Virus record (IMG/VR): IMGVR_UViG_3300017694_000094 | Span: 1 to 58,314 of that record | Length of the DNA: 58,314 nucleotides | Reading direction: 5' to 3' (one strand) | Source: a virus | Part shown: positions 1 to 58,314 of the stretch, piece after piece | Position numbering within the stretch: position 1 is the stretch's first letter | How the letters are laid out: every line of letters begins with the position of its first letter | Notes under the pieces: model-generated | Told to the model about the DNA's origin: nothing | Seen by the model: the letters and a program-made list of their open reading frames with translations, nothing else | The model's database searches: none | Made by a program: the position numbers and the translations under genes

Positions 1-123
1 CCTCCGGGCTTTCGGCTGGCTGTGCGGGTTCAGGCGTCATGGGGTTGGTCCTTGGTGGAGGCGGCGAGGGCGCGGGCGCGGAGGGCGGCTGCGGTGAGAG
101 CGAGCGCGGGGGTGGCTGCTTCA
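1..123. repeat. terminal direct repeat copy 1 (assembly overlap / circular closure)
   Basis: Read base by base: 1-123 is identical to 58192-58314. The unique length is 58,191 bp. Confidence 0.95.
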
Positions 124-407
124 GAGTTGCCCCTATTCACCGCGTCGTCGATGAACTGGACGAAGGCTTCCCAGTATACGGGACGGTCGCCCTTCCCATC
201 GTACCGGAGCCAATCCAACAAGAACGCCATATCGGCCGGCACCAGCGACATCGCGGCGTCGAGGGAGGCGGTGAAAGCGTCGGGCGCGCGGTCAAGAGCG
301 ATGCCGATGTCTATGTCGAGGTTGAAGTCAGCCCCCGTCGCCTGTTCACACCTGACAGCCAACTCCACCAGCCCGGTTGCCCGCGCGTCTTGGGTCGAAG
401 GGGTCAT
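30..407 (-). CDS. hypothetical early protein (125 aa)
   Basis: ORF track. Protein-like composition, and a 4-nt stop/start overlap with the upstream gene at 404-407. Confidence 0.6.
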   Translation of the reverse strand: MTPSTQDARATGLVELAVRCEQATGADFNLDIDIGIALDRAPDAFTASLDAAMSLVPADMAFLLDWLRYDGKGDRPVYWEAFVQFIDDAVNRGNSEAATPALALTAAALRARALAASTKDQPHDA

Positions 408-925
408 GCGGGTTGGTCCGAATCAGCAAGGGCGGCATCAATCTCGTCCGCCCAATCGCCACAGGCGTTCGGCATCCAGCGGCGCATCTTCGCTGTGACT
501 GCGCGAATACGCTCCTCCGGTGACAGCGCGTTGCGTTCCTCGCCGACCGCCTGACCCTCCACAGTCGGCTTCTTAATGAACCGTGCTGCGCGGGCGGCGC
601 AGGATACTTCCCCGCCAAGCGTACCGGCGCGCGCACCGCAGCGGACACAATAGGCATGGGAGCCTTCGCGCCGATACAGGTGCTCCACCTGCGCGATCTG
701 CCGCTGCGGTATAGGCTGGCTAGTACGATCCAAGATCACGGCGTAATCGATCTCGTCTAGCTGCGCGCCCCATCCTGTAAACCCGAACTCGCAATGGACC
801 CCGGTGAGCCTCAGAAAAGCCTCCTCGACCGCCTGCCGCATTGGCCAGTCCGCGCCCTTCGGCAGCGGCACGCAGCCCATGACGCCAATCTTGCCCGACC
901 AAGCGGTATGTGCAGGAATAGTCAT
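404..925 (-). CDS. hypothetical protein (173 aa, start MTIPAHTAW)
   Basis: Internal ATG at 925 forms an ATGA overlap with the stop of the upstream gene (922-925). The longer track ORF adds only an Arg-rich extension. Confidence 0.6.
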   Translation of the reverse strand: MTIPAHTAWSGKIGVMGCVPLPKGADWPMRQAVEEAFLRLTGVHCEFGFTGWGAQLDEIDYAVILDRTSQPIPQRQIAQVEHLYRREGSHAYCVRCGARAGTLGGEVSCAARAARFIKKPTVEGQAVGEERNALSPEERIRAVTAKMRRWMPNACGDWADEIDAALADSDQPA

Positions 926-1497
926 GCGGCGTCTCCGAGGCATTGGTTGTTCCAAGTCGTGCGCACGTCCCGCATCGGGCGCTCGATCCTTTTGCGGGCT
1001 TCCGCGCGGACGACAGGGTCAGCGTGCCACCCCCAGATCACCTTGCGGCGACCGGGGTTCAGCCCCCGCCTGTCTGGCCCGGAGTTGGACCGACCGAGCG
1101 GTATCCAGCCGTCGAACCGGTACAGTCCGCCGGTATGCAGAGCGGCGTCCTGATAGCTGATAGCCCAAGTCGTCCCCCAAGCGCGCGACACAGCAGGGAA
1201 CACGAACTCTCGCCACAAGCGCACCGCCACGCGGCAAAGGTCAGGGCGTACGGCGCAAACCCGAGCAAGTTCCAAGGCTTCATCCCGGCTCAGCCCTGCC
1301 GTCGCGGCCGGGATCATCTGCTCGGTCGCGGTGACTGCTACGAGAACGCCGTCGTGTCTCAGCCCATGCGCGATGCCGGGGCGAAACGATGGGCGGTTCA
1401 GCGGCCCCATCTTGTGTCCCCACGCGGTGAGAGCCTCGTTCAGTTCGGCACGATCAATCGCGTCGAACGAAATAATTGGAGCGAGGAAGCCGCCCAT
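922..1497 (-). CDS. GNAT-fold protein, possibly Mom-like DNA-modification family (tentative)
   Basis: Start MGGFLAPII at 1497 overlaps the upstream stop (TGATG). The pattern LELARVCA...WAISYQDAALHTGGLYRFDGWIPLG resembles the xSYxDxxxHxGxxYxxxxW signature I recall for phage GNAT/Mom-like proteins. Confidence 0.55.
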   Translation of the reverse strand: MGGFLAPIISFDAIDRAELNEALTAWGHKMGPLNRPSFRPGIAHGLRHDGVLVAVTATEQMIPAATAGLSRDEALELARVCAVRPDLCRVAVRLWREFVFPAVSRAWGTTWAISYQDAALHTGGLYRFDGWIPLGRSNSGPDRRGLNPGRRKVIWGWHADPVVRAEARKRIERPMRDVRTTWNNQCLGDAA

Positions 1498-1739
1498 CAC
1501 TCCTCCCCTTTGGATTGTGCCAGCGAGGCGCGGACGACGTGGCCGAGGGGGGTAAAGCGGTAGCCAAACCACCGTTTGCGAACCAAGCCTCTGGATACGA
1601 GTCGATCGCGCGCTTTGACTTCGAAGGGATAGGACATCCGCACACGCCCTTCGCGCAGGAAGCATTGCTCAATAAACGTCAGCCCCTTCGCGATCTCCGC
1701 GATAGCAGCCGCGTCGTGGGCGGGAGGGGGCGCGGTCAT
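1497..1739 (-). CDS. hypothetical protein (80 aa)
   Basis: ORF track. ATGA overlap with the upstream gene at 1736-1739. Confidence 0.6.
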   Translation of the reverse strand: MTAPPPAHDAAAIAEIAKGLTFIEQCFLREGRVRMSYPFEVKARDRLVSRGLVRKRWFGYRFTPLGHVVRASLAQSKGEE

Positions 1740-1963
1740 TGGAACAGATCCTCCAACTTGTCGGCCTGCTTGCGCGCGGCGCGGACGTGATCCTTGATGA
1801 ACAGGGCGACCCGAATCTGGCGTCTCGGGCCGATCTCCGCGCCTTTGCGCAGGTCGGTCACGAAGTTACCGTCACTGACGGCGGCTCGCCCAAAGCGTGA
1901 CGGTCCCATGCCGGTCACACGCAAAAACTGCTCGATCGCAGTCAACGTGACGGGCCGCTTCAT
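1736..1963 (-). CDS. small putative DNA-binding protein (75 aa)
   Basis: ORF track. ATGA overlap at 1960-1963. TAIEQFLRVTGMGPSRFGRAAVSD is HTH-like. Confidence 0.6.
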   Translation of the reverse strand: MKRPVTLTAIEQFLRVTGMGPSRFGRAAVSDGNFVTDLRKGAEIGPRRQIRVALFIKDHVRAARKQADKLEDLFQ

Positions 1964-2196
1964 GCTCCTGCCTCGTCGGTTTCGTCGATGCCGACATCCT
2001 TATCGGCAGTGCGATCCCCATACCAGCAGGTGAAGATCGTGACCGCTGCCAGGGCGGCAATCGTGGCCCGGCCGTCATACATGCCTGCCAGCCAGAAAAC
2101 GATTACCAACGCGCCAACGTAGCACCAGGACAGCAGCGTCAGCGCCGCCATGTAATTCAGCTTGTCGTGCACCTTCATGCCTTCCTCCCGTGTCAT
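1960..2196 (-). CDS. small membrane protein (2 predicted TM segments)
   Basis: Hydrophobic runs AALTLLSWCYVGALVIVFWLAG and IAALAAVTIFTCWY. ATGA-coupled start at 2196; an alternative ATG at 2178 sits behind GGGAGGAAGG. Confidence 0.6.
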   Translation of the reverse strand: MTREEGMKVHDKLNYMAALTLLSWCYVGALVIVFWLAGMYDGRATIAALAAVTIFTCWYGDRTADKDVGIDETDEAGA

Positions 2197-2801
2197 CGCG
2201 CGCATGTCCCGCACGCGATCGAAATCTGTTGGTCCGACGCCAGCGGCGTATCGGCCGCTGCATCAATCATAGCCCGCACCCCGGCGGCGTCCGCGCCGAA
2301 CTGACGCACAACGCTGACGAACTGCTCGATGTCGTGCGCCCGCATCGCCCAGACCGGCCGGCCCGTCTCGCGGTTGAACATCGGCTGCCCTTCGTTGTCG
2401 CGCCGCTGCGCGCAGTGCATCAGTTCGTGATAGACCAGCGCCAAGAAGCTGGCGTCGTCCATGACGATCGCGGCCGGGGCGTAGAGCGTAATCATGAAGT
2501 CCGGCACGTCGCCGAACCACTCGCGAAGCTGCGCGACGGCGCGGCCGACCGACCACTTGTCACCAGACGGCGGCAGCAGCTGCGCCGTCCCCAGGATGAG
2601 CCGACCGCGCCGTTCGTTCGCTTCGTTCGTCCAGACGAAGCCGATCCGCGCCTGACGCAGATGTTCGTGGTCGTCATTCTCGATCACCGCGTCTTCGGCG
2701 ATGAATGTCTCGTCCGCCCACTGCGCCAGTTCCGGCGAGGGGAGGAAGAGCGCTTCGAGGGACGACTCGAACAGCACGTCAGGCGGGGTCGGCCGGTTCA
2801 T
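2193..2801 (-). CDS. putative phage zinc metallopeptidase (HExxH)
   Basis: Start MNRPTPPD at 2801 overlaps the upstream stop. Has a YHELMHCAQ HExxH motif. The N-terminal 146 codons of track ORF 2193..3239 are Arg-rich shadow sequence. Confidence 0.65.
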   Translation of the reverse strand: MNRPTPPDVLFESSLEALFLPSPELAQWADETFIAEDAVIENDDHEHLRQARIGFVWTNEANERRGRLILGTAQLLPPSGDKWSVGRAVAQLREWFGDVPDFMITLYAPAAIVMDDASFLALVYHELMHCAQRRDNEGQPMFNRETGRPVWAMRAHDIEQFVSVVRQFGADAAGVRAMIDAAADTPLASDQQISIACGTCAR

Positions 2802-3067
2802 CAGCCTTCCAGCTTTTCCGGCTCGATCGCGGGACCGGCGAGGCGAGCCTGCACCTCTTCGCGGAACTCCGCCGCGGCGCGCGCCATCGCCTGCGCGACC
2901 GCTTCTTCCAGGATCAGCACGATCCGCGCACAATGTTCCGGGTCGACCTTGATCTTGATCGTGTCGCCGTAGCCGCCGCCCTCGATCTCGGCGGTGGCGG
3001 TGTATTCGCCCTGGGTCTTGCGCGCCCAATCTGGCGTGAGCGCGATGCCGATCGACTTGAGTTTCAT
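2801..3067 (-). CDS. hypothetical protein (88 aa, start MKLKSIGIAL)
   Basis: ATG at 3067 is preceded by GGAGGAAGG. The upstream part of the track ORF looks non-coding. Confidence 0.55.
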   Translation of the reverse strand: MKLKSIGIALTPDWARKTQGEYTATAEIEGGGYGDTIKIKVDPEHCARIVLILEEAVAQAMARAAAEFREEVQARLAGPAIEPEKLEG

Positions 3068-3132
3068 GTTGCCTTCCTCCGTGATGCTGGTTGCATCGTG
3101 GGCGGGTCGCGCACGGCCCGCCGTCGTTGCAA

Positions 3133-3330
3133 TCAATCCCGCTGATCCGCCGGCTGCACGCCGGTTGCGACCCATGCCCGCCCGGCTTTCTCAGCCTCGG
3201 CATGGTCGCCGTAGAACTTCGGCGTTCCTGCTTTGCCATCCATTAGGCACTTGAGCCGATACGGGTGGTGCGCCCAAGACCCGAGCGTTTCGAGCGTGTA
3301 TTCGCGGTTATCATCCATCTGGGTCACCAC
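3133..3330 (-). CDS. hypothetical small protein (65 aa)
   Basis: ORF track (GTG start; alternative ATG at 3318). Protein-like composition. Confidence 0.5.
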   Translation of the reverse strand: MVTQMDDNREYTLETLGSWAHHPYRLKCLMDGKAGTPKFYGDHAEAEKAGRAWVATGVQPADQRD

Positions 3331-3430
3331 TGCTGCATGAAGGCGCGGTCCGCCTCGGTTTCAGGAGCGGTTACCGCCGCCCAATACGCTCGCCAAAAGC
3401 GGGAAACTGCGGCCCTAATCTTGGTCATTT

Positions 3431-4126
3431 TCAATCCTCCGGTTTGCCTTCCGTGGATGCGGTGTATCCCTCATTTTCGTCGGACACAAGCCCTTCATTT
3501 TTGTCGGGCGCATTTTGCATTGCCGCCTCGTATTCCTCCCGCTCGATGTGCCCGGCGGTCAGGCCGAAACCCAAGATCGCCTGCCCCTGCGTGCTGCGGG
3601 CCAGCGCCGCCAGCGTCTCGGGCGTGATCTCCGGCGGCGCGGGCAGGGCCGGTAGCGGATCAGCGGCGCGCGCGATCTCTTCCCGCATCCGGTTGAGCCG
3701 CCACAGCGCGTCGCGCGCCCGGTCCGCCGCCCGCTCGGCCAGCGCGTGCAGTTTCGGGTCCACGTCGCCCATGAACTTGAACGGCTCGCACATCGCCTCA
3801 GCAGTCGCCGCGCGCACGGCATTGACCGGGTATTTCGATAGGCTGACGAGGATCGAATCCCGCCACATCTTCGCCTGCTCGCCCGCCATCGTCGGCGCGA
3901 TCTTCGCCCCGATCATCTGGATTGCGTGCGCGATCTCCTTCAACGCCTTGTTTGCACTGCGCACGTCGGCGTCGAGGAAGTTGGGCGCGGCTTCCCGCAT
4001 CGGCCGGCGGGCCGCCTCGTAGCTGGCAATCGCCGCATTCACCTGCTCGGCGGTCACCTGCGCGACCGCGGCGTCGAGCGCGAAGTCGTGTGCCAGCACA
4101 AGCTGGCCGATCGCCTGCGGGTTCAT
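3431..4126 (-). CDS. hypothetical protein (231 aa), replication-module neighbour
   Basis: ORF track. ATGA overlap with the DUF1376-like gene at 4123-4126. Confidence 0.65.
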   Translation of the reverse strand: MNPQAIGQLVLAHDFALDAAVAQVTAEQVNAAIASYEAARRPMREAAPNFLDADVRSANKALKEIAHAIQMIGAKIAPTMAGEQAKMWRDSILVSLSKYPVNAVRAATAEAMCEPFKFMGDVDPKLHALAERAADRARDALWRLNRMREEIARAADPLPALPAPPEITPETLAALARSTQGQAILGFGLTAGHIEREEYEAAMQNAPDKNEGLVSDENEGYTASTEGKPED

Positions 4127-4968
4127 GCCATGTCCCTCCAGGCGGAACCTTTGCCGCCGCCACGGTCCATGTATGCGCTGCCCTCGATGATCTTGGAAAC
4201 GCTGTTCGGGCGCAGCAGGAAGTCGATGTCCGCCTTCCAGCCGCGGTCGTTCGTCCCCATCAGGAACGGGCGCTCCGGCACTAGCGCGATAGCCTCACGG
4301 ATCTCGGCGATCGTGTTCTCTTCCAGCCGGGCGCGGGCGGATGCCTGCCGGGCGTCCGTCATCTTCGCCGCTCGCTGCAACAGGCCATGCTCCAGCGCCA
4401 TCTCGTTCCACGCACCGATCACCTCGGCGCACTGCGCTGCCGATGGGCGTGCGGGCTTGGGCGGGTCACCCTTGCCGCCGTCCTCGCCCTTGCCGGCGTC
4501 AGCGTCGGATTTTTCATCGCCCGACGACAAGGGAGGGGAACCCTCCCTAATAAACTCTTGGTCTTGTTCTTGGTCTTGTTCTTGATCTATGCCAGCAGTG
4601 CACTTGGACTCCTTCTGCTCTGCGTCGATCGCGGCCTTGGACTTCCCGCCCTTCGACTTGCGCTGCCACAGATCGAACGCCTTTTCCGCCTCCGCCAGCG
4701 CGCGGTGCGACCACACAGCGCCCGTCTCAGGGTCGCGTTGCAGCTTGCCGCTCTCGACCAGCGCGTCGATGATCTGGTCGCCCTGGGTGCCCGGCAGGTC
4801 GGCCAGCATCAGGAGCAATTCCGCCTTCGGAACCGGGCGCGCCGTGTCCCATGTGTAGAGGCACAGGTCGAAGTAGACGGCCTTGATGAGCCGCGGCATC
4901 CGCGACGTGCCGGCCATCCAATCCGACATATAGAACGGGACGTAGCTGTGACGGCTCTTGGTGGTCAT
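4123..4968 (-). CDS. DUF1376 (YdaU)-like replication-associated protein
   Basis: The N-terminus YVPFYMSDWMAGTSRMPRLIKAVYFDLCLYTWD matches the DUF1376 pattern as I recall it. Has a QEQDQEQDQE acidic linker. Confidence 0.65.
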   Translation of the reverse strand: MTTKSRHSYVPFYMSDWMAGTSRMPRLIKAVYFDLCLYTWDTARPVPKAELLLMLADLPGTQGDQIIDALVESGKLQRDPETGAVWSHRALAEAEKAFDLWQRKSKGGKSKAAIDAEQKESKCTAGIDQEQDQEQDQEFIREGSPPLSSGDEKSDADAGKGEDGGKGDPPKPARPSAAQCAEVIGAWNEMALEHGLLQRAAKMTDARQASARARLEENTIAEIREAIALVPERPFLMGTNDRGWKADIDFLLRPNSVSKIIEGSAYMDRGGGKGSAWRDMA

Positions 4969-5312
4969 GATGCCTGTTCCTTGGATTGCGCGCGAGAGCG
5001 AAGCACGGCGAGCGTGACGGCCCGGTCCATTGTCCAGTCGCGCGCCCGGTATGTTGTGTCTTTGCCCGCTGGAGAGGTGACGATCACCTTCGTGCCAGCG
5101 GCGTTGGCGCGGATCGATGCAGACTCTTCATCCGGCTCGAACAGCGCAATCTCGATCTGCACGTCCAGCGCGTTGCACGACCGCTTGGTTTTTGCGACCT
5201 TCGTCGCCAGCGCCACAAAGGCCGCTTGCATCGCCTCAGGGTCGCCGCTATCTGTCTCTTGCTCCACGGTGGATTGCCTTCCTCTTGGACCCCGCGCCCG
5301 GCCTTTCTCCAT
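4965..5312 (-). CDS. hypothetical protein (115 aa)
   Basis: ORF track. ATGA overlap at 4965-4968. Confidence 0.6.
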   Translation of the reverse strand: MEKGRARGPRGRQSTVEQETDSGDPEAMQAAFVALATKVAKTKRSCNALDVQIEIALFEPDEESASIRANAAGTKVIVTSPAGKDTTYRARDWTMDRAVTLAVLRSRAQSKEQAS

Positions 5313-5333
5313 GAAGGTCGGGCGTGTTGCGTT

Positions 5334-5723
5334 TCAGGGCAGTGTGAACACGGTCACCCGCGCGAACTGCACGGTACGATCGCGCACGACGCGCCCATCA
5401 TCCATCCAGTTGTCGCCCGGCGTGACCTTGGCCTTCACCAGCAGATCCTCGATCGCCTTGACGTAATTGCTCACGTCGCTGTTGCGGTCGAGGTTCAGCC
5501 GGATCTCCCAGCCCCACGGTGCTTCTATCTTCGGTCGACCGGCGCGGTTGTAGGCGGCGGCGAGGATCAGCCCAGCGCCATCGCGCCAACGCTTGTAACC
5601 CTCGCTCAACCCACGACCGCGCCGAGGCGTCGCCTCCCCGCTGCCGCCCTTGGGCTTGAACGTCCGCACCGTGTACGAGTGGTTCACGGACGGCGGCATG
5701 GGGAGGTCGACGCTGAACGACAT
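5334..5723 (-). CDS. rusA: RusA-family Holliday-junction resolvase
   Basis: Start MSFSVDLPMPPSVNHSY at 5723. Has LDRNSDVSNYVKAIEDLL and GDNWMDDGRV, matching the RusA PPSxN and DxDN...D..DD layout. Confidence 0.75.
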   Translation of the reverse strand: MSFSVDLPMPPSVNHSYTVRTFKPKGGSGEATPRRGRGLSEGYKRWRDGAGLILAAAYNRAGRPKIEAPWGWEIRLNLDRNSDVSNYVKAIEDLLVKAKVTPGDNWMDDGRVVRDRTVQFARVTVFTLP

Positions 5724-5725
5724 GA

Positions 5726-6742
5726 TTAGACCGTGGCTTCCGGCGAACCCAGCAGGACGGGCAGGCCCGTTTCCGTTTCCACGGCCTCGACGGCTTCGTT
5801 GAACGCTGCCTCGAAGATCAGGTCGAGACGCCACAGTTCGTAGAAGAACACGATGTTGCCGCCGGTCTTCCGATAACGCAGACGCGCCAGCACCTGCCAG
5901 ATCGGCCCCTTCTTAAACACGGGAATACCGAGGACGAACATCTGCGGCACCTGCAACGGCTGCCCGGCCGCATCCATGTGGATCGTCTCGAACATCGCCG
6001 AACCGGTCCCGCTGGACAGGTTCTGCGACTGGCCGGCGTTGGACGCCTCGTAGACTTGGAAGTTCTGCGCGAGCGTCATCAGCGCCGCCGGGTCGGCGAT
6101 GCGGGTAGCGCCGCCCAGGCGGTCGACGAACTTCTGCGACTGCTCGCTAAGCGCGACATCGTTCAGCGGCATCACGTCGACGATATGGTCTTCGAGGAAC
6201 AGCGCAAAGTCGGTCATCGACATGGCAGTCTGGTTCTTCGCCTGCCATGCGTTCCATTCGTCGGACAGCGGGAAGGAGAAGAGTGACCGATGACGGCCAT
6301 AACGCGGCGTCCCGCGCGCGACAGTCGCACCGCCATCCTTCTTGTCGCCAAGGTGGTAATCCAGCACCGCCGTCAGCGTGGGCTTGGCGCGATTGTTGTC
6401 GGCGAATACCACCGAGTCCTCGTCGCTGAAGCGGTTGACGTGGGCGATGAAGCTATCGAGCGACAGCAGGTTCGCCGAGCCGCCGCGGGTGCGCGGGCCG
6501 ATCAGGTAATCGTTGAAGTGGCTCGCCGGGATAGGCGTGATCGATCCGTCCGGCGCGATCCGCACCAACGCCTGCGCGCCGGACACCGGATCGAGGATGC
6601 TACCGACCGACGACTTCATGTGATCGCCGGCAAACTCGAACATCTTCTCCAGCGCGTCGCCGCGCAGGTCCGCATATACCGCCGGCCCGGTGCTGGCGTT
6701 CGTCGGCTCGGGCAGCGTCTTTTCGTTCGTCTCTTCGGTCAT
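5726..6742 (-). CDS. DUF2303 (YfdQ)-like protein
   Basis: 338 aa. TLTAVLDYH...YGRHRSLFSFPLSDEWNAWQ...MSMTDFALFLEDH resembles the YfdQ family common in prophage recombination modules. Confidence 0.65.
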   Translation of the reverse strand: MTEETNEKTLPEPTNASTGPAVYADLRGDALEKMFEFAGDHMKSSVGSILDPVSGAQALVRIAPDGSITPIPASHFNDYLIGPRTRGGSANLLSLDSFIAHVNRFSDEDSVVFADNNRAKPTLTAVLDYHLGDKKDGGATVARGTPRYGRHRSLFSFPLSDEWNAWQAKNQTAMSMTDFALFLEDHIVDVMPLNDVALSEQSQKFVDRLGGATRIADPAALMTLAQNFQVYEASNAGQSQNLSSGTGSAMFETIHMDAAGQPLQVPQMFVLGIPVFKKGPIWQVLARLRYRKTGGNIVFFYELWRLDLIFEAAFNEAVEAVETETGLPVLLGSPEATV

Positions 6743-6774
6743 GGTATTCTCCTATGCTCCACTGCGGAGGGGGG

Positions 6775-7215
6775 TTAGATGCTGCGGACCGGCCCGCGCT
6801 GTTCGTCTGCCACGTTGCGGACATCGAACATCTGCATCTGATTCGGGGGGAAGCGGGTGAAGTTGCCGGCGTCGTCCTGCCATGCGGTCGACCGCTGGCG
6901 CGCCACAACGGGCTTTTTCACCGTGAACTTGGGCTGCATCTTGAACGTCTCGCCGCCAGCTTCGGCGACCATCTCGATCTCGATGACCAGCTTGCCCTTG
7001 GCATCGCGCTCCGTCATGCGCGCACGATCGCCCAGGAACTGCCCCAGCTGCTTCGCTTCGTGATAGACTTCCGCCGAGAACCGTCCGTCCTCAAGCTGGT
7101 CGATCAGGTTGCCAGCGCTGCGCGTTTCCATCGGCACCTTGAAGCCATCGCCGGCAGTGCCGACCGCCGGCAGGATCTCGCCGGTTGATTCGTCGATTCG
7201 TTCGGGTCGCATCAT
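6775..7215 (-). CDS. hypothetical protein (146 aa)
   Basis: ORF track. 4-nt overlap with the HTH gene at 7212-7215. Confidence 0.6.
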   Translation of the reverse strand: MMRPERIDESTGEILPAVGTAGDGFKVPMETRSAGNLIDQLEDGRFSAEVYHEAKQLGQFLGDRARMTERDAKGKLVIEIEMVAEAGGETFKMQPKFTVKKPVVARQRSTAWQDDAGNFTRFPPNQMQMFDVRNVADEQRGPVRSI

Positions 7216-7436
7216 ACTTCCTTCTGCGTGTGCGCGGACTGCGCGGGGGGTGACAACGGGATAGGTGGGCGAACCTTGCGCTCGGCAAGCAAGCCGCGGA
7301 TCGCAAGCGCGTCCTTCTTGCTCAACACGTTGGCTTTTTCCAGTTTCGACACCGAGGATTGCGTCAGCCCAAGGGCGTTCGCCATTTCCGCCTGTGTCAT
7401 CTTGAGAGCGGCCCGCGCCCGTGCTGCATAGTTCAT
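7212..7436 (-). CDS. XRE/Cro-type HTH transcriptional regulator
   Basis: LKMTQAEMANALGLTQSSVSKLEK is a canonical HTH_3 motif. It is the first gene of the leftward unit, beside the divergent intergenic region. Confidence 0.75.
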   Translation of the reverse strand: MNYAARARAALKMTQAEMANALGLTQSSVSKLEKANVLSKKDALAIRGLLAERKVRPPIPLSPPAQSAHTQKEV

Positions 7437-7546
7437 GGCATCATTCCTAAACGCATCCCATGATAGTCGTCAACGCATTATTGGCGCTTGACGCGATATT
7501 CGTTAGAGCATAGCTATGGGCAGGAAGGCAACCCAAGGAGACAGCA
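7437..7546. promoter_or_regulatory. divergent promoter/operator region
   Basis: 110-bp gap between divergent genes. Contains TTGACG-17 nt-TAGCTA, an imperfect inverted repeat TCGTCAACGC...GCGCTTGACGCGA, and RBS AAGGAGA before ATG 7547. Confidence 0.5.
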
Positions 7547-8353
7547 ATGCCCGACAAAATACCCGCCAGCGTCGGCACGCTCGGCGACATCCTCGATGGA
7601 CTGCCGCCGGCAGGCGTCGGCCACAACAACCCGCCCGAGCCGACGCCATACGAGGCGGTGAAGCAGGAGATCGAAGACCTGTATCTCGAAGCGGGGAACT
7701 GGCTCGACGGCGAGCCAATCGCGAACGAAGCGCAGGCGGCCGAGATCGCCGAACTGAAGCGGCGCATCCAGGCGGCGGCGAAGAAGGCGGAGGCGCAGCG
7801 CGTCGCCGAGAAGAAGCCGCACGACGACGCCGCCGCGGCGGTGCAGGCGCTCTACAATCCCCTGATCCAGAAGGGGAAGGGCAAGACCGAACTCGCCATT
7901 GCCGCCGCGAACAAGGCGCTGGCCCCGTGGCTGGCGGAACTGGATCGCCAGCAGCGCGAGATCGCGGCCGAGGCGCAGCGCAAGGCGCAGGAGGCGGCTG
8001 AAGCAGCGCGCGCGGCATCGCTGAAGGCCGCCGAATCGGCCAGCCTCGCCGAGCGCGAGGAAGCGGATCGGCTTCAGGACTTCGCCAAGGCGGTCAACAA
8101 GACGGCGCGCGCGGCCGAGACGGCTAAGCCGCAGGTTCACGCCACCGGCGGCGGGCGGGCGATCGGGATGAAGACGGTCTATCACCCGGAACTGTCTGAC
8201 CCGGCCGCGGCGATTGAGTATTTCCGCAAGATGCGCCCGGCCGCGTTGAAGGAGTGGATGCTTGGCGAGGCGCGCGACATAATCCGCGTTGGGCCGAAGC
8301 CGCCGGGCTCGATCCCCGGCTTCACGATTAAAGAGGAAAAGGTGCCGGTATGA
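7547..8353 (+). CDS. hypothetical coiled-coil protein (268 aa)
   Basis: ORF track. Ala/Glu/Lys-rich helical centre. First gene of the rightward operon. Confidence 0.65.
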   Translation: MPDKIPASVGTLGDILDGLPPAGVGHNNPPEPTPYEAVKQEIEDLYLEAGNWLDGEPIANEAQAAEIAELKRRIQAAAKKAEAQRVAEKKPHDDAAAAVQALYNPLIQKGKGKTELAIAAANKALAPWLAELDRQQREIAAEAQRKAQEAAEAARAASLKAAESASLAEREEADRLQDFAKAVNKTARAAETAKPQVHATGGGRAIGMKTVYHPELSDPAAAIEYFRKMRPAALKEWMLGEARDIIRVGPKPPGSIPGFTIKEEKVPV

Positions 8354-8601
8354 AGGCCCCGCACGACGCCAAGAAGCTGCTGCGCGCCGACTTCATGGCA
8401 TGGCTCGATAGCCGGGGAGCAACGCTGGCGGAACCGACCAATCAGTACGAGTTGGTCCGCTATAAGATGTGGGGGCCGGACGATAAGCGCCGGCCTTCCA
8501 TCCACATCATCTATCGCCGGGGCAACGGGTCTCTGACCTACACCGGCGAATCGCGCGCGCATTACGAGACGTTCTGCGCCGACAAGGGACGAGGACTATG
8601 A
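8350..8601 (+). CDS. hypothetical protein (83 aa)
   Basis: ORF track. ATGA overlaps on both sides. Confidence 0.6.
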   Translation: MKAPHDAKKLLRADFMAWLDSRGATLAEPTNQYELVRYKMWGPDDKRRPSIHIIYRRGNGSLTYTGESRAHYETFCADKGRGL

Positions 8602-9293
8602 CCGACACCAACATGAGCATGTCGACGGAGGTGGCCGATCTGTTCGCCGCCCTCGCGCTGGCAAACAAGGAAATCCAGAACGTCGACCAGAACCGCACGG
8701 TCGAGGTCAAGACGCGGGACAGCGGCAAATACTCGTACAGCTACGCCACGCTCGCGAACATCGTTCACAACATCCGCGACGCCCTGACCAAGAACGGGGT
8801 GTGGTACACGCAGCGGATCGCGGACGGGAACATGGTGACGCGGCTGATCCACAGCAGCGGCCAATGGCTCGACACCGGACATGTCCCGATGCCGAACGTC
8901 AGCGGCAAGCCGGCGGAGGTCGGCGCGGTCGTGTCGTTCTTCAAGCGCTACAGCCTGTCTGCGGCAATGGGCCTCGCGACCGAAGAGGACAACAGCGGCG
9001 AGGACGGCGGGCGCGACGTGAACTTCCGCGCACGGGGCGAGCGGCGTGACCGCGACGAGCCGCGCGACGTGGCGACTGGCGTCGAGGAACCGCCCGAAGG
9101 CTGGGGGGATTGGGGCCGGACCATCATCGCCGAGGTCGAGACGGCGAAGGATAACGACCGGCTCGATCAGCTTCGCGACGACAACAAGCGGTACATCAAC
9201 GGCGTCAACAAGGTGGACGCCATGATCTTCCGCGTCGTCCAAGAGGCGTTCACCAAGCGCCGCGCAGCGCTCGATCCGAACGCCAGCTTCTGA
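8598..9293 (+). CDS. erf: ERF-family single-strand annealing recombinase
   Basis: KYSYSYATLANIVHNIRDAL...TRLIHSSGQW...GAVVSFFKRYSLSAAMGLATEEDNSGED matches the ERF superfamily pattern. Confidence 0.8.
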   Translation: MTDTNMSMSTEVADLFAALALANKEIQNVDQNRTVEVKTRDSGKYSYSYATLANIVHNIRDALTKNGVWYTQRIADGNMVTRLIHSSGQWLDTGHVPMPNVSGKPAEVGAVVSFFKRYSLSAAMGLATEEDNSGEDGGRDVNFRARGERRDRDEPRDVATGVEEPPEGWGDWGRTIIAEVETAKDNDRLDQLRDDNKRYINGVNKVDAMIFRVVQEAFTKRRAALDPNASF

Positions 9294-9294
9294 C

Positions 9295-9711
9295 ATGGCG
9301 ACGCTATGGCTTCGTCGCACGGCGGCCGGGTTCGTCCCGGCCCCAGGCGCAGAGATCCCGAAGACGTGGAAGATCGGCGACGACCTGCGCGCCGAGGTTA
9401 CGAAGCCGCGGAACCTGCGCAAGCACCGCAAGGCGTTCATCTTGCTGGATGTCGTCTACCCGCACACGGAATATCCGTCCAAGGAGGCGCTGCGCAAGGC
9501 GATGACGATCGGCGCGGGGTTCGTCGAAGAGACGATTAACCCCATGACCGGCGAGGTCTGCCTGATCCCGCGTAGCTGGGCGTTCCACAACATGGACGAG
9601 ATGGAGTTCGAGCAGCTTTACTCGGCCATGATCGGCGTCGCCCTGAAGGTGGTCGAGGGCAGCACGCGGGAAGACTGGTTCGGCGCGGTCGAGGACATCG
9701 CGCGGCTATGA
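9295..9711 (+). CDS. DUF1367-like phage protein
   Basis: RKHRKAFILLDVVY...ALRKAMTIGAGFVE...PRSWAFHNMDEMEFEQLY resembles DUF1367 as I recall it. Confidence 0.55.
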   Translation: MATLWLRRTAAGFVPAPGAEIPKTWKIGDDLRAEVTKPRNLRKHRKAFILLDVVYPHTEYPSKEALRKAMTIGAGFVEETINPMTGEVCLIPRSWAFHNMDEMEFEQLYSAMIGVALKVVEGSTREDWFGAVEDIARL

Positions 9712-9902
9712 CGGCATGGTGGGAGGGCCGGCGTTTCTTCGCGTGCCGCTGCGGCGCGCGTGACGAGGAAACCGCAGAGCGCAAGCTATCCTCCCTAGAC
9801 TGCTGGATGTGTCATGCTCCCGACAGCATGAAGGAATGGTGGCCGCCAGAGGTGCGGCAGAAGGAGGAAGGCAAATGCGAACGCGATACCAACCCCGCCT
9901 GA
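9708..9902 (+). CDS. small Cys-rich protein (64 aa)
   Basis: ATGA overlap with the previous gene. G/C-ending codons dominate when read codon by codon. Confidence 0.5.
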   Translation: MTAWWEGRRFFACRCGARDEETAERKLSSLDCWMCHAPDSMKEWWPPEVRQKEEGKCERDTNPA

Positions 9903-10033
9903 CGTGGAAGCCGGTCGTCAGGGTCAAGCATCGGCGAATCGTCGGCGGATACGGTGGCGAGGTGCTGCGCGGCTGGCGGCTGTACCTGTTCGGCATCGTG
10001 CCGCTGTGGGTCGTGCCGGGGCGCGAGGGCTGA
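9875..10033 (+). CDS. small protein (52 aa) with C-terminal hydrophobic segment
   Basis: ATG 9875 is preceded by AAGGAGGAAGG. G/C-ending codons are strongly enriched. Overlaps the 3' end of 9708..9902. Confidence 0.5.
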   Translation: MRTRYQPRLTWKPVVRVKHRRIVGGYGGEVLRGWRLYLFGIVPLWVVPGREG

Positions 10034-10034
10034 C

Positions 10035-10313
10035 ATGCCCGACCTATCGTGGACGCTGGAGAGCGGCCCGGAGGATGCGCCCTGCGTTCTCGAAATTGAG
10101 GTGCCGTACACCTATCGCGGCGGTGGCACCGACTATTTCGCGGGCGGATGCTGGAACCCAGGCGACGCCGCCGAGGTCGAACTCGATACCGCGTGGTTCG
10201 TGAACGACGACGGCGAACGGTGCGAGGTCGATTTGCTCGAAGCAGAATACGAGAAGGTGGAACAGCACATCTACGAGAACCCGCCCGAGCCGGATTATGG
10301 GGACGATTACTGA
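10035..10313 (+). CDS. hypothetical acidic protein (92 aa, start MPDLSW)
   Basis: ATG lies immediately after the upstream stop. Protein-like composition. Confidence 0.55.
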   Translation: MPDLSWTLESGPEDAPCVLEIEVPYTYRGGGTDYFAGGCWNPGDAAEVELDTAWFVNDDGERCEVDLLEAEYEKVEQHIYENPPEPDYGDDY

Positions 10314-10666
10314 TGCCGATCAGACCAGAGAACGCAAAGCGCTATCCGCCTCGCAGCGTGTGGCGAGCAATGGTCGAAGCAGCGCGGGAGCGCGGCGGCA
10401 ACCGCTGCGAGTGCGACGGCAAATGCGGACAAGACCATCCCGGCGGGCGGTGCAACGTAGAGAACGGCAAGCCCCATCCTGACACCGGCTCTACCGTCGT
10501 CCTCACGCTCGCTCACCAGCATGGTGTGCCGCTGGAGGAAACGAGCATAGATCGCATGTTCCACGCCTGCCAGCGCTGTCACAACCGCTACGATGCCCCG
10601 ATGCGCCGACGAGGCATCCAAGAACGCGCTCGCGCTGCCGCCGCGGCTGGGGATCTGTTTCCATGA
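10313..10666 (+). CDS. His-Me finger (HNH-like) nuclease candidate
   Basis: Start MPIRPEN (TGATG overlap). Has CECDGKCG...H...LAHQH...CQRCHNRYD, a Cys/His layout typical of HNH. Confidence 0.5.
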   Translation: MPIRPENAKRYPPRSVWRAMVEAARERGGNRCECDGKCGQDHPGGRCNVENGKPHPDTGSTVVLTLAHQHGVPLEETSIDRMFHACQRCHNRYDAPMRRRGIQERARAAAAAGDLFP

Positions 10667-11040
10667 AACGCACCCCCTTGCGCCTTCGCCGCCCGACGCC
10701 GCGCCGTTCCGCGCCTGATCGCGTGAAGCACGAACGCCAGAAGCCGAAGGCGGGGGCTGGTCCGACCGCGGAGCAGCGTCGCTATTGGGATCAGCTACCG
10801 CAGGCGTGCCAAGGATGCGGCGCGCCCGGCGAGTGCGTTCACCACCTGCTGTCCGACGCCCCCGGCAAGGTCGGCCGCCGCGATCACTGGTTCGTCGTGC
10901 GACTCTGCCACCTGTGCCATAATCGCGGTACGGAGAGTGTTCATCTGCTCGGATCGGAGCGCGCATACGAAGGCGTGCGTGGCGTCGATTTGGTCGAAGC
11001 TGCTATGGCAAACGTCGCACGGCATAGGAACCGATCATGA
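10663..11040 (+). CDS. DUF968/NinG-like His-Me finger protein candidate
   Basis: CQGCGAPGECVHHLL...GRRDHWFVVRLCHLCHN resembles the DUF968 pattern. Confidence 0.5.
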   Translation: MKRTPLRLRRPTPRRSAPDRVKHERQKPKAGAGPTAEQRRYWDQLPQACQGCGAPGECVHHLLSDAPGKVGRRDHWFVVRLCHLCHNRGTESVHLLGSERAYEGVRGVDLVEAAMANVARHRNRS

Positions 11041-11213
11041 GCGAAGAACCCAACAAGGAAGCGAACCGCGCGCGCATCGTGCGCGAGGCGCTGGATGCAG
11101 CCGGACTGGCGGCGTTCGGCGACGGCGATTTCGCCGCGGCTCAGGGCTTCATGAACTTGGCGCGCTGCGCCACCGATCGTTCTCTCGCCCATCTCGGGCG
11201 GTTGTTGAAGTGA
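11037..11213 (+). CDS. small hypothetical protein (58 aa; below the ORF-track length cutoff)
   Basis: I translated it by hand: MSEEPNKEANRARIVREALDAAG...LGRLLK. ATGA overlap upstream and G/C-ending codons. Confidence 0.45.
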   Translation: MSEEPNKEANRARIVREALDAAGLAAFGDGDFAAAQGFMNLARCATDRSLAHLGRLLK

Positions 11214-11224
11214 AGGAGGAAGGC

Positions 11225-11857
11225 ATGAAGATCAAATGGGGCCCATCGATCGCTTTGCGCGGCCGGCCCGCATGGCTCGACAGCAAGACCCCCTGCCAAT
11301 GTTTCTGGCCTGATGGTGGATGGTCATCGCGCGCCTGTCGCCCCGCGGAGTTCGACCAACTGTGGGAACGCTTGCTTGCGATCCGCGTACCCGCCGACCA
11401 CTTCGCTTATAAGGCGATCGCCGCTGGGTTCGAGCCGTGGGCTGGCGGCGACCTGCCGCCGATCGATTGGGATCAAGACAAATGCGTGCTGGTCGAAGAC
11501 GGAAGCGCGCGACCCGGCTTTGCGTGGAACTGGAGCGCCGAGCCGGTCAACGGCCTCGGCATGAAACTCGCGCGAATCATCGGCTATCACAAGAAGGAGA
11601 AGACCATGACCGAACCCGCACCCGAAGCGCCGAACACCGACGCGATGCCGACGCCCGACGCGATCGCGCGCGAACTCGCCACCACCCAGGCACAGCGCAA
11701 TGCGCTCGGCCAGATCGCGGCGCACTGGATCGGCCGGTTCTTCGCGCTGAAGGCGGCGGGCGGTGACATCCCGCCGGCCAACATCGTGCCGTCCACCGAG
11801 GCGGCGCTGCGCGAAGTCGACGCGATGATGCAGCAGCTGGCCGCGTCCGGTGAGTGA
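11225..11857 (+). CDS. hypothetical protein, paralog of 51629..52327
   Basis: ATG 11225 lies behind GAAGGAGGAAGG. Shares KWGPSI..G.RPAWL and IRVPADH/IRLPADH blocks with 51629..52327. Confidence 0.6.
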   Translation: MKIKWGPSIALRGRPAWLDSKTPCQCFWPDGGWSSRACRPAEFDQLWERLLAIRVPADHFAYKAIAAGFEPWAGGDLPPIDWDQDKCVLVEDGSARPGFAWNWSAEPVNGLGMKLARIIGYHKKEKTMTEPAPEAPNTDAMPTPDAIARELATTQAQRNALGQIAAHWIGRFFALKAAGGDIPPANIVPSTEAALREVDAMMQQLAASGE

Positions 11858-12035
11858 GATGCCGCGCGCGGCGGTCGGTACGTTTCCGTACCCGCATCGC
11901 ACCGTGCGCGAGATGGACATGGACAGGTTGGAGACGTTGCTCGATTCCGGTCAGCCGGTGGATAGCCCCGAGATCACTCGCCTGTTCAACATGATGCCCG
12001 ACTTCCGCGAGTTGTATTTCGCGGAAGCTGATTAG
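11850..12035 (+). CDS. hypothetical protein (61 aa)
   Basis: ORF track. Last gene of the rightward operon. Confidence 0.5.
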   Translation: MSEMPRAAVGTFPYPHRTVREMDMDRLETLLDSGQPVDSPEITRLFNMMPDFRELYFAEAD

Positions 12036-12039
12036 GGCG

Positions 12040-12071
12040 GCAGCCCCTGCGGTCACGGTCGCAGGGGCTGC
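12040..12071. terminator. convergent (bidirectional) terminator hairpin
   Basis: Perfect 12-bp stem GCAGCCCCTGCG / CGCAGGGGCTGC with an 8-nt loop, between the convergent gene ends. It overlaps the last codons of the giant ORF. Confidence 0.6.
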
Positions 12072-15000
12072 TTGATCGCCTTGATGTAGACCGAATTGAA
12101 CGCGGTAATCGTCCGCTTCTCGGCGTCCGTGACCTTCGCCATACGCTCGGCATAGGTGGCGGCGTCGATCTTCTTCTGATCCCTCGCCAGTTCCAGCCCG
12201 TTGCGCGCCTTGCGCACCTCCGACATGGTTTTCCGCGCCGCCTTCGCCGCGCCGATCAGGCCAACGGTCGGCTTCTCTTCCGCGATATACGCCCGCGCCG
12301 CCGCCACGCCGCTGCGCTGCGCATAGCTTTTCGCGTTGTCGACCACGCCCTCGACCTCTTCGAGCCGAGCATAGAACGCGGACTTGTCGTACCATGCCGG
12401 CTTCTTGCCGATCACCTTGCGAGCCAGCGGGATGTCGTTGACGCCCAGCACCGTCTCGGGGTCGCCGTCTGCCAGCTTCAGCGGCGCGGCCAGAGTCCGG
12501 TCCACGAACGCGCCCGCGCCGCCGGTGACCATCCCGAACAGATATTCCAGCGTCTCGGGCGACACGTCGACCGCGCCCGCGACAACCTCGTCGCCGCCGG
12601 TGCCGACGTTCAGCAAATCGGTGACGCCCTTCCAGACCGGGTTGACGTTATTCCAATAGCGCTGATTGTCCGGCTCCTTCGGGCCGAAGGGCGTGTCGTT
12701 CGGCATGATCGGGCGGCCGGCGTAATCCTTGTTCAGCGTCAGGTCGACGACCGGATCAGCGAACGTCGGCGAGATCATGTTCAGCAGGCTCCCCGAGCCG
12801 ATCGGGTTGAACGCCTCGAAGAACGCCATCAGCGCGTCGGTCGCGACGGTCATCGGCCGGTCGCCCTTGGCCCCCCGCACGATGCTCCGGCCCAGCGTGT
12901 GGAAGGCGTTGTACCCCCACGGCATCGGCAGCTTCAGGTACTCTCCCCACGGCCCCTTGACCATGAGGATCATGTTGCGGCTCTTCTCGAACTCGCCCAG
13001 CTTCTCGTACACTGGCTCGCCGTCGTCGTCGTCCGGCGACAGCATGGTATTGAGCAATTCCTGAAGCGCTCCGGCCACGACGATCGCGCCGACCACCTTC
13101 TGCACCCGGCGGTTGCCGAGCGCGACCATCATACGCGCCGTGCCCTGGATGCTGGCGTTGTAGAACAGGTACAGCGCGTTCATCAGCACACCGTACTGGC
13201 CGCGGCGGTTGAAGTTGACCGTCAGATTCTTGGCGATGCTCGCCGCCTGTGGTGCCGATACGCCCGCCTGCCGCGCGTTCTTGTACGCCGACAGGCGGAT
13301 CGCGTTCTCGACGCCGGTGTTCAGCTTGTCGATGAAGCCATAGGCCGCCTTGATGTCGCTCATCGCGATCATGGCAAGCTGCTTCGGCGCGGTGTTGAGG
13401 CCGGTCGGGTTTGGTCGACGCTTCGGATCGAACCGCCGCTCCATCTCTTTCCGCAGCGTCTCCAGATCCTGCATCTGGTTGTACGACACGCGCCCGCCCT
13501 CGTCGGTGAACTCGCGCCACCACCGACCCCACTCGCCCGTCTCATTGCCGAACGCGCCGCGGGTCGCCGCCGCCATTGCCGCGCGCCAGTCCTTCAGCGT
13601 GCCGCGCTGTAGCCCCGGCACGTCGATGCCGGCGAGATTGACGCCCGCGGTCTGCACGTCGCGGAAGGCGTTCGTGATGATGAACTCGGGGTTGAGGCTG
13701 GTGTTGACCGACGACAGGAAGCGATTCCACTTCCCCAGGAAGACGAGCGCTTGGCTGGTCTTCTGCTCGTCGAGTCGACGCATTGCCTCCGCCAACCGCC
13801 GCGCCGCCGGGTTGGCCTTGTTCATGGTCACGCGGGCTTCCTTGCCCTCGATCTTCAGGCTGACCGTCCAGTCGGCATCCTCGCCGACCAGCGCGCGAAC
13901 CGGGTAGCTTTCCACGAACCCCGTGAGCGGGTTCATCTGCCGCTTCATGGTGACCTTGTTGACGGTCCAGAAGTCGGGGTCCGGCGACGCTTTCGCCAGA
14001 TCGTAGAACGCGCGCGCCACCTTGTTCTTCTCGCCGCGGACGATCGCTTCCTCCGCCTGCATGATCGAATGCGCGATGATGTCGTCGGCCATGCTGCGGC
14101 GACCGAAGGCCCGCTTCGATTCCGCGCCGCGCACCGTCAGGCCCATGCCTCCCGTGCTGCCGCGTTCGTTGGCGTTGTCGAGTTCGGCGAACCCGCGCAG
14201 GGGGACGTAGAACTCGTATGCACTGTCCCAGCTATCCGCCTGCTCTTCACTTAGGAGTCCAGCCTCACGGCGTTCGTTGCGCGCGAACTCCAGCATCCCG
14301 TACACGCGGTCCGCCACCCGCTCGAAAGCGTTGGTGCGGCCGGCGCGATCAATGCGCGCGAGGATCGCCGCTGCTTCAATGTCGCTCATACCGGAGCCGC
14401 TGCCATCGGCGAAATCGGGGTTGATGCTGGCGACGTGTGCGTTCCGCTCTGGCGCGTGCTTGGCGTACAGGAACGACTCCAGTTCGTCGGCGCTGACGCC
14501 CTCCGCTTCCATCGCCGCGAATAGCGGGTCGACGTGCGCGTCGGTCAGCCGTTCCATCTTCGCGCCGACACGGCCGGTCATCAACTCTTCCGCCAGATAC
14601 GGACGCTCGTCGTCACGCAACTCGCGGCCGATCACCCGCTCCACCGCCGCCTCGGCGCGCAGCGCGGGCAACATGCGGTCTTGAAGCCGGACGCGCCATG
14701 CGTCGACGCCCTCGCCCAGTCGCCCGACCAGCGTCTTCGCCGCTTCGGTCGCCTCGCTCACGGTCGCCGGGTTCGGCGCAGCCGCATCGCCCATGATGCT
14801 CTCGCGCGGCGCGCCGCCGGCCGCCTCGCCCTCGCGTGCGCCGATCGCGCCCCTGTCAATTTGGCGCATGATGTCGCCAGCCGTCTGCGTGCGCGTCACC
14901 AGCTGGCGGATTGCGGCGATGAAGTCGCGGATGCGGCCGAGCGCTGCACCCATGAAGCCGGTGCGGTTGCCCTGCCACTGCGCGAACATGATCGCGACAG

Positions 15001-18000
15001 CCTCTTCCGTCTGCCCCGCTTCGTCCAGGCTGCCGTAACGCTCCTTCACGCGCGCCATGATCTTGGCGTCGGCGCGTGCCGCCTTCTCCAGCGTGACCCA
15101 CTCCGCGCCGCGGAACAGGCCCATATCGCGCAGCGCGTGGACGAACTCATGGTGGAAGGTGGCGGTCGGGTCCGCGCCGTTGTCGAGCGCGACCGAGATG
15201 ACGCCGTTGAAATACATGCCGGCGACGCGGTTGTCGTTCAGCAGCGTGTTGACGGTCGAGATCACCAGCCGGTCACCGCTGATTCCCATCCGCTTCGCCT
15301 CAGCCGCCAGCTTCGCGCGGACGGCATCCATGTCCGCGCCTTCGCCCGCGGCCTCGTCCGTGACCGACAGCTTCGCGCCGTCCGGTAGCGGCGGCAAGGG
15401 CGCGTTCTTCGCCGACGCTTCCGCGGTAAGCTGGCTCTCGATCCGGTTGACGTTGCCCGCCAGTTCGTCGATCTCGGCCTGCCCCGCGAACGCCTTCTTG
15501 GTCTGCGGCGTGTATTCGGCGATGTCGGTCTTCGCCCGCTCGATCTTCCCGCGCGCGTCGGCGAGGTCGCTCTCGAAGCCGCGCAGCACCGCCGCCGCCG
15601 ACTGCGGGATACCGTCCGGCGTCTCCGCGCGGATGCGCTGCTGCTGCTCGCCATTGCGGTTGAGGTACAGCGTGACGGACGTATCCTTGCCGTACACGGC
15701 CACGTCGACCGTCAGCGGGAAGCCGCTGATCTCGGCGATCTTGCGGTCGCGTACCGTCGTCTTCTTCGCGGCCATTTCTTCCATGCGGTCGAGGATCGCC
15801 TGACCGAACTCGGCGCGGACCGTGTATTCGGTGCCGCCCACGGTCGCCTTGAAGTTGTCGCCGCTAATGTCTTGGCGCTGCGCGATGTCCTTCTCGATCT
15901 CGGGAATCGCCGCGTTCTGACGCTCGATCGTCTCTTCTGCCAGCCGCACCCGCTCGGCCGCCGCGAAGACACTGCGCTCGAACCCGGCCTTGCGCAGTTG
16001 CGCCCGCTCCAGATCCTGCCGGTACTGCGTCAGTTCGAGGATGCGCGGGTCGGCCGTCGTCAGCGCCTTCGCCTGCTCGTACTGGCTGGCCTCGCCCAGA
16101 TCGTCCATCGATCGCAGGGACGGGTCGCCGTTGAAGAACCCGTCGATGAAGCGCGCCTTCGTCTCCATCATCTGCCACATCGTGGAATCGTAGGTGCCCT
16201 TGGTCGAGTAATCGCGGATCTCGATCTCGGGGTTCATGTTGCCCTGGCGCAGCCCGCGCCCGTTCCGCTGCTCGTCGTTCGCGGGATACCACTGCGGGTC
16301 GAGGTTGTGGATCGCATAGAGGCGGCGCTGCGCGTTGACGCCCGTTCCCATCTTCGGAACGCTGCCGATCAGCACCCGCACCTTGCCTTCGTTCATGTCG
16401 TTGAACAGGCGCTGCCGTGCAACGCTGGTCTTGTAATCGGAGATGATCGCCACCTCCGAATCCTTCAGCCCGCCGGCGATCAGGCGCTGGCGGATATAGC
16501 GGTGGATCTGGAAGTCTCCGTTGATGCCGAGATCGGAGAAGATCATCTGAGTCGCCGGCCCGGTGAACGCTGGCGTGCTGGCGTAGCCGCCCGCTTCCGC
16601 CCGATAGAACGGCTTGGCCTTCGTCTCTTCGGCGATGCGCGAGACGCTATCGATCAGCATCTCCAGCTTCGATTGCTCGTCCTCGCGCAGCGCCGGATTG
16701 ACGAGGCGCATATCGATCGCGGCCTTGCGGCCGTCGCCGATGACGGACAGCAGGATGTCGTCGCCCTTCTTCGGCTTCCCGCGGCGCGCCTCGATCGCCT
16801 TCATGCGCGCGCCGAGCGTCTGCTGGTATTCCTGCAAGGCCGGCGTCGGCTCCGCGACGATCATCTGGCGGCTGCCGCCCTTCAGCTTCGGCCGCACCAC
16901 GTACTGCTCAAGCTGGCGGCTGGTCACCACGTCCATGACCTGCCGCACCATCGCGGACAATTCGGGCACGTTGACGAACTTGGCGAACCGGGTCTGCGGC
17001 TTGTAGCCGCCGGCCGGGTCTTGCTCCAGCGCGGTCACCGTCTCGCCGAACGCGCCGGCCCATGCGTCGAACTGCTCCAGCCCGCGCTCCGCCAATTCGC
17101 TCGCCTGCTGATAGCGCTGGAGGCTGAACAACTCCGCCATCGTGTTCGTGACCGGCGTGCCCGACGCCAGCACATGGCTCCGGCCGGGGTTCTGCTCTTC
17201 GAGGTAGCGGGTCTTGGCGAACAGGTCGTAACTCATCGCCGAGCCGTTGGGGTCGACGCCGCGGACGCTCCCCATCTTGGTCGCGAAGTCCAGCTTGCGA
17301 AACAGGTGGGCCTCGTCGACGAACAGGAAATCGATACCGGTTTCCTCGAACGTGAACACCTGATCGGCCCGCTTCTTGCGACCGCTCAGCTTCTGCGTCA
17401 TCGACTCGATCTGCTGTTCGATCCGGCTGACCGTGATCCGCTTGGACGGGTCGCTGCTCTTCTCGGCCTTCAACTCGTTCAGGATGCCGCGGAAATCGTC
17501 GATCTGCTTCTTCAGCAGCCGGTCGGCGAACGCATCGCTGACCGGGATGAAGCCGAACGCAGAATGCGTGATGATGACCGCATCCAGATCCTCGGTCGCC
17601 ATGTTGGCAACGAACTGCTTACGGCGGTCCGTGTGGAACTGGCGCTCGTCCGCAACCATGATCTTCGCGGTCGGGTACTGCTCGTAGAACTCCTTGGTGA
17701 ACTGGCCGAGCATATGGTTCGGCACCGCGTACATGGGTTTGCGCACCAGCCCGAGCCGGCGCATTTCCATGCCCGCGCCGATCATGGCGCTGGTCTTCCC
17801 CGCGCCAACCGCGTGGGCCATGTACGTGTTGCCGGCCTGGATGATGCGCGACACCACGCGCTTCTGGTGCGGACGCCATGACCACGACTCCGCGATGCCC
17901 GGCGTCGTCAGGTACGATCCGTCATAGGTCGGCGCGACAAGATTGTTATAGGACTCGTTGTAGAGTCCTACCAACTCTCCAGCCCGCTTGTCGTCGCTCC

Positions 18001-21000
18001 ACACCCACTCCGAGAACTTGGCGCGCATGTCGCGCACCTTGTCCTGCGCGGCCTGCGTCTCGACCGGGTTGATGACGCGCTGCTCTTTGCCATCGGCGTC
18101 GCGATAGGTGTCGTAGATGTTGGTCTGCTGGCGGTTGAGCGCATCGTTCAGCAACTCGATCGCGTTGCGCCGGCCGGTGCCCCATTCCGTCGTCGCCGCC
18201 GCGCCGTAGGCGTTGCCATGCACGGACCACTGCGCCAGCTTCGGGCGATAGACCGCGTTGACGTTGCTCAGCCCCAGCGATTCCGCGAACTGCTGGATCA
18301 CCGGCGCGGGGATCCACGGCATTCCCAGATTGGCCGAGATGTCGGACGGTCCCAGCAAAGCCGGCTGCACCGCTTCCAGCGCGGCGACGTTCCGCCGCAG
18401 GTCGGGGTCGCGTGCCGCCTCCGCGCGCGCCATGTCCAACTTCTGGCGCACGTTGCCGGACAGGTACTGCTCGCGGGTCTGGTACGTCTCGCCCTGCCCT
18501 GGCACCCGGAACACGCTATTGCCCAGGTCCTCCAGCGCCTGACTGCGCGAGATGCCCGCGCGATCGGCAATCTCGCTGAGGTCGGGGCGGCCGGTCCGAT
18601 TCAGGACGTACAGCAGCGCGTCGTTCGCCGAGCGGATCTCCGGCACCGTCTCTTGGCTGACGACGTTACGGAAGAAGATCGCGCCCTTCTGCGCCTCGCC
18701 GGTATCGTCGTTGTAATGCTCGATCGACCGGAGGCGGTAGCCTTCCTGATCGTCCATGAAGGCGTCCACGTTCGGGCGCTTCACGATTACCTTGTCGGGC
18801 ATCTCTGCCGGGTCGAAGTCGCCCTCGTCCCACTCGCGGCCGAGCGCCGCCGCCGTCTCGCGCGCCGCGCGCCGCGCCGCCGCGATCTCCGCCAGCTTGG
18901 CATTCGGGTCTTCCGGCGTGAAGCTGCCCTCGTTGAAGAACCCGCCGGCAAGCCGCGCCTCTTCGCGCGCCTGCGCTCGCGCCGATTCCTGCTCGATCAC
19001 GGACGGGCGCTGGTAGCGGATCTCGGCCTTATTGATCGGGCCGAACTGCTGCACGAAGCGATCGTAATTGCTGTTCAGTTCAGCGCGCGCCGCTGTCGCC
19101 GCCGCGGTGTTGCTCGCCAAGTCGGCGGACAGCACCTTGCGAAGAGAGTCCCGAATTGGGACGAGGGCGCGGATGCGCTCCTGATCCGCCGCGGGGATGC
19201 CGCCCTTCACGCCCTTGCCGCGGCCCTCGACCGGCGAGCCAAGCCCGCCGCGCTGCTGCATCAGGCGACCGTCGCTGCCGACGTAGAACGATCCTTCCTT
19301 GCGCTCCGTCGTCTCGGTGTCGAAGTCGGTGGCCGGGCCGGTCCACGCGGCAATCTGCGTGCGCTCGGCGACGCGCTGGAGCGCGGCCGGCAAATCCTTC
19401 GCCATGTCCTGCCCGTCGCGCAGTCGGACACCGTAGCGCTCGCCGGCCGTCAGCAGGTCGAATAGCCCCTGCTCGCCCAGCACCTGATCGGGGTTCTCGA
19501 CGAAGTAGCTGTTGACTGCCGTCTCCGCCGTGCCGCCGCTGCGGGTTGGGAGCATAACATCGGTCGTGCCGACCCACTGGCGCGGACCGGGCGCGGCACC
19601 GGCCTCGCGCTTCTTCAGCACGATGATATCGGTCGTCACGTCCGTGCCTGCGTTCTCGCGGAACGCACCGCCCGGCAGCCGCACCGCGCCGACCAGATCC
19701 GCGCGCTCCGCCATCCACGCGCGCGCCTTGTCGCTCACCTTGTTCATGGTGCCGGCGCTGGTCACGAACATCAGCAGACCACCCGGCCGCACCGCATCCA
19801 GGCTCTTCGCGAAGAAGAAGTCGTGCAGCACGAACCCGAGATTGCCGTAATTCGGATCAGATCGGACCACCGTCTGCGAGAACGGCGGGTTGCCGATGAC
19901 GAGATCGTAGGTGTCGCGCGGGAGAACCCCCTGCGTGAAATCCGCCTGCCGGATACCCGACTGCGGGTAGAGAAGCTGGGCGATACGTGCCGTGATGCCG
20001 TCGAACTCGACGCCCTGGTACTGCGATCGCGCGGCGATCTCCGCCGGCATCATGCCGAGGAAATTGCCCGTACCCATGCCCGGCTCGAACACCTTGCCGC
20101 CGGTGAAGCCCATAGCCCGCACGGCGTCCCACATCGGCCGGATGATCTGCTCGGACGTGTAGTGCGCGTACTGCACCGACCGGCGAGCGGTGTCGTATTC
20201 CTCGTCGGTCAGCAGTTCGCGGACGCGCGGGCCGATCTTCTCGAACCCCTTGGAATAGCCGGAGCCGGTGTCGCTGAAGGCGTTCTTCAGGCCGCCCCAG
20301 CCGACATACTTGGCAAGCGCCGCCTGCTGCTCGCGCGTTGCCGGCGCGCCGCTGGCGTCGAGTTCGCGAACGATCTCGATCGCGCGCACGTTGTCCCGCG
20401 CCTTCTGCGCCGCGCCGCGCGCCTCGTCGAGCGCGCCCGGCTCGATACGCCAGTTCTCGCCGGTTACCCGTTCTGCCGCGCTGTCTCGGGCACCATCTCG
20501 CCGTCCACGTCCGGCGTCGGCTGCTCGGGCGGGAACTCGATCAGCGTCGACCGCACCTGCTGCTCGATCTCCCTCCGGCGCGCGTCGTCCTTCATCAGCC
20601 CGTTCGGATGCGTCGCCTCGCCCGCGCTCAGATCCTTGAACATCTGACCGGCTTCCTTCGCCTTCGCTTGCAGGTGCGCGTCCATCGCTCCGCTCTTGCG
20701 CAGCTGGTTGAACATCCGCGGCGCTTGATCCCGCATCGCGGTCAGATACTGCTCCTTGATCTCCACGGCCTTCCTCCTCGATCTGCGCGGCGCTGCTCAT
20801 GTCGCGAGCAATGGCGTCCATGCCTGGGTAATAACGCGCCGACTCGTAGAACGAGCGCAGATAAGGGCGCACGCTCTCGCCGATGTCGGCCACCATGCGG
20901 CTGCTGAAGTCGGCGAACTTGCGCGCGCCGGCCTCGATATGGAACACCGCCAGTTCCGCGCCCAGCGCCAGCACCTCGGGATCGATGCCCGAATTGATCT

Positions 21001-24000
21001 GGCCCATCTTGGCGCGCAGCTTCTCACGCAGGATCGCAGCGCGATCCGTGGTCACCAGCTTGTTGGATGCGCCGTAGGTTGCCGTCTCTCCGGCTGCCAC
21101 GCCCTTCGATGCGTTAGCGGCGGAACCCTCGCCCCGGCCGGAAGCGACATTCTGCTGCGCGCTTTCCTGCGCCTGCGCGGCCGGCGCGTCAACCCGGACG
21201 ATCGTGCCGCTCTTCAGCCCCTGCTCGATCTCATAATTGTTGAGCGAAGACGCGCCACCTGTCTCCACGTTGCGAAAGAACGCGCTGCGCTGGCCGGGGC
21301 GGCCATCGACCTCATAGGTGGTGCTGGCACCTTCGCGGCCTAGATACCCGACCGGGGCAGTGAAGACGTAGCGCTCGCCGCCACGAACCCAAGGGTTCGG
21401 GTTTTTCTTGTCCGTTGCTCGGCGCAGGGACGGCTTAGCCGCCGGGGCCGGGGCTGGTGTGACGACGGCCGGAGCGGGCGGGTTGAACCGCGTCATCATC
21501 TCTTCGACCGCGCGCTGCATGGCCTCGGCCTTGCCGAACCCACCGCCCGCGCCAGCCCCGCCCAGCGCGAAGGACACGGGCGATCCATCGTCCTGCGTGC
21601 GGACCGTCCAGCCCCGCGGCGTTTGCTCGACCCACACGGTCTTCCCGTACTGGCCGTCATAGTCGAAGTGGACGCGATCGCCGTTGTTGATCGCGGTGCG
21701 GGCTTCGGCCAGCGTCTTTGCCTCAACCGTCTTGGGGGCGGCAGGCTGCGGCGCAGGATCGCGCGCGCCCTGCTTCGCGCGCTGGTCGGCACGCGCCGTA
21801 TCCATCAAGTCGGGTTGGCCGGCGTTGTTGTCGAACAGCCCACCGTCGCTGCCAGCGGCTTTCTGCGCGACCGTCGCGCGCGAGCGGCCTTCGCTCTGGC
21901 GTTCTAGCGCGCGGCGCTGGTCGCCTTCGCGCTCGCCGAATGCGTCCGCTTGTACTGGTCGATCTTCCTGAGTTGCCCGGCCAGCTTCGCCGCGTCCTTC
22001 TGCTGCGCTGGCGACAGGCGGGGATGACTCGAAGCCTTCGACATTGCCGAAATCAGCGGAGCGAGGGGCGTCTTCGTCGAACGGGATGTCGAACGCTGCG
22101 TCGTCGGTTTGCTCATAAAAGTCCTCGCTCCGTGCCTCCGCCTTGCCGCGGAAATAATCCTCGACCGCTTCGAGCGAAGAACGCCCGTCAGCCATATACG
22201 CCGCAACGCCGTCGATGTCCTCGGCGGTCGCGTCGGTGATCCCGTATTCCTCCAGCCCGCGCTCGGCGAACACGCGCGCGCCCTCGCGGTCCGTCTCGTC
22301 CTGCCGCGCCGCCTTGCGATCGGCCACGTCCGCGGCGTCCGCCGGGCGGTACTGGTTCTCGAACGCGGAGCGATCCAGCATGTCTATGACCTGCCGCGTC
22401 GTCGGCCGCTCTTGGAAGTAGCCCGCCTCCGCCAGCAGTTCGCCGGCCTCGTCGAGCGTCATGCCGTTCTTGCGGAAGACGTGCCCGCCGCCCGGCGCGA
22501 ACTGCGATAGGTCGCGACTGCCCGCGCCCTGGTTGCGCGAGCGACGCTTCAGCGCATGGCCTTCGTCGTCGCGGATGCCGCCGTTGCGAGCGAGAAAGGT
22601 GACCGCATCCACCGGCGCAGTATCGCGCGTAGCGCGCGGCTTGGCGGCGGGGGGCGCTTGCTCTGCGGCCTCAACACGGCTGACGAAAGCGTCGGTGCTT
22701 TCCACCGGGGTCCGCGTCAGGCCCACACGCTCGGCGCGTTCGCGAAGATTGCCAGCCGGCGGTGGGGTGTTCGGCGCGGCGGGCGCGCCCTGCGGGTCCA
22801 GCTTGTTCGTGATCTGCTCGATCGCTTCAGCCGCGCCCATCACGTCACGGTTGGGCGGGCGAACCGCGCGCACCTCCGCCGCCTCGCCCATGACAGCGGC
22901 ATACGCGCCTTCGAGATACGAGAGCCGCGGGTTCCAGCCGGAGCCGCCGCCTTCGCGTGCCTTTACGACCGTGGACTGGTGACGATCGCTGATCTCGTAA
23001 TCGAGAATTGCCTGCACGTTACCGGCCTTGCCGACGCTCCAGCCATTAACCAGATCCTGCGCAACGGGGCTTTCGCGATGCGGCAGATCGCCCAGCGCGC
23101 TGGTCGCTCGCTTGAACTCCGTCGACTTCCATACCTTCTTGAACGTCGCGTCGTCGACCGCCTCGGAGGTGACAGGTTCTGTCACCCTCGCGCCCTGCTT
23201 CCGCATCTGATCTGCGCGTCGCGCGACCGCGGCGGCTTCCTCGACCGGCATACCGCCGGACAAGGTATCGCTGACCGCCATCTGTTGCGGCGACTGCTCT
23301 GCGGCTGGAGTGCTGACAGGAGTGACGCTGGATAGCGCCGCTTCGATCTCGCCGCGATACTTCGCGCTGTAGACCTGCGAGCCATCCTTGTTCACGACCG
23401 CGCGCGCCTTCGGGACCGCCTGCGCGATAGCCGCAAGCTGCGCCTCCGATGCGCCAGCGACGGCGATACCCTTGCCGCTCGGCGTCTCGGTGATCGTCGG
23501 CATGGTGACCGGGGCGGCGGCTGGCGGCGACACGACAGGATCTGTCCTATCGGCGACGGGCGCGGCCAGCGGCGCGGCTGGTTCCACTGTGGCATCAGCG
23601 ACGGGGGCGGGTTCCTGCTCAACTGCTGACGACGTGTCAGCAGCGGCGGGCGCGGCCGGCAACTCGACCTGCGCCGTTGACAGCGGCTCGTCCAGCAGGC
23701 GCGAGCGCTCGGCTTCCTCGATTGGCGCGGGCGGGGCGGCGTCGGCGGCGGTGCCGGCGGTGGCCCCGCGCTGCCCGCCGATGTGGCGCGCAGTCCATTC
23801 CATCGCCTGCGCGTTCGTCATGCCGGCGAACTGCGGGTTCGCTTTCACGATCGCACGGTCGACCGCCGCCGTGGGGTTGCGCGACATGCTGAGCGCGCCG
23901 CCCAGGCCGAAGTGATGCGCGGCGTACAGCGAGGCGTCGTCGACCGGGATGCCCGCGCGCGTCAGGCCCGCGGCGTTCTCTTCGGTCATGGCCCGCATCA

Positions 24001-25690
24001 AGCGGTCCTGCACCTCGGGATCATTCTTCGCGCCGGCCGGCGGGGTGCCGCCATAGACCTTCTCGTAGTAGCGGGCGAAGGTGCTGTCCGTGAACTGGTA
24101 GCGGCCCGATGCGCTCGACCGGCTGTTCGCCGCCGCGTCATTGCCGCCGCTCTCCGCCTGACGTGCGCGCGCCATGTACGATGTCACACTGACCTTCCCC
24201 TTGCGGGGCGTCTGTGACACCGGCGCGGCGGCGGGTTCAGCTGCTGCGGGCGTCTCGCCGGTCTGCGCGATCGCTTCCAGCGTTGCGGCTGGGTCTAGCC
24301 CGCCCGCGCGCATGTCGGCCTCGGCCTGCGCCTGCTCGTCGGCGGTCGGCCCGGCAACCGGCGTCAGCGATACGCCCGCATCCTGCAAGTCGGCGAAGAA
24401 CTCCTTCATGGAGCCGCCGCCGTCCAGATCGATGTTCACGCCCGGCTGTGCGCCCAACTCCGCGTCGCTCTGGTCGACGAAGGCGTCGCGGATCGTGCCG
24501 GTGCGCTGCTTGCCGTTGATGGTGATCGATACGCGCGTGCCGACCTCGGGCGCGCCGTTCTGCGTGAGGATGCCGTTGGCCTCGGTCGTCGCGGTGCTTG
24601 CGCCCATGACGCGCTTGCCCTCGGCGATCAGGTCCGTGGGTAGCGGGCTGGCCGCATCCGCCTCGGTCACCGGGGCCGGCGTGGCTTCGGCTGCCTCGAT
24701 CACGCCCGGCGCGACGCGCTGGCCGCGCAACCGCCGCGCCACCGCGCCCGGCGTTTCCACCGCGCCGCGGATTGCGCCGCCCATGAAGCCGCCCGCGATC
24801 GCGCCTGCCGCCGCCTGATCCGCCGCTTCGCGCCAGTCGAACCCGGCGTCTGTGCCAAGGTTCGAGCCGGCATATTCCACCGGCGACTGGAGCGCTTCCG
24901 TCAACGCCTCCGCGCCGAACGCCTGCGCGATGCGGCCGGCGACGGACTTCGCGCCCGCGCCGAAGATCCCGTGGATGCCGAGCCGTTCGAGCGCGGCGCT
25001 GCCGACCGCGGCCGGCAGGGCGGCGAACACGTCGGCGGCGTCGGCGTCCGTCTCGCCGTTGTTCTGCGCGCGCTGCTGGCCGGTGCTGCCAGCCTGAAGG
25101 CCGATGTACGGCGCGAGGCCAGCGCCCGTTGCCAGCAGCCCCATGTCCGCCGCGGACGATGCGCCCTGCTCCAGCACGAAGCGCGCCAGTCCGCCGATCG
25201 TCGGGTTCTTTTTCAGCCCGTCCCACGTCTGCTCGCCCTCGATGGGGCGGTTGCTGTATTCCTCGGCGGATTGCGTCTTTGCGCGCAGCCACTGCGCCGC
25301 CTCGCCGTCAGGATCGATGCCGACCTCCGTCAGCCCGGTCAGCGCCAACCGTCCGCCGCCGGCACCCAGCCCGCGCACACGACGCCAGAAGGATTCGCCG
25401 ACCCGGCCGAGTTCGCTATCCGCCTCGATCGGCGCGACCGCGCGCTTCTCTGCCTGCTCGCGCGCGCGTGCTTCCTGCCGGCGTGGAGCGGTGTCGGCCT
25501 CGCGCACGGTGCGGGCGAACGTCTCGGCCGCCTGCTTCTGCGGCTTGCCGAACGATGTCAGATCGAAATTGCTCTTATCCGACACGTCCTTCGCGCCGAA
25601 CAGGTCGTCCATGACCGATACGCCGATTGGCTTGGCGGTGTCCCGCTTTGGTCCGAAGATGTCATCTACCAGCTTCGGACCAAGGGCCAT
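12053..25690 (-). CDS. giant polyvalent protein (4,545 codons): SLT + N6-adenine MTase + SNF2 helicase + HExxH + membrane C-terminal region
   Basis: Uninterrupted 13,638-nt ORF. ATG 25690 lies behind GGGAG. All motifs read in frame: ESGGN/SGRYQF (24060-24154), EPGMGTGNF (20060-20086), NPPF (19880-19891), GAGKT (17792-17806), DEAH (17306-17317), QRNGRGLRQGN (16238-16270), HEFVH (15137-15151). Confidence 0.85.
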   Translation of the reverse strand: MALGPKLVDDIFGPKRDTAKPIGVSVMDDLFGAKDVSDKSNFDLTSFGKPQKQAAETFARTVREADTAPRRQEARAREQAEKRAVAPIEADSELGRVGESFWRRVRGLGAGGGRLALTGLTEVGIDPDGEAAQWLRAKTQSAEEYSNRPIEGEQTWDGLKKNPTIGGLARFVLEQGASSAADMGLLATGAGLAPYIGLQAGSTGQQRAQNNGETDADAADVFAALPAAVGSAALERLGIHGIFGAGAKSVAGRIAQAFGAEALTEALQSPVEYAGSNLGTDAGFDWREAADQAAAGAIAGGFMGGAIRGAVETPGAVARRLRGQRVAPGVIEAAEATPAPVTEADAASPLPTDLIAEGKRVMGASTATTEANGILTQNGAPEVGTRVSITINGKQRTGTIRDAFVDQSDAELGAQPGVNIDLDGGGSMKEFFADLQDAGVSLTPVAGPTADEQAQAEADMRAGGLDPAATLEAIAQTGETPAAAEPAAAPVSQTPRKGKVSVTSYMARARQAESGGNDAAANSRSSASGRYQFTDSTFARYYEKVYGGTPPAGAKNDPEVQDRLMRAMTEENAAGLTRAGIPVDDASLYAAHHFGLGGALSMSRNPTAAVDRAIVKANPQFAGMTNAQAMEWTARHIGGQRGATAGTAADAAPPAPIEEAERSRLLDEPLSTAQVELPAAPAAADTSSAVEQEPAPVADATVEPAAPLAAPVADRTDPVVSPPAAAPVTMPTITETPSGKGIAVAGASEAQLAAIAQAVPKARAVVNKDGSQVYSAKYRGEIEAALSSVTPVSTPAAEQSPQQMAVSDTLSGGMPVEEAAAVARRADQMRKQGARVTEPVTSEAVDDATFKKVWKSTEFKRATSALGDLPHRESPVAQDLVNGWSVGKAGNVQAILDYEISDRHQSTVVKAREGGGSGWNPRLSYLEGAYAAVMGEAAEVRAVRPPNRDVMGAAEAIEQITNKLDPQGAPAAPNTPPPAGNLRERAERVGLTRTPVESTDAFVSRVEAAEQAPPAAKPRATRDTAPVDAVTFLARNGGIRDDEGHALKRRSRNQGAGSRDLSQFAPGGGHVFRKNGMTLDEAGELLAEAGYFQERPTTRQVIDMLDRSAFENQYRPADAADVADRKAARQDETDREGARVFAERGLEEYGITDATAEDIDGVAAYMADGRSSLEAVEDYFRGKAEARSEDFYEQTDDAAFDIPFDEDAPRSADFGNVEGFESSPPVASAAEGRGEAGRATQEDRPVQADAFGEREGDQRRALERQSEGRSRATVAQKAAGSDGGLFDNNAGQPDLMDTARADQRAKQGARDPAPQPAAPKTVEAKTLAEARTAINNGDRVHFDYDGQYGKTVWVEQTPRGWTVRTQDDGSPVSFALGGAGAGGGFGKAEAMQRAVEEMMTRFNPPAPAVVTPAPAPAAKPSLRRATDKKNPNPWVRGGERYVFTAPVGYLGREGASTTYEVDGRPGQRSAFFRNVETGGASSLNNYEIEQGLKSGTIVRVDAPAAQAQESAQQNVASGRGEGSAANASKGVAAGETATYGASNKLVTTDRAAILREKLRAKMGQINSGIDPEVLALGAELAVFHIEAGARKFADFSSRMVADIGESVRPYLRSFYESARYYPGMDAIARDMSSAAQIEEEGRGDQGAVSDRDAGSSAADVQPAAQERSDGRAPASEGEGSRSDVQGSERGRGDASERADEGRRAPEGDRAAGAVDADRVPARAADAGRGRRDGARDSAAERVTGENWRIEPGALDEARGAAQKARDNVRAIEIVRELDASGAPATREQQAALAKYVGWGGLKNAFSDTGSGYSKGFEKIGPRVRELLTDEEYDTARRSVQYAHYTSEQIIRPMWDAVRAMGFTGGKVFEPGMGTGNFLGMMPAEIAARSQYQGVEFDGITARIAQLLYPQSGIRQADFTQGVLPRDTYDLVIGNPPFSQTVVRSDPNYGNLGFVLHDFFFAKSLDAVRPGGLLMFVTSAGTMNKVSDKARAWMAERADLVGAVRLPGGAFRENAGTDVTTDIIVLKKREAGAAPGPRQWVGTTDVMLPTRSGGTAETAVNSYFVENPDQVLGEQGLFDLLTAGERYGVRLRDGQDMAKDLPAALQRVAERTQIAAWTGPATDFDTETTERKEGSFYVGSDGRLMQQRGGLGSPVEGRGKGVKGGIPAADQERIRALVPIRDSLRKVLSADLASNTAAATAARAELNSNYDRFVQQFGPINKAEIRYQRPSVIEQESARAQAREEARLAGGFFNEGSFTPEDPNAKLAEIAAARRAARETAAALGREWDEGDFDPAEMPDKVIVKRPNVDAFMDDQEGYRLRSIEHYNDDTGEAQKGAIFFRNVVSQETVPEIRSANDALLYVLNRTGRPDLSEIADRAGISRSQALEDLGNSVFRVPGQGETYQTREQYLSGNVRQKLDMARAEAARDPDLRRNVAALEAVQPALLGPSDISANLGMPWIPAPVIQQFAESLGLSNVNAVYRPKLAQWSVHGNAYGAAATTEWGTGRRNAIELLNDALNRQQTNIYDTYRDADGKEQRVINPVETQAAQDKVRDMRAKFSEWVWSDDKRAGELVGLYNESYNNLVAPTYDGSYLTTPGIAESWSWRPHQKRVVSRIIQAGNTYMAHAVGAGKTSAMIGAGMEMRRLGLVRKPMYAVPNHMLGQFTKEFYEQYPTAKIMVADERQFHTDRRKQFVANMATEDLDAVIITHSAFGFIPVSDAFADRLLKKQIDDFRGILNELKAEKSSDPSKRITVSRIEQQIESMTQKLSGRKKRADQVFTFEETGIDFLFVDEAHLFRKLDFATKMGSVRGVDPNGSAMSYDLFAKTRYLEEQNPGRSHVLASGTPVTNTMAELFSLQRYQQASELAERGLEQFDAWAGAFGETVTALEQDPAGGYKPQTRFAKFVNVPELSAMVRQVMDVVTSRQLEQYVVRPKLKGGSRQMIVAEPTPALQEYQQTLGARMKAIEARRGKPKKGDDILLSVIGDGRKAAIDMRLVNPALREDEQSKLEMLIDSVSRIAEETKAKPFYRAEAGGYASTPAFTGPATQMIFSDLGINGDFQIHRYIRQRLIAGGLKDSEVAIISDYKTSVARQRLFNDMNEGKVRVLIGSVPKMGTGVNAQRRLYAIHNLDPQWYPANDEQRNGRGLRQGNMNPEIEIRDYSTKGTYDSTMWQMMETKARFIDGFFNGDPSLRSMDDLGEASQYEQAKALTTADPRILELTQYRQDLERAQLRKAGFERSVFAAAERVRLAEETIERQNAAIPEIEKDIAQRQDISGDNFKATVGGTEYTVRAEFGQAILDRMEEMAAKKTTVRDRKIAEISGFPLTVDVAVYGKDTSVTLYLNRNGEQQQRIRAETPDGIPQSAAAVLRGFESDLADARGKIERAKTDIAEYTPQTKKAFAGQAEIDELAGNVNRIESQLTAEASAKNAPLPPLPDGAKLSVTDEAAGEGADMDAVRAKLAAEAKRMGISGDRLVISTVNTLLNDNRVAGMYFNGVISVALDNGADPTATFHHEFVHALRDMGLFRGAEWVTLEKAARADAKIMARVKERYGSLDEAGQTEEAVAIMFAQWQGNRTGFMGAALGRIRDFIAAIRQLVTRTQTAGDIMRQIDRGAIGAREGEAAGGAPRESIMGDAAAPNPATVSEATEAAKTLVGRLGEGVDAWRVRLQDRMLPALRAEAAVERVIGRELRDDERPYLAEELMTGRVGAKMERLTDAHVDPLFAAMEAEGVSADELESFLYAKHAPERNAHVASINPDFADGSGSGMSDIEAAAILARIDRAGRTNAFERVADRVYGMLEFARNERREAGLLSEEQADSWDSAYEFYVPLRGFAELDNANERGSTGGMGLTVRGAESKRAFGRRSMADDIIAHSIMQAEEAIVRGEKNKVARAFYDLAKASPDPDFWTVNKVTMKRQMNPLTGFVESYPVRALVGEDADWTVSLKIEGKEARVTMNKANPAARRLAEAMRRLDEQKTSQALVFLGKWNRFLSSVNTSLNPEFIITNAFRDVQTAGVNLAGIDVPGLQRGTLKDWRAAMAAATRGAFGNETGEWGRWWREFTDEGGRVSYNQMQDLETLRKEMERRFDPKRRPNPTGLNTAPKQLAMIAMSDIKAAYGFIDKLNTGVENAIRLSAYKNARQAGVSAPQAASIAKNLTVNFNRRGQYGVLMNALYLFYNASIQGTARMMVALGNRRVQKVVGAIVVAGALQELLNTMLSPDDDDGEPVYEKLGEFEKSRNMILMVKGPWGEYLKLPMPWGYNAFHTLGRSIVRGAKGDRPMTVATDALMAFFEAFNPIGSGSLLNMISPTFADPVVDLTLNKDYAGRPIMPNDTPFGPKEPDNQRYWNNVNPVWKGVTDLLNVGTGGDEVVAGAVDVSPETLEYLFGMVTGGAGAFVDRTLAAPLKLADGDPETVLGVNDIPLARKVIGKKPAWYDKSAFYARLEEVEGVVDNAKSYAQRSGVAAARAYIAEEKPTVGLIGAAKAARKTMSEVRKARNGLELARDQKKIDAATYAERMAKVTDAEKRTITAFNSVYIKAIKQPLRP
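13040..13200 (-). other. hydrophobic (putative transmembrane) segments in C-terminal region of giant protein
   Basis: GVLMNALYLFYNASIQGTARMMVALG and VVGAIVVAGALQELL read from the translation. Confidence 0.4.
14950..15330 (-). other. zincin-like HExxH module of giant protein
   Basis: ATFHHEFVHALRDMG at 15137-15151 (+/-). Domain extent is guessed. Confidence 0.45.
16150..17880 (-). other. SNF2-type helicase module of giant protein
   Basis: WRPHQKRVV, AVGAGKTSAM (Walker A), FLFVDEAHLFRKL (DEAH), LASGTPVTN, and the QRNGRGLRQGN arginine-finger motif. Confidence 0.75.
19600..20330 (-). other. N6-adenine DNA methyltransferase module of giant protein
   Basis: KYVGWGGLKNAF lead-in, motif I EPGMGTGNF, motif IV VIGNPPFSQT. 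Borders are approximate. Confidence 0.75.
20464..20766 (-). other. frame-discordant segment A: 100-codon alternative-frame ORF encoding a helical domain (nested gene or displaced part of giant protein)
   Basis: ORF track 20464..20766. About 90 of 101 codons end in G/C, while the giant frame here is about half A/T-ending and low-complexity. AGGAGG lies 6 nt before GTG 20766. TAA at 20464-20466. Confidence 0.55.
21904..22023 (-). other. frame-discordant segment B inside giant ORF (alternative frame ends at TAG 21904-21906)
   Basis: Coordinates congruent to 1 mod 3 are G/C in 18/20 (21961-22020) and 19/20 (21901-21960), against 9/20 and 12/20 for the giant-ORF third position. The alternative frame reads LSPAQQKDAAKLAGQLRKIDQYKRTH. 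Confidence 0.5.
23770..24178 (-). other. lytic transglycosylase (SLT-like) domain of giant protein
   Basis: AESGGNDAAANSRSSASGRYQFTDSTF...LYAAHHFG. The catalytic-Glu context is typical of SLT/phage transglycosylases. Domain borders are approximate. Confidence 0.7.
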
Positions 25691-25694
25691 TCGT

Positions 25695-26516
25695 CTAACT
25701 CCCTACGGCGCGGCGGATCATCGCCTTTGCCTCTTCGATCGGAATCTTCTTCCCGTTGCGGAAAAGCCCCGGATAGCGCTCTGGTGTGGCACCGCCGTAG
25801 CTGGTCAACAACTGGTCAATGCCGATGTCTACCTTGCTCCGCGTGCCCGCGCCAGCCCCAGCCGCGGCGGCAGGCTGATTACGCCAGCCCGCGGCAGGTG
25901 CCTTCTTCGGCTTGTCGGCCGGCTTGTCGGCGGTGGTATCGCCGCCCAGCCCGAGCGGATCATAGGCGGCCTTCTCCTTCGCCACGATGCCCGTGCCGTA
26001 GGTCTTCGTGTTGCCCTGCTTGTCGGCGAAGAACAGCACCTTCTCGCCGGTGTCGGCGTCGATCTCTTCGCCCACCTTGGAGAAGCCGTCCTTATCGGCG
26101 GCGAAGCGCGCGCTCATTTCCTTCTCGTATGCGATCTTGGCCTTGTCGTTGCCAAGCTGGATCGTGAGTTCCTTCAGCCGCTGCGCGTTCTCGATCTTGT
26201 TCTTTTCCTTCCACACGGCCAGCCCGCGCGCGTCATCGGCGGCGGCGGCGGACGCGCGGCCCTGCAATTCGATCTGGTTGTTCTCGCGGTTCACCAGCCC
26301 GCTCAACACGATCTCGCCGCGACGGTTCTGGTTCTGACGCTCGTCGCGCTCGCCCTGGATGTTGGCGCGGAACTGCTCCAGCGCGATCGCGCGTTGCGAC
26401 TGGCGCTCTTCCTGCTCCTGTACCATGCGCTGCTTGCCCTCCATCTGGAGGTAATCGCCATAGCCTTCAGCCGCGCCCGTGATTGCGCCCAGCAGTGATT
26501 TACCGAACCCCGCCAT
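25695..26516 (-). CDS. putative internal virion protein (273 aa, start MAGFGKSLLG)
   Basis: ATG 26516 lies behind GGGAGGG. Charged coiled-coil centre. The stop is 5 nt upstream of the giant-ORF start. Confidence 0.55.
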   Translation of the reverse strand: MAGFGKSLLGAITGAAEGYGDYLQMEGKQRMVQEQEERQSQRAIALEQFRANIQGERDERQNQNRRGEIVLSGLVNRENNQIELQGRASAAAADDARGLAVWKEKNKIENAQRLKELTIQLGNDKAKIAYEKEMSARFAADKDGFSKVGEEIDADTGEKVLFFADKQGNTKTYGTGIVAKEKAAYDPLGLGGDTTADKPADKPKKAPAAGWRNQPAAAAGAGAGTRSKVDIGIDQLLTSYGGATPERYPGLFRNGKKIPIEEAKAMIRRAVGS

Positions 26517-27180
26517 TGACCAACCCTCCCGACTGCGGCGGTGCCGCTGGTTCTTCCTCGGCCGCTGGCTCGCGCACCTCGGCGTTGTCGAGCGCCGGCA
26601 GCACGGAGCCAAGCCGCCCCTCCTTGTCCGCGGTCACGATCTCGTCGAACTGCGCCTTTAGCGCGGCATCGTCGACAAGGCCCTCCGATTCCGCCGTGGC
26701 GCGGTATAGGTCCAGCCCCATGAGCCACGCCTGATTGAGTTGGTCCTGCGAGTATTCCTGCTCGCCGGCCTTCTCGCCCAAGTCGGCGATGACTTCGAGG
26801 ATCTCCTTGCCGCCGTGCATCAGCACATCGTCCGCCGGCTTCTCTCCGCTCTGACGGATCGCTTCCAGCACGACGATAACTGTCGTCGCCGCCAGCGCGA
26901 GCGGCGGCGTGATGTTGTCAAACTGGCCTGCCTCGCCGAGAATCTGCTTGAGGTCGCTCGGGTCGTCATCCAGCAGGTCGAGGATGCTTTCGCCCTGGTC
27001 GGCAACCAGCTTCATCGCACCCTTCACGAACGCATCGTATTGCGCCTGCTCTTCGGGCGTCGCTTCCTCGCCCGCATCCTCGTTGTCGGACACGGTATCG
27101 GCCGCCTCCTGTGGCGTAGGGTTGGGCGGTGCCGCCTGCGCATTGCCCGGCGCTGGTGCCGCGCCCATCAATCCGGCCAT
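26500..27180 (-). CDS. acidic hypothetical protein (226 aa), internal-protein block
   Basis: ORF track. Asp/Glu-rich, protein-like. Confidence 0.6.
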   Translation of the reverse strand: MAGLMGAAPAPGNAQAAPPNPTPQEAADTVSDNEDAGEEATPEEQAQYDAFVKGAMKLVADQGESILDLLDDDPSDLKQILGEAGQFDNITPPLALAATTVIVVLEAIRQSGEKPADDVLMHGGKEILEVIADLGEKAGEQEYSQDQLNQAWLMGLDLYRATAESEGLVDDAALKAQFDEIVTADKEGRLGSVLPALDNAEVREPAAEEEPAAPPQSGGLVNGGVR

Positions 27181-27183
27181 AGG

Positions 27184-28083
27184 TCAGGCTCCCACTTCGA
27201 CAATGGAGTTGGTCTTCGCGTCGTACTGCCAGCGCGTACCGGTCGGGGGCGTGTACGCGGGCGCGATGTTCGGCGTCGCCAGCGGCTTCAATCCGAACGG
27301 GTTGGGGTTGTTGGTGTACGAACCGCCGTATGCAAACTTGCTGGCGTCCTCATTGGAGTCCTGCTGGTCTGCATAGCTTCGCCCGTCGCCGCCAGCGCCG
27401 CCCAGACCCTTTGCCACGCCAGAGATCAGGCTACCGGCAAGCATTGGGTTGCTCGACGCGAAGCTGAGAAGGCCACCGCCGCCGCCGGCCGCCGGTGCCG
27501 CCGCCGCAAGGCTGGGCGCTGCGGCAGTCGCCGACATGGCGCTGGCTGCCGGAGCGATCGATGCGGGCGCGGCGATAGCGCCCGGCACGGCAACGCCGCT
27601 CGCGCCCATCGCCGTAGCGGGAGCGCCGAGCGTAGCCGGAGCGGTGATCGCCTCGCGTCCAGCATTGAGTAGCCCGGTGCTGCCGGTCGACGTGGCGGAC
27701 GTGGCGGCCTTTGCCGCGCTGGAGATACCGAACGCCGACGGGGCGACCGCGCCGGCAATGCCGCCCGTAACCGCGCCAACCGCCGCGCCCTTCTGCATCC
27801 CCTTCAGGACGTTGCCGCCAGCGACCGCGGATGTCGCGCCGCCGATCGCCGAGCCGAACCCGGCGCTGACGACGGCACCCGTAAGCGCCCCCGCCAAGGT
27901 GGTACTGAGTCCTAGCGACCCTACCACACCTCCGATCGCGCCCGCGAAGGTGGGGAGGACGCCGAGCGCCGCGCCGCCAGTGAAGACGACGGCACCGACC
28001 GCGAGGGCGATGGGAAGCACCACCTTGGCGACCTTCACCACCTTCTTGAACGCCTTGCCGATGGCTTTTACGACGCCTGACAT
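27184..28083 (-). CDS. Gly/Ala-rich membrane protein (glycine-zipper-like), internal-protein block
   Basis: N-terminal TM segment VVLPIALAVGAVVFTGGAALGVL, followed by repeated GxxxG/A runs. Confidence 0.6.
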   Translation of the reverse strand: MSGVVKAIGKAFKKVVKVAKVVLPIALAVGAVVFTGGAALGVLPTFAGAIGGVVGSLGLSTTLAGALTGAVVSAGFGSAIGGATSAVAGGNVLKGMQKGAAVGAVTGGIAGAVAPSAFGISSAAKAATSATSTGSTGLLNAGREAITAPATLGAPATAMGASGVAVPGAIAAPASIAPAASAMSATAAAPSLAAAAPAAGGGGGLLSFASSNPMLAGSLISGVAKGLGGAGGDGRSYADQQDSNEDASKFAYGGSYTNNPNPFGLKPLATPNIAPAYTPPTGTRWQYDAKTNSIVEVGA

Positions 28084-28574
28084 TCTTCGCCCCCTTGATC
28101 GATACGCATCTCGAACAGTTCGCCGTTCTTCGTGAACCCACGCCGCTCGTACACCTTGGCGACACGGGCCGCGCCGGGCAGCGTGTCATTCCAGGAAAGC
28201 GCGATCTCGATGACCTTGCGGTTCGCCCGCGCCCATTCGACATAGCCGTCGATCAGCGCCAACGTGTGCCCCATCTCCGCGCCCTTGCGCACGTACAGGA
28301 ATAGATCGTTCGCGACCAGCCGGTCACCTATATGATACACCCGCGATAGCGTGCCGATCATGAAGCCGACTACCTTGCCGCCCTGCTCGGCGACCCGCAC
28401 GTAGGATGCCTGCGGTCCATTCTGGTTCTGCGCCGACACCGCGCCCATGAGCATCTGCTGCATGGCCTTCTCGCTGATCCCCACGCGGGCACGATACTTC
28501 GACGCCGCGTGCATCTCGCGCAGCATTTCCGCCATGACCGTGATGTCGGCGAACTTGGCGGCGCGCGTTGTCAC
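28068..28574 (-). CDS. GNAT-family acetyltransferase
   Basis: QGGKVVGFMIG...LFLYVRKGAEMGHTLALIDGYVEWAR...KVYERRGF shows the GNAT beta4-alpha3 layout. Confidence 0.65.
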   Translation of the reverse strand: MTTRAAKFADITVMAEMLREMHAASKYRARVGISEKAMQQMLMGAVSAQNQNGPQASYVRVAEQGGKVVGFMIGTLSRVYHIGDRLVANDLFLYVRKGAEMGHTLALIDGYVEWARANRKVIEIALSWNDTLPGAARVAKVYERRGFTKNGELFEMRIDQGGEECQAS

Positions 28575-29803
28575 CGCACCAAACCGCCGCTGTTCGGGTT
28601 CGAGTAGAGCGTGTTGACGAAGTTGCGCACCGGGTCACCCAGCGACGAGATCGCCTTCTCGTAGGCGGCGCGCTCGGCCGCCGGCATGGCCGTGTTGCTC
28701 AACAGGCTCTGGCGGATCGCCGCCTCGGCGGAGAACACCTGCACCGCGAGCGTGGCCGCCTTCTCGCGGTCACCCGACGCAAGCTGCATCGCCAGTTGCT
28801 GGCGCGCCTCCTGCCCGGCGACGAGAGCCTGACGCACGTTCTGATCGCCGCTCGCTTGGATCTTTTGGAGGTCAGCGGCGGCAGCGCGGTCCTGTACCGT
28901 GAGTTCCTGCTGATACTGCGCCGACAGTCGTTGCATCGCGCTCGCGTCCGTCTGCGACTGGAGCGCCGACTGGATGCCGCCCTGAAGCGTGACCAACGCG
29001 CGCTGGTTCGCGGCGGCGGTGCCAGCGGACGCCGCCTCGATCTGTCCCTGAAGCACGATGCGCTGCTGCTCGTACTGCGACGCGGCTCCAAGTTGGGTAA
29101 GCTGCTGCGACCCAGACTCGCGCAGCCGCTGCATCTGCGCGTCGATCTCGCGGATTTGCTGCGCGTCCGTCGCTCCCGCGCGCTGGCGCTCCAGCGCGGA
29201 TAGCTGCGCCGCCTCCTGCGCGGACAGGCCGGACGTGGCGGTCTGCTGGCTCTTGAGCCGCTGCATCTGCGCGTCAATGTCACGGACCTGCTGTTCGGTC
29301 GTGGCGGCGGCGCGCTGCTTCTCCAAGTCGGATAGCTGCGCGGCTTCCTGCGCGGACAGTGCCTTCGTCGCGTTCTGCTGCTGCTGCTGCAACCCGCCGG
29401 TGACCTGACCCTGCTCGCGGATCTGGTTGATCGCCGCGTCGGCCTGCATCCCCGTGAGGTTCTTCTGCGCGTTAATGCCTGCGTCAGTCGTCGCCAGCGG
29501 GGTCGCGGCCTTCAGCACCTCGCCCTGCGCCGCGCCGACAGCGATCGACGAGTTCAGAAGCCCGCGCCGGTTCGCGCCCGCATAGCCGGCCGCCGCCGCT
29601 TGCTTCATCAGCGGGCTATCGGCGGCGATGATCTTGTTGACGTTTGACGCCGCGGAATCGTCGTACTGCGGCGCGGCGGGCATGGTCATGGCCGGCATCT
29701 TCGGCATGGACGGCATCAGCCCGCCGGACGCGCCAGCGGTTGAAACCGCGGGCTGGAACAGCTTCGCCGACATCGTTTTCATCTGATCGGCGACCGTCGC
29801 CAT
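28571..29803 (-). CDS. Gln/Ala-rich coiled-coil protein with internal 44-aa duplication
   Basis: ORF track, 410 aa. LSAQEAAQLSxLExQRA...IDAQMQRL occurs twice. Confidence 0.65.
   Translation of the reverse strand: MATVADQMKTMSAKLFQPAVSTAGASGGLMPSMPKMPAMTMPAAPQYDDSAASNVNKIIAADSPLMKQAAAAGYAGANRRGLLNSSIAVGAAQGEVLKAATPLATTDAGINAQKNLTGMQADAAINQIREQGQVTGGLQQQQQNATKALSAQEAAQLSDLEKQRAAATTEQQVRDIDAQMQRLKSQQTATSGLSAQEAAQLSALERQRAGATDAQQIREIDAQMQRLRESGSQQLTQLGAASQYEQQRIVLQGQIEAASAGTAAANQRALVTLQGGIQSALQSQTDASAMQRLSAQYQQELTVQDRAAAADLQKIQASGDQNVRQALVAGQEARQQLAMQLASGDREKAATLAVQVFSAEAAIRQSLLSNTAMPAAERAAYEKAISSLGDPVRNFVNTLYSNPNSGGLVR
29100..29365. repeat. tandem 132-bp coding repeat (2 copies)
   Basis: CCGCTGCATCTGCGCGTC starts at 29126 and again at 29258 (period 132 bp = 44 codons). 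The copies are diverged. Confidence 0.8.
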
Positions 29804-29831
29804 GACCTGTTCTCCCTACCCGTTGGCTATA

Positions 29832-30068
29832 TCACCCCTGAAGGCGCGCGGCGATGCTCTTGGCGTGTTCGTTGACGGCGCGCTCCAGTTCGATGCGGCT
29901 ATCGTCGAGGGCGCGGATCTCGTCATCCGAAAGCACCATCGTTTCCGTCGCGACGCGCATGGCCTCCGTCGCTGCCTGGGCGATAATGATCGCCGGGCCG
30001 CCGAACGGCAGAAGCGGGAGCGCCAGCTTGGCGATGTCGACCAGCCCATTGATGAGTTGCGGGTTCAT
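29832..30068 (-). CDS. small protein with N-terminal hydrophobic segment (78 aa)
   Basis: ORF track. LVDIAKLALPLLPFGGPAIIIAQAA. Lies at the end of the lysis cluster. Confidence 0.5.
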   Translation of the reverse strand: MNPQLINGLVDIAKLALPLLPFGGPAIIIAQAATEAMRVATETMVLSDDEIRALDDSRIELERAVNEHAKSIAARLQG

Positions 30069-30077
30069 GGCGGTTCC

Positions 30078-30515
30078 TTACTGGCCTGCCAGCACAAGCT
30101 GGACGTTGGTAATCGCGGTCTGCGCGTCGGAAAGGGCGCGGCTGTACGTCGCCGCCGATCCCGCGCGCTGCGCCGCCGATGCCGCATTGAGCGCTGCCTG
30201 CGTCGCCAGCACAGCGCCGCGGAGGCGGAGTGCGGCAGGACTGCCGGGCTTGATCTGGCCGGAGTCCAAGAATGCGCCGATCACCGTCAGACCCTTGTCG
30301 AACGTGACGAACGCAACGCGAATGGCGCGATCATCGATCGTGGTTCGCGTCAGCGTTGGGGGCGGCGCTTCGCCGATTGCATCCAGCACGGCGGCGGTTG
30401 TTGCAGCTGCGGCCGAGATCGCGCTGGCGCGTTCCGGGGTGGAGCGCGGCAAGGGCGTGACGCAGCCGGCGAGAAGCGATGCGGCGGCAAGGGCGAGGGG
30501 GATGCAACGGCTCAT
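30078..30515 (-). CDS. lipoprotein (possible outer-membrane spanin component)
   Basis: Signal peptide plus lipobox MSRCIPLALAAASLLAGC. 4-nt overlap with the holin-like gene. Confidence 0.6.
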   Translation of the reverse strand: MSRCIPLALAAASLLAGCVTPLPRSTPERASAISAAAATTAAVLDAIGEAPPPTLTRTTIDDRAIRVAFVTFDKGLTVIGAFLDSGQIKPGSPAALRLRGAVLATQAALNAASAAQRAGSAATYSRALSDAQTAITNVQLVLAGQ

Positions 30516-30811
30516 GCGAGAGGCTCCACGGCGGGGGGTGGCGTCGGCTCGGTGACGACGGCGACATGATCTGGCGCGGCGCGAGCGACCGTCACCATCT
30601 TCTGCTTCTGCTGATACGATCGCAGCATGGCGTAGCCGATCGTCGCGACCGCCAGCAGCAGCCCCTCGACGAGTGCCGCATCGCTATCGGCGATGATGCC
30701 GCGCCGGATCAGCCAGCCCGCCAGTAGCGCGCCAGCATAGCGCACGGCGACACCCCCCATTCCCGGCAGCGCGCTCGGGTTGACCACGATAGGTCCGGTA
30801 TTTTCGGTCAT
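30512..30811 (-). CDS. holin-like membrane protein (2 TM)
   Basis: VAVRYAGALLAGWLI and LVEGLLLAVATIGYAML. Lies downstream of the endolysin. Confidence 0.5.
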   Translation of the reverse strand: MTENTGPIVVNPSALPGMGGVAVRYAGALLAGWLIRRGIIADSDAALVEGLLLAVATIGYAMLRSYQQKQKMVTVARAAPDHVAVVTEPTPPPAVEPLA

Positions 30812-31053
30812 GCGGGAACTCCTGCCTTGATGTGCGCCATGAAGCGCTGAAGGTGCAGCACGGCGTCTTCCTCGAAACTGGCGAGCGCGGCGTCGTGCGG
30901 CTCACCGCGCGCGCAAGCCATAGAATGGGACGGCACACCGAGCCAGCGGCACAGCGATTCATGAAGCGGGTCGTGGTCACGGTTCATCTCGACCGCGCTG
31001 GGGTAGCCCATCCACTTCGCCGTTTCGGCTTGATGCGCGTCGAAATCGGTCAC
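30808..31053 (-). CDS. hypothetical protein (81 aa, GTG start)
   Basis: GTGA overlap with the endolysin stop at 31050-31053. The remainder of track ORF 30808..31659 is an off-frame shadow over the endolysin. Confidence 0.45.
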   Translation of the reverse strand: MTDFDAHQAETAKWMGYPSAVEMNRDHDPLHESLCRWLGVPSHSMACARGEPHDAALASFEEDAVLHLQRFMAHIKAGVPA

Positions 31054-31667
31054 GGCAGAATTAGCCCCTTGGCCCTCAGCGTGCGGGCGCGGCGATCCTC
31101 GATACCGTTCGTGCCGCCGTTGATAAGCCGTGCGATACCGTCGAGGTCGTCGCCGTCCGCCAGCGCGTTCAATCCCTTGTCGGTCCAATACTTGGACGCA
31201 ACGAGAATTCCGACCGCTGGCATCGCCACCATTGCCGGGTTCGCCTCGAAGTCGAGGCCGAGCGCTTCGCCGTAGATACGGTAATTCGCGCGACCGGTTA
31301 GCTGGATCGGGCCTCGGCCGTGATACAGGTTTCCGTCGCCGATGGTGACGTTGCCGAGACGCGCGGCGACATTCGGGCGGTCGCCGGCCGGATCGTACAT
31401 GCGCGTGAAATACGCGACGTTGCCGATCTCTTCCATGTGCAGGAACCCGGCGCTTTCGTGCGAGGTCTGCCCCATGAAGTGGGCGAGCCGGAGCGGAGCG
31501 TCCATAACGCCATAGGCCCGCAAGTGGACATTCGCGCCAAGCGCCAAATCGCGCGCCCGCTGCGGCCCCGCCCCCATCTTCGCGAACAGCGCAGCCAGCG
31601 TTGCGCGGCCGGGCGCGTTGTCCTGCTTGACGCCAAGCCGCGCCTGCATCGGCTTCCAATCGATCAT
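31050..31667 (-). CDS. glycoside hydrolase family 19 (chitinase-like) endolysin
   Basis: HFMGQTSHESAGF...GDGNLYHGRGPIQLTGRANY...INGGTNGIEDR are GH19 hallmarks. ATGA-coupled start MIDWKPM at 31667. Confidence 0.8.
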   Translation of the reverse strand: MIDWKPMQARLGVKQDNAPGRATLAALFAKMGAGPQRARDLALGANVHLRAYGVMDAPLRLAHFMGQTSHESAGFLHMEEIGNVAYFTRMYDPAGDRPNVAARLGNVTIGDGNLYHGRGPIQLTGRANYRIYGEALGLDFEANPAMVAMPAVGILVASKYWTDKGLNALADGDDLDGIARLINGGTNGIEDRRARTLRAKGLILP

Positions 31668-32221
31668 CCCGCCTTCCCCTCTTCTGGTTCGACGCACAGC
31701 TTCGCCATGATGTCAGCCATCGGCGCGATCTCTTCCGCGTTCGGCATCTGGTCTGCCTGCATGTTGATGAGCGCCCGCGCCGACCGGGCGATCGTGTTGC
31801 CCGGCGAGATGCGCTCGATCTCGTCGAGTAGCATCGTGATGACGAACGCCTGCTGTCCTAGTCGAATGGTCTGCCCCGCAATCTGGGTTTCGGCCATCGT
31901 CAAGCGACGCGACTGATCTTCTTTTGCCTGCTTCAGCTTCTCGATGTCTTTCCACATCTCCGACCGAAGCTGCGCCTCACCGGTACGATCCGCCGTTTCC
32001 GCTGCCAGCCGAGCCGCCGCCGACGCCGCTTCGGCGGCGGCCTTCGCTGCCAAACGCTCGGGGGCGTTCTTCAGCCAGATCCTCCAGGCACCGATCATCC
32101 CGCTGGCAATCAGGATCACCAGCACCCAAATGCCATGTTCGATCGATTGGCCGTTTGCGGTTTTCATACCGACCTTAGCGACCGCTGCCGCGGTGGCCGC
32201 CAGTGCTGCAAGTGCGACCAT
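31664..32221 (-). CDS. N-terminally membrane-anchored coiled-coil protein (i-spanin-like or holin-associated)
   Basis: TM segment IWVLVILIASGMIGAW followed by a long helical region. Lies immediately upstream of the endolysin. Confidence 0.5.
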   Translation of the reverse strand: MVALAALAATAAAVAKVGMKTANGQSIEHGIWVLVILIASGMIGAWRIWLKNAPERLAAKAAAEAASAAARLAAETADRTGEAQLRSEMWKDIEKLKQAKEDQSRRLTMAETQIAGQTIRLGQQAFVITMLLDEIERISPGNTIARSARALINMQADQMPNAEEIAPMADIMAKLCVEPEEGKAG

Positions 32222-32222
32222 C

Positions 32223-32684
32223 CTACGTTCTTTCCACTGTCGCGGTGACCAAGTTGGTTTGCGCGGTCTGTTGCGGGTTGCCGCTATCCGTCACAGTACA
32301 AAGAAAGCGGCCCGTTCGGCTGCTGCCCGAATTGAGCAAGCCTGCGGTCGCGAACGATGTGGTCGCAGACGACGGACTGTTGATTTGGAAGCTACCGCCG
32401 TCGAACTGCGTCCATGCGTATGTGTATGGCGGAGTTCCCCCGCTTGGCGTCGCCGTTGCCGGCTGCGTGCTGCCAGCAGCATTGTTCGTGGTTCCGTTCA
32501 CTTCCCGCTGCGTCGCAGCCGTTAGCGTGGTCGTGGCGGAGCGACCGCTGAAATCAGCGAAGGATAGCGGCCCCGACGCGGGCGCGCCGCCCTTGCCGTA
32601 GAACCCGGCAGGAAACGGCGTGGAGCGCGCGAGCGAGAACTCGTCCGCGATCTGGTACAGGCTGGGGTTCGTGCCGAGCGTCAC
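32223..32684 (-). CDS. tail-fibre-associated protein with Ig-like (PKD/HYR-type) segment
   Basis: GGTPPYTYAWTQFDG motif. 4-nt overlap with the tail-fibre gene. Confidence 0.5.
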   Translation of the reverse strand: MTLGTNPSLYQIADEFSLARSTPFPAGFYGKGGAPASGPLSFADFSGRSATTTLTAATQREVNGTTNNAAGSTQPATATPSGGTPPYTYAWTQFDGGSFQINSPSSATTSFATAGLLNSGSSRTGRFLCTVTDSGNPQQTAQTNLVTATVERT

Positions 32685-34153
32685 GGCGCGGTTGCGCCGA
32701 TGACGTTGCCCGCGACGCGCAGCGTGCCGCCGCTGTCGATCGATGCGACCAGCGTGCCGCCAATCACGAACCCGAACTTATTGGTGGTGCGATCGTACTG
32801 GATGTAATCGTTGGTATCGAAGACGTGGATTGGCACCGCGCCTGCCATATCGAGGTAGTGGTTGGCGTCGCGTCGGATAGCGCCGGTGAACGTAGCGCCC
32901 GCAAGCGGCGCATACAGCGCTGGATTGAGATTTCCCGAATGATAGACATTGTTGCCGCCCTGCTGAAGCGCGCCAGTGAAGTTGGCACCCGACAACAAAG
33001 CGTAACCCGAACCGCCGCCGGTCACCGCCGCTTGGACAAAGGCGGTAGTAGCGATTTGGGTATTGTTCGTGCCCGCTCCCGCGGTCGGCGCGGTTGGTGC
33101 GCCAGACAATGCTGGCGACGCCAATGGTGCATACACTGCGGGGTTAAGGTTGCCGGCGTGCCAGACCGAGAAGCCGCCGATAGTCATCGATGCGGCGGCG
33201 ACTGCACCAGAAGCATTAAAATTGACTGAGGCCACGGTGCCCGCGGAACTAAAGTTAGCCGCCGACACGTTTCCGGAAAAAACCGCCCCTGTGAGCGGCG
33301 CATACAGGCCGGGATTTAGGTTGCCAGAATGCCAGACCGGGAACTGGCTTCCTCCTATAAGGACATTGGTAGAGGCACGAAGCGTGCCGCCTACGCTGAC
33401 ATCATTAGTGAAAGATGCTCCGGATAGCGGGGCATAGTTGGCGGGGGCAAAATTGCCCTGATGCCAAACCGGGAACCCGCCAACCGTGATCTGAGTGCCA
33501 GCAGCGATTGTCGTGCCCGCATTGAGCGAACCCGGCACTGCTGTACCTGCTCGGGTGACGACTAAAGCATCAGCGGCAAACTGATTCTCTCGGACCCTCC
33601 AAGCGTCCAAGCCGGGTGCAATGCCCGTGGAATAGTTCCCGACAGAGTTGCCGTAGGTAATGTATGCGGCGTTAGCGCCGCCGCTAACAAGCGCAGAGTT
33701 GGTAACAATGCTTGGCGCGGTTACTGCGCCAGTAAAGGTCGGGCTGTTTACTGGTGCATAACTGCTCGGGACAAAATTGCCGCCGTGCCACACCTGATTT
33801 CCCGCCTGCGTCAGCGCGCCCGTGACGTTCAGCGTGCCCGTTAACGCCCCAGCGCCACCCGACGACAGGCGGAACAGCGTCGCGTTATCGGCTGCGTTGC
33901 GAACGATCAGGGCATCATCGCCGGTGTAGAGGAACGTGGTGTCGCCCCCGTCGCCGCCGAGCGCCGCCGTGTTGCCGACGCGCAGCTTCTTCCCCGCCGC
34001 CATGATCGGATCGCCGGACAGGAGCGCGTTGCCGTTGATGTCGGCGCGGACGAGGCGCACACCTTGGATGCGCCGCGCGGTGCCGCCGCGGGATACGACG
34101 AACTGGTCAGCGTCGAGGACGACGCCACCGTCTGGCAGATTGCCGATGTCCAT
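32681..34153 (-). CDS. tail fibre protein with at least 5 copies of a VWH-GN-P-YAP repeat
   Basis: Repeats such as GNQVWHGGNFVPSSYAPVNSPTFTG, FPVWHQGNFAPANYAPLSGASF, FPVWHSGNLNPGLYAPLTGAVF, FSVWHAGNLNPAVYAPL and NNVYHSGNLNPALYAPLAGATF. Confidence 0.75.
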   Translation of the reverse strand: MDIGNLPDGGVVLDADQFVVSRGGTARRIQGVRLVRADINGNALLSGDPIMAAGKKLRVGNTAALGGDGGDTTFLYTGDDALIVRNAADNATLFRLSSGGAGALTGTLNVTGALTQAGNQVWHGGNFVPSSYAPVNSPTFTGAVTAPSIVTNSALVSGGANAAYITYGNSVGNYSTGIAPGLDAWRVRENQFAADALVVTRAGTAVPGSLNAGTTIAAGTQITVGGFPVWHQGNFAPANYAPLSGASFTNDVSVGGTLRASTNVLIGGSQFPVWHSGNLNPGLYAPLTGAVFSGNVSAANFSSAGTVASVNFNASGAVAAASMTIGGFSVWHAGNLNPAVYAPLASPALSGAPTAPTAGAGTNNTQIATTAFVQAAVTGGGSGYALLSGANFTGALQQGGNNVYHSGNLNPALYAPLAGATFTGAIRRDANHYLDMAGAVPIHVFDTNDYIQYDRTTNKFGFVIGGTLVASIDSGGTLRVAGNVIGATAP

Positions 34154-34163
34154 CGTCTTCCCC

Positions 34164-36326
34164 TTAGCGCCTCAGCCCGCGGGCTGAGATGTGATACGTG
34201 ACAGCCGTCAGAACGTGCGATTCCTCTATGGCAGAAGCGCCCGCAATTTTCAGCGAAAAGTTCCGCGCCGAGATGCCGAAATATGCCTCCGCGACCGTTT
34301 CGATCTGCGAGGCGTAATAGAGTTCGTTCGACCCCAGCCCATCGATCGCGCCGCTGCCCGGCGTCACCACCAGCTGCTGCGGTTCCTCGCCCGGCTGCGC
34401 ACCGAGTTCGATGTCGATCGACACGTTGAGCGTGACCTTGCTGGTCGCCTCCATGTCCATCGTGACCTTGTGCGCGCGCTTCAGCACCTGCGGAGAGCCG
34501 AAGTTGTTGAATGGCAGGCGCAGGTAATGCTCGATCACGCGCCCGTCGAAGCTGACGCCGCGGTCCATCTCGTACACGAAGCCGTCGTCCGCGCCGATGA
34601 AGATCCGCTCCGCGCCGTTGTCCTCGACCGATGCCGCGCAGGTCACCACGACGCCCAGGTTGACCGGCAACGCCTCCACCTGCTTCTTGCCGAACAGGAA
34701 CACCAGCGCGGTGCCGTTGCGGAAGAACAGCCAGTATTGGCTCTTCGAGCGAACGATCAGGCTGGCGGTCGGGTCGACGCCATCGCGTCGCAGATCCGCC
34801 AGCAGCGGCTCGATAAAGCCGGACAGCGTGCCCGTCTTGAAATTGCCGTAGGCGGACGTAGCGGTCAGGTCGCGCAGGCCGCGGTTGTCGAGGTAGACCG
34901 GCTGGCCGATGCGCTGCGCAGTCCACGGCAGCGCGCCGGCCTCGTCGCTCAACTCGCGCAATTCGTAGGTCGCGGCGTCGGTGCCGTAGAGCATGTGGAC
35001 GCTTGACGCCCCGAGGATGCCGAGCGCATCGGGCACGGACAGGAAGTCGGTGATCTCGTCGCCGATGCCGATCTCGCCCGCGCCCACGACCGCGTTGAAC
35101 TGGCGCGGCTCGCCCACTTCGCTGAATTGCACCGACCCGCCGGGGAACGCGAGGAACAGCGAACCCTTATGCTCGGCGATGCGCGTGGGAGTGTCGATCG
35201 CCATGCCGGTTGAGATCTCAATGATCGACGTTCCATCGAACTCGAACGCCTTGCCGACTCCGTTGACGCCGTACACCCGGCGCTTGTTCGATGCGCCGTA
35301 GAAGTTCTCGGTGATGAACGAATAGCGCCCGCCGGGCGGGAAGGCGTTCGTCAGCGCGTCGCCGCTCGCGGTGAATGCGGTTGTCGCGCCGACCTTGACC
35401 GGCTGCCCGGCCACGAACGTACCCACCTTGTTGACCACGTAGGCGCGACCGGCGGCGGTGCCTGCGGTGAAGGTGCCGCTATCGACGATGATGCGGCGCA
35501 CCTCCGCGGACGCCCCGCCCGCTTGGGTGATCGTCACGCCTTCGCCCGGTTGGAACGACCCGGCGGTGAACGACAGCACCAACTCGGACGCCGCCTCGAT
35601 CCAGCCGTCGCCGAGAACGACCAGCACAATAGGGTCGCCGCCGATCGTGATCGTCTCGCCGCCAATCTCCAGATTGCCGACCTGCTCGTCGTCATCCAGC
35701 ACCGAGTAATACGGGATGCCGGCCGTACCCGCGACGTTATCGCGGACTGCATACGCCTTGTTCTCGCTGAACCAGATCCCGCGCACCGGTCCCGCACCGG
35801 GTACGGGCAGGATCACGGAGCGCAACCGGTTCGCCGCCTCTGCCTTCAGCATGTCGCCGTCATACGGGCCATAGCTGGTCGGCGCGGTGTTGACCGGCCC
35901 GGCCTGCACAGCGGCGGCGGTAGGCGTCAGGATCGGCTTCGCATCGGCGAACAACCCGGTTGCAGGGACCACGAACAGCCAGCCCGTGGCGTCGCCTGCG
36001 GCATAGCTGCCGGATTCGAGGAAGGGCGGCGCGACGAGGAAGCCGCTGGCGGATGGTAGCGGCCCGCCACTGTCCTGCGTGATGCGGTCACCGGTCACCA
36101 GCGCGCCGAGCGCCGCCGTGCCCTGAATGAAATAGATCGCGGCCACCGTCGCCGTGCTGGGCGCGGTCTGGCCGTCAAAGCGCTCGTACCCGCTGATCCG
36201 CTTGTAGCCGGACATGACCGGCTCATAATTGAGCGCCGCCACCACCCGGCCGGGGATCAGCCCGAGCGCGGGGGTGATGAGGTCGAGGCCGCCGCTGAGC
36301 GGGAACGATACCGGCTGCTGGGTCAC
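34164..36326 (-). CDS. large tail protein (720 aa; nozzle / tubular-B-like by position)
   Basis: GTG 36326 forms a GTGA overlap with the upstream stop. Called from size and its position between the adaptor-like gene and the fibre. I recognised no motif. Confidence 0.55.
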   Translation of the reverse strand: MTQQPVSFPLSGGLDLITPALGLIPGRVVAALNYEPVMSGYKRISGYERFDGQTAPSTATVAAIYFIQGTAALGALVTGDRITQDSGGPLPSASGFLVAPPFLESGSYAAGDATGWLFVVPATGLFADAKPILTPTAAAVQAGPVNTAPTSYGPYDGDMLKAEAANRLRSVILPVPGAGPVRGIWFSENKAYAVRDNVAGTAGIPYYSVLDDDEQVGNLEIGGETITIGGDPIVLVVLGDGWIEAASELVLSFTAGSFQPGEGVTITQAGGASAEVRRIIVDSGTFTAGTAAGRAYVVNKVGTFVAGQPVKVGATTAFTASGDALTNAFPPGGRYSFITENFYGASNKRRVYGVNGVGKAFEFDGTSIIEISTGMAIDTPTRIAEHKGSLFLAFPGGSVQFSEVGEPRQFNAVVGAGEIGIGDEITDFLSVPDALGILGASSVHMLYGTDAATYELRELSDEAGALPWTAQRIGQPVYLDNRGLRDLTATSAYGNFKTGTLSGFIEPLLADLRRDGVDPTASLIVRSKSQYWLFFRNGTALVFLFGKKQVEALPVNLGVVVTCAASVEDNGAERIFIGADDGFVYEMDRGVSFDGRVIEHYLRLPFNNFGSPQVLKRAHKVTMDMEATSKVTLNVSIDIELGAQPGEEPQQLVVTPGSGAIDGLGSNELYYASQIETVAEAYFGISARNFSLKIAGASAIEESHVLTAVTYHISARGLRR

Positions 36327-37030
36327 CGACGATCCATCGGCGGCGAACCGGCGGCGGTGATGTCGGGCAACAGGTCGCGCGCCATGTCGCGGTAGTTGTT
36401 GCTGAACTCCATCTGCGCCGTCTGGAGCGACTGCGGCGCTTCGTCGCTCTCCGCCATCAGCATGATCGCGCGCTGCCAGATCGCGTCGTGGAAACGCGCG
36501 GGCATCTCGGGAACGTCGGTGTCCGCGGCGAGTACCTGGGGTGTCTTGCGGTACTCGCCGCGAACCTTGTACGCCTTGTCGGGCGTTTGCCCGATCTTCA
36601 GCAGATTGTCGTACCCGATCGCCCAATAGGTCGGCCGGATCGCATCATGCACCCCGAAGTCGAACGATTGCCGCCACTGCACATAGTCAAGCTGGCGGAG
36701 CCACTGTTCGTCCTTCCGTCCGATCGCCGGGTTGTAGAGCGACAGCGCGGGTGCGCGTGGCGTCTCTTGCACCCATTCGGCAAAGCGCGGTGCAATGCCG
36801 AAGTCGAGCGGGGAATAGCTGTTCTTGCCGGCGACGAGATCGCCCTCGAACTCTGCGCGCAGGAAGCGCCAATCGGGATTGGCGTTCTGGATCTTGATCC
36901 ACGCGCCACGCACCCACCCGACGCACTGCGCCTGACGGCGGGGCAGTGCCCCTACCGTCGTCGTGGGAGCCGGGCCGATCGCGCCGCTTTCGCGGGCGAG
37001 GTCGGCACAGAGTTCGAGGAACGTCGCCAT
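36323..37030 (-). CDS. tail adaptor / tubular-A-like protein (by position)
   Basis: 235 aa. The MATFLELCADLARESG N-terminus resembles adaptor proteins of BPP-1/epsilon15-like podoviruses as I recall. Weak call. Confidence 0.5.
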   Translation of the reverse strand: MATFLELCADLARESGAIGPAPTTTVGALPRRQAQCVGWVRGAWIKIQNANPDWRFLRAEFEGDLVAGKNSYSPLDFGIAPRFAEWVQETPRAPALSLYNPAIGRKDEQWLRQLDYVQWRQSFDFGVHDAIRPTYWAIGYDNLLKIGQTPDKAYKVRGEYRKTPQVLAADTDVPEMPARFHDAIWQRAIMLMAESDEAPQSLQTAQMEFSNNYRDMARDLLPDITAAGSPPMDRR

Positions 37031-37031
37031 G

Positions 37032-37595
37032 TTAGGCAGGCATCCAAACGTCGTCGACCTTCGCGCGCCATGCGATCACGTCGGCCTTGTCGGGCCACTC
37101 ATGAACGCTGACGGGGTAGTTCTTCAGCGACGTTTCGATGCGCTCGTTCGAGCCTTCGACCTGACTGACCTCGGCCGCGACCGCGTTCTCCAGCGCATAG
37201 TAATAGCGCATCGGCAGGTCGACCGACTTGTCGCGCTGGATGACCACGACGCGCCCGTTGACGCCCACGGGCACCGGATGCTTGCCGCCCGGCATCGACG
37301 TGCTGGAGACGGTCACGCGGATCGTCGGGTCGTTGTCGCCGATGCCACCTTCGAGACGCTGCTGAGCGGGCGCGCTGATCGCGTCCGCCTGGGCCATCAT
37401 GGCGGCGTTGATGTCTTCCGGCAGATCCGGCACCAGAATCCACGGGTTATCGGTGAAGCTGCTGTGCAGCGCGAGAAGCGTGGCGCGGTTCGCGCCCTTC
37501 TCTACCTCGATCCCGTTGAGTTCGAGGAACTCGGCGATCTGCTCGTCGGTGGCGTCATCGGTAGCGAGACGCTTCATCTTGAATTGCATTGACAC
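37032..37595 (-). CDS. structural-module hypothetical protein (187 aa)
   Basis: ORF track. The stop is 1 nt from the next start. Confidence 0.6.
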   Translation of the reverse strand: MSMQFKMKRLATDDATDEQIAEFLELNGIEVEKGANRATLLALHSSFTDNPWILVPDLPEDINAAMMAQADAISAPAQQRLEGGIGDNDPTIRVTVSSTSMPGGKHPVPVGVNGRVVVIQRDKSVDLPMRYYYALENAVAAEVSQVEGSNERIETSLKNYPVSVHEWPDKADVIAWRAKVDDVWMPA

Positions 37596-37602
37596 ACCCC
37601 AT

Positions 37603-37636
37603 CAGAAAAGGGGCGGAGCCGTGAGGCCCCGCCCGG
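37603..37636 (-). terminator. rho-independent terminator
   Basis: Minus strand reads GGGCGGGGCC-TCAC-GGCTCCGCCC followed by CTTTTCT, directly after the stop at 37641. Confidence 0.6.
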
Positions 37637-37640
37637 TTGG

Positions 37641-38222
37641 TCACTCGCTCTTGGCCTTGCGGGCCTCCAGCTTATCGATCAGCGTCGACCGCGGGTTCTC
37701 CCGCGCCTTCTCCGCTTCGATCAGCGCATCGATCTGCGAAGCCTCGAACGAGGCCACGTCGATCTGATTCATCGGCTTGTCCAGCGCGCCCGCGGCGTCG
37801 AAGGACTGATCGCCGGACTCCTGCGAGGAATCCTGCTGGTCACCATCCGACGAACCGGCCGGCTTGCCGCCGATTTCATGGTCGCCGCCGACCGCGCCGG
37901 TCACGGCGTTGCCGCCCTCGCCCTGCGCCAGCGGGTTCGGCTCGCTCGACGTGCTGGCCGGCGTCGCCGGTGCCTGAACGTGCGATGCCTCGGTGCCGGC
38001 CTTCATGGCTTCGTCGACCGTCGAGGTCGCATCGGCCGCGTCGTCCGTCTCGTCTTCATGCTCCACCAGCTTGCCGACGCCCAAGTCGCCGTTCTGGAGA
38101 ACTTCCAGTTCGGAGTCCGTCACGTTGGTGCGGGTGTTGTGCTTGATCGTGCGCGTGTCGCCGTTGACGCCGATGGTGGTCTTCCCGTGCGTCTCGGGCG
38201 AAGTGATCGTGATGTCGGGCAT
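37641..38222 (-). CDS. acidic structural-module protein (193 aa, start MPDITITS)
   Basis: ATG 38222 lies behind CAGGAGGCGG. The upstream part of the track ORF is discarded. Confidence 0.55.
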   Translation of the reverse strand: MPDITITSPETHGKTTIGVNGDTRTIKHNTRTNVTDSELEVLQNGDLGVGKLVEHEDETDDAADATSTVDEAMKAGTEASHVQAPATPASTSSEPNPLAQGEGGNAVTGAVGGDHEIGGKPAGSSDGDQQDSSQESGDQSFDAAGALDKPMNQIDVASFEASQIDALIEAEKARENPRSTLIDKLEARKAKSE

Positions 38223-38311
38223 GGCTTCCGCCTCCTGTGGTTTGGTTCGTTGCGGGAATGGCCCGGCCGCCCGAAGACAACCGGGCCACCCCGTCACCCC
38301 CCGAGCGCCGC

Positions 38312-38635
38312 TTACGCGCCCGAGCTTGTGCGGATCGCGAGATAGCCCAGCTGCTTGCCGGACACGCTCAGACCCGAACCGATAGTGAAGCCGCGCGGCT
38401 GGGTATTGCTACCCAGATACGTGGCGATGCCGTTCGGTGCGGCGGCCGGTGCCAGCGTGGCGGCGGCGTCGCGCGTCGACGTGCCCTCCGTCTGACCCTC
38501 GAACCATTCGGCGACCACGTTGCCGTCCGTGATGTTCACCAGTCGCACGTAATCGGGCACGAAGCCCAGCGAGACGTTCAGGTTGGCACCAGTGCCAGTG
38601 ACGATCCCGATCTTGGTCGAATTGTCCATTTTCAA
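38312..38635 (-). CDS. small beta-rich protein after capsid gene (decoration-protein candidate)
   Basis: ORF track, 107 aa. Call rests on position only. Confidence 0.5.
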   Translation of the reverse strand: MKMDNSTKIGIVTGTGANLNVSLGFVPDYVRLVNITDGNVVAEWFEGQTEGTSTRDAAATLAPAAAPNGIATYLGSNTQPRGFTIGSGLSVSGKQLGYLAIRTSSGA

Positions 38636-38645
38636 TCCCCTTACT

Positions 38646-38671
38646 GCGGCGGGGCTATGTCACCCCGCCGC
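38646..38671 (-). terminator. hairpin after major capsid gene (partial terminator candidate)
   Basis: Perfect 9-bp stem GCGGCGGGG / CCCCGCCGC with an 8-nt loop. There is no clear U-tract. Confidence 0.45.
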
Positions 38672-38679
38672 CGGCTTCA

Positions 38680-39678
38680 TCAGAGCGTCGACACCGCAAC
38701 TTCCAAACGGGCCATCCACAGTTCGTTGAGGATGACGGCGGCGGTCGCGAACTTGTGACCGACCGTACCGCGCTGGCCGAGCGGGTCGCCCTGCGTCGGC
38801 TTCGGGTTCACGACGATCGGCGTCATCGAGTTCATGCCCTTCAGCGGGACGCTCGCGAAAGCATCCATGCCGAAGAAGATGACCGGGTAGACATCCGCCT
38901 GCGCGCCACCGGTGCTGAGAACCGTGCTGCCCGCGGTGCCGCCCGCATTGGCGAACGGCGCGAGATCCGGCGACAGGACGTACCGGACGTTCTCGACCGT
39001 GCCGATCTCCATCGGCGACACGACCGTGCGCTGACCGTACTTCGCCGTGGGGACGAAGCCGGGCAGGTTGCGGATGTCCGACTCCAGATCGGTGTGCGCG
39101 ACCGCGACGAACGCGGCCTCGACGGCGAACGTCTGGTAATTGACGCTCGACCCCAGGATGCGGGTCAACGGCTTGGCCTTCTGCTTGTTCAGGCCACGGA
39201 TCACCGCCCGCTGCTTGTTCAGCGTGATGGGCGTGTTGACCGCCGAGCGCGTCACGCCATTGGCGTAGAACACGTTCGTACCGCCGCGGACCGTCGCGTA
39301 GACGATCTGCTCGACCGTCGCACCGGCCTGTTCGCCGTGCAGCATCACCGCCGTGCGGAGAACGTCGTCCTCGGCCGTCTCGATGATCCAGTCGGAGAAC
39401 TCGGTCACCTGACCGTACTGCTTCACGGTGACGGTCACGTCCTCGTATTGCAGCTTCTGCGGCGTGGGGCTGACGCCCTCGGCCAGCGGCACGGTCGAAA
39501 CCGGGAACGGGATCGGACGACGAAACTTGATCGTCGGCGAACTCTTCGACGGGAGCGGCTTGGTCGCACCCATCTTGGACAGCACCAGCACCGGCTCGAC
39601 GTGCTTGAGCATCTCGCGCTCCGCGTAGACGCCAACGCGCCACGGGATGTCGCCATAAACGGTCGTATCACCAGCCAT
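38680..39678 (-). CDS. major capsid protein (HK97 fold, N4-gp56-like family)
   Basis: 332 aa, following the scaffold-like gene. The C-terminal DPLGQRGTVGHKFATAAVILNELWMARLE resembles the N4-gp56 capsid family as I recall it. Confidence 0.8.
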   Translation of the reverse strand: MAGDTTVYGDIPWRVGVYAEREMLKHVEPVLVLSKMGATKPLPSKSSPTIKFRRPIPFPVSTVPLAEGVSPTPQKLQYEDVTVTVKQYGQVTEFSDWIIETAEDDVLRTAVMLHGEQAGATVEQIVYATVRGGTNVFYANGVTRSAVNTPITLNKQRAVIRGLNKQKAKPLTRILGSSVNYQTFAVEAAFVAVAHTDLESDIRNLPGFVPTAKYGQRTVVSPMEIGTVENVRYVLSPDLAPFANAGGTAGSTVLSTGGAQADVYPVIFFGMDAFASVPLKGMNSMTPIVVNPKPTQGDPLGQRGTVGHKFATAAVILNELWMARLEVAVSTL

Positions 39679-39721
39679 CGTAATTCCCCTTGAGGCGGCG
39701 GCCGATCATACGACCGCGGCC

Positions 39722-40684
39722 CTATCGATTAAGAACAGACCCCTTGGCTTGGGCTTCGCGCCGAGCGTCTAGGGCTTCGAGTCGTTTCCACTCCGCTTCC
39801 GCGTCGGTGGTGGTGCTCGGCGTCGGCACAGTCGTCCGGCTGGTAGGCATCCGGCTCGCCTGCATCTGCGCTTCGCGTCGCGCCGGGAGGGCATCGGGTT
39901 TCGCGGTTGCTTCCTTGTACCGACCGATGATGTCGATCGCCTCGTCAGCGTCCGTGATCTTCTCGGCATTCCGCGCCAGCGCTTCTTGGATCATGCGGGG
40001 CTGGGTCTTCACCCAATCCGCGAAACCCGGCTGCGCCGCGACGGCCTGCCAATCCGAATGCTTCTCCGAAAGCCGCTGCTCTTCGTCCGCATAGTGCCGT
40101 TCTTGGCTTAGCGCGTCGGCTGCCTGTCGCTGCTCGGCCTGCGAGGCCCCTGCTGCGGTCAGATCCGCGACCCGCTTCTCCAGTGCGCCGATCGCGTCCA
40201 GCAGGGGGGCGGCGACATCGGGAAACTCTTCCCGTAGCTGCTGCTTCTGCTCGTCCGTGACGGCTGGCGCTTCCTCTTCCTTCTTCGGTGGAGCGGCCTT
40301 CTCGCGAAGGGCGGCCACTTCGGACATCAGTTCGGCGACACGTCGAGATTCGGCTTGCGCTCGTCCCCCTGCCGATCTGGCTGATTGCTCCCACTTCGCT
40401 CGCTCTGCCTCGAAGGCGGTCTTGAACTCGGGAGGCGCGTTCGCCCAGATGTCGTTCGGTTGGGGTTCGTTACCAGCAGGCGTTGCCGCGGCTGGATCAG
40501 CAGGGGGGCGCGACGCCTGCCCTTGATCGTCCGGTTCGGGGGCGGCTGTCTGATCGTCGGCGGCGGGGGCTTCGTGCTGCCCGCCAGCGTCTGAGGCATC
40601 AAGCCGATCCCACTCTGCCTGGAGATCGTTGCTCTCCTGCTGGAGAGCGTCTGGAGTATCAACCATTCTCGGGCCTTTCGTCAA
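39722..40684 (-). CDS. scaffolding protein candidate
   Basis: 320 aa, acidic/Ala/Gln-rich helical protein between portal and capsid. Confidence 0.6.
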   Translation of the reverse strand: MTKGPRMVDTPDALQQESNDLQAEWDRLDASDAGGQHEAPAADDQTAAPEPDDQGQASRPPADPAAATPAGNEPQPNDIWANAPPEFKTAFEAERAKWEQSARSAGGRAQAESRRVAELMSEVAALREKAAPPKKEEEAPAVTDEQKQQLREEFPDVAAPLLDAIGALEKRVADLTAAGASQAEQRQAADALSQERHYADEEQRLSEKHSDWQAVAAQPGFADWVKTQPRMIQEALARNAEKITDADEAIDIIGRYKEATAKPDALPARREAQMQASRMPTSRTTVPTPSTTTDAEAEWKRLEALDARREAQAKGSVLNR

Positions 40685-40881
40685 GCGGTGTAGTTGGGGG
40701 ATGACGTTGGTTCAGTCCGAGTTGCTTCGGAGACGATCCGCCGCAACTCGCCGATCGCGCCGCGTGCGCGATTGGTCGTGTCGAGGTCGAGCGGGCTTTC
40801 CAACTCGACCTGCAATTCCTTGATGCGCTTCTCGATGCGCTCGGCGAATGCTCGCCATTCGGGATGTGAAGGATCAAACAT
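40681..40881 (-). CDS. small hypothetical protein (66 aa)
   Basis: ORF track. Overlap-coupled on both sides. Confidence 0.5.
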   Translation of the reverse strand: MFDPSHPEWRAFAERIEKRIKELQVELESPLDLDTTNRARGAIGELRRIVSEATRTEPTSSPNYTA

Positions 40882-43139
40882 CAGCCAACCCCCACGCCAA
40901 CGGCTTCGCGCTCGGTGCCGCCCTCGCTGCGCGCAATCGCGGCTCGGCGTTCTTCGACGGCGATGTTGGCCGCGTGGACCCGCTCGCTGCTGTCCGTCTT
41001 CATCTTCTCCTTCGCCAGTTCGGCGTTGACCTGCGCCAGCGTGAGATCGTTCTTCATGGCGTATTCGGCCATCCAGCGTTCGCGGTCCATCTCGGCAAGC
41101 TGTAGTTTCGTCCGGCCGTCTTCCTGCGCGATCTGGAGGCGCGTGGCGTTCGGGTCCGTGCCCTGCTGCGCGGCCTGCTGCGCCGCGGCCATCGCCTGCT
41201 GCTCGGCGGCGATGTTCTGCTCGGCCTTATCCTTGTCGACCAAGATCTCGTCGGGCGGGATCATCATGGTCTGAACGGTCTTCACCAGCGTCTCGCGGAC
41301 CTTCAGGTAATGCTTCAGGACCGGGTGCATCGTCCACTGGTTGGCGATCATCATCAGGTTGATCGACTGCATCTCCTTGACCATCAGCACGGACGTACCG
41401 CGCGCGTCGATCTGCATGTCGCCCTTGACCGAATCGTCGGGGTTGAACTGCATGTTCCAGTCGTAGAACCGCCGGATTGTCGGCGTGGTCATGTCGTCGT
41501 CCCACGCCTTCACGATGCGGCGGAACACGACGTTCGCGCTGTTGAACAGCATCGACGTGGTGCCGACCGGCTGCACGGTCGCGCCCGCCTCGCCCTGAGC
41601 GACCTGCGGCATCGACACTTCCTCGTCGACGAAATCGCGGCCGATTTTGATGATGCCGGCGAGTTCGTTCGAGTTGATCGGGATGTTGAACACCTCGAAC
41701 GGCTTCTGCTGCGTCGCCATCGCGGTCGAGGTCTTCAGCCACACCTTCAGCGGCTTCATGCCCCAATCGCCGTCCTGCGGCACGATGCTGCTCTTATCGA
41801 CCACGACCTGCGGGCCAACCGACAACCCGGAGTTGTCGAGCATCATACGCCACGCGCCGTTGATCGCTTTCGCGCTCGGTCCCATGATGTGCGGAACGCC
41901 GATGCCGAAGATCGACGTTTCGCCTTTGAGGAAGTTGAACACCGAGTAGAGGCTGTCACCGCTGTCGAGCGGCCATTCCTCCGCGATGCGCAGCACCTCG
42001 TCTCCGCAAAAGTGGACGATGACACGGTGATCTTCGAGCGGATCCTTCTCTTCCAGGAACCGCCTCGCATCGTCGGGGCGACCTGCCGCGTCCAGCAGCA
42101 GCGCGATCTCGTCGCACTCCAGCGGGCCGTGGTATTCCCACATGACGTAGCGATCCTTGATCTGCTCGCCTTCGCCGTTGATCGCGCGCAGTTCGGCGAT
42201 ATGCCCGGTGTCGCTCTGGTTCATGCCGAGCGGGCCAAGTTCCAGCAGGCGGCGGACGGCGGCCTTGTTAAAGCCCAGCTTGCGCGCATACTTGCGCAGG
42301 TCGCGCTTCGTCGGGAGCGAGCGCTCAAAGGTGAACTCCGCTTCCTCGATTCGGCGCGCGGACATATCGGGGAAGAAGTGCCACGGGTCGATGCGTATCG
42401 CCTCGGGCTGCGGGTCCGGCAGTTCGGCCATCTCCCACACGCGCTTGCCGGTGTTCTGGTCGTCGTTGCCGCGCCATTCCTTGCGGACGCGGTTCGAGGT
42501 CAGCGGTCCCTTGATGATCCCGGTTCCGAGCCGGCAGGCATCCTCGATCGCGTCGCGCGACTGCGCCACCCACCGCGACTGCACAAGCTGGTCGTCGATC
42601 GCCTCCTGCATGGCGTCGGACGCCTTCTTGGCGGCCTCCATCTCTTCGTTCGTCTGCTTCGCCTTCTGCGCGTAGGCGTTGGCCTGCTCGATCGTGGCGG
42701 CTGCAACGTCCGGCTGCTCGGCCTGCTGCGCGGCATTGGCATCGTCGACCGCTTTCTGAGCGGCCAAGACGGCCTCCTTCGCCGCGGCGGCCAGCTTCGG
42801 CAGCGGCGTAGGCGCGATGCCCCAATTCCGATCATCGGTCGGGAACAGCAAATCGCCCAGGCGGGCGGCCCATGAGTTCGTCTTGGATTGCGTCAGCTTG
42901 AAGTTCGCGGTCGACGCGCCCGCTTTTTTCATGTTGGCGAGGTCGGCCTCGGTATAGTGGCCGAAATACTGGCGCAGATCCTCCAGCCAGCGGAGTTCGA
43001 TCAGCACGCGGCGGCTGACCTGCTCGCGCGCGAGGCTATCCAGCCGGCCGATGATGGGGCGGCAGGCTTCGAGGATTTCGTCCTCGCGCTTCTCCGCATC
43101 CATTTCCTCTACGGCGACCAACGGCCCCTGCATCTGCAT
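40881..43139 (-). CDS. portal protein
   Basis: 752 aa, immediately downstream of the terL nuclease fragment. Called from size and position. Has a C-terminal charged tail. Confidence 0.7.
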   Translation of the reverse strand: MQMQGPLVAVEEMDAEKREDEILEACRPIIGRLDSLAREQVSRRVLIELRWLEDLRQYFGHYTEADLANMKKAGASTANFKLTQSKTNSWAARLGDLLFPTDDRNWGIAPTPLPKLAAAAKEAVLAAQKAVDDANAAQQAEQPDVAAATIEQANAYAQKAKQTNEEMEAAKKASDAMQEAIDDQLVQSRWVAQSRDAIEDACRLGTGIIKGPLTSNRVRKEWRGNDDQNTGKRVWEMAELPDPQPEAIRIDPWHFFPDMSARRIEEAEFTFERSLPTKRDLRKYARKLGFNKAAVRRLLELGPLGMNQSDTGHIAELRAINGEGEQIKDRYVMWEYHGPLECDEIALLLDAAGRPDDARRFLEEKDPLEDHRVIVHFCGDEVLRIAEEWPLDSGDSLYSVFNFLKGETSIFGIGVPHIMGPSAKAINGAWRMMLDNSGLSVGPQVVVDKSSIVPQDGDWGMKPLKVWLKTSTAMATQQKPFEVFNIPINSNELAGIIKIGRDFVDEEVSMPQVAQGEAGATVQPVGTTSMLFNSANVVFRRIVKAWDDDMTTPTIRRFYDWNMQFNPDDSVKGDMQIDARGTSVLMVKEMQSINLMMIANQWTMHPVLKHYLKVRETLVKTVQTMMIPPDEILVDKDKAEQNIAAEQQAMAAAQQAAQQGTDPNATRLQIAQEDGRTKLQLAEMDRERWMAEYAMKNDLTLAQVNAELAKEKMKTDSSERVHAANIAVEERRAAIARSEGGTEREAVGVGVG

Positions 43140-43155
43140 CCTGTTTCCCCAGCCT

Positions 43156-43890
43156 TCAGTTGTAGAGGTTGCGCACCGGCTGTCCTACCAACAATTCGAC
43201 CGGCGGGATAGTGAACCGCGCAAGCGATGTGGGCCGAACGCCGTAGCGCGTCGCGTCCATAAGGTGGTCGTTGCTCTTCACGATGTTGCCGTTCTTGTCG
43301 CGCCGGTAGATCCGGTATTCGGACAGCCAGTTCACACACGACGCGAACACCTTCAGCCGACCGGTCGCCAGCCGCAGGTACATATCGAGGATGCCCGCAT
43401 CGACGCCGTTGTCAGCCGGGACGATATGCAGCCCCAGGTTGAGGTAGACCTGCATCAGCTGCTCGCCGTCGCGCTGGGACCGGCCCTTGGCCGCCGGATC
43501 GATCACACCGCGCAGCCACTCGCCGCGCGCGCGGATCGCCGCGGCGTGCGCGGACGGTTCGGCTTGACCGCGGTAATGCTCGCTGGTGACGTAGAGGATG
43601 TCCTGATCGCGATCCCACGCGAAGAAGGCCGCAGCCGTTCTCTTCCAGCCCACGTCGAGGCCGTAGCCGCGCAGGAAATGCGCAGGGATCTTGAACGGGG
43701 GCACCACGAACTCGCTCTCCGCGATCGGGTAGATCGCGCCCTGCCCGAGCGAAGGGATACCCTTTGAGCGCGCGTCGCGCAGGTGCGGCGGCGTCTCGTT
43801 CAACATCTTCCTCCGCGTTGCCTCGTCGAGATGGGGCACGTCAGCCCATCCCGCCGAGACAAGGTATTTGGATTCGCTGATCTCCGGCAT
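43156..43890 (-). CDS. terL: terminase large subunit, C-terminal nuclease (RNase H-like) fragment
   Basis: KYLVSAGWADVPHLDEATRRKML...SKGIPSLGQGAIYP...GLDVGW...NDHLMDATRYG. Has its own ATG, which overlaps the upstream stop (TGATG 43888-43892). Confidence 0.8.
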   Translation of the reverse strand: MPEISESKYLVSAGWADVPHLDEATRRKMLNETPPHLRDARSKGIPSLGQGAIYPIAESEFVVPPFKIPAHFLRGYGLDVGWKRTAAAFFAWDRDQDILYVTSEHYRGQAEPSAHAAAIRARGEWLRGVIDPAAKGRSQRDGEQLMQVYLNLGLHIVPADNGVDAGILDMYLRLATGRLKVFASCVNWLSEYRIYRRDKNGNIVKSNDHLMDATRYGVRPTSLARFTIPPVELLVGQPVRNLYN

Positions 43891-46187
43891 CAGGGCGCAG
43901 CGTTGGTGGCGTCAGTGCCATCCGGGTTGAATGCCCCGTTATATGAACCGTCGCCCCGCTTGAGAGCGCCGTTCACCTTGGGCGCGAGTGCCGATCGAAC
44001 CCGCGCCTCAATCTGCGCCCATGTCGCATTGGCCCAATCGAACGCTTCCAGAAGCATCGTCGGGTTCGAGGCGAAATGGTTGCTGTAATCGGGCAGGCCG
44101 TTCAGCGTGCCGCCCAGCGCCGTAACCCCGTCGCTCGTGTCGAACACGCCGCCATTGCTGACCTGCCCGTAGAAGATGGACCGGAGCAAGGCGTTCGGCC
44201 CCTGATAGCCGGCCGCGCCTTGGTTCTGATCGGTGCGGGCGGTGAAACTGTTGTTGTTTGCGCCGGGCATCACGTCAATCGTGGTGTCGCGCAGCGGCAC
44301 AACCGGGCGCTGAAGAACGGTCGTGATGTTGCGCATGGTCGACGCCTTGCTTTCCGACACGCCAACAGCGGCGGTGATCGTTCCTGCGATCACGAGGCCG
44401 TTGATATTGTACGTGTTCGCGTGCGCGCCGCTCGTGACGTTCGCGGCCAGCGTGCCGAAAATACCCTGCGCCAGCCCGTCACCGTCAGCCTGAATGCTCC
44501 AGCATCGGTTGAAGGTGGCGACGCAATTCCGGTTCTGCGCGTTCATCTGGAAGGCATCGGCATGGTTCGAGGTCGCGACGCCGCGCACGTCGAGACGATC
44601 CGGCGCGATCCACCGGCAATCGTTGAACGTCCAGATTTCGGTGCCGTCGCCCGTACCGGTGATATCGGCGTTGTCCCAGAAGTGGCGAATCCGCATCCGG
44701 TTGACCGTGACGTTCGTCACCGTGCCAGCGGGATTGTTGTTCGAACCGGCGCAACCCGCGCGCACGAACTCACCGTCGCAATCGTTCAGCGTGACCGTGG
44801 CATTGCCACCGATCGAGAACAGCGGCTTGCTCTTGTTCTGATCGGCGGTCGTGGTGTTCACGTAATAGTAGGTGCGAGTGCCGAAATGCCGGAACCGGTT
44901 GACCGTGACCGCTGACGCGAGGTTGCCGGATCCGTCCAGGCCGATCTGGAAACGCGACACGACGTTCGTCCCGTCGCTGTCGCTCGTCATGAGGTCGTTG
45001 AATGTCACGTTCGAGCAAGAGCGGGCCAGCCATGCCGCCGGCCAACGGACGCGAGCCGTATCGTGAGCGCGGAAGATAGTCGGGTTGGTGAACCGCCACG
45101 TCGCGATCAGCTTGCCCGTTGGCTGCACTGCGACGCCCAGATAGTCCGCGCCGGCCGCGATCTCGATCGTCTTGCCGTCCACACGCGCGCCATAGGTGGT
45201 CGGCACGGCGTTGAAGTTGTCCGCTTGCCCGAGCGTGAACACGTCCGGCAACACGTTGGCAGTGATCGTGCTGACCTCCGTTGACCCGTCCGCGAAAGCC
45301 GCCGTCACTTGGAACACCGCTTGGGTGTCTGGCAGGAAGTTCGCCGCTCCAGTCGCGCTCGGAACGGGCGTCGAGGTGCGCGCGCCCGTCGTCCAGTGCG
45401 CGGGAGTGCCAGGCGAAGGGGCTGCAATCGTCCACGACGTGGGGGCCTCCGCTCCCGTCTTCAGAAGCCCGAGTTCAGGATTCGCCAACGGGACGCCACC
45501 AATGCCGGAAGCTGTCTGCCGCCCGAAGCCATAAGTGACGAACTCGTTCGTTCGGCGTCCGCTGAATACGGCGATCGTTTTCGCATCCGAACTCACCGTC
45601 ACGGTCGCGCCCAGAAGGGCGACCGTGAGGCGGAAGAAGACCGGACGGTTAGCGTCGGCCGACACCGGCGTATAAGCAAGCGCAGTAGGGGCGTCGGCCG
45701 ACGCGAGGACCGTGCCTGTCGTGGCATCAACGAGTTCGCGCTTGGTCGCGAGATAGCCGAGCGGTGGGACGCCATCGCTGAATACCATTGCGACGCCGAC
45801 CTGCGGGGAGCCGACGATGGTCGGAAGCAGGGTGAATACGGGCGTGCTGCCGCCCGAGCGGTACGTTCGACCCGCGGCTATCAATGCGCCAAGCTGCGAT
45901 GCGTCAGGCTGGAAGGGTACGCCAGTCGGCAGGAAGTCGAGACGACCGTTGATCGTGACCGGCACGCGCGACCCGTAGGTTCGCTGGGACAGCAGGATGA
46001 AGCCGTCCGGCACAGTGGTCAGGAACTGCTGCGTCTGGATGTTCAGAGCCTGGAGGGCCGCAACCTCCGCATCGCTCGCGACGTAATCTTCGCCGGTCGG
46101 GATGTAACTGACCCGGCCATTCAGGCCGATCGGTACGCGCGACCCAAAAGGCGAAGCGGCGCGGGGGATGTGGATGGTCGTCGGCAT
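43890..46187 (-). CDS. right-handed beta-helix protein (polysaccharide depolymerase / tailspike-like), 765 aa
   Basis: ATG 46187. Repetitive N/T/G-rich strands (VTVNRFRHF, VTVNRMRIRHF, SNHADAFQMN). Has an N-terminal roughly 55-aa duplication (GSRVPIGLNGRVSYIPTG / GSRVPVTINGRLDFLPTG). Confidence 0.6.
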   Translation of the reverse strand: MPTTIHIPRAASPFGSRVPIGLNGRVSYIPTGEDYVASDAEVAALQALNIQTQQFLTTVPDGFILLSQRTYGSRVPVTINGRLDFLPTGVPFQPDASQLGALIAAGRTYRSGGSTPVFTLLPTIVGSPQVGVAMVFSDGVPPLGYLATKRELVDATTGTVLASADAPTALAYTPVSADANRPVFFRLTVALLGATVTVSSDAKTIAVFSGRRTNEFVTYGFGRQTASGIGGVPLANPELGLLKTGAEAPTSWTIAAPSPGTPAHWTTGARTSTPVPSATGAANFLPDTQAVFQVTAAFADGSTEVSTITANVLPDVFTLGQADNFNAVPTTYGARVDGKTIEIAAGADYLGVAVQPTGKLIATWRFTNPTIFRAHDTARVRWPAAWLARSCSNVTFNDLMTSDSDGTNVVSRFQIGLDGSGNLASAVTVNRFRHFGTRTYYYVNTTTADQNKSKPLFSIGGNATVTLNDCDGEFVRAGCAGSNNNPAGTVTNVTVNRMRIRHFWDNADITGTGDGTEIWTFNDCRWIAPDRLDVRGVATSNHADAFQMNAQNRNCVATFNRCWSIQADGDGLAQGIFGTLAANVTSGAHANTYNINGLVIAGTITAAVGVSESKASTMRNITTVLQRPVVPLRDTTIDVMPGANNNSFTARTDQNQGAAGYQGPNALLRSIFYGQVSNGGVFDTSDGVTALGGTLNGLPDYSNHFASNPTMLLEAFDWANATWAQIEARVRSALAPKVNGALKRGDGSYNGAFNPDGTDATNAAP

Positions 46188-46194
46188 GGCTACC

Positions 46195-46782
46195 TCAACG
46201 GTTCGCTTGCGTGGCGGGGAGAGAAAGGGCGAAAACCTGCGTACCGGTCGCGGCTGCAACTTCCACCGCCGCGCCAAGAATACTGATCGAGGCGACCGAC
46301 TGAACACAGGTCGCGCCGGTGAAGCCAGTATTGGTCGTGGACGTGACCTTGCACTTCACGCCCGGCGCACCGGTTGCACCGATCGCCGTGAAGAACATGG
46401 GGTAACTGGCCGCGCCCGCCGGCAGGGGAGCGGGGTTGCCGGCGCTATCCAGCCATGCGCAGGTCGTCGACCCGCCGCACAGAATCGCGCCGCCAGCGCT
46501 GACCGTGAAGATTCCGGTCCGGCTGATGCGGTTGTCAGCCGCGTTGACCAAGCGGCAGTTCGTGCCGCTGCCGGTGGTGCCCCCTGGCACTTCGGTCGGC
46601 GGGACCACTGCCATAGGCTGGCACGCGGCAGCGGCGGCGGCGGCGGCGGCATCCGCCTTGGCAACGGCTGCGTCGATTGTCTGCTGTACCGACGAGGGCA
46701 CAACGACGACAGGCGGGTAGGTTGTTTGCGCTGCGGCCGGGGCGGCGAACAGCGCGACGAGGGATGCGAATAGGTAGCGCAT
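46195..46782 (-). CDS. secreted Cys-containing protein (Sec signal peptide)
   Basis: MRYLFASLVALFAAPAAAQ followed by a mature region with 6 Cys. Confidence 0.6.
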   Translation of the reverse strand: MRYLFASLVALFAAPAAAQTTYPPVVVVPSSVQQTIDAAVAKADAAAAAAAAACQPMAVVPPTEVPGGTTGSGTNCRLVNAADNRISRTGIFTVSAGGAILCGGSTTCAWLDSAGNPAPLPAGAASYPMFFTAIGATGAPGVKCKVTSTTNTGFTGATCVQSVASISILGAAVEVAAATGTQVFALSLPATQANR

Positions 46783-46785
46783 GGA

Positions 46786-47919
46786 TCAGGACTCCACGAT
46801 GTAGCCGATGGGCGTAGCGGCTTGCCCGCAGACCATAAAGACTGGCGCAGCAGTGTTCATGGTATGCGTTGCGCCCGCCGTCGCCTGAAGCGGGTAGCCG
46901 GTGGTGGTCGTGACACCGCTCGGTCCGATGTAGCATTTCACAGCCGCATCGACGGTGATCGTCAGTCGGCCGCGCCCGGCCTGCGCCGCAACGATTTGGG
47001 TTGCCGTGGTGCCGACCGACACCTGCCCGCTGGTCAGCGTCGCCGTTCCCTTGGCGACCACGTACTGGCCGGTGGTGTCACCGCGCATCCGGTCCCATGT
47101 CGCACCATTGAACACCAGTCCCTGCCCGACGACGTACATGCCATTTGTCGAGGCGGTAGCATCCACCAGTGATGCACCAGCGACCTGCGCCTGCAAACCG
47201 CTGGTGCCGCCGATCGCAGTGTACAGCAGACCGCGTGACGTAAACTGCGCCTGCACCCGCTGCCCTGCACTGTACGCGGGAAGAGTCGTAACGAATGCTC
47301 CACCAATTGGAACAGGGTTCCCAGTTTGCGCCACGCCATCAGCGACCGTTCCTCCCGCGATCACGGAGCCTAGCGCGTTGGTGCCCGCCGGAAGCGGCTG
47401 TTCGAGGACAGTCGCGAGGCGACCATTGCTATCGCACCGCATCGAACCGGTCCACATATCAGACCATGTGACGGGCGAAGCGCGGTACTGGCACCCGACA
47501 ATATCGGCGGTGGTCGTGGTGGCGGGCATCGGGCCGGGCGGGAGCGGCGCATGGCTGCTCAACCCAACCTTCAGGCGGCCGGTCGAGGTAAGCGTGAGCG
47601 GCTGCGTGGTGCCAACCGTGTACGCCTGATCGCCGGACACAACTGCGGCCTGCGTCAGCCCGCCCGACTGGCCCGCCGTGGTCGATCCCTGCGCCACCGC
47701 GCTGGAACCGCCGCCACCGCCGGCAGGATCGATCACCGTCCCGTCAGCGCGGATCGGAACGACCGCCTCGACCTGAGCGATGTTGCCGTCTGCGGTGGTG
47801 ACCGCAACGCGGCCGGGGCGGCCGGGCGCGCGGTCGTCCGTTCGGACAACGGTCTGCGCGATGGATGCGGCTGGTACGGCCAAGGCGGTGACCGCCAATA
47901 GCAGGCGACGGAACTTCAT
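46786..47919 (-). CDS. secreted protein (Sec signal peptide), 377 aa
   Basis: ATG 47919 lies behind GGGAGA. Starts MKFRRLLLAVTALAVPAASIAQ, then a beta-rich Gly/Thr/Ala sequence. Confidence 0.6.
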   Translation of the reverse strand: MKFRRLLLAVTALAVPAASIAQTVVRTDDRAPGRPGRVAVTTADGNIAQVEAVVPIRADGTVIDPAGGGGGSSAVAQGSTTAGQSGGLTQAAVVSGDQAYTVGTTQPLTLTSTGRLKVGLSSHAPLPPGPMPATTTTADIVGCQYRASPVTWSDMWTGSMRCDSNGRLATVLEQPLPAGTNALGSVIAGGTVADGVAQTGNPVPIGGAFVTTLPAYSAGQRVQAQFTSRGLLYTAIGGTSGLQAQVAGASLVDATASTNGMYVVGQGLVFNGATWDRMRGDTTGQYVVAKGTATLTSGQVSVGTTATQIVAAQAGRGRLTITVDAAVKCYIGPSGVTTTTGYPLQATAGATHTMNTAAPVFMVCGQAATPIGYIVES

Positions 47920-48097
47920 GCTGATCTCCCTAGCGCACCCCGCGCGCAGGGGTATCACGACCAACCCGGTTCCGCTATATCCGATTCGCCCTCTCCTACG
48001 GACGCAGTTACCTAGCGCGGCGGTCGCGGCCCTCTCCCCCCTCAGTGACCGCCGCGCCCTCTTTCATTACCGGCCATTATCGGTTATTACCGGCGCG

Positions 48098-48213
48098 CTG
48101 CGGCGTGGCGGAATCGATAGACGCTGAAAGTCGTAAGGCGAAGCTGGGCACCGGGCTAACTCAGGCTCCGTGAAGGACCAGCGTATTCCGGGTTTGAATC
48201 CCGGCCCGCAGCA
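48098..48213 (+). ncRNA. tRNA-Leu-derived / tRNA-like element lacking a recognisable anticodon arm
   Basis: GTGGCGGAATCGATAGACGC matches the class II tRNA-Leu D-arm. T-arm CCGGG-TTTGAAT-CCCGG. 6-bp acceptor pairing CTGCGG/CCGCAG. About 115 nt long. An exhaustive 5-7-5 scan of 48125-48187 found no anticodon stem-loop. Confidence 0.4.
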
Positions 48214-49104
48214 TCATTCCTCTTCAGCGTCGTTCCACTTGCCCCAATCGCCGGACTCCAGCGGCGTGTCCTTTGCCGGGCGCATCTCTTCGGGCAGGAA
48301 CGACAGCACCGTCTCGGTCAGGCCCTCCAGCGGCGTGTACGTCATCATCGTAATGCCGCCGGTCGTCATCGTGCGGATGCGCGCCTCGTCGTACACCGAC
48401 AACTCCGGTTCCTCGTCGACCCAGATCAGGTGCTGCGCCGTGCCCTGGAATGCCTTGCGCCCCTGCGCGTAGGATTTCAGGTTCAGCTTCGACCAGCCGC
48501 CCGACGAGTGACGGATCTTGATGTTGTCGATCAGATCCTGCGCGCCCTGCTTCCACGCAAGCTGACCGGGGTTGCGGCCGATCAACTCGGTCGGGATCAT
48601 GCCCGAGCCGTCCACGCTCTTGCGCGCGCCCTGATGCTGGATGTCGCCCAGCAGGATCACCTGGATAATGTCGCGCGTCGTCTCGTTGGTGTCGCCAGCT
48701 GCGATCGCGCGGATCGGGTGACGGAAGCGTCGCCCCTCCCACCAGTCGGGATAGATGCCGGTCAGGTGGCACGTCGTCTCGTACCCGCCGACGACGGTCT
48801 TGCCGACGCGGTTGCCGGCCATGAAGCAGCGCTCGACGTACTGCGCGCCCGCCTTGAAGAACTCCATGTGCCGCGGGTAGCCCGAGCGCGGCCAGTAATC
48901 CGACCACTCCCCATCGCCGACCTTCTTGAACTTCTCGGGGAACAGGTTCTCGAACTTGCGGTACTTCTGCTCCCACCGCTCTTGCTCGTAGATCTGGAGA
49001 AGGCTCTCGACGCGCTCAGCGCCCAGCCGCTCCACGATCTCCTGACCGGAGAGTTCTTGGACTCCGGCAGCAGTCAGGTGATCGCGAAGCCAGCCGGCGA
49101 ACAT
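48214..49104 (-). CDS. terL: terminase large subunit, N-terminal ATPase fragment
   Basis: Walker A AGNRVGKT (48796-48819), Walker B LIWVDEEP (48406-48426), then TYTPLEGLTETV. Ends with a 24-codon tail after LPE. Confidence 0.8.
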   Translation of the reverse strand: MFAGWLRDHLTAAGVQELSGQEIVERLGAERVESLLQIYEQERWEQKYRKFENLFPEKFKKVGDGEWSDYWPRSGYPRHMEFFKAGAQYVERCFMAGNRVGKTVVGGYETTCHLTGIYPDWWEGRRFRHPIRAIAAGDTNETTRDIIQVILLGDIQHQGARKSVDGSGMIPTELIGRNPGQLAWKQGAQDLIDNIKIRHSSGGWSKLNLKSYAQGRKAFQGTAQHLIWVDEEPELSVYDEARIRTMTTGGITMMTYTPLEGLTETVLSFLPEEMRPAKDTPLESGDWGKWNDAEEE

Positions 49105-49105
49105 G

Positions 49106-49252
49106 CTACCTCTTCTTCGGGCGGCGGCGCAGCCTGCCCCATGCAGCCAATCGCTCAGCCTTTTCCTCGAACTCGCGATCGCGGCGCTTGCAACGCGCCA
49201 TGTGCGCGACAGCCCAAGCCTTCGTGCCAGGGCGATAGCCGGCCTTCTTCAT
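49106..49252 (-). CDS. small basic protein (48 aa)
   Basis: ATGA-coupled start at 49252. G/C-ending codons. The stop is 1 nt from the terL start. Confidence 0.45.
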   Translation of the reverse strand: MKKAGYRPGTKAWAVAHMARCKRRDREFEEKAERLAAWGRLRRRPKKR

Positions 49253-49452
49253 GCGTCCTGCCCCGGTTTGATCTCGACAGATCGGATAGCGCAGCCGACC
49301 CAGCCCATGTGGGTATGCTCCCAGCCGTGGATGCACCACGGCGGGTCTTGCATCCCAAGCTGGTTGAACTCCTGCTGGAGATGCCCCAGCAGCTTGTGCG
49401 GGCCGAGCATCATCGTCTCGTTCCGCCAGCGCTCACGCGGTTGCCACGTCAT
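49249..49452 (-). CDS. small hypothetical protein (67 aa)
   Basis: ATGA-coupled start at 49452. G/C-ending codons read by hand. Confidence 0.5.
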   Translation of the reverse strand: MTWQPRERWRNETMMLGPHKLLGHLQQEFNQLGMQDPPWCIHGWEHTHMGWVGCAIRSVEIKPGQDA

Positions 49453-49601
49453 GCGAAAGCCTGCGCCGCGCGCCAGCCGCGCGTCCACGCCCTGCTACGG
49501 GAACAGCCCAGCGGGTACGGGTTGTCGAGGAACGACACACCGCGCTTCGCCGCAATGATGCCGTCGAGCCGCGCCTGATGCTCGCTGGTCGGGATGGTCA
49601 T
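49449..49601 (-). CDS. Rmf/CrpP-fold-like small protein (50 aa)
   Basis: GIIAAKRGVSFLDNPYPLGCSRSRAWTRGWRAA fits the G..A..G....(C/N)PY.......R..W..GWR.A pattern of ribosome modulation factor-like proteins. Confidence 0.45.
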   Translation of the reverse strand: MTIPTSEHQARLDGIIAAKRGVSFLDNPYPLGCSRSRAWTRGWRAAQAFA

Positions 49602-49783
49602 TCGTCGGCGCACAGCGCGACGTGACGCGCCATGCCCTCGGGCGAGATCGCCAGCCCGCAGTGCGGGCACGGCCGGCGCAGGCGGTTCGCCGCGGCCACC
49701 TTCGCGAGCCGCGCCTCGTTCAGCCGCCGGCTCTTCTCATGATTGCTCATGGGCGCGCCCGGCTCAAAGGGAGCCGCCGTCAT
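49598..49783 (-). CDS. small protein with CPHCG zinc-ribbon-like motif (61 aa)
   Basis: ATGA-coupled at both ends. Confidence 0.45.
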   Translation of the reverse strand: MTAAPFEPGAPMSNHEKSRRLNEARLAKVAAANRLRRPCPHCGLAISPEGMARHVALCADE

Positions 49784-49947
49784 CGGGCGGATGCCGGCAG
49801 AAGCCGCGTGGCGGTGCGGACGGGGATGCCCGCGCGCCATGCGGCTTCCTTGAACGTGCGGGAGGAAGCCAGCGCCGCGGTGAGACGGTCGCGCTTCTCG
49901 TCGGTCGCGCGGGTCCGCGCCGCGTTCGCTGGCCCCCATCCGCGCAT
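49780..49947 (-). CDS. small HTH-like protein (55 aa)
   Basis: TFKEAAWRAGIPVRTATRLL. Coupled start at 49947. Confidence 0.45.
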   Translation of the reverse strand: MRGWGPANAARTRATDEKRDRLTAALASSRTFKEAAWRAGIPVRTATRLLPASAR

Positions 49948-50729
49948 CAGATCAGCGCCTCCTTGCTGACACCGGCGCGGTTCAGCCGGTCGAGAAGGAT
50001 CTGCGCGTAGCGGAACATGGCGTCGTGCTGCTCGCCCATCGCCTGCGCTTCCTCGTTCGGCACGCCATCCCACGCGGGCTGTTCGAAGAAGCGGCCGAGC
50101 GCCTGCCACTTCGCGTTCAGCTGACGGTACTCGTCGATCATGCGGTCGACGTGCGCCGGGTAGCCGGACGGCGGCTGCGGCGGGGTCTGCGTTTGGCCGG
50201 CGAGGAAGGCGCGGAACGCCTCCGCCCGCTCGACGATACGCGGCGTCGGCGCGCTGGGATCACCAACGGCGAGGTGCAGCGCCGTGTGGCGATGCTGCTG
50301 GTCGACCTGCTCGGCGGTCGGCCGATAAACATCGTTGCTGGCGAAGTTCAGCGCGAACGTGTCGGGCGGCAGGTCATCGCTGCTGCCCGGCTCGTCGGCC
50401 GCGACATAGGTCGCCTCGAAAATGTCGGGCTTGCACGGGTAGATCTCGCCCTTCACGCCGCGGATGATCCAGTCGCCGACATCCGCCATCATCGTGCCTT
50501 CCTTGGTCACGATTTGGAGATATTGCGCCAACGGGTCTTTTGCCGTGGGCTGCCAACCAGCCCATCCCTCGGCTCCGACGCGAGCGCACAGCGCATCCTT
50601 CAGCCATTCCGGCAATGCGCTGAAGCAATTCGCCGTCGCGCCAGCCGGGGCGTTGAACGGCTCCAGCCGGTATTGCACGGCATCGATGGTCACCGGCTGC
50701 TTGCGCCAGCGGGTCGGGGTGTCGGTCAT
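49947..50729 (-). CDS. hypothetical protein (260 aa)
   Basis: ORF track. Protein-like two-domain sequence. Confidence 0.6.
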   Translation of the reverse strand: MTDTPTRWRKQPVTIDAVQYRLEPFNAPAGATANCFSALPEWLKDALCARVGAEGWAGWQPTAKDPLAQYLQIVTKEGTMMADVGDWIIRGVKGEIYPCKPDIFEATYVAADEPGSSDDLPPDTFALNFASNDVYRPTAEQVDQQHRHTALHLAVGDPSAPTPRIVERAEAFRAFLAGQTQTPPQPPSGYPAHVDRMIDEYRQLNAKWQALGRFFEQPAWDGVPNEEAQAMGEQHDAMFRYAQILLDRLNRAGVSKEALI

Positions 50730-51052
50730 GCGCCTTCCTCCTGAATGCCCGCCGGCTCAGCCTGACGGACGGTTACGGTGCCGGACACGGGCATCGCGCC
50801 CGTCTCTCCGGCGTCGACGACAGCGACGACGGTCCCGCCGCTGACGATCTCGGTGGCGAAGCTGGACGACTTCACCTCGATGCGGCCCTCGCCCTCGATC
50901 TCGACGGACAGGGTGTTGTGAATGACGCAGCTGCCCTCGGTCGTCTTCTCGAACTTCGAGCCGTCCTGCGCGATCGAGCGGCGGTCGCCGTCCGTGTTGT
51001 GCAGCACGTTGGTGACCGTCAGCGGTCCGCGGGTCTTGATGGTCGTGGTCAT
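50726..51052 (-). CDS. hypothetical beta-rich protein (108 aa, start MTTTIKTRG)
   Basis: ATGA-coupled start at 51052. Confidence 0.55.
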   Translation of the reverse strand: MTTTIKTRGPLTVTNVLHNTDGDRRSIAQDGSKFEKTTEGSCVIHNTLSVEIEGEGRIEVKSSSFATEIVSGGTVVAVVDAGETGAMPVSGTVTVRQAEPAGIQEEGA

Positions 51053-51468
51053 TCGCAGCTTCCTTCCATGATGCGGCCCTCGTCCCACCGCGGGACGTAG
51101 ACAGCCGCGCCGAGCGCCACCTGCCGACATGACAGGTCGACGCCACCGATCGTCACCTGGGCGACAGTGCGCCCGTAGTGGTCGCGCTTCAAGCGGCGGA
51201 CGTAGATCTCGCCCGGCAGGTCGACGCCAGCCGCGAGTTCGTCGCGCGCCGCCAGCGGATCACCGGGCACGCACGTCCGGCCGCGCCGACAGTGCCCCGG
51301 CATCTCGGGCGCGTCGATGCCGTTCAGCCGGATCCGCTCGCCGTCGATCTCCAGCGTGTCGCCGTCGATGACGCGGATTGGGTTCGAGATACGGTCGAAG
51401 GAGGCGACGATGACAGCGCCGCCCCCAACGATCATGGCGATACCCGCGAGGGGGGCCAGCAGCTTCAT
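51049..51468 (-). CDS. membrane-anchored thermonuclease (SNase-like)
   Basis: N-terminal TM segment LLAPLAGIAMIVGGGAVIVA, then VIDGDTLEIDGERIRLNGIDAPE, the SNase signature. Confidence 0.7.
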   Translation of the reverse strand: MKLLAPLAGIAMIVGGGAVIVASFDRISNPIRVIDGDTLEIDGERIRLNGIDAPEMPGHCRRGRTCVPGDPLAARDELAAGVDLPGEIYVRRLKRDHYGRTVAQVTIGGVDLSCRQVALGAAVYVPRWDEGRIMEGSCE

Positions 51469-51632
51469 GCCGCGTCCTTCGGCATGATCGCCATCAAGCC
51501 CGATGTGATCCCGATGAATATCGACATGGGCGCGAGGTTCATCATTTCGTGGCTGATTAGCACGATGCCCGCCGCGAAGCTGATGCCGGCCCCGGATGTG
51601 ATAGCGAGCAGCCGACGCTTCAGCAGCTTCAT
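51465..51632 (-). CDS. small 2-TM membrane protein (55 aa; below the ORF-track cutoff)
   Basis: Hand translation: MKLLKRRLLAITSGAGISFAAGIVLISHEMMNLAPMSIFIGITSGLMAIMPKDAA. ATGA overlaps at both ends. Confidence 0.55.
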   Translation of the reverse strand: MKLLKRRLLAITSGAGISFAAGIVLISHEMMNLAPMSIFIGITSGLMAIMPKDAA

Positions 51633-52327
51633 GCGCCCCGCTCCAGTTCGCGACCGCGCTTGATCGCAGCCAAGGCGACATCCTCCAACGTGCCATGAGG
51701 CGCGTCTTCGGCCTCGGCCGCGATCTTCCGCGCCTCGATCAGATCCGGGTCGACCGGCGGCGTCATCTCGGCGACGATCGCGCGGGCTTCCTCACGCAGC
51801 GGCTCCATCTGCGTGACGTAGTGGACGCCGGGTTGATCGGGGGCTGCCAGCCGCCGCGCCAGCGCTTCGAGACGGCCCAGCATCTCGGCTGCGGTCCTGA
51901 CGGGCTTGGTGGCGACGTTGCGTATGCGCCACTTCGCAATGTGGTGGCTACCGTCCTCGGCGAAGGTGAAATGCCCGAAGCCCTCGGGATCATCATTCGG
52001 CAGTTCCGGCGTCAGGTCATATTGATTGCCTGCATACGGCCCCATGCTGATCTTGACCGCCACGACCCGCCCATCCTCATGCACCGCCTCGATAGGTGCG
52101 CTCCAGTCGATGGGCTGGCGGTAGTGCGGGTGGTCGGCGGGGAGGCGGATATAGGTCAGCCGCCACCACGAAGAATCGCAGAACGTATCACCGGTGGTGC
52201 ACATATCGTCATTCCACACGCCGAACGGCCGGTTCCCGTCTTCCCACTGAAACTTATCAGCGCCGACCAGCCATGCCGGCCGCTTGCCGTCGACCTCGAT
52301 CGCCGGTCCCCATTCGATGTTGCTCAT
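51629..52327 (-). CDS. hypothetical protein, paralog of 11225..11857
   Basis: IEWGPAIEVDGKRPAWL and IRLPADH blocks are shared with 11225..11857. Confidence 0.6.
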   Translation of the reverse strand: MSNIEWGPAIEVDGKRPAWLVGADKFQWEDGNRPFGVWNDDMCTTGDTFCDSSWWRLTYIRLPADHPHYRQPIDWSAPIEAVHEDGRVVAVKISMGPYAGNQYDLTPELPNDDPEGFGHFTFAEDGSHHIAKWRIRNVATKPVRTAAEMLGRLEALARRLAAPDQPGVHYVTQMEPLREEARAIVAEMTPPVDPDLIEARKIAAEAEDAPHGTLEDVALAAIKRGRELERGA

Positions 52328-52515
52328 GATGCCTTCCTCTCTTCGGCCAGCGCCGCCTCCGCGATCTTGCGGAGGGCGAGGCCCTTGGTGGTCTTCGTGT
52401 CGGCCAGCCCGGCGATGATCTCGCGCAGCGCGGCCTCCATGCGCTGCGAGCGCGCCAGCTTCTCTTGCTGACGCGCCCGGTGTGCTGTTGCCCGCTCGGC
52501 GTTGGTTAGCGCCAT
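52324..52515 (-). CDS. small helical protein (63 aa)
   Basis: ORF track. ATGA overlap at 52324-52327. Confidence 0.5.
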   Translation of the reverse strand: MALTNAERATAHRARQQEKLARSQRMEAALREIIAGLADTKTTKGLALRKIAEAALAEERKAS

Positions 52516-52560
52516 GCCGTCACCCGCGCCCGGTTGGGCGGCTGTGGCAGTCGGGGCAGG

Positions 52561-52731
52561 TCATGCCAGTTGCGTCCTGCCCGTGATCGACACCGAAACA
52601 CCCGTGGGCAGTTCGCGGCGAACCTGCGCCAACAAGTCCGCGATCTCCGCCGTCGCCTCTTTCTGGTCGTTCGCCTCGACCTTGAAGTCGAGTGAGATGC
52701 GCTTGGTATAGGTCTTTGTCGCCATCATCAT
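52561..52731 (-). CDS. small hypothetical protein (56 aa; below the ORF-track cutoff)
   Basis: Hand translation: MMMATKTYTKRISLDFKVEANDQKEATAEIADLLAQVRRELPTGVSVSITGRTQLA. GGGAGA RBS and G/C-ending codons. Confidence 0.55.
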   Translation of the reverse strand: MMMATKTYTKRISLDFKVEANDQKEATAEIADLLAQVRRELPTGVSVSITGRTQLA

Positions 52732-52765
52732 TCTCCCTAGCAGCCCTCGCGGGCTCGGTTGCCTT

Positions 52766-52818
52766 CCGTTACGAACGTGTGCGCCCGTTCGTAACGATAG
52801 TCAAGCCCGTTCGTAACG
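52766..52818. promoter_or_regulatory. three copies of 12-bp motif CCGTTCGTAACG (one inverted)
   Basis: CCGTTACGAACG at 52766-52777 (inverted). CCGTTCGTAACG at 52785-52796 and 52807-52818, with 22 bp centre-to-centre spacing. Lies in an intergenic gap. Confidence 0.55.
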
Positions 52819-53031
52819 CTACCTCGCCGACCCGCGCCACTCGCCCCGGAAGGGCAGGAGCGCGCATTCGTGACCGCTCGCGGAGATCAGGCGCACCGGC
52901 TCGCCGCGGTTAACGGCGGTGTCGCGCAGCTGCGTGTACGTTTCCTCATGGCCGGGCAGGCAAGGGACGAACTGGTAGGCGATCAGCATCCCGCTCGCGA
53001 TGTCGGGCGTCGGCTCCGGGGCTTCGTCCAT
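52819..53031 (-). CDS. hypothetical protein (70 aa)
   Basis: ORF track. Confidence 0.5.
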   Translation of the reverse strand: MDEAPEPTPDIASGMLIAYQFVPCLPGHEETYTQLRDTAVNRGEPVRLISASGHECALLPFRGEWRGSAR

Positions 53032-53040
53032 GCTGCTCTC

Positions 53041-53544
53041 CTACTTCGCCGGTAGCGGGGTGACGTTCTTCAGGCTGCCGAGCGCGCCGTCGATGATCGA
53101 CGCCAGCTTCTGCGCGCGCTCATGCTGCGGGATCTGGTCACCGCCGCCCGCCATGTCCGGCGTGTTGAGCGTGCGGACGTTCGAGTAGACGCCGCCCATC
53201 TCCTTCGCTGCCTGCTCCATGATCTGGAGCGCCTGACCGCGGTTCTTCGCCTTGATCGCCTCGTCGAACATCGTCTGCATCTGGGCGAGGCGATAGCCTT
53301 GGTTCGCCAGCGGGACAGTCTCGACGCTGGTCAGGTACGCCTTGCGTGACGCCTCGAACAGCACGCGCCACTTCTCGGAAAGTTCGCGACCGGCGTAGCG
53401 CGTCGGGTCGTAGCAGACGATCGCCTGGATGGTGACATCCTCGTTCGTCTCTTCCTTCAGCCAGCGCAGAACAGCAGCCGGCGTCTCGTAGCACGCCAGC
53501 CGGCGGACGATCTCGGCTCTGACCTCTTCGGGCATTCTCGACAC
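53041..53544 (-). CDS. terS: terminase small subunit (DUF2280-like)
   Basis: EVRAEIVRRLACYETPAAVLRWLKEE...YDPTRYAG...KWRVLFEASRKAYL...PLANQGYRL...EQAAKEMGG matches the DUF2280 TerS pattern as I recall it. Confidence 0.7.
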   Translation of the reverse strand: MSRMPEEVRAEIVRRLACYETPAAVLRWLKEETNEDVTIQAIVCYDPTRYAGRELSEKWRVLFEASRKAYLTSVETVPLANQGYRLAQMQTMFDEAIKAKNRGQALQIMEQAAKEMGGVYSNVRTLNTPDMAGGGDQIPQHERAQKLASIIDGALGSLKNVTPLPAK

Positions 53545-53568
53545 TGCTGCTGGAGTCCTAAAGGATTG

Positions 53569-54054
53569 TTAAAGATGGACCGGCGACGCGAGGATGCCAA
53601 GCCCGTGCGTGGCTGCGCGCTTCAGCGCCTCGACGCCGCGCGGGCCAACGGCCATCAGCGCCGTGCCGTTCGACGGGCTGACACCCTCGGAGCCGTCAGG
53701 ACGGAGGAACCTGATCTTGCGCGTGAACAGCACAAGGTCAGCCTTCTCCCATGCTTCCCAGAACCACGGCGCGCTGGTGCGATCGGGGACGAGCGCGATG
53801 CCGTCGCCATGATCGAAGAACCGGTCGAGCCACGGGCCGAGCGCGTTGCGACCGCCGAAGGGCGGGTTCATCCATACGAAGCCGGTGCACGGGCGGTCGA
53901 GCGCGTCACGATGCAGCGAGCGGACAGCCGGGACGTGCGTGTTATTCCAGCGCGGGGCGGCCACGTCCATGTGGAACGTGCAGCCGAGCGCCGCGAAGAC
54001 GTGAGGAGGCGTGTACCATTCGTCGGATGCGCCGGCTGTTTCCCAATGGCTCAC
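53569..54054 (-). CDS. phage Dam-type N6-adenine DNA methyltransferase
   Basis: SDEWYTPPHVF...FHMDVAAP...FVWMNPPFGG. I chose the GTG start at 54054 behind GGAG; the track start at 54210 adds a Pro/Gln-rich extension. Confidence 0.65.
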   Translation of the reverse strand: MSHWETAGASDEWYTPPHVFAALGCTFHMDVAAPRWNNTHVPAVRSLHRDALDRPCTGFVWMNPPFGGRNALGPWLDRFFDHGDGIALVPDRTSAPWFWEAWEKADLVLFTRKIRFLRPDGSEGVSPSNGTALMAVGPRGVEALKRAATHGLGILASPVHL

Positions 54055-54154
54055 GGCAGCGATTGCTCCAGCCTGTTCCACACCCGCTTCAGGCTGGCCC
54101 GTGTGGTGGCGTGGTGCGCCTGGGCGCGGCGGCGGTTGTTGCAGGTGCGGAGCC

Positions 54155-54358
54155 TCATGACCGCTTCCCCATGCGATAGGCGGCGACGCCGACAACGCCG
54201 ATGCCAGCACCGATCCAGCGCGCCGCCGTTACCAGCACTGCGGCGACCACGAACGCGCTTATCAGCAATCCGTAGAAGACGAGGATGCCCGGCATGGCGA
54301 TCAATGCGGGAATGCCCTTGAAGACGATGCGATCGCCCTCGCGCTCGTACAGCCTCAT
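54155..54358 (-). CDS. small membrane protein (67 aa)
   Basis: ATGA-coupled start. PALIAMPGILVFYGLLISAFVVAAVLV. Confidence 0.5.
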   Translation of the reverse strand: MRLYEREGDRIVFKGIPALIAMPGILVFYGLLISAFVVAAVLVTAARWIGAGIGVVGVAAYRMGKRS

Positions 54359-54660
54359 GACTTCCTCCAGCGCTTCAGTGCCGCGGCCTTGGCGATCTCG
54401 CTGCGGCGCTCGGGCGATAGCTTGGCCGCGCGCGCCTTCCCGCCCTTGGCGCGGCCGGGCATAGGCACCGGCTTGCACCGCTTGTAGCTGATGATTGCGA
54501 CCGCAAGCCGCAGGCTGACCAGTTCCTCACCGCGGGCGACGGCGCGCTGCCCTTCCCGAGCGCGCGCGTTGTGCTGACGGAGATAGGCACGCGCCTTCTC
54601 CCGATCGCCGAAGCCGTGGGACAGCGTGTGGCCGCTGTCGAGCATGACCTGCCAGATCAC
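54355..54660 (-). CDS. hypothetical basic protein (101 aa)
   Basis: ORF track. The C-terminal GGKARAAKLSPERRSEIAKAAALKRW motif is common in phage DNA-binding proteins. Confidence 0.55.
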   Translation of the reverse strand: MIWQVMLDSGHTLSHGFGDREKARAYLRQHNARAREGQRAVARGEELVSLRLAVAIISYKRCKPVPMPGRAKGGKARAAKLSPERRSEIAKAAALKRWRKS

Positions 54661-54992
54661 GGTCTAACCCCCGCGCTCGCGAGCGTGTGCATCAGGCTCT
54701 TCAGCTTCTCGCCTGCGTCTGGATCATCCAGCCGGATAGTCGCGATCGGCTTCAGGCCATCGGGGAACGCCGCATTGTACGCGGAATCGAACCGCTCTCG
54801 GCACGCCGGGCATGTGCCCTGCTCGGGGTCGAGCGTCACGCGCACCTCGTCACCGTAGACGAGGTACAGGGTTACGCCGTCCGCGCTTCCCTCTTCCTTG
54901 CCGATCAGCTTCTTGCCGCACCACGTCACGCCTTCGCCGCGAGTGGTCGGGTGGCGGCTGTCGAGCCGGCCGTTGCGGAGATGCACCCTCAT
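54657..54992 (-). CDS. hypothetical protein (111 aa, start MRVHLRNG)
   Basis: ATGA-coupled start at 54992. The longer track ORF is a shadow extension. Confidence 0.5.
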   Translation of the reverse strand: MRVHLRNGRLDSRHPTTRGEGVTWCGKKLIGKEEGSADGVTLYLVYGDEVRVTLDPEQGTCPACRERFDSAYNAAFPDGLKPIATIRLDDPDAGEKLKSLMHTLASAGVRP

Positions 54993-55216
54993 GCCCGCTC
55001 CCCCTGATAGTCGATCGACCGGATATGGGCCTGCCATACCTTGTCGTGTGATCCGCATCCGTCGCGCAGCGCGCGGGCCTGCGTCAGCGCTCCCTCGAAG
55101 TCCTGCGCCCTCACGCGGAACAGGCGCTCGGCCGGCGCTACCTCGGCGCGGGCGGATTCGGCCGTACCCCCGTTCGAGAACGGCCACACCTCGATCTTGA
55201 TCGCGTAGTAGCCCAT
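54989..55216 (-). CDS. hypothetical protein (75 aa, start MGYYAIKIE)
   Basis: TGATG-coupled start at 55216. Confidence 0.5.
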   Translation of the reverse strand: MGYYAIKIEVWPFSNGGTAESARAEVAPAERLFRVRAQDFEGALTQARALRDGCGSHDKVWQAHIRSIDYQGERA

Positions 55217-55536
55217 CACCGCACCAACGGGTTGATGATGCGCCAGCCGGGTGCGGGCAGGACATTGACCACGTACACGTCGACGCCCTGGAACGTCCAC
55301 GGACCTTGGTGAGCGAAGAACGACTTCCCGACCGACTGCCCGGTGTATTGCAGCCAGCGCGCAAACTCCGGTTCCAGATCGCGCTCGATCTCAATGCGCA
55401 GCATCCGCTCGACCTCCGAGCCTTTGAACGCCAACGTGAGCGCTTGGATCTCGGATGCTCCCGGCGGTTGCGGGACGAACGTCCGGTGCAACGCGCGCCG
55501 CTGCTCGTTCAGCGCCTTTGCGATCACGTCCATCAT
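55216..55536 (-). CDS. hypothetical protein (106 aa)
   Basis: ORF track. Confidence 0.55.
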   Translation of the reverse strand: MMDVIAKALNEQRRALHRTFVPQPPGASEIQALTLAFKGSEVERMLRIEIERDLEPEFARWLQYTGQSVGKSFFAHQGPWTFQGVDVYVVNVLPAPGWRIINPLVR

Positions 55537-55859
55537 GATGCTGGCTCCTTCCGCTTTGCAGTCGTGCGGGTTGGCTCTTCGACGCCTACGTCGACGATCT
55601 TGCGGAAGCAGCCTGCGCCAAACCCATAATCATCGGAGCGGCGGACGCCGACCAAATAGAGCGCCAACCCCACTTGGCCGTGATAATTTTCGCCAACGAA
55701 CACGTCGGACACGAAGTTGCGCTCGCCCTTGCGGGGGCCGCCACCGACCCGCCAGCCGCTATCCTCGATGCACTCGGCCAGATCGCCGACGCGCCATGTA
55801 TCCATCGGTTCGCGCATCGAACGCGGCGCGGGCTTAGCCTTGCGGCGGAACGGCCACAT
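55533..55859 (-). CDS. hypothetical protein (108 aa)
   Basis: ORF track. Confidence 0.55.
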   Translation of the reverse strand: MWPFRRKAKPAPRSMREPMDTWRVGDLAECIEDSGWRVGGGPRKGERNFVSDVFVGENYHGQVGLALYLVGVRRSDDYGFGAGCFRKIVDVGVEEPTRTTAKRKEPAS

Positions 55860-56158
55860 TACGCGGACACCTTTCCGGAGTCCTGAAGCAGTGCTTCAGC
55901 AGTCAAAGCCGCCTTGACACGCTCGACCGCGGCATCATCGACGACGAACATCTTGGCGCGGCCCATCGCCCCGAACGACACGCCGAGTTCGTGCCAGCGC
56001 GCGACCTGCAAGTCGTCCAGCGCTTCGTCCCATGTCCGAACCTGCTCGCGCTGCCCCGGCGTGGCATTCAGCCGCATGACGCCAATCAGGCTCTGGGTGA
56101 TTTCGTGATAGCGCTCCAGATACGCCAGCCGCCTCGCGGCCCTGTGTGCCTCGCTCAT
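55859..56158 (-). CDS. hypothetical protein (99 aa, start MSEAHRAARR)
   Basis: ATGA-coupled start at 56158. Confidence 0.5.
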   Translation of the reverse strand: MSEAHRAARRLAYLERYHEITQSLIGVMRLNATPGQREQVRTWDEALDDLQVARWHELGVSFGAMGRAKMFVVDDAAVERVKAALTAEALLQDSGKVSA

Positions 56159-56325
56159 GCCTTCCTCCTTGCGTCGACGTGCAGGCAGTCCCTGCACGTC
56201 ACTTTCTCCAGCCGGGTGTGAACCGGCCGGCGCAGCTTGCCCGCATCGCGCGCCTCGCCGCACAGCGTCTTCGTAGGGCGCTGGTCGTTCGCGAGGTGGA
56301 CGGTGCGGCTGACGGTCGTTTCCAT
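56155..56325 (-). CDS. small protein (56 aa, start METTVSRT)
   Basis: In-frame ATG at 56325, 1 nt after the upstream stop. The rest of the track ORF is a shadow. Confidence 0.4.
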   Translation of the reverse strand: METTVSRTVHLANDQRPTKTLCGEARDAGKLRRPVHTRLEKVTCRDCLHVDARRKA

Positions 56326-56326
56326 G

Positions 56327-56629
56327 TCAGTCGTCGATGCCGTCGATCGGGTGCGCGTGGTCCAGGCTAACCGACAGCTTGCACTTGCGGCAGGTGCCCG
56401 CGTAATCGATCTTGATCGCGCCCTCGGTCGCGCCGTGGATCTCGTAATCCTCGCGGAAGTCGGTCGGCGTGTACGCGAACCCGGCCTCGCGCGCCTTGGT
56501 GTCGAGCGCCATCCATTCATCGCGCTGCATGTTGCCATAAGCGGCGTCGGCCTCGGCGCGCAGGCGCGTGGCGTCCGCTTCGTGGCGGCGCTTGCAGCGC
56601 GGGCATATCGTCCAGTTACTTGCGGACAT
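56327..56629 (-). CDS. zinc-ribbon-like protein (CPRC...CRKC), 100 aa
   Basis: ORF track. Two CxxC pairs. Confidence 0.55.
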   Translation of the reverse strand: MSASNWTICPRCKRRHEADATRLRAEADAAYGNMQRDEWMALDTKAREAGFAYTPTDFREDYEIHGATEGAIKIDYAGTCRKCKLSVSLDHAHPIDGIDD

Positions 56630-56639
56630 CAGTCGTTCC

Positions 56640-56843
56640 TCAATTCGAGTGACGGACAGCGATGGTGAAGAAGGCGATGATCGCCGATCCCACCGCCCAG
56701 CAGGTTACCGCGGACTCGCGCACGCTGCGCGGCAGGTCCGGGTCGACAAACATGGCGGCCAGCGCGGACAAGATCCCCATCGCGAGCGTCGTCAAAAAGA
56801 TCACGACGACGGTTCCAGGCCAAGGGGTGTCTAAGTCGAACAT
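56640..56843 (-). CDS. small 2-TM membrane protein (67 aa)
   Basis: ATG 56843 lies behind GAAGGAAGG. VVVIFLTTLAMGILSALAAMF and CWAVGSAIIAFFTIAV. Confidence 0.5.
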   Translation of the reverse strand: MFDLDTPWPGTVVVIFLTTLAMGILSALAAMFVDPDLPRSVRESAVTCWAVGSAIIAFFTIAVRHSN

Positions 56844-56889
56844 CGGGGTGCCTTCCTTCAACCCTGTCTGCGCCGATCGCGGTTTTGGG

Positions 56890-57339
56890 TCAAGGCTTCC
56901 CCTCCCCGCCAAGAGGTTCAGCGGGGAGGGCGAATAAAGACGCTCCACCGTTGGACGACTCCAACGCCATGCGCTGACCGTTCCTCCCCCGGTACATCTT
57001 CACTTCGACCGCGCCCATTGGCCCCAATTCAGCGTTCAGGACGTGCCTCCCGGTTTGCTCCGCGCCTATCGCTTTAAGGACATCCTGACAGTCGCCCATG
57101 TGCGCCACGGCCACCTTCCCCGCCGCCTCGCGCATATCGCGCCGCCCGGCTTCGTAAGCCAAGAGGCGGTGACGGGCGAAGGCTTGGACTTCGGGGCTGT
57201 CGTCTGCTGGCGACATGACATCGATATTGATGCCTACGCGACGAAGCTGACCGGCAATCACATGACGCATCGCCAGCGCTGCGAGACGATCCTCCTGCGT
57301 GACCACCACGTCCTCCTGCGGCTTCTGGTGCGGGTTCAT
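56890..57339 (-). CDS. hypothetical protein (149 aa, start MNPHQKPQ)
   Basis: ATGA-coupled start at 57339. Confidence 0.55.
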   Translation of the reverse strand: MNPHQKPQEDVVVTQEDRLAALAMRHVIAGQLRRVGINIDVMSPADDSPEVQAFARHRLLAYEAGRRDMREAAGKVAVAHMGDCQDVLKAIGAEQTGRHVLNAELGPMGAVEVKMYRGRNGQRMALESSNGGASLFALPAEPLGGEGKP

Positions 57340-57722
57340 GGGCGGGGTTCCTGATTGGCGATTTCCAGCAGCACGTCGGCGTGGCAGGGGCCGTCGAGAG
57401 GGCACCAGCACGCTAGGTTCTTGCCGCGCAGATCGGCGGCACGCCTCCGGAGCATAGCCCCTTCCTCGTTGGTCAGCCGGCGTCGGAATAGGTCGACGCT
57501 GGCGGCGACCGCCTCTCGCCTTGTTGGATAGTAGCCGGAGGGAGGGCCAGCTAGCTTACCGTCTGTGCACAGGAAGACCTCCCATGTGCCGTCGCTGCGG
57601 CGGAACCCGTCAACCTTATACGGATTGCCGTGAACGGTTGTCCGGTCCACTTTCACGGTGTTCTCCGGCATCCGCCAGCCCTTCTTGCGCGATAGCTGCA
57701 CGCGTACAGGCCCGCTCATCAC
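57336..57722 (-). CDS. DUF4326-domain protein
   Basis: HGNPYKV...RREAVAASVDLFRRRL...LRGKNLACWCPLDGPCHADVLLEIAN matches DUF4326. Confidence 0.65.
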   Translation of the reverse strand: MMSGPVRVQLSRKKGWRMPENTVKVDRTTVHGNPYKVDGFRRSDGTWEVFLCTDGKLAGPPSGYYPTRREAVAASVDLFRRRLTNEEGAMLRRRAADLRGKNLACWCPLDGPCHADVLLEIANQEPRP

Positions 57723-58231
57723 TCGCCTCCGTTCTGAAGGGCGGCGTCCACGATAGCGTCAACCGCTTCGACATGGCTGGCGTAGGGGTCGTAGGCACCG
57801 TCGCCGCTCGCAACATACCGGGCAGCTTGCTTGGCGGCAGTTAAGGCGGCTCTGAGCCGCTCTGCTTCTAGCGGTTGACCTGCGGGCGGATTGGCTGATT
57901 GCGAAGTCACCCAAGATCGATAATGCCACCAGTCGCGCCAGCCGTCGTCAACCGATCCACGAGACATCGCATCAACGGAAGATTGCACCCATCCGGCACG
58001 GTAAGCCGCTTCGGCTTCTTCCTCCACCGCCCCGCGCTCGGTCGGGCGTGCGGTAGAGGCGGCGAGCATGGCGGACCAACAACGGATCGCGTCCAATGCT
58101 GCCTCATGCTCCCAACCGGGTACGGCGTTGTACGCTTTGGCTCCTGCCTCGATCATTTCTTCGGTCGGCTCGACAGGAACGATCGCCCTCGCCTCCGGGC
58201 TTTCGGCTGGCTGTGCGGGTTCAGGCGTCAT
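57719..58231 (-). CDS. hypothetical protein (170 aa); start lies in terminal repeat
   Basis: ORF track. Follows 30..407 across the circular junction. Confidence 0.6.
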   Translation of the reverse strand: MTPEPAQPAESPEARAIVPVEPTEEMIEAGAKAYNAVPGWEHEAALDAIRCWSAMLAASTARPTERGAVEEEAEAAYRAGWVQSSVDAMSRGSVDDGWRDWWHYRSWVTSQSANPPAGQPLEAERLRAALTAAKQAARYVASGDGAYDPYASHVEAVDAIVDAALQNGGE

Positions 58232-58314
58232 GGGGTTGGTCCTTGGTGGAGGCGGCGAGGGCGCGGGCGCGGAGGGCGGCTGCGGTGAGAGCGAGCGCGG
58301 GGGTGGCTGCTTCA
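58192..58314. repeat. terminal direct repeat copy 2
   Basis: Identical to 1-123. Genes 30..407 and 57719..58231 abut across this junction. Confidence 0.95.

Follow-up and report, generated by a model that had tools for sequence, protein, structure and literature searches.

It is known that some podophages carry, in one polypeptide, a very large set of enzymatic domains. Giants of this type have been described since 2011 in Burkholderia, Ralstonia and Agrobacterium podophages. In phage JC1, gp69 (4,515 aa) takes up ~22.1% of the genome and was represented by 51 peptides in a mass spectrometry analysis of CsCl-purified virions (PMC9144972), and the same paper cites the presence in virions of the Bcep22 giant protein, gp75 (PMC9144972). 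The CSP3 orf43 product, annotated as a 'soluble lytic transglycosylase/helicase/methylase', accounts for 22.3% of its genome (PMC10269572), and Atu_ph08 gp21 has 4,877 aa (PMC6630229). Iyer et al. (2017) described lysozyme domains, methylase (MTase)-SWI2/SNF2 dyads, zincin-like metallopeptidases (MPTase) and LPD38 among the components of phage polyvalent proteins, and found LPD38 and lysozyme domains to be confined to phage-type, late-gene polyvalent proteins (PMC5512222). Two other proteins are relevant here. P1 DarB is packaged in the head and shields the entering DNA in cis against type I restriction, a cis protection known only for P1 (PMC9144972, PMC5512222), and the N4 virion RNA polymerase (vRNAP, gp50) has a reported architecture and ejection model (PMC13434306). 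Iyer et al. tied the DarB-like giants, the LPD38 giants of Stx phages and Ruegeria type, and N4 vRNAP together only through the HExxH domain, and reported the N4 N-terminal region to be without relatives outside the N4-like phages (PMC5512222).

The window analysed here is the whole stretch of 58,314 nucleotides of the IMG/VR virus record IMGVR_UViG_3300017694_000094, a circular assembly. Since the window ends overlap by ~123 bp, the unique genome amounts to ~58,191 bp, and 23.4% of it is occupied by one ORF on the minus strand (12053..25690; ATG start at 25690, stop codon at 12053-12055) that encodes 4,545 aa; the runner-up by length in the ORF listing of the window has 820 aa. An earlier note, made from the DNA letters alone, had claimed this single frame of 4,545 residues and ~23% of the genome, and both this and its list of motifs were confirmed, all of the latter being present in the order given (AESGGN 512, SGRYQF 528, EPGMGTGNF 1869, NPPF 1934, GAGKT 2629, DEAH 2792, QRNGRG 3141 and HEFVH 3514). 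In DNA with a GC content of 65%, random ORFs are longer, and the gene is overlapped by numerous long ORFs in antisense, which could suggest an open frame arisen by chance or by misassembly. Against chance, a stop-trinucleotide frequency of 0.018 puts the probability of 4,545 codons without a stop at ~1e-35, the GC of the three codon positions (0.68/0.49/0.85) is a coding pattern whose GC3 component is kept along the whole gene, and composition is uniform. The assembly chimera that the earlier note had allowed for is excluded by collinear full-length homologues (P0088, P0091, P0092, P0093, P0097, P0101 and P0106), and the neighbourhood is syntenic on independent contigs. The full architecture was found in at least seven metagenomic cluster representatives, the closest being 61% identical. 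The probability of an artefactual frame is thus negligible: the 13.6-kb gene is genuine, and its product is a multi-enzyme protein of 4,545 residues.

The gene closes a virion block with the order TerL, portal, MCP, tail fibre, GNAT, small proteins and giant gene. The five genes directly upstream lie on the minus strand, as do all features of the giant gene given below. A Shine-Dalgarno sequence (GGGAG, 25699..25703) is located 8 nt 5' of the ATG, and the TAG of the upstream gene (25695-25697) is only 4 nt from that ATG, which indicates translational coupling of the two genes. This upstream partner (25695..26516) was called as an ORF from 26612, its conservation beginning at Met33 (MAGFGKSLLG...), so that it has ~273 aa, and it is 37% identical to its counterpart in the relative L016. 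Further upstream are a gene for an acidic protein of 226 aa (26500..27180; 60% identity in L016 and 47% in L003, a second relative), a gene for a Gly/Ala-rich, hydrophobic and glycine-zipper-like protein of 299 aa (27184..28083; 50% in L016), a GNAT acetyltransferase gene (28068..28574, 168 aa; phrog_1249, E=5e-18; 50% in L016), and a gene for a Gln/Ala-rich coiled-coil protein of 410 aa with internal repeats (28571..29803; 46% in L016). The extremely Gly/Ala-rich 299-aa product is a candidate membrane-active ejection protein. All five genes are syntenic in L016, and together with the giant gene they form a conserved six-gene module. The portal was closest to those of Pseudoalteromonas, Pasteurella, Roseobacter and Pelagibacter podophages, at no more than 35% identity. 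Neither a tRNA nor an Rfam family was found within the window, nor a convincing terminator at the 3' end of the giant gene.

This arrangement bears on the possibility that the product is a late cytoplasmic enzyme, a methylase-helicase linked to replication or modification that is not packaged and lies beside structural genes by chance. The authors of the Atu_ph08 work do mention a homologue in a replication context (PMC6630229). The translational coupling to the virion-gene block argues otherwise, as do the detection of homologues in purified virions (PMC9144972), the confinement of LPD38 and lysozyme domains mentioned above, and the presence of a peptidoglycan-cleaving domain, which would be useless in the cytoplasm of the producing cell. 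We consider this explanation highly improbable.

From its N-terminus, the protein consists of a helical module, a gp144-type lytic transglycosylase, a poorly conserved and partly disordered stretch of ~900 aa, a DarB-type adenine methylase-SF2 helicase core, an HExxH...E zincin and a helical C-module of ~880 aa with LPD38. SLT, MTase, helicase, MPTase and LPD38 domains are thereby united in one ORF of the structural operon. This combination of unrelated effector domains agrees with the earlier description of a polyvalent protein at the end of the virion-gene block and with the definition of the phage-type polyvalent class. The N-module (aa 49-377, 24560..25546; conserved core, aa 94-324) is a Gly/Ala-rich, all-helical bundle of a kind with which many giant polyvalent proteins begin. 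The N-terminal part might have been taken for a near-orphan, as a word-indexed search with aa 1-1540 gave eight partial matches, a view discarded when an exhaustive HMMER search gave 3,115, many of them to giant proteins. The N-module is followed by a small beta-domain (aa 386-444, 24359..24535) modelled by AF2 with a pLDDT above 90.

The lytic transglycosylase domain (aa 502-637, 23780..24187) is of the GH23/phiKZ gp144-like type, and its putative catalytic residue is Glu513 in the AES motif. Pfam SLT missed it in the whole-protein scan and stayed below the cutoff in the segment scan. Its identity was settled by a match to phrog_4067 (E=7e-14), by a sequence match to PDB entry 3bkh (phmmer E=0.006, with the catalytic Glu aligned) and by Foldseek, in which 3bkh was the top match of the model (prob 1.0, rmsd 2.9 A over 150 columns). 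An SLT HMM whose source, A3, was a set of very long proteins aligned globally did not match the Pfam-SLT protein of L003, which we attribute to the quality of that alignment or to a different SLT subfamily. The subsequent middle region (aa 640-1540, 21071..23773) had no family matches. It contains Ala/Pro-rich and acidic linkers of low hydrophobicity (e.g. aa 1215-1343), lineage-specific stretches (aa 817-1010 and 1334-1500) and one conserved island (aa 1011-1333, nt 21692-22660). No PDB sequence was matched (phmmer) by this island, by aa 1501-1840 or by the MTase-helicase core.

Conservation resumes with a pre-methylase region (aa 1541-1840, 20171..21070), which runs collinearly with Bcep22-type proteins and occupies the place where Iyer et al. 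put LPD36 (PMC5512222); part of it is a low-complexity linker rich in Arg, Asp, Gly and Glu (aa ~1625-1770). The N6-adenine DNA methyltransferase domain (aa 1843-2033, 19592..20164) carries motif I (EPGMGTGNF 1869) and motif IV (NPPF 1934), and scored 21.4 bits with Pfam N6_Mtase (cutoff 20.4), 25.8 bits with Eco57I (cutoff 25.3) and 9.5e-15 with PADLOC mad2. An inter-domain region of the DarB-like core (aa 2034-2603, 17882..19591; phrog_10089, E=9.5e-165), kept in Bcep22-type proteins, links it to an SF2 (SWI2/SNF2-like) helicase/translocase (aa 2604-3200, 16091..17881) with motifs I (GAGKT 2629), II (DEAH 2792) and VI (QRNGRGLRQG 3141). The latter gave DrmD/DpdE-type matches, Pfam ResIII (24.7 bits) and Helicase_C (23.5 bits) scores that were both at the cutoffs, and phrog_10089 with E=2e-211. 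The core ends in a coiled-coil-rich post-helicase region (aa 3201-3429, 15404..16090), and phrog_10089 ('DarB-like antirestriction') matched aa 1650-3455 with E=1e-88 to 2e-211. NCBIfam provided only sub-threshold partial matches, and its 'PLxRFG' model none. The earlier assignment of a DarB-like N6-adenine methylase plus SNF2-like helicase is supported by phrog_10089 and by collinear matches to P1 DarB. As for the HMM support that the earlier note had asked of its three enzymatic assignments, MTase and helicase obtained Pfam scores only at the cutoffs, whereas the SLT assignment is upheld by PHROG and Foldseek and not by Pfam.

The HEFVH site noticed previously belongs to a conserved HExxH domain, a zincin-like MPTase (aa 3451-3614, 14849..15340). 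The site is accompanied by a downstream Glu; H3514, E3515 and E3563 are invariant and H3518 nearly so. Its AF2 model presents a helix, three strands, the HExxH helix and the Glu helix, in the order of the MPTase hub of Iyer et al. The Pfam MPTase model gave no match to the giant protein, and matches to IrrE (E=0.014) and to residues 2172-2306 of N4 vRNAP C1 (E~1e-3 to 0.07) were weak. The C-module (aa 3665-4545, 12056..14698) is mostly helical, shows strongly conserved motifs (HAPERN, YVPLRGF, NPEF, RLSAYKN and NLTVNFN) and contains LPD38 (PF18857; aa 4226-4421, 12428..13015; Pfam E=1e-36 for the whole protein and 3.2e-38 for the segment). It was fitted better by PHROGs 14770, 616 and 10691 than by PHROG 10089. 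Of the hydrophobic segments that had been claimed for the last ~1,000 residues, only one marginal peak was left (aa 4199-4217, Kyte-Doolittle 1.67), and hydropathy is against the 'membrane tail' proposed with them: the last ~880 aa are a soluble-looking helical module. A Foldseek search of PDB with a 1,116-aa C-terminal model found nothing (best E=0.57) in a fold library that extends to April 2026 and may lack the 2026 N4 gp50 entries.

The closest described systems are the giant virion proteins of PHROG 10089 in Bcep22-like (Lessievirus) and related podophages, namely Bcep22 gp75, those of BcepIL02 and DC1, JC1 gp69, CSP3 orf43 and those of the Ralstonia Gervaise-type phages. Like them, the window protein is a single ORF product of ~4,500-4,650 aa that takes ~22-23% of a ~60-kb podophage genome, is encoded by the last gene of the virion module and has a lytic transglycosylase near the N-terminus, with an acetyltransferase and small virion proteins upstream. 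With the CSP3 giant it shares a collinear MTase-helicase core (39-43% identity over aa 1541-3429) whose MTase motifs (I and IV) and helicase motifs (I, II and VI) are preserved on both sides, the MPTase (HMM match to CSP3 3554-3697, 8e-12) and the C-module (HMM match to CSP3 3758-4645, E=4.5e-170, 28% identity). The earlier note knew of no single fusion of such kind, yet Bcep22 gp75, JC1 gp69, CSP3 orf43 and Atu_ph08 gp21 share the design, and the protein hence adds to a known class. The N-terminal ~1,540 aa, in contrast, cannot be aligned with CSP3 (no BLAST HSP before aa 1541), and neither the N-module HMM nor the SLT HMM matched the CSP3 giant. The SLT fold is of the phiKZ gp144 type and not of the MltE type of the Bcep22-type transglycosylase, the block lacks a PAPS reductase and the phage backbone is different. 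By sequence, therefore, the head of the window protein differs from the Bcep22-type head.

The likeness to P1 DarB (2,255 aa) lies in the collinear dyad of an EcoKI/TaqI-type adenine methylase and, fused C-terminally to it, an SF2 helicase of SWI2/SNF2 type, with conserved motifs I and VI, for which BLASTP gave identities of 27%, 21% and 25% (E=4e-20 for the methylase, 1e-14 and 8e-13 for the helicase). P1 is a myovirus, and SLT, N-module, MPTase and LPD38 module are all absent from its DarB. Moreover, P1 requires DarA, Hdf, DdrA, DdrB and Ulx for packaging and function, and homologues of these accessory proteins were rejected for the present phage because none of the five tblastn queries matched the window at E<=0.01. 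Antirestriction has been demonstrated only for P1 DarB, which is 21-27% identical to the giant protein, and for the latter we infer it by analogy.

The comparison with T7 gp16 made previously held as an analogy, that of an internal ejected protein with an N-terminal GH23 SLT domain, but not as homology. Generic E-S...G-x-x-Q-F-T motifs align, and hhalign gave a probability of 0.9% with no significant sequence relationship; homologues of T7 gp13-16 were undetectable by BLASTP and tblastn and non-significant by hhalign. Unlike in T7, the tail-fibre gene is upstream of the block and gp13-15 homologues are absent, and T7 gp16 lacks DNA-modifying domains. Similarities were also found at the C-terminus: gp35 of Stx2 phage 86 (2,783 aa) and a protein of Ruegeria phage 45A6 (3,912 aa) have the same C-module (~33-35% identity, HMM E~1e-260), with different N-terminal and cargo regions. 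The 45A6 protein also shares the MPTase and is encoded by the last gene of the structural module, whereas in gp35 the N-module and MPTase profiles had no match and only the C-module was found. In Stx-converting 933W-like podophages, large LPD38 or 'LPD5 domain-containing' proteins are likewise encoded by the last gene of the structural module.

N4 gp50 (3,500 aa) resembles the giant protein in its N-terminal helical lipid-binding module, low-complexity linkers, enzymatic cargo, HExxH domain (C1) and helical C-terminal domain of ~900-1,100 aa without structural relatives, and its gene adjoins small ejection-protein genes. The cargo here is a methylase-helicase instead of an RNAP, and gp50 has no SLT domain. 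Searched directly with an N4 NTD profile HMM, the giant protein gave no match, and the N-module had a weak match to the vRNAP PHROG (phrog_2206, E=7e-5), the only vRNAP-PHROG match; no RNAP family appeared in Pfam/NCBIfam scans of the giant protein, and an N4 RNAP HMM found no match among 226 relatives. Profile-profile alignments of 66-117 columns, obtained from small alignments, placed the N-module and the N4 NTD together with hhalign probabilities of 91-92% (E=1e-6 to 8e-8; controls, P~0.8), and bridging proteins matched both the N-module and the N4 NTD side, at 96% and 91%. Part of the N-module is thus probably homologous to residues ~316-451 of the N4 vRNAP NTD. The MPTase (hhalign E=2.8e-4) may be homologous to N4 C1, to which the weak matches above point. 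No similarity of the C-module to N4 C2 was detectable, either by hhalign (probability, 3.8%) or with the A1 profile in a search of PDB sequences that included full-length gp50. Since the C-module resembles neither N4 C2 nor any solved structure, its role is only a guess. Homologues of the N4 partners gp51 and gp52 were sought in the window and rejected, none being detectable.

We put forward tentatively, at slightly less than even odds, that DarB-like giants, the LPD38 giants of Stx phages and Ruegeria type, and N4 vRNAP are built on one ancestral podophage 'protein-injection carrier'. In such a carrier, a lipid-binding module akin to the N4 NTD would lead the chain from the capsid and anchor it at the inner membrane, the C-terminal end would comprise HExxH and a large helical encapsidation or regulatory domain (the LPD38 module or N4 C2), and cargo (RNAP, methylase-helicase, InPase, ART or RelA/SpoT) would be spliced between both ends.

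The distribution of the modules among relatives shows that head and tail are a conserved chassis and that the cargo between them is swappable. The modules are fused in the full-length representatives, and in L003 head and tail are encoded by separate genes. In many relatives that retain both ends, the MTase-helicase core is missing or there is a different cargo (such as InPase or ART). This observation, the occurrence of the C-module in 337 phage records (Stx phages included), the co-conservation of the neighbouring Gly-rich membrane-like and coiled-coil proteins and the lack of other recognisable ejection proteins in the window would fit a structural ejection device (an ejectosome, channel or internal core) in which N-module, SLT, MPTase and C-module are essential and the methylase-helicase is an optional passenger of little effect on infection. 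The catalytic motifs of the enzymatic cargo are nevertheless all intact and conserved among relatives (~40-60% identity), which speaks for selection acting on the enzymes, so that a dispensable passenger seems unlikely; a role in ejection is in itself compatible with the explanation that we prefer.

The conserved zincin raises the further question of whether the product is a polyprotein that its HExxH peptidase cuts, in the capsid or after entry, into independent SLT, MTase-helicase and C-module products, in which case the full chain would never work as one unit. Its invariant gluzincin residues suggest an active peptidase, the modules are separated by long low-complexity linkers, the separate head and tail genes of L003 would be in keeping with independent products, and autoprocessing was suggested by Iyer et al., P1 DdrB being a protein that undergoes processing (PMC5512222). 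We regard cleavage into independent products as doubtful, given that there are no known cleavage sites and that N4 vRNAP, whose HExxH domain is of this kind too, remains intact when packaged and when purified (PMC5512222, PMC13434306).

We believe that a virion-packaged, host-injected DarB-like polyvalent protein, built like the injected RNAP of N4 with another cargo, is the most plausible explanation, with a probability of about 0.7. According to it, the protein would be made late from the structural operon together with its five conserved small partners, and a few copies would be housed in the capsid, like 'beads on a string' with flexible links. On infection, it would leave through the short tail, N-terminus first; the N-module would associate with the inner membrane and the ejection conduit, and the lytic transglycosylase would cut the peptidoglycan locally. 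The adenine methylase-SF2 translocase core would then reach the cytoplasm and act in cis on the entering phage DNA, methylating or otherwise shielding it from host restriction, mainly of type I, as P1 DarB does. The HExxH zincin and the LPD38 C-module would form a conserved tail probably concerned with encapsidation and/or autoprocessing and with cargo regulation. It is for homologues only that such properties have been demonstrated, namely virion presence for JC1 and Bcep22, antirestriction for P1 DarB and membrane binding and ejection for the N4 NTD, and for the giant protein itself packaging, ejection order, antirestriction and the roles of MPTase and C-module are proposals.

What is new here is the conserved chassis with swappable cargo, a head that is probably related to the N4 NTD and the five-gene upstream module. 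With the giant protein, a class known from descriptions but never taken apart by experiment gains a member on another podophage backbone, and the catalytic residues are now mapped at the residue level (E513, NPPF 1934, K2633 of GAGKT, DEAH 2792 and H3514/E3515/E3563). The conserved six-gene module nominates partner ejection proteins. The LPD38 C-module, which is widespread in hundreds of phages, Stx-converting ones included, and has no solved structure or known function, is for this reason the most worthwhile target. The N-module is probably homologous to an N4 domain that now has an experimentally grounded ejection model; if true, this link would extend homology to the ejection end, and the N4 structural model would become transferable to a much larger class. 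At the price of roughly one fifth of the genome, such giants presumably bring cell-wall-cutting and anti-restriction activities into the host with the DNA.

The ORF listing of the window gives the giant gene as a single frame at 12053-25690 on the minus strand, starting at an ATG and encoding 4,545 aa, the second-longest ORF being 820 aa. A sequence of about 123 bases is identical at both ends (1-123 and 58192-58314), which indicates a circular assembly with about 58,191 bp of unique sequence, in which features near the ends are present twice and of which the giant gene makes up 23.4%. At the stop-trinucleotide frequency of the window (0.018), 4,545 stop-free codons would arise by chance with P~1e-35, and the GC content by codon position (0.68/0.49/0.85; genome GC 65%) is the pattern of a real gene. 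These data bear out the earlier note, which described one 13.6-kb ORF of 4,545 residues covering about 23% of the genome. A GGGAG Shine-Dalgarno sequence lies 8 nt ahead of the ATG. Just 4 nt separate this ATG from the stop codon of the gene before it, which indicates translational coupling to the preceding block. All the motifs listed in that note were found in the order stated: AESGGN (aa 512), SGRYQF (528), EPGMGTGNF (1869), NPPF (1934), GAGKT (2629), DEAH (2792), QRNGRG (3141) and HEFVH (3514).

The transglycosylase (SLT, aa 502-637) was the weakest of the domain assignments, and it is upheld. Pfam SLT and Transglycosylas scored under their cutoffs; PHROG 4067 (transglycosylase) matched with E=7e-14, and in the phmmer alignment of aa 510-610 with phiKZ gp144, a lytic transglycosylase, Glu513 falls on the Glu of the gp144 IES motif. 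The AlphaFold model of aa 41-720 (pLDDT 81) had gp144 (3bkh) as its best PDB match (probability 1.0, rmsd 2.9 A, 150 columns), followed by Slt, Cj0843, MltE and Slt70. Between this domain and the methylase-helicase core, family and structure searches with aa 640-1540 gave no match; the region includes long low-hydrophobicity linkers, a single conserved island (1011-1333) and two stretches specific to its lineage (817-1010 and 1334-1500). In the core, the methylase domain reached the N6_Mtase and Eco57I Pfam cutoffs and matched PADLOC mad2 (9.5e-15), while the helicase reached those of ResIII and Helicase_C and resembled the SNF2-like DrmD and DpdE. PHROG 10089 (DarB-like antirestriction) matched the whole aa ~1650-3455 stretch (E down to 2e-211), and P1 DarB aligned collinearly over the methylase (27% identity, E=4e-20) and both helicase halves (E=1e-14 and 8e-13), all in agreement with the methylase and SNF2 helicase first read from motifs. 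The precomputed Pfam list of the closest relative (contigs L016/L017) includes an InPase domain and the newer PF28553 (WH_1), PF28554 (DUF8437) and PF28555 (Helicase_dom), so that dedicated models for the DarB-like core may already exist.

The HEFVH site likewise proved to lie in a conserved domain (aa 3451-3614). In an 18-sequence alignment H3514, E3515 and E3563 were invariant and H3518 nearly so, which is a gluzincin signature, and the AF2 model showed the element order of the zincin core of Iyer et al. (PMC5512222): one helix, three strands, the helix with HExxH and a further helix that carries the Glu. Its profile matched weakly to IrrE peptidases (E=0.014) and to residues 2172-2306 of the N4 virion RNA polymerase (vRNAP, gp50). 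The last ~880 aa (C-module, aa 3665-4545) contain Pfam LPD38 (E=1e-36) and are confidently predicted to be mostly helical (pLDDT 80.8, pTM 0.72). The model had no relative among solved structures (best E=0.57); among predicted viral structures it had 78 confident matches, every one a C-terminal piece of a polyvalent protein. The "membrane tail" of the earlier note is unsupported, since only one segment of the C-terminal region (aa 4199-4217) nears transmembrane hydrophobicity.

That note also knew of no such fusion, a statement that is wrong in view of earlier published giants and of the polyvalent-protein class defined by Iyer et al. in 2017, with its LPD36-MTase-SWI2/SNF2 dyad of which DarB is the archetype, its MPTase hub domain, and components specific to phages, namely LPD38 and lysozyme (PMC5512222). 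By tblastn the core is present in 176 GenBank phage records, annotated as "DarB-like antirestriction protein" or "soluble lytic transglycosylase/helicase/methylase"; these include Burkholderia phages Bcep22, BcepIL02, BcepMigl, DC1, JC1 and CSP3, about 30 Ralstonia phages, Klebsiella SopranoGao and LASTA ("PLxRFG protein") and Ochrobactrum POI1126. JC1 gp69 (4,515 aa, 22.1% of the genome) closes the virion module and was detected in CsCl-purified virions by 51 unique peptides (PMC9144972), the CSP3 giant is listed with the same three domains (transglycosylase, helicase and methylase; PMC10269572), and the Atu_ph08 homologue is of 4,877 aa, in a paper that mentions the N-terminal lytic transglycosylase of the Bcep22 protein (PMC6630229). 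All three papers cite Gill et al. 2011, and Casjens and colleagues list these giants among very large proteins with a putative role in ejection (PMC8402733). The window protein resembles the CSP3 giant at aa 1541-2219 (39% identity), 2314-3429 (43%) and 3669-4424 (28%), and local HMMs matched the HExxH domain (8e-12) and the entire C-module (4.5e-170) of the latter, whereas the first ~1,540 aa could not be aligned and the profile of the helical N-module (aa 49-377) missed CSP3. The window phage is not a Lessievirus, since its backbone differs: its portal shares no more than 35% identity with its counterparts in Pseudoalteromonas, Pasteurella, Roseobacter and Pelagibacter podophages, and the phage collection compared contained no close genome. 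The giant protein is thus real and striking, yet it belongs to an already described class; its head variant is common in metagenomes and without description in the literature found on these giants.

HMMER, run exhaustively with aa 1-720, returned 3,115 matches, many of them proteins of 2,300-5,535 aa. Mapping the modules onto these relatives gave three groups. The complete architecture was found in at least seven cluster representatives, the closest of them sharing 61% identity across 77% of the protein and four more sharing 47-49% across ~80%. In some relatives head and tail are two genes, as in contig L003 (SLT plus InPase, 2,302 aa, then a 1,576-aa protein with LPD38). Many relatives retain the N-module, SLT, HExxH domain and C-module and lack the methylase-helicase. 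The C-module taken by itself was found in 337 phage records, among them Stx-converting 933W-like phages (a 2,783-aa "LPD5 domain-containing protein") and Ruegeria phage 45A6 (3,912 aa). Overall, head and tail form a conserved chassis with interchangeable cargo, the DarB dyad being one cargo.

On the minus strand, the genes run from a TerL ATPase fragment through two ORFs, a TerL nuclease fragment, the portal (752 aa), a scaffold-like gene, the MCP (332 aa), the 820-aa protein and the tail fibre (490 aa) to five small genes and the giant gene. The small genes encode a Gln/Ala-rich coiled-coil protein of 410 aa with internal repeats (28571-29803), a GNAT protein (168 aa), a Gly/Ala-rich hydrophobic protein of 299 aa (27184-28083), an acidic protein (226 aa) and, directly upstream of the giant gene, a protein of ~273 aa (25695-26516). 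The repeats of the first take the form SAQEAAQLS-LE-QRA-AT--QQ-R-IDAQMQRL, and the protein is 46% identical in L016. The 299-aa protein is nearly all Gly, Ala, Val and Ser and has an amphipathic helix at its N-terminus and hydrophobic runs that resemble glycine zippers; it has no family assignment, is 50% identical beside the giant gene in a relative, and is a candidate membrane-active ejection protein. The last small gene was called as a 305-aa ORF (25695-26612) and probably starts at its Met33 (26516, MAGFGKSLLG...): similarity to L016 sets in at this residue, the 32 residues before it are rich in Arg and Cys and resemble non-coding read-through, and this start removes a 113-nt overlap with the 226-aa gene. 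In the contig of the closest relative the five genes keep their order directly upstream of the giant gene (37-60% identity), and two of the five are conserved in L003 too, making this six-gene module a reasonable candidate for the ejection machinery. The proposed likeness to the T7 ejection block is an analogy only, since homologues of T7 gp13-16 were undetectable in the window, as were those of N4 gp51/52 and of the P1 Dar accessory proteins.

TerL is split at the ATPase/nuclease boundary (43156-49104, minus strand) into a Terminase_6N ATPase ORF of 296 aa with its own stop (48214-49104) and a nuclease ORF of 244 aa with its own ATG (43156-43890). The ~4.3 kb between them hold two same-strand ORFs without Pfam or PHROG match, one of 392 aa with a signal-peptide-like N-terminus (46786-47964) and one of 805 aa of fibre/tailspike-like composition (43890-46307). 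TerL is normally one gene, as in 396 of 420 related phage records a single place accounted for 80% or more of the concatenated query and the matches listed were mostly in one piece; that of Xanthomonas phage DES1 is also in two. The split may mean that TerL consists of two subunits here or that an intervening element has escaped recognition; no Rfam intron was found in the window. Elsewhere we noted a DUF2303 protein (5726-6742, minus; Pfam E=2e-40), whose family also occurs in related contig L002 and whose JC1 homologue, gp10, was unexpectedly present in virions by mass spectrometry (PMC9144972), a protein with a crAss001_48-related C-terminal domain (49947-50729, minus; E=1.7e-15), an ERF-family recombinase (8598-9293, plus; E=5e-14) and an HNH endonuclease (10148-10666, plus; phrog_1571, E=7e-21). 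No tRNA was found in the window and no integrase among the scanned subset of its ORFs.

The order of parts in the giant protein matches that of N4 gp50, in which a lipid-binding NTD, able to insert into nanodiscs, precedes a low-complexity linker of ~100 residues, the RNAP and a CTD made up of C1 (HExxH) and C2 (~110 kDa, helical, without structural relatives); in the 2026 model, gp50 is held in the capsid as "beads-on-a-string", neighbouring gp51/gp52 provide the conduit, and the NTD anchors it in the inner membrane after ejection (PMC13434306). With profiles built from eight N4-like vRNAPs, hhalign related the N-module to the N4 NTD both in forced-global mode (92% probability, E=8e-8, 382 columns) and locally (91%, E=1e-6; aa ~254-319 on N4 381-451), the control comparisons with the RNAP, C1 and C2 domains giving P~0.8-0.9. 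The N4-NTD HMM directly hit two proteins that are family members by their SLT region (P0145 and P0153, E~1e-16), as well as P0053-57, which combine an N4-NTD-like N-terminus with the C-module (E=2e-7 to 7e-9). A profile of the bridging proteins scored 96% against the N4 NTD and 91% against the N-module, and PHROG 2206 (vRNAP) matched independently at aa 200-373 (E=7e-5). Homology of the two ejection ends, though unproven, is therefore probable. The HExxH domain gave a weak match to C1, over controls (E=2.8e-4), which we read as weak homology; the C-module and C2 showed no significant similarity, and homology of these large domains could not be demonstrated by profile comparison. Iyer et al. 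recovered no relatives of the N4 N-terminal region beyond N4-like phages (PMC5512222), and our literature search found no paper linking the N-terminus of the giants to it. That DarB-like giants, LPD38 giants and N4 vRNAP are built on one ancestral injection carrier is a tentative reading, to which we give slightly less than even odds.

We believe that a packaged and injected multi-enzyme protein is the best supported account (probability about 0.7). The protein would be packaged in the head and injected N-terminus first, the N-module would engage both the inner membrane and the conduit, peptidoglycan would be opened locally by the transglycosylase, and the methylase-translocase, acting in cis, would help the incoming genome to escape restriction, a role argued before for DarB (PMC5512222); the HExxH domain and C-module may act in encapsidation, processing or regulation. 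That the cargo specifically serves antirestriction is about an even call. The analysis shows the sequence features, folds, intact motifs, conserved module and cargo-swapping pattern. Presence in virions, antirestriction, lipid binding by the NTD and ejection have been shown in homologues only; for this phage, packaging, the order of ejection, antirestriction and what the MPTase and C-module do are inferred. The value of the finding is not that the fusion exists; it lies in the module map, the pattern of chassis and cargo, and a testable link to the N4 ejection model.

Follow-up and report, generated by a model that had tools for sequence, protein, structure and literature searches.

An intact DarB-type methylase-helicase unit within a giant phage polyvalent protein

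The window, i.e. the whole 58,314-nucleotide stretch of viral DNA that was analysed, holds a phage genome of about 58.2 kb in which one exceptionally long minus-strand gene forms the final gene of the late (virion) operon, with the other late genes on the same strand. Its ATG is preceded, at a distance of 8-9 nt, by a GGGAG ribosome-binding site that abuts the end of the preceding gene at its stop codon, and its GC3 of 0.85 is similar to that of the other genes on the contig. Clustered by exact sequence, the protein stands alone as a singleton, on a 58,314-bp JGI/Logan contig. The segment from 16150 to 20330, in which a sequence-only reading had placed a DarB-like methylase-helicase core, lies wholly within this ORF. 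The gene and the parts of its product, from the N- to the C-terminus, are as follows:

12053..25690, minus strand: giant single gene (4545 aa, about 490 kDa; ORF list and translation)
24566..25204, minus strand: N-terminal conserved region, Gly/Ala-rich and mildly hydrophobic (aa ~163-375; weak PHROG matches)
23834..24181, minus strand: lytic transglycosylase domain, phiKZ gp144-like (aa 504-619; PHROG and phmmer/PDB)
20543..21190, minus strand: conserved helical region 5' of the methylase unit (aa ~1501-1716; common to Bcep22-type giants)
20165..20458, minus strand: LPD36-type lead-in domain (aa 1745-1842; GxGU motif present as GWGG in KYVGWGG)
19592..20164, minus strand: gamma-class N6-adenine DNA methyltransferase domain (aa 1843-2033; Pfam, P1 DarB alignment and motifs)
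17906..19591, minus strand: inter-domain region, possible DNA-recognition part (aa 2034-2595; conserved among DarB-like proteins)
16091..17893, minus strand: SF2 / SNF2-like helicase-translocase (aa 2600-3200; Pfam ResIII and P1 DarB alignment)
14855..15340, minus strand: candidate zincin-type metallopeptidase (aa ~3451-3612; HEFVH at 3514-3518, downstream EE at 3562-3563)
12056..14713, minus strand: C-terminal constant module, mostly helical (aa 3660-4545, ~880 aa; Pfam LPD38, AF2 and BFVD)
12428-13015, minus strand: LPD38 (aa 4226-4421; Pfam LPD38, E 1e-36 to 8e-38)

Judged by its sequence, the core is a genuine and intact DarB-type unit made up of LPD36, an N6-adenine methylase and an SNF2-like helicase, which bears out what had been read from its motifs. 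The family phrog_10089 ('DarB-like antirestriction') matches aa 1648-3453 with 1866 bits, a tblastn search with the 1436-aa core found matches in 142 phage and 2053 plasmid records, the best of them about 44-45% identical across >90% of the 1436 aa, and BLASTP against P1 DarB returned three collinear HSPs (E 5e-23, 6e-21 and 4e-11); the homology of the core is therefore far beyond chance. The phage counterparts in BcepIL02 (gp70), Bcep22, JC1, DC1, CSP3 and Ralstonia phages are ~44% identical. When seven cores were aligned, P1 DarB included, all catalytic motifs of the present core proved intact and not degenerate. The LPD36 domain, defined as in PMC5512222, starts with ENWRIEPGALDEARG at aa 1745 (window 20458-20414), about 100 nt beyond position 20330, and also holds KYVGWGGLKNAF at aa 1794 (20311-20276); its GxGU motif is kept as G[WYE]G[GA] in 7/7 aligned cores, that of P1 DarB among them. 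The methyltransferase domain contains an HYTS cap (TS, not TP), motif I EPGMGTGNF and motif IV GNPPF, with NPPF at aa 1934 (19891-19880), exceeds the Pfam cut-offs of 25.3 for Eco57I and 20.4 for N6_Mtase, with 26.6 and 22.7 bits respectively, and is 27% identical to aa 91-280 of P1 DarB, the region of the 6e-21 HSP. The inter-domain region that follows has no Pfam family at or above cut-off; it is spanned by phrog_10089, phrog_11801 and phrog_1685 and aligns collinearly by BLASTP with BcepIL02 gp70 and the L004 giant. Within the helicase, which aligns with P1 DarB aa 784-1678, the motifs GAGKT (aa 2629), DEAH (aa 2792; 17317-17306), SGTP (aa 2843), MGTGVN and QRNGRGLRQGN (aa 3141; 16270-16238) are all conserved, and ResIII scores 25.3 bits (cut-off 22.5), with Helicase_C (23.3 bits) and SNF2-rel_dom (17.0 bits) sub-threshold.

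The N-terminal region peaks at 1.15-1.41 in hydropathy, carries a GxxxGxxxG motif (aa 296) and weakly matches phrog_2206 (virion RNA polymerase), phrog_15406 and phrog_37402 (E about 4e-6) over their N-terminal parts, which are the N-termini of other giant virion proteins. The sequence-only reading had also joined an SLT 'head' to the core; the linkage stood, as a transglycosylase domain lies in the same polypeptide (phrog_4067 'transglycosylase', E 2e-16), but its placement did not, since the domain starts at aa 504 and is preceded by a 500-aa N-terminal region. Its catalytic Glu lies in AES (aa 512-514), with SSASGRYQF and YAAHHFG further on, and both motifs and Glu line up with phiKZ gp144 in a phmmer search of the PDB (3bkh / 9xps, E 0.005); Pfam SLT and Transglycosylas were sub-threshold only. 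The helical region that leads into the methylase unit is matched by phrog_10089 (E 2e-46) and phrog_938 (E 2e-19), and BLASTP alignments to BcepIL02 gp70 and the L004 giant begin at aa 1537-1541.

Downstream of the helicase, the HExxH...E signature is conserved, and the region that carries it is a candidate metallopeptidase. Across 24 homologs the H, E, H and the E further downstream vary hardly or not at all, and every phage giant examined has one HExxH at the same relative position. The AF2 model (core pLDDT 80-97) places a helix, three strands and the HExxH helix in a predicted zincin-like topology. The region has no Pfam match, and Foldseek returned nothing significant with this model, M61, MATCAP, lethal factor and selecase being among the top matches. 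The C-terminal module, which carries a YVPLRGF ('PLxRFG'-type) motif, is modelled by AF2 with a mean pLDDT of 82 and a pTM of 0.81. It has 72 homologs, nearly all LPD38 proteins with varied N-terminal effector domains, and BFVD yields 67 viral matches at E <= 0.001, with TM reaching 0.89, every one a C-terminal piece of a polyvalent protein. In many phages the module is reused with other cargo domains. No match was found among PDB folds (best E 0.42); with no relative of solved structure to go by, any role given to the module is a guess. The 'membrane-type tail' once proposed here is not supported: it comes down to one weakly hydrophobic 19-mer (aa 4199-4217, Kyte-Doolittle 1.67), which falls in a helix of a confidently modelled helical domain (AF2).

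Elsewhere in the genome, the following genes bear on the locus:

40881-43139, minus strand: portal (late/virion gene)
38680-39678, minus strand: major head protein (late/virion gene)
31050-31697, minus strand: endolysin (late/virion gene)
28068..28574, minus strand: GNAT acetyltransferase gene, three ORFs upstream of the giant gene (phrog_1249 acetyltransferase, E 5e-18)
53569..54210, minus strand: small phage Dam-type N6-adenine methyltransferase (EWYTP ... NPPF; Pfam PF05869, phrog_111)

The GNAT gene, for which Pfam Acetyltransf_1 is sub-threshold, is syntenic with acyl-CoA N-acyltransferases of Bcep22-like and Lastavirus phages (BcepIL02 gp65, SopranoGao gp10), and in BcepIL02, SopranoGao and VvAW1, too, the giant gene comes at the end of the operon. 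Up to three DNA-modification functions had been counted. The stand-alone Dam-type methylase is genuine (PF05869 at 39.5 bits, cut-off 28.1; phrog_111 E 6e-23), but a supposed Mom-like GNAT at 922-1497 is not supported, with no match in Pfam, PHROGs or NCBIfam and a weak coding signal (GC3 of 0.69-0.74, compared with 0.82-0.89 for real genes); the recognisable DNA methylase functions are therefore two, not three.

The giant protein is a phage-type "polyvalent protein" sensu Iyer et al. 2017 and has the same design as Bcep22 gp75, BcepIL02 gp70 (4667 aa) and JC1 gp69 (4515 aa). Since phages of Burkholderia, Ralstonia and Klebsiella had already yielded giant "DarB-like" proteins of such design, the present protein adds an example and not a new design. 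In the Bcep22-like (Lessievirus) giants, which also include those of DC1 and CSP3 (orf43) and have further homologs in Ralstonia phages and in Klebsiella Lastavirus SopranoGao (gp06, 4369 aa), a protein of similar size runs from a transglycosylase through LPD36-methylase-SNF2 helicase and one HExxH to a C-terminal LPD38, and its gene closes the virion module, preceded at a distance of a few ORFs by a GNAT gene. Relative to BcepIL02 gp70, the core is 39-42% and the C-terminal module 27% identical, whereas the genome is otherwise unrelated to those of Bcep22-like phages, gp70 and a DUF2303 protein being the only BcepIL02 proteins with matches, and the portal is <=35% identical to that of any cultured phage. 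The first ~1500 aa cannot be aligned with the Bcep22-like giants, whose transglycosylase lies near the N-terminus, in contrast to the phiKZ gp144-like subtype at aa 504; the present transglycosylase, which is of another subtype, went undetected when the SLT domains of the other giants were used as an HMM.

P1 DarB (2255 aa, YP_006479.1), from a myovirus, shares the collinear LPD36, methylase and helicase with their helicase motifs, QRNGRG included, but is only 20-27% identical, has NVPF and DEGH in place of NPPF and DEAH, and is without the transglycosylase, HExxH and LPD38 module. It is packaged by means of a 30-residue signal at its N-terminus, with the help of DarA, Hdf, DdrA, DdrB and Ulx, partners that are unannotated in the Bcep22-like relatives (PMC9144972, PMC10269572). 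Homologs on plasmids and conjugative elements are as close to the present core as the phage ones; the 1692-aa Roseomonas plasmid protein WP_099780981.1 (about 45% identity, 93% of length) has the same motifs with a canonical TP cap, and its gene lies among genes for PAPS reductase, a zincin metallopeptidase and a ParB-domain protein, a grouping typical of anti-restriction regions. These plasmid proteins differ in being stand-alone, without transglycosylase or LPD38 module, and conjugation, not a virion, would deliver them, if they are delivered at all.

Other LPD38-bearing phage polyvalent proteins (P0003-P0071; Iyer et al. 2017) have the predicted fold in common with the present one, and the closest metagenomic relatives among them are 47-56% identical over the C-terminal ~880-1100 aa, HExxH region included. 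They carry other cargo, such as InPase, PF18760, zeta toxin or RelA/SpoT, with no methylase-helicase Pfam domain recorded among those listed. One such phage, L010, has early genes in common with the present genome (Erf, exonuclease, DUF2303). Another, L009, shares two ORFs upstream of the giant gene and has in the same place not one gene but two, encoding a transglycosylase-InPase protein and an LPD38 protein, with no DarB unit; the methylase-helicase pair is therefore exchangeable cargo. Among short-tailed phages, T7 gp16 and the N4 virion RNA polymerase are comparable in that each is a large protein inside the virion and exits the capsid together with the DNA, the former with an N-terminal lytic transglycosylase and the latter a ~3500-aa enzyme acting on incoming DNA. 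Their enzymatic cargo is unlike that of the present protein, and in the PHROG comparison the one similarity is the weak match (E ~4e-6) of aa 200-372 to the N-terminal part of phrog_2206.

We consider it probable that the giant is a late-made, virion-packaged polyvalent protein that carries several units on a conserved carrier and is released into the host with the DNA. By analogy with its homologs, the transglycosylase would open the peptidoglycan at penetration, and the methylase-translocase would load on the entering linear DNA, track along it with ATP and shield it in cis against type I restriction, as genetics has shown P1 DarB to do; the means would be methylation, occupancy or clearing of the DNA, or a combination of these. 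The candidate metallopeptidase may cut the polyprotein into working pieces, and the conserved N- and C-terminal modules may serve virion incorporation and exit. To our knowledge, methylation by P1 DarB has not been demonstrated; it was reportedly only proposed by Iyer et al. The low identity to P1 DarB, the TS cap, the missing annotation of the P1 partners in Bcep22-like relatives and the lack of a significant library or fold match for the metallopeptidase weigh against the preferred reading. Delivery combined with anti-restriction is the published reading of the DarB-like family (PMC5512222; PMC10269572), and P1 DarB itself is packaged in the head, at about 40 copies in each virion, and guards DNA in cis against type I restriction (PMC5512222, PMC9024508).

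Were the protein instead never delivered, it would methylate progeny DNA in the producing cell before packaging, like an orphan methylase, its size reflecting gene fusion. Late expression with the structural genes and the presence of an orphan Dam-type methylase as a modification strategy would fit, but JC1 gp69, with 51 unique peptides in CsCl-purified virions and the second-highest mass spectrometry score among virion proteins (PMC9144972), and P1 DarB are physically in virions, and DarB protects in cis any head-packaged DNA (PMC5512222); this is the least probable of the alternatives. Only slightly less improbable is a role mainly as a DNA-entry motor, with the terminal modules as its anchor where the DNA enters, in which the SNF2-like translocase would pull the genome in (compare the N4 virion RNA polymerase) and the methylase would be DNA-binding or secondary. 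The fully intact translocase motifs, the fusion to a transglycosylase and modules common to other giant ejected proteins, the weak phrog_2206 match and the gene's ejection-protein position in the late operon are consistent with such a motor, and we know of no biochemical resolution of the P1 DarB mechanism. However, related phages have the same carrier modules without a helicase (L009 with InPase; others with PF18760, the PF06414 zeta toxin and more), so a translocase is not needed for entry in this lineage; >2000 plasmids carry the unit without phage delivery modules, and darB-less P1 still infects non-restricting hosts (Iida 1987, via PMC5512222, PMC9144972).

Unlikely too, if a little less so than either, is that the unit counters a defence other than type I restriction (BREX, DISARM or another methylation-linked system) or marks phage DNA as self versus host. 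NCBIfam gives the methylase a weak likeness to BREX PglX and MADS MAD2 and the helicase one to DISARM DrmD, at E 4e-5 to 3e-4 and far below the family cut-offs, but gamma-class methylases and SNF2 helicases show likenesses of this kind in general, and the family's only genetic evidence, from P1, concerns the type I systems EcoB and EcoK. The preferred explanation, delivery with anti-restriction, is also favoured by the genome's hexamer composition: 29/64 palindromic hexamers do not occur, although together about 299 occurrences of them would be expected, compared with 0/1268 non-palindromic hexamers of comparable expectation, a pattern of restriction pressure on the genome.

The DarB-like core lies within an uninterrupted ORF on the minus strand (12053..25690), whose translation yields a giant protein of 4545 aa and ~490 kDa that encloses the interval 16150-20330, where a sequence-only reading had placed a methylase-helicase. 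The GC3 of the giant gene (0.85) is similar to that of the capsid gene on the same contig, a GGGAG ribosome-binding site precedes its ATG, and the ATG is located 4 bases past the stop codon of the upstream ORF. The window is a complete JGI/Logan metagenomic contig of 58,314 bp that ends in an exact direct repeat of 123 bp (1-123 = 58192-58314), so the 58,191-bp genome is probably complete and either circularly closed or terminally redundant. The giant forms a singleton cluster in the protein collection, and it combines disparate biochemical activities in a single ORF (a transglycosylase, a DNA methylase, a helicase, an HExxH domain and LPD38), as is characteristic of polyvalent proteins.

Features of the giant protein (residue positions, N- to C-terminus; all encoded on the minus strand)
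aa ~163-375: Gly/Ala-rich, mildly hydrophobic region (weak PHROG matches, E ~4e-6)
aa 504-619: lytic transglycosylase (phrog_4067 'transglycosylase', E 2e-16 with the isolated segment)
aa ~650-1500: mostly low-complexity linkers, with three patches common to the 2302-aa SLT+InPase protein of L009, a related metagenomic phage contig
aa ~1501-1716: helical region conserved among Bcep22-type giants
aa 1745-3430: DarB-type unit and a post-helicase region likewise alignable to DarB (alignment)
aa 1745: ENWRIEPGALDEARG (motif search; window 20458-20414, slightly beyond 16150-20330)
aa 1794: KYVGWGGLKNAF (motif search)
aa 1934: NPPF (motif search; GNPPF at aa 1933-1937)
aa 2629: GAGKT (not among the motifs quoted in the sequence-only reading)
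aa 2792: DEAH (motif search)
aa 2843: SGTP (likewise not quoted)
aa 3141: QRNGRGLRQGN (motif search)
aa ~3451-3612: single HExxH domain, HEFVH at 3514-3518 with EE downstream (motif conservation, predicted topology)
aa 3660-4545: conserved, mostly helical module with LPD38 and a YVPLRGF motif (Pfam, structure model)

All of the motifs on which the methylase-helicase assignment had been based (ENWRIEPGALDEARG, KYVGWGGLKNAF, NPPF, DEAH and QRNGRGLRQGN) are present, with the first falling slightly outside the range originally proposed. Seven cores were aligned with MAFFT, comprising those of the window, L004 (an IMG/VR relative with a giant of its own), BcepIL02 gp70, SopranoGao gp06, VvAW1 gp01, a Roseomonas plasmid protein and P1 DarB. 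Directly ahead of the methylase, the GxG[GAS] motif of LPD36 occurs as KYVGWGG (aa 1794-1800), and this motif column is conserved in 7/7 cores, with P1 DarB reading GEGG. The methylase is of the EcoKI/TaqI-like gamma class of N6-adenine enzymes, as motif I (EPGMGTGNF) is followed by motif IV (GNPPF), and an SF2 helicase of the SWI2-SNF2-like type is fused C-terminal to it, forming the dyad. In the window the helicase motifs are intact (I GAGKT, II DEAH, III SGTP, V-like MGTGVN and VI QRNGRGLRQGN), and alignment to DarB and the plasmid homolog reveals catalytic motifs that are not degenerate; P1 DarB itself is less canonical than the window at two positions (NVPF and DEGH). Iyer et al. (PMC5512222) described a 'TP' motif capping the helix N-terminal to the methylase, and at this position the window reads HYTS (TS). 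All five aligned phage giants share TS, with TP found in P1 DarB and the plasmid protein, so the TS cap is a feature of the clade and not decay of the window sequence. When isolated segments were searched against Pfam, the methylase exceeded the cut-offs of Eco57I and N6_Mtase and the helicase that of ResIII, with Helicase_C and SNF2-rel_dom just under theirs; the core has no match among PDB sequences at E <= 0.01.

Profile and pairwise searches uphold the DarB-like assignment. The family phrog_10089 ('DarB-like antirestriction') matches aa 1648-3453 with 1866 bits, and P1 DarB aligns to the giant by BLASTP in three collinear blocks of 20-27% identity (E 5e-23, 6e-21 and 4e-11) that pair window aa 1843-2033, 2555-2996 and 3093-3297 with DarB aa 91-280, 784-1267 and 1461-1678, respectively. 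A tblastn search with the 1436-aa core matched 142 phage records, 71 of which contain one match spanning at least 80% of the core. The top phage matches are ~44% identical and derive from the Burkholderia phages BcepIL02, Bcep22, BcepMigl, DC1, JC1 and CSP3 and from many Ralstonia phages, with Pseudoalteromonas, Microcystis, Vibrio, Erwinia and Klebsiella phages following at 37-40% identity; the core of L004 is 50-54% identical to that of the window. The same type of search matched 2053 plasmid records, with ~45% identity in Roseomonas, Rhizobium, Agrobacterium and Methylosinus. The homolog on a Roseomonas plasmid (NZ_CP024583.1, 83522-103616) sits in a multi-gene cluster with an XF1762 family protein, DUF4326, a zincin-like metallopeptidase, a PAPS reductase, a ParB N-terminal domain protein and a DNA cytosine methylase; a PAPS reductase also adjoins the giant gene module in BcepIL02 (gp67).

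The first 760 aa of the giant gave one homolog match, itself uninformative, in a search of 5.8 billion proteins. The Gly/Ala-rich region weakly resembles the N-termini of further families of giant virion proteins, among them the virion RNA polymerase family. The transglycosylase contains the Family 1 / GH23 motifs AES (512-514), SSASGRYQF and LYAAHHFG. In a phmmer search of PDB sequences it aligns to phiKZ gp144 (3bkh) with an E-value of 0.005, and the catalytic Glu and the SSAxGxxQF and YxAHxFG motifs are in register; Pfam SLT is sub-threshold on the segment. An HMM constructed from the SLT domains of the L004, BcepIL02, SopranoGao and L009 giants does not detect the window domain, which therefore belongs to a different subtype from that of the other giants.

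C-terminal to the DarB-type unit, the motif and the predicted topology of aa ~3451-3612 mark a candidate metallopeptidase. The two histidines and the glutamate of its HExxH, as well as the downstream glutamate, are invariant or nearly so across 24 homologs, and every phage giant examined has one HExxH in the same relative place. In the AlphaFold model the domain adopts a zincin arrangement (a helix, three strands and the HExxH helix) with a core pLDDT of 80-97. Foldseek matches to the PDB are non-significant for the domain, with the metallopeptidases M61, MATCAP, lethal factor and selecase among the top ones; Pfam yielded no match and a profile search of PDB sequences was also non-significant.

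The C-terminal module matches Pfam LPD38 (PF18857) with 127-131 bits against a cut-off of 27 (E 1e-36), and the giant thus carries domains of the phage-only kind, namely LPD38 and the transglycosylase. The predicted structure of aa 3660-4545 has a mean pLDDT of 82 and a pTM of 0.81. A Foldseek search of the PDB with this module returned nothing significant (best E 0.42); the top matches, generic helical membrane proteins, were rejected as noise (E >= 0.4, TM < 0.1). At E <= 0.001 and with TM up to 0.89, 67 predicted viral structures resemble the module; each corresponds to a C-terminal piece of an entry named 'large polyvalent protein', and the N-terminal cargo varies among these entries. The sequence-only reading had described this end of the protein as a membrane-type tail, which the hydropathy scan does not bear out: only one 19-residue window of the whole protein has a Kyte-Doolittle mean above 1.5 (aa 4199-4217, 1.67), and this marginal segment lies inside a helix of the confident model.

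A search with the last 1116 aa of the giant shows how this carrier is reused. It found 72 proteins, nearly all of which contain LPD38 and most of which are 800-1950 aa long with other cargo domains. Two of the 72 are encoded on ~60-kb contigs related to the window phage: L010, which has the early genes Erf, exonuclease and DUF2303 in common with the window, and L009, which has in common two ORFs upstream of the giant gene. At the corresponding place L009 carries two genes, one for the SLT+InPase protein of 2302 aa and one for an LPD38 protein of 1576 aa, the last ~1000 residues of which are 56% identical to the window. The lineage of the window therefore displays a cargo swap directly, with a fused gene containing the DarB unit in the window as compared to two genes and an InPase cargo in L009. 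Conversely, the L004 giant resembles that of the window in its dyad (50% identity) and HExxH region and has a different C-terminus. Because of the two-gene locus of L009 and the different C-terminus of L004, we view the DarB unit as a cassette that moves between carriers, which agrees with the earlier proposal of a core placed inside a presumptive injected protein.

The giant gene is located among late and virion genes, on the same strand and downstream of a TerL fragment and the portal, head, endolysin and GNAT genes, and the early recombination genes (Erf, exonuclease and DUF2303) lie downstream of it.

Features of the window outside the giant gene (all on the minus strand)
43156-43890: ORF with the TerL nuclease domain, 244 aa; first in order of the late genes
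40881-43139: portal, late gene
38680-39678: major head protein, late gene
34164-36626: 820-aa protein with an amidase-like part, late gene
31050-31697: endolysin, late gene
28068-28574: GNAT acetyltransferase, late gene; followed by three ORFs and then the giant gene
53569-54210: Dam-type N6-adenine methylase with WMNPPFG (PF05869, 39.5 bits against a cut-off of 28.1; phrog_111, E 6e-23)

The terminal position of the giant gene is common to the window, BcepIL02, SopranoGao and VvAW1. Assignment of the window to the Bcep22-like (Lessievirus) genomes was rejected, as neither backbone nor synteny is common: by tblastn only 2 of 64 BcepIL02 proteins match the window (gp70 and the DUF2303 protein gp11), and megablast against the window found only a 225-nt stretch. 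The portal is at most 35% identical to that of any cultured phage, and those phages have mixed hosts. Clues to the host of the window phage are few, as a tRNA search of the window found none and a scan of genome contigs returned only ~30% identical matches, to Helicobacter and a Rhodobacteraceae MAG. A GNAT / acyl-CoA N-acyltransferase is encoded a few ORFs upstream of the giant gene in the window (28068-28574, minus strand), BcepIL02 (gp65) and SopranoGao (gp10), and its recurrence in three otherwise unrelated backbones suggests that the acetyltransferase is functionally linked to the ejected-protein module.

Proteins of this type have been described previously. The dyad of methylase and helicase, the domains LPD36 and LPD38 and the metallopeptidase theme were all defined by Iyer et al. 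(2017; PMC5512222). In cis protection of DNA against EcoB/EcoK type I restriction is known only for P1, through its DarB (PMC5512222), which is present in the head in ~40 copies per virion and is believed to enter the cell (PMC9024508). Among the Burkholderia phages, the CSP3 paper attributes transglycosylase, helicase and methylase domains to 'a DarB-like multidomain gene' (PMC10269572), and the JC1 paper treats the same type of protein and reports 51 unique peptides of gp69 from purified virions (PMC9144972); giants of this kind also appear among the putative ejection proteins listed by Casjens and colleagues (PMC8402733). The architecture, the 'DarB-like antirestriction' annotation and the injected-effector interpretation are thus already published, and the window adds one divergent, apparently complete example from an uncultured phage to a documented family. 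New here are this divergent member on an uncultured backbone, the phiKZ-type transglycosylase 500 residues from its N-terminus, and a clear within-lineage case in which cargo was swapped and genes were fused. The example shows the DarB-type methylase-helicase unit to be a travelling cassette, exchanged among plasmids and phages whose backbones are unrelated.

The window itself shows the domain content and the intact motifs; from what is established for the homologs, we infer that the giant protein would be packaged in the virion and leave it with the DNA. The transglycosylase would open the cell wall, and the methylase-translocase would load on the entering linear DNA and track along it, protecting the DNA by methylation and/or occupancy, as in the model proposed by Iyer et al. 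The HExxH domain may cut the polyprotein into units, and the terminal modules would serve packaging and exit. A bolder reading, which we offer tentatively and consider rather doubtful, is that the Gly/Ala-rich N-terminal region and the C-terminal LPD38 module together form a cargo-independent 'delivery cassette' of short-tailed phages, with the DarB unit as one of many swapped cargoes. The terminal modules would then guide polyproteins of half a megadalton into the capsid and, on exit, through the tail. This reading draws above all on the ~880-aa LPD38 module and concerns a property of the whole family, not of the window alone; if true, the module would be ejection machinery of a new structural class, and it might be exploited to bring designed proteins into bacteria.

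The composition of the genome fits strong restriction pressure. In the unit 1-58191, 29 of 64 palindromic hexamers are absent, against a summed Markov expectation of ~299 occurrences, whereas all 1268 non-palindromic hexamers expected at least 15 times do occur. The missing palindromes include GGCGCC (0 observed vs 67.7 expected), CTCGAG (0 vs 30.4), CCATGG (0 vs 26.1), GACGTC (0 vs 26.0) and TGATCA (0 vs 20.4), as well as CACGTG, AAGCTT, CCCGGG, CTGCAG and GCATGC (0 each vs 15-17). Depletion extends to the 4-mers GGCC (402 vs 570) and CTAG (17 vs 49) but not to GATC (530 vs 490), in agreement with the Dam-type methylase that the phage itself encodes; the separate enzyme of this type proposed from the sequence is confirmed by both PF05869 and phrog_111. 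Site avoidance can counter type II enzymes and is much harder against the bipartite sites of type I systems, against which DarB is held to act. The DarB unit, the orphan Dam-type methylase and palindrome loss would together constitute a layered anti-restriction strategy, which is expected and illustrates known biology.

A further modification gene, a Mom-like GNAT at 922-1497, could not be substantiated: the ORF (922-1497/1665, minus strand) has no match in Pfam, PHROGs or NCBIfam and no tblastn match to a plasmid XF1762 protein, and its GC3 is atypically low (0.69-0.74). The only recognisable GNAT in the window is that at 28068-28574, a gene of the virion operon that shows no evident connection with DNA modification. 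ORFs in window 1-2000 have GC3 values of 0.69-0.74, as compared to 0.82-0.89 in the rest of the genome, and none of those tested matched a family; this stretch may be non-coding, regulatory or recently acquired.

Several minor observations concern the late region. The sole terminase-like ORF (43156-43890, minus strand) is similar to large terminases only in their C-terminal nuclease part (phrog_5653; phrog_2 positions 428-596 of 807), and none of the ORFs scanned showed a terminase ATPase domain. Directly upstream of it, an 805-aa ORF (43890-46307, minus strand) has no Pfam, PHROG or PDB sequence match, and its sequence, judged by eye, looks more like a repeat protein of the tailspike type than like an ATPase. 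At 32895-33469 there are four diverged copies of a 53-nt unit (60-75% identity, 132-219 nt apart), which fall in 31697-33936, a stretch without an ORF in the GC3-based gene list. A tandem-like pair of 125-nt repeats (29124-29380; 78% identity, 132 nt apart) is located inside ORF 28571-29803 (minus strand) and probably reflects an internal protein repeat in a virion-operon protein.

Follow-up and report, generated by a model that had tools for sequence, protein, structure and literature searches.

DarB-like giant genes take up about one-fifth of the genome in a large group of ~60-kb podophages (Bcep22-like, Ralstonia, PEp14-like, Lastavirus and others), and their products are thought to shield injected DNA from restriction. 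For one homologue of the protein studied here, JC1 gp69, packaging into the virion has been reported, and the same work described an embedded class of spanin genes for this phage group (PMC9144972). Here we analyse a 58,314-nucleotide viral DNA (the window; positions 1 to 58,314 of IMG/VR record IMGVR_UViG_3300017694_000094) in which a DarB-like gene overlaps a second, gene-like frame, S. We consider it likely that the overlap, at 20464..20766, is a true dual-coding region, with S nested in the DarB-like gene and the giant frame encoding a linker across it.

Results

A frame switch inside a DarB-like giant gene

The host of the overlap is a giant ORF (Table 1), located after the head and portal genes in the phage genome; other products of the window include a major head protein, a portal/adaptor protein, a terminase domain and a replication initiator. 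Within the giant ORF, Pfam gave a match to LPD38 above the cut-off (127 bits) and matches to an Eco57I-type methylase, ResIII and Helicase_C below it. By tblastn, the methylase module is ~43% identical (E ~1e-106) to CDSs annotated as 'DarB-like antirestriction' in Ralstonia, Burkholderia and other phages, which cover residues 4-444 of its N-terminal part (19133..20464). The combination of N6-adenine methylase, SF2 helicase and LPD assigns the predicted product to the large polyvalent, DarB-like type. A megablast search with positions 19500-22500 against plasmids and phages returned no match.

Table 1 Features of the overlap and its host gene in the window
Feature	Position	Strand	Description	Basis
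Giant ORF	12053..25690	-	4545 codons; DarB-like large polyvalent protein (predicted); host of the overlap	ORF list, Pfam, tblastn
Candidate nested gene S	20464..20766	-	GTG start, 100 codons, TAA stop; +1 frame of the giant ORF	Composition, homologues, HMM
Shine-Dalgarno-like motif	20773..20779	-	GAGGAGG, 6 nt 5' of the S start GTG	Sequence
Putative linker (same DNA in the giant frame)	20465..20767	-	101 codons, low complexity, rich in Ala/Arg/Gly/Asp/Ser/Glu; from U to the methylase module	Translation, GC3
U domain of the giant protein	20792..20998	-	~69 residues, helical; directly 5' of S	HMM
N-terminal part of the methylase module	19133..20464	-	TGENW..IEPG..ARDN..YVGWGG	Translation

The initial annotation, made from the letters alone, had described a stretch of the giant ORF in which another frame carries the coding signal. 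A codon-position G+C plot of the ORF confirmed this switch: from ~20770 to 20470 giant-frame GC3 falls to 0.38-0.42 and GC1 rises to 0.84-0.96, and GC3 is again ≥0.8 directly past the overlap. S lies complete inside the giant ORF, on the same strand and in a different frame, and so forms an embedded pair with it. Its GC1/GC2/GC3 (0.69/0.40/0.90) are those of the real genes of the window, and it alone among the same-strand internal ORFs of the giant gene passed a gene-like composition filter. A recount returned the G/C-ending codons first reported for S (90 of 101) and gave 61 of 101 A/T-ending codons in the giant frame, where 'about half' had been stated.

The Shine-Dalgarno (SD) sequence first noticed before the GTG at 20766 stands, with GAGGAGG at 20779-20773. 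The stop codon of S (TAA, 20466-20464) is followed directly, as described, by ACC GGC GAG AAC TGG (TGENW), the first codon of the methylase module overlapping the last base of that stop. Past it, the first start-type codon of the giant frame is codon 26 (GTG at 20389), the 23 start-free codons reported earlier being a small miscount. A promoter scan around S found none.

The giant gene has one other clear GC3 dip, at 21850-22090, which is weaker (GC3 0.54-0.64). A second nested gene at 21904-22206 was considered here and rejected: since the +1 ORF is not gene-like in composition and matched no family, the dip looks like an ordinary low-complexity linker. The original argument that frame anomalies confined to a single gene speak against random error is sound, the second anomaly being just such a linker.

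The nesting recurs at one junction and in one frame

Nesting was also found in metagenomic viral loci (L001, L003-5, L009-L015 and L021-23) and in the cultured phages DC1, Bcep22, JC1, Eline, RPZH6, YL1, GP4, Atu_ph08, POI1126, PEp14, LASTA, Itty13, VvAW1 and Mwe-JY07, and many Ralstonia phages are among the cultured carriers; with cultured phages included, the independent assemblies that show it number more than 30. Its site in the relatives is between the U domain and the methylase module, whose N-terminus is kept in all nested loci. The relative frame is constant throughout (giant position 1 is S position 3), the giant frame contains no stop over S, and the giant-frame peptides at the equivalent position are of low complexity in all relatives, with no conservation beyond that imposed by S. 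In nearly all of 14 S-type and 11 B- or P-type loci (weak in L011), the start of S is preceded at a distance of 5-12 nt by a purine-rich GGAG/GAGG motif, so that nearly all 25 have an ATG or GTG preceded by an SD as the embedded gene's own initiation signals. Every lineage retains the S start and its SD, followed by 80-130 codons without interruption.

Compared with window S, the B-type (Bcep22-like) and P-type (PEp14-like) nested ORFs gave hhalign P values of 1.5e-4 to 3.3e-4 and HMMER scores of 6-20 bits; their homology to S is marginal by sequence and rests partly on the identical position and frame. A tblastn search of GenBank phages with window S gave no match at 1e-3, and the nested copies of cultured phages were located only by inspecting the equivalent junction of the giant gene. 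In 62 GenBank phage records with a tblastn match, the giant CDS is annotated and no separate gene is, and no account of the nested gene was found in the searchable literature.

S belongs to a conserved protein family

Eighteen close homologues of S, 82-105 amino acids (aa) long, share a conserved start (M-E-I/F-K) and invariant residues, and window S scores 134.6 bits against the HMM of this family. A profile search with the family in a database of 1.84 billion representatives yielded 200 of them, and the best 150 of these 200 are 45-399 aa long, the domain nearly always starting from residue 1. Window S had no match above threshold in Pfam, PHROGs or NCBIfam, and a cluster look-up for names of the NCBI copies of S found none named.

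Divergence at codon positions 1/2/3 is 0.369/0.286/0.446 among 13 nested copies and follows the same pattern in free-standing copies (0.374/0.279/0.457). This order, 2 < 1 < 3, shows purifying selection on the S protein; constraint on the giant frame would give the opposite. S is a protein-coding gene conserved among relatives, and an SD and start of its own precede it. Its free-standing homologues adjoin resolvases, transposases and DUF3987, and those at L002 and L026 lie beside resolvase/serine recombinase genes. Because such homologues occur in mobile elements and S carries the constraint at the amino-acid level, S looks like the older frame and the linker like a younger, overprinted one. 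The second of three possibilities raised at the outset, a nested gene on a linker, is thereby supported by the conserved family and by the SD and start of S, with its polarity refined.

The AF2 model of S (pLDDT 76.7) suggests a small four-helix protein; the resemblance to TnpV, a distant one, comes from Pfam comparisons of the family. Foldseek found no match to the S model in PDB with E < 1 and only one in BFVD, Q8W6J4_2 (probability 0.98, TM 0.59, E 0.64), which, going by its length, is the putative C-terminal half of PBC5 gp22.

The giant frame stays open over S more often than expected

In the window by itself, a giant frame free of stops over S is not improbable (P ~0.22 under flank codon usage), and the case therefore rests on comparison with relatives. 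Given the S protein and the codon usage of the flanks, the probability of an open frame was 0.03-0.40 per S-type locus. For cultured phages, an exact dynamic-programming calculation gave 0.09-0.30 for the B-type and 0.007, 0.019, 0.044, 0.002, 0.12, <0.0001 and 0.038 for the P-type, the values for LASTA, Atu_ph08 and VvAW1 being 0.002, 0.007 and <0.0001, respectively. T-ending codons are depleted in S (0.01-0.07 versus 0.06-0.31 in the flanks), and the third-position composition of S matches giant position 1 rather than position 3, even in a phage of 51% G+C; in VvAW1, S third positions have T at 0.06 versus 0.31 and G at 0.53 versus 0.27. Comparison across these loci shows the giant frame to be held open, and in register on both sides, far beyond what resampling of synonymous codons predicts, and both frames are under selection.

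The U domain and its link to S

An HMM built from five U sequences scores 120 bits at the window's U domain and, in 22 related loci, finds a match 50-110 nt 5' of S; within the flanks examined, no U domain was seen at five of the nested loci (L014, L015, L021-23). Searches of Pfam and of PDB sequences with U gave no match. U and S are fused in frame in P0033, P0169 and P0026, and exist as standalone in-frame U+S genes in P0033, found on three contigs, and in P0169, at 52% identity. In the AF2 model of P0033 (pLDDT 84.7), the S part reaches 90-97, compared with 76.7 for S alone; Foldseek found no match to this U+S model in PDB. Since U and S form one polypeptide in some relatives, a Rosetta-stone argument tentatively suggests that S cooperates with the giant protein, binding to the U domain being the likeliest mode, although we would not yet call this probable.

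A further case is phage PBC5, in which gp22, as deposited, consists of the N-terminal part, U and S in one frame and is overlapped at its end by a methylase-helicase ORF without a good start. Compared with its closest relative, Atu_ph08, PBC5 lacks one base in the U-S spacer, which would fit either an indel or an old sequencing error. The in-frame U-S products (PBC5 gp22 as deposited, P0033 and P0169) leave room for an additional, frameshifted N-U-S product.

Discussion

A model of the probable dual-coding region

In the reading we prefer, a pre-existing gene, S, lies in the +1 frame exactly between the helical U domain and the methylase module. Ribosomes translating the giant ORF would read through it, and its DNA would thereby contribute a disordered linker, rich in Ala/Arg/Gly/Asp, between the N-terminal half and the methylase-helicase half; other ribosomes would begin on the same mRNA at the internal GAGGAGG-N6-GTG and make a separate S protein ending at TAA 20464-20466. 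S would accordingly be made by internal initiation rather than by frameshifting. The two large coding regions were probably welded together via the alternate frame of the intervening gene, the linker frame being presumably the younger, and a 1-nt indel may be able to toggle the locus between a fused and a split state, as in phage PBC5.

An extension of this model, which we regard as unlikely, is that the junction acts as a switch between two alternative product sets, through +1 slippage or 1-nt indels such as that of PBC5. One set would comprise the fused giant protein of ~480 kDa and free S, and the other a truncated N-terminal-U-S protein and a separately expressed methylase-helicase. If this were true, S would double as a detachable subunit and an alternative C-terminal domain, controlling the tethering of an anti-restriction enzyme to the ejected N-terminal half; it would represent a new regulatory logic for polyvalent proteins, and an instance in which the alternate frame of an older, TnpV-like gene served to join two giant genes.

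Alternative explanations

Programmed +1 frameshifting between U and S would yield a truncated N-terminal-U-S protein, the remainder of the product being full-length giant protein, and S would not, or not only, be initiated separately. This form of recoding, the third possibility of the initial annotation, strikes us as quite unlikely. It would account for U and S being a single polypeptide in the standalone P0033 and P0169 and for the composition of PBC5 gp22 as deposited, and the internal SD-like GAGGAGG could in principle serve as its stimulator, by analogy with prfB and dnaX. However, nested and free-standing copies all have an ATG or GTG at one shared position of the alignment, preceded by an SD spaced for initiation. 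The upstream sequences compared share the SD only, so that no conserved slippery motif is apparent, and no stable RNA structure was found around the S start of the window (z = 0.43). In L023 an S-frame stop immediately precedes the start of S, and the window (10 codons), L011 and L021 have one 7-11 codons 5' of S, leaving little or no room to shift, and the PBC5 fusion coincides with the base missing relative to Atu_ph08. The features that define programmed frameshifting (a conserved slippery sequence, a stimulatory element and an open target frame) were thus not found as a set.

The N-terminal part, S and the methylase-helicase could instead be three separate cistrons, their frame continuity being a by-product of composition, since G/C at first codon positions cannot begin a stop codon. 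The chance of an open frame is indeed appreciable in high-G+C phages (0.2-0.4 in the window, L012 and DC1), the free-standing copy at L002 also has the giant-type frame open, gene callers on short contigs begin the downstream gene 57-75 nt after S, and the start of the giant-type frame falls near or within S in L019 and L025. Yet the upstream part has no stop codon to end it, so ribosomes must read through, and the upstream and downstream parts share one frame in every full-length locus. In LASTA, Atu_ph08 and VvAW1 the frame is open where chance, at the probabilities given above, predicts closure; S third positions are specifically poor in T; and 25 codons past the S stop of the window are free of any start-type codon. 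JC1 gp69, moreover, was reported as a single virion-associated protein of 4515 aa, in a paper that does not state the peptide coverage across the junction (PMC9144972). We therefore hold three cistrons to be very unlikely.

Also very unlikely, in our judgement, is that S is a relic, that is, a captured gene that has lost its expression and whose DNA serves only the linker. The lack of a separate annotated gene in the 62 GenBank phage records would agree with this, but nested copies at only 38-78% identity keep the 2 < 1 < 3 pattern, identical to that of free-standing copies; every lineage keeps the start codon, SD and uninterrupted frame; and it is the giant-frame peptide that has no conservation of its own.

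Lastly, a sequencing or assembly error or a recent compensated +1/-1 pair, with the 100-aa domain in frame in the true giant protein, had been proposed first, and the short G/C runs near both ends of the overlap and the better coding statistics of the alternative frame would suit it, but it can be set aside: the same two-frame relation is present in >30 assemblies made independently of one another, with differing samples and platforms, and in cultured phage genomes, S has a conserved start, SD and stop, a giant protein carrying the domain in frame, for which a search had been suggested, is absent from the best 150 of the 200 profile matches, and the giant frame is actively kept open against expectation, which would be pointless if it were untranslated there.

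Significance

A conserved gene appears to have been overlooked in 62 GenBank records of DarB-like phages. If expressed, S would be a candidate accessory factor of the DarB-like system, mutations or deletions in this region of the giant gene would affect two proteins, and proteomic searches against current annotations would be blind to one of them; the JC1 virion mass spectrometry was matched against annotated proteins only (PMC9144972). For annotation, the lesson is that a simple codon-position plot reveals a gene that standard gene callers drop on long contigs.

Comparison with known systems

The host gene is homologous to DarB of P1 and to Bcep22 gp75, JC1 gp69 and DC1 gp67, with a methylase module ~43% identical. 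In the Bcep22-like relatives, too, an ORF is nested at this junction with an identical frame relation, but the nested ORFs of the Bcep22/Ralstonia group are only marginally similar to window S (hhalign P 1.5e-4). The accessory proteins of the P1 Dar system (DarA, DdrA, DdrB and Hdf) are encoded by separate genes (PMC9144972), unlike the nested S.

As for S itself, two nested subtypes converge on TnpV of Tn4451 (PF14198) as their best Pfam match (14/19 S-type and 3/7 P-type). TnpV is likewise small and lies beside a serine recombinase, TnpX, as free-standing S homologues adjoin resolvase genes; its own function, a role in excision suggested by similarity to lambda Xis, is postulated only (PMC3158075). 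All nested-family scores nevertheless fall below the Pfam gathering threshold of 27 bits (P-type at most 20.7 bits; best E 9.7e-5), window S had no match to PF14198 at E ≤ 1, and it sits inside a DarB-like gene rather than next to a recombinase. A role for S as the Xis-like partner of a phage serine recombinase was considered and rejected: the 20 larger window ORFs scanned included no recombinase, and the nested gene is also found in phages described as lytic.

As an arrangement, the locus resembles Rz1 inside Rz of the spanin genes, where a larger gene likewise contains, on its own strand but in a different frame, a complete small gene that has a separate SD and start, both frames being conserved. 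It differs in that the host of S is a 4545-codon multidomain protein overlapped on an inter-domain linker, and in that its embedded member, which has free-standing and fused homologues, is apparently the older one, the host frame being a low-complexity newcomer. Joint action of S and the giant protein is here a tentative proposal.

The locus also shares the marks of overprinting, in which one frame is conserved and older, the other is odd in composition, of low complexity and disordered, and third positions of one frame are constrained by the other (PMC8227390); here, however, the new frame is a linker fusing two large pre-existing coding regions and not a new protein. The overlap looks like a side effect of genes fusing across one that lay between them rather than of gene birth, and the S locus would offer a clean natural example of this route, in which dual constraint can be measured.

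Frame signal in the window

The initial annotation had read a switch of coding frame at 20464–20766, inside a giant ORF (which our analysis assigns to a DarB-like large polyvalent protein), and had offered three explanations: a compensated frameshift pair or consensus error, with the hidden domain belonging to the giant protein; a gene nested on a linker; or recoding. A codon-position G+C plot confirmed the switch: giant-frame GC3 falls to 0.38–0.42 and GC1 rises to 0.84–0.96 from ~20770 to 20470, with immediate recovery beyond. The small +1-frame ORF in this interval (S) has the compositional signature of the window's genuine genes, which no other ORF inside the giant gene on that strand shares. 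By count, its codons end in G or C in 90 of 101 cases, as first reported, and the giant frame has many A/T endings, although at 61 of 101 codons rather than 'about half'. Also seen were an SD-like motif (GAGGAGG) 6 nt 5' of the GTG and a TAA immediately preceding TGENW, the conserved opening residues of the methylase module; the next start-type codon of the giant frame is indeed far off, at codon 26 and not 23. The interval is best explained, from sequence comparison, as a conserved gene nested in a dual-coding linker of the DarB-like gene, the second of the three options, which is borne out by the S family, its conserved nesting and selection on both frames.

A second, weaker GC3 dip, whose giant-frame product is Glu/Ala/Gly/Asp/Arg-rich, looks like a plain low-complexity linker. 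A +1 ORF there was rejected as another nested gene on its non-gene-like composition, and had no Pfam or PHROG match.

The giant protein matches LPD38 near its C-terminus (127 bits) and, below threshold, Eco57I-type methylase, ResIII and Helicase_C (Pfam). Its methylase module is ~43% identical (E ~1e-106) to 'DarB-like antirestriction' giants of Ralstonia, Burkholderia, Erwinia, Vibrio and other phages. The window represents all or much of a phage genome and encodes a major head protein, portal/adaptor protein, terminase nuclease domain, ERF recombinase and replication initiator.

Coordinates of features in the window and in compared loci
Sequence	Feature	Position	Strand	Properties
Window	Giant ORF	12053..25690	-	4545 codons, large polyvalent protein
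Window	Methylase module, 5' part	19133..20464	-	from TGENW
Window	S	20464..20766	-	+1 frame; GC1/2/3 = 0.69/0.40/0.90
Window	U domain	20792..20998	-	giant frame
Window	Second GC3 dip	21850-22090	-	GC3 0.54-0.64; GC1 0.80-0.88
Window	Rejected +1 ORF	21904..22206		GC1/2/3 =.58/.64/.80
L002 (JGI Ga0247390_1058434)	Free-standing S	790-1107		giant-type (+2) frame open, 696-1199
L007	Extended S gene	5252-5848		
L018	Extended S gene	2857-3720		
L026	Extended S gene	2384-3316		
L019	Short contig with S	345-1359		giant-type frame opens ~310 nt 5' of S
L025	Short contig with S	382-1333		giant-type frame opens inside S
L036 (RPZH6, MT361768)	ORF73/ORF72 overlap	618-639		giant-type frame stop near 327
L039 (PBC5, NC_003324)	Locus	16949-32697		
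L039 (PBC5, NC_003324)	Methylase-helicase ORF	26731 to 16949		3260 codons
L044 (Itty13, NC_070969)	Locus	1-4036		

The S family and its conserved nesting

A word-indexed search recovered 18 S homologues (48–78% identity, 82–105 aa each), all of which begin at the same M-E-I/F-K and share 17 invariant columns. A profile search of 1.84 billion representatives gave 200 matches; among the best 150 of these (45–399 aa), the S domain almost invariably begins at the first residue and no giant protein carries it in frame, the outcome of a check that the initial annotation had proposed. These comparisons show a real protein family.

In metagenomic contigs L001 (54% identity, 58% G+C) and L003–5, S lies in a second frame of an ORF open across it, and the same nesting was found in seven of seven IMG/VR viral contigs (giant ORFs of 2904–4613 codons, S identity down to 38%) and in L021–23. 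The frame relation is constant (giant codon position 1 is S position 3), and in every nested case S sits directly 5' of the conserved TGENW..IEPG..ARDN..YVGWGG module and the giant-frame peptide over it is low-complexity and Gly/Ala/Arg/Asp/Glu/Ser/Pro-rich. This recurrence, with no in-frame giant homologue among the matches listed, argues against a compensated frameshift or consensus error.

Most loci carry, 50–110 nt 5' of S, a conserved helical giant-frame domain of ~69 residues (U), which had no match in Pfam or PDB; five nested loci lack it within the fetched flanks. In P0170 (430 aa, ENA contig), U is followed by a domain tabulated as PF18763 in place of S, and U is therefore also present in other polyvalent-protein architectures. 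Because the giant-type frames of L019 and L025 open late, fusion of the N-terminal and methylase parts may not extend to all relatives; errors in the two contigs are the alternative.

Cultured phages

Burkholderia phages DC1, Bcep22 and JC1 and Ralstonia phages Eline, RPZH6, YL1 and GP4 show giant-frame GC3 of 0.40–0.46 at the same junction and a +1 ORF of 105–112 aa (AGGAGG/AAGGAGG plus ATG, GC3 0.87). By tblastn, this B-type ORF occurs in 41 GenBank records, with the giant CDS the sole annotation there each time. A third subtype, P-type (MNLNNW..HWKE..P..Y..LK..G.L..AL..AAE..EAW.M.RE.YLFPPE), occupies the same place and frame in Atu_ph08, POI1126, PEp14, Pavtok, Stean, LASTA, SJM3, SopranoGao, Itty13, VvAW1 and Mwe-JY07, adding 21 GenBank records in which again only the giant CDS is annotated. 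In targeted searches the three subtypes were marginally alike in sequence (hhalign P 1.5e-4 to 3.3e-4; HMMER 6–20 bits); they share position, frame and the motif P-x2-[FY]-x2-[LM]-[KR]-x2-G-x-[LM]-x2-[AHY]-L, and we treat them as one putative diverged family.

Two annotations in these phages differ. In RPZH6 the record gives the giant gene as two CDSs that overlap ~860 nt 5' of the nested ORF, and the break could be a frameshift in that record or a real split. In Itty13 two 'hypothetical protein' CDSs are annotated opposite a DarB-like ORF that is open over the whole 4-kb locus and contains U and the nested ORF; these are probably strand misannotations in a 68% G+C genome.

Sinorhizobium phage PBC5 presents the other state. 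As deposited, its gp22 (2180 aa) combines the N-terminal part, U and S in a single frame closed by the S stop. The methylase-helicase ORF shares 577 nt with the 3' end of gp22, and its annotation begins only at an internal GTG; the DarB-like gene is recorded as two CDSs (gp22, gp21) with 1.6 kb unannotated between. PBC5 is one base short in the U–S spacer relative to Atu_ph08, its closest relative, which is in the nested state; U and the S-like domain therefore share a frame. PBC5 thus illustrates how readily the state may flip, the missing base being either genuine or an error of sequencing in 2001.

Selection on both frames

Mean pairwise differences at S positions 1/2/3 were 0.369/0.286/0.446 among 13 nested copies and 0.374/0.279/0.457 among free-standing ones. 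Were the giant frame the one under amino-acid constraint, variability would peak at S position 2 (giant position 3), where it is in fact lowest. We also estimated P(open), the probability of no giant-frame stop across S when the S protein is fixed and synonymous codons are drawn from flanking giant-ORF usage. It was 0.03–0.40 in S-type (window-like) loci, 0.09–0.30 in the Bcep22/Ralstonia group, and 0.007 in Atu_ph08, 0.019 in POI1126, 0.044 in PEp14, 0.002 in LASTA, 0.12 in Itty13, <0.0001 in VvAW1 and 0.038 in Mwe-JY07; the giant frame is open in all these cultured phages (joint P <1e-13 for the seven P-type phages only, assuming independence among phages). T-ending codons are rarer in nested S (0.01–0.07 vs 0.06–0.31 in flanks), and S position 3 matches giant position 1 in base composition, not giant position 3. 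In VvAW1 (51% G+C), A/C/G/T at S position 3 are.18/.22/.53/.06, compared with.25/.17/.27/.31 at flank position 3 and.26/.23/.42/.09 at flank position 1. Both frames are under selection, and the high 'GC3' of S is part mutational bias and part imprint of the second frame.

Probable expression of S

ATG or GTG occupies one alignment column in almost all copies, nested or free-standing, with a GGAG/GAGG-type motif 5–12 nt upstream (weak in L011). The upstream sequences compared had nothing else in common, no promoter-like site was found near S, and an S-frame stop lies immediately 5' of the start in L023 and 7–11 codons 5' in the window, L011 and L021. Because of the conserved start and SD-like motif, the absence of another shared upstream signal and the nearby stops, the most economical reading is that S would be initiated internally on the giant gene's mRNA. 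Recoding by programmed +1 frameshifting into S is not supported and appears unlikely: the same stops and upstream comparison stand against it, and RNA around the start has no unusual structure (z = 0.43).

Possible role and origin

The AF2 model of S has four helices (pLDDT 76.7) and no convincing PDB neighbour. The single notable BFVD neighbour is a segment of a ~2180-aa viral protein (probability 0.98, TM 0.59), presumably the C-terminal half of gp22 from PBC5 with its in-frame S-like domain. U and S also form single standalone polypeptides (P0033, from three contigs in three samples, and P0169, 52% identical), and in P0026 they are arranged as S-U-(partial S). P0033 was modelled with confidence (pLDDT 84.7; S part 90–97), and its fold had no PDB match. 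Because U and S are fused in some proteins (a 'Rosetta stone' argument), the likeliest, though tentative, partner of S is the giant protein's U domain, a reading tempered by the five nested loci without U in the fetched flanks; S might serve as a separable subunit, help assembly or packaging, or regulate the neighbouring methylase.

MAG chromosomes and short contigs carry free-standing S genes, with the giant-type frame closed or no long ORF present, beside resolvases (L002, L026), IS5- and IS66-type transposases (L007) and a DUF3987 protein (L026). Some encode an unrelated C-terminal extension; in one subfamily (P0023, P0030, P0077), from transposase/resolvase neighbourhoods, it is a conserved ~150 residues with IYGDD and LWDEY motifs and no Pfam match. 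In L002, S adjoins a resolvase and the giant-type frame is open across it (chance expectation 4–8%); this S may be a recently excised copy of a nested gene. Because free-standing S lies beside mobile-element genes and the linker frame is not itself conserved, S would be the older frame, and the giant ORF would have arisen by read-through of S in another frame, joining an N-terminal gene with the one for the methylase-helicase.

Comparison with known systems

Embedded out-of-frame phage genes are an already known kind. In the literature searched, we found no mention of a gene inside a DarB-like gene; to that extent this instance is undescribed, as are its wide occurrence among phage genera and its apparent emergence from a fusion that spanned an older gene. 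TnpV is the best, sub-threshold, Pfam match of two subtypes independently; TnpV of Tn4451, a small protein encoded beside a serine recombinase and postulated to be Xis-like (PMC3158075), resembles free-standing S in its small size and adjacent recombinase or resolvase.
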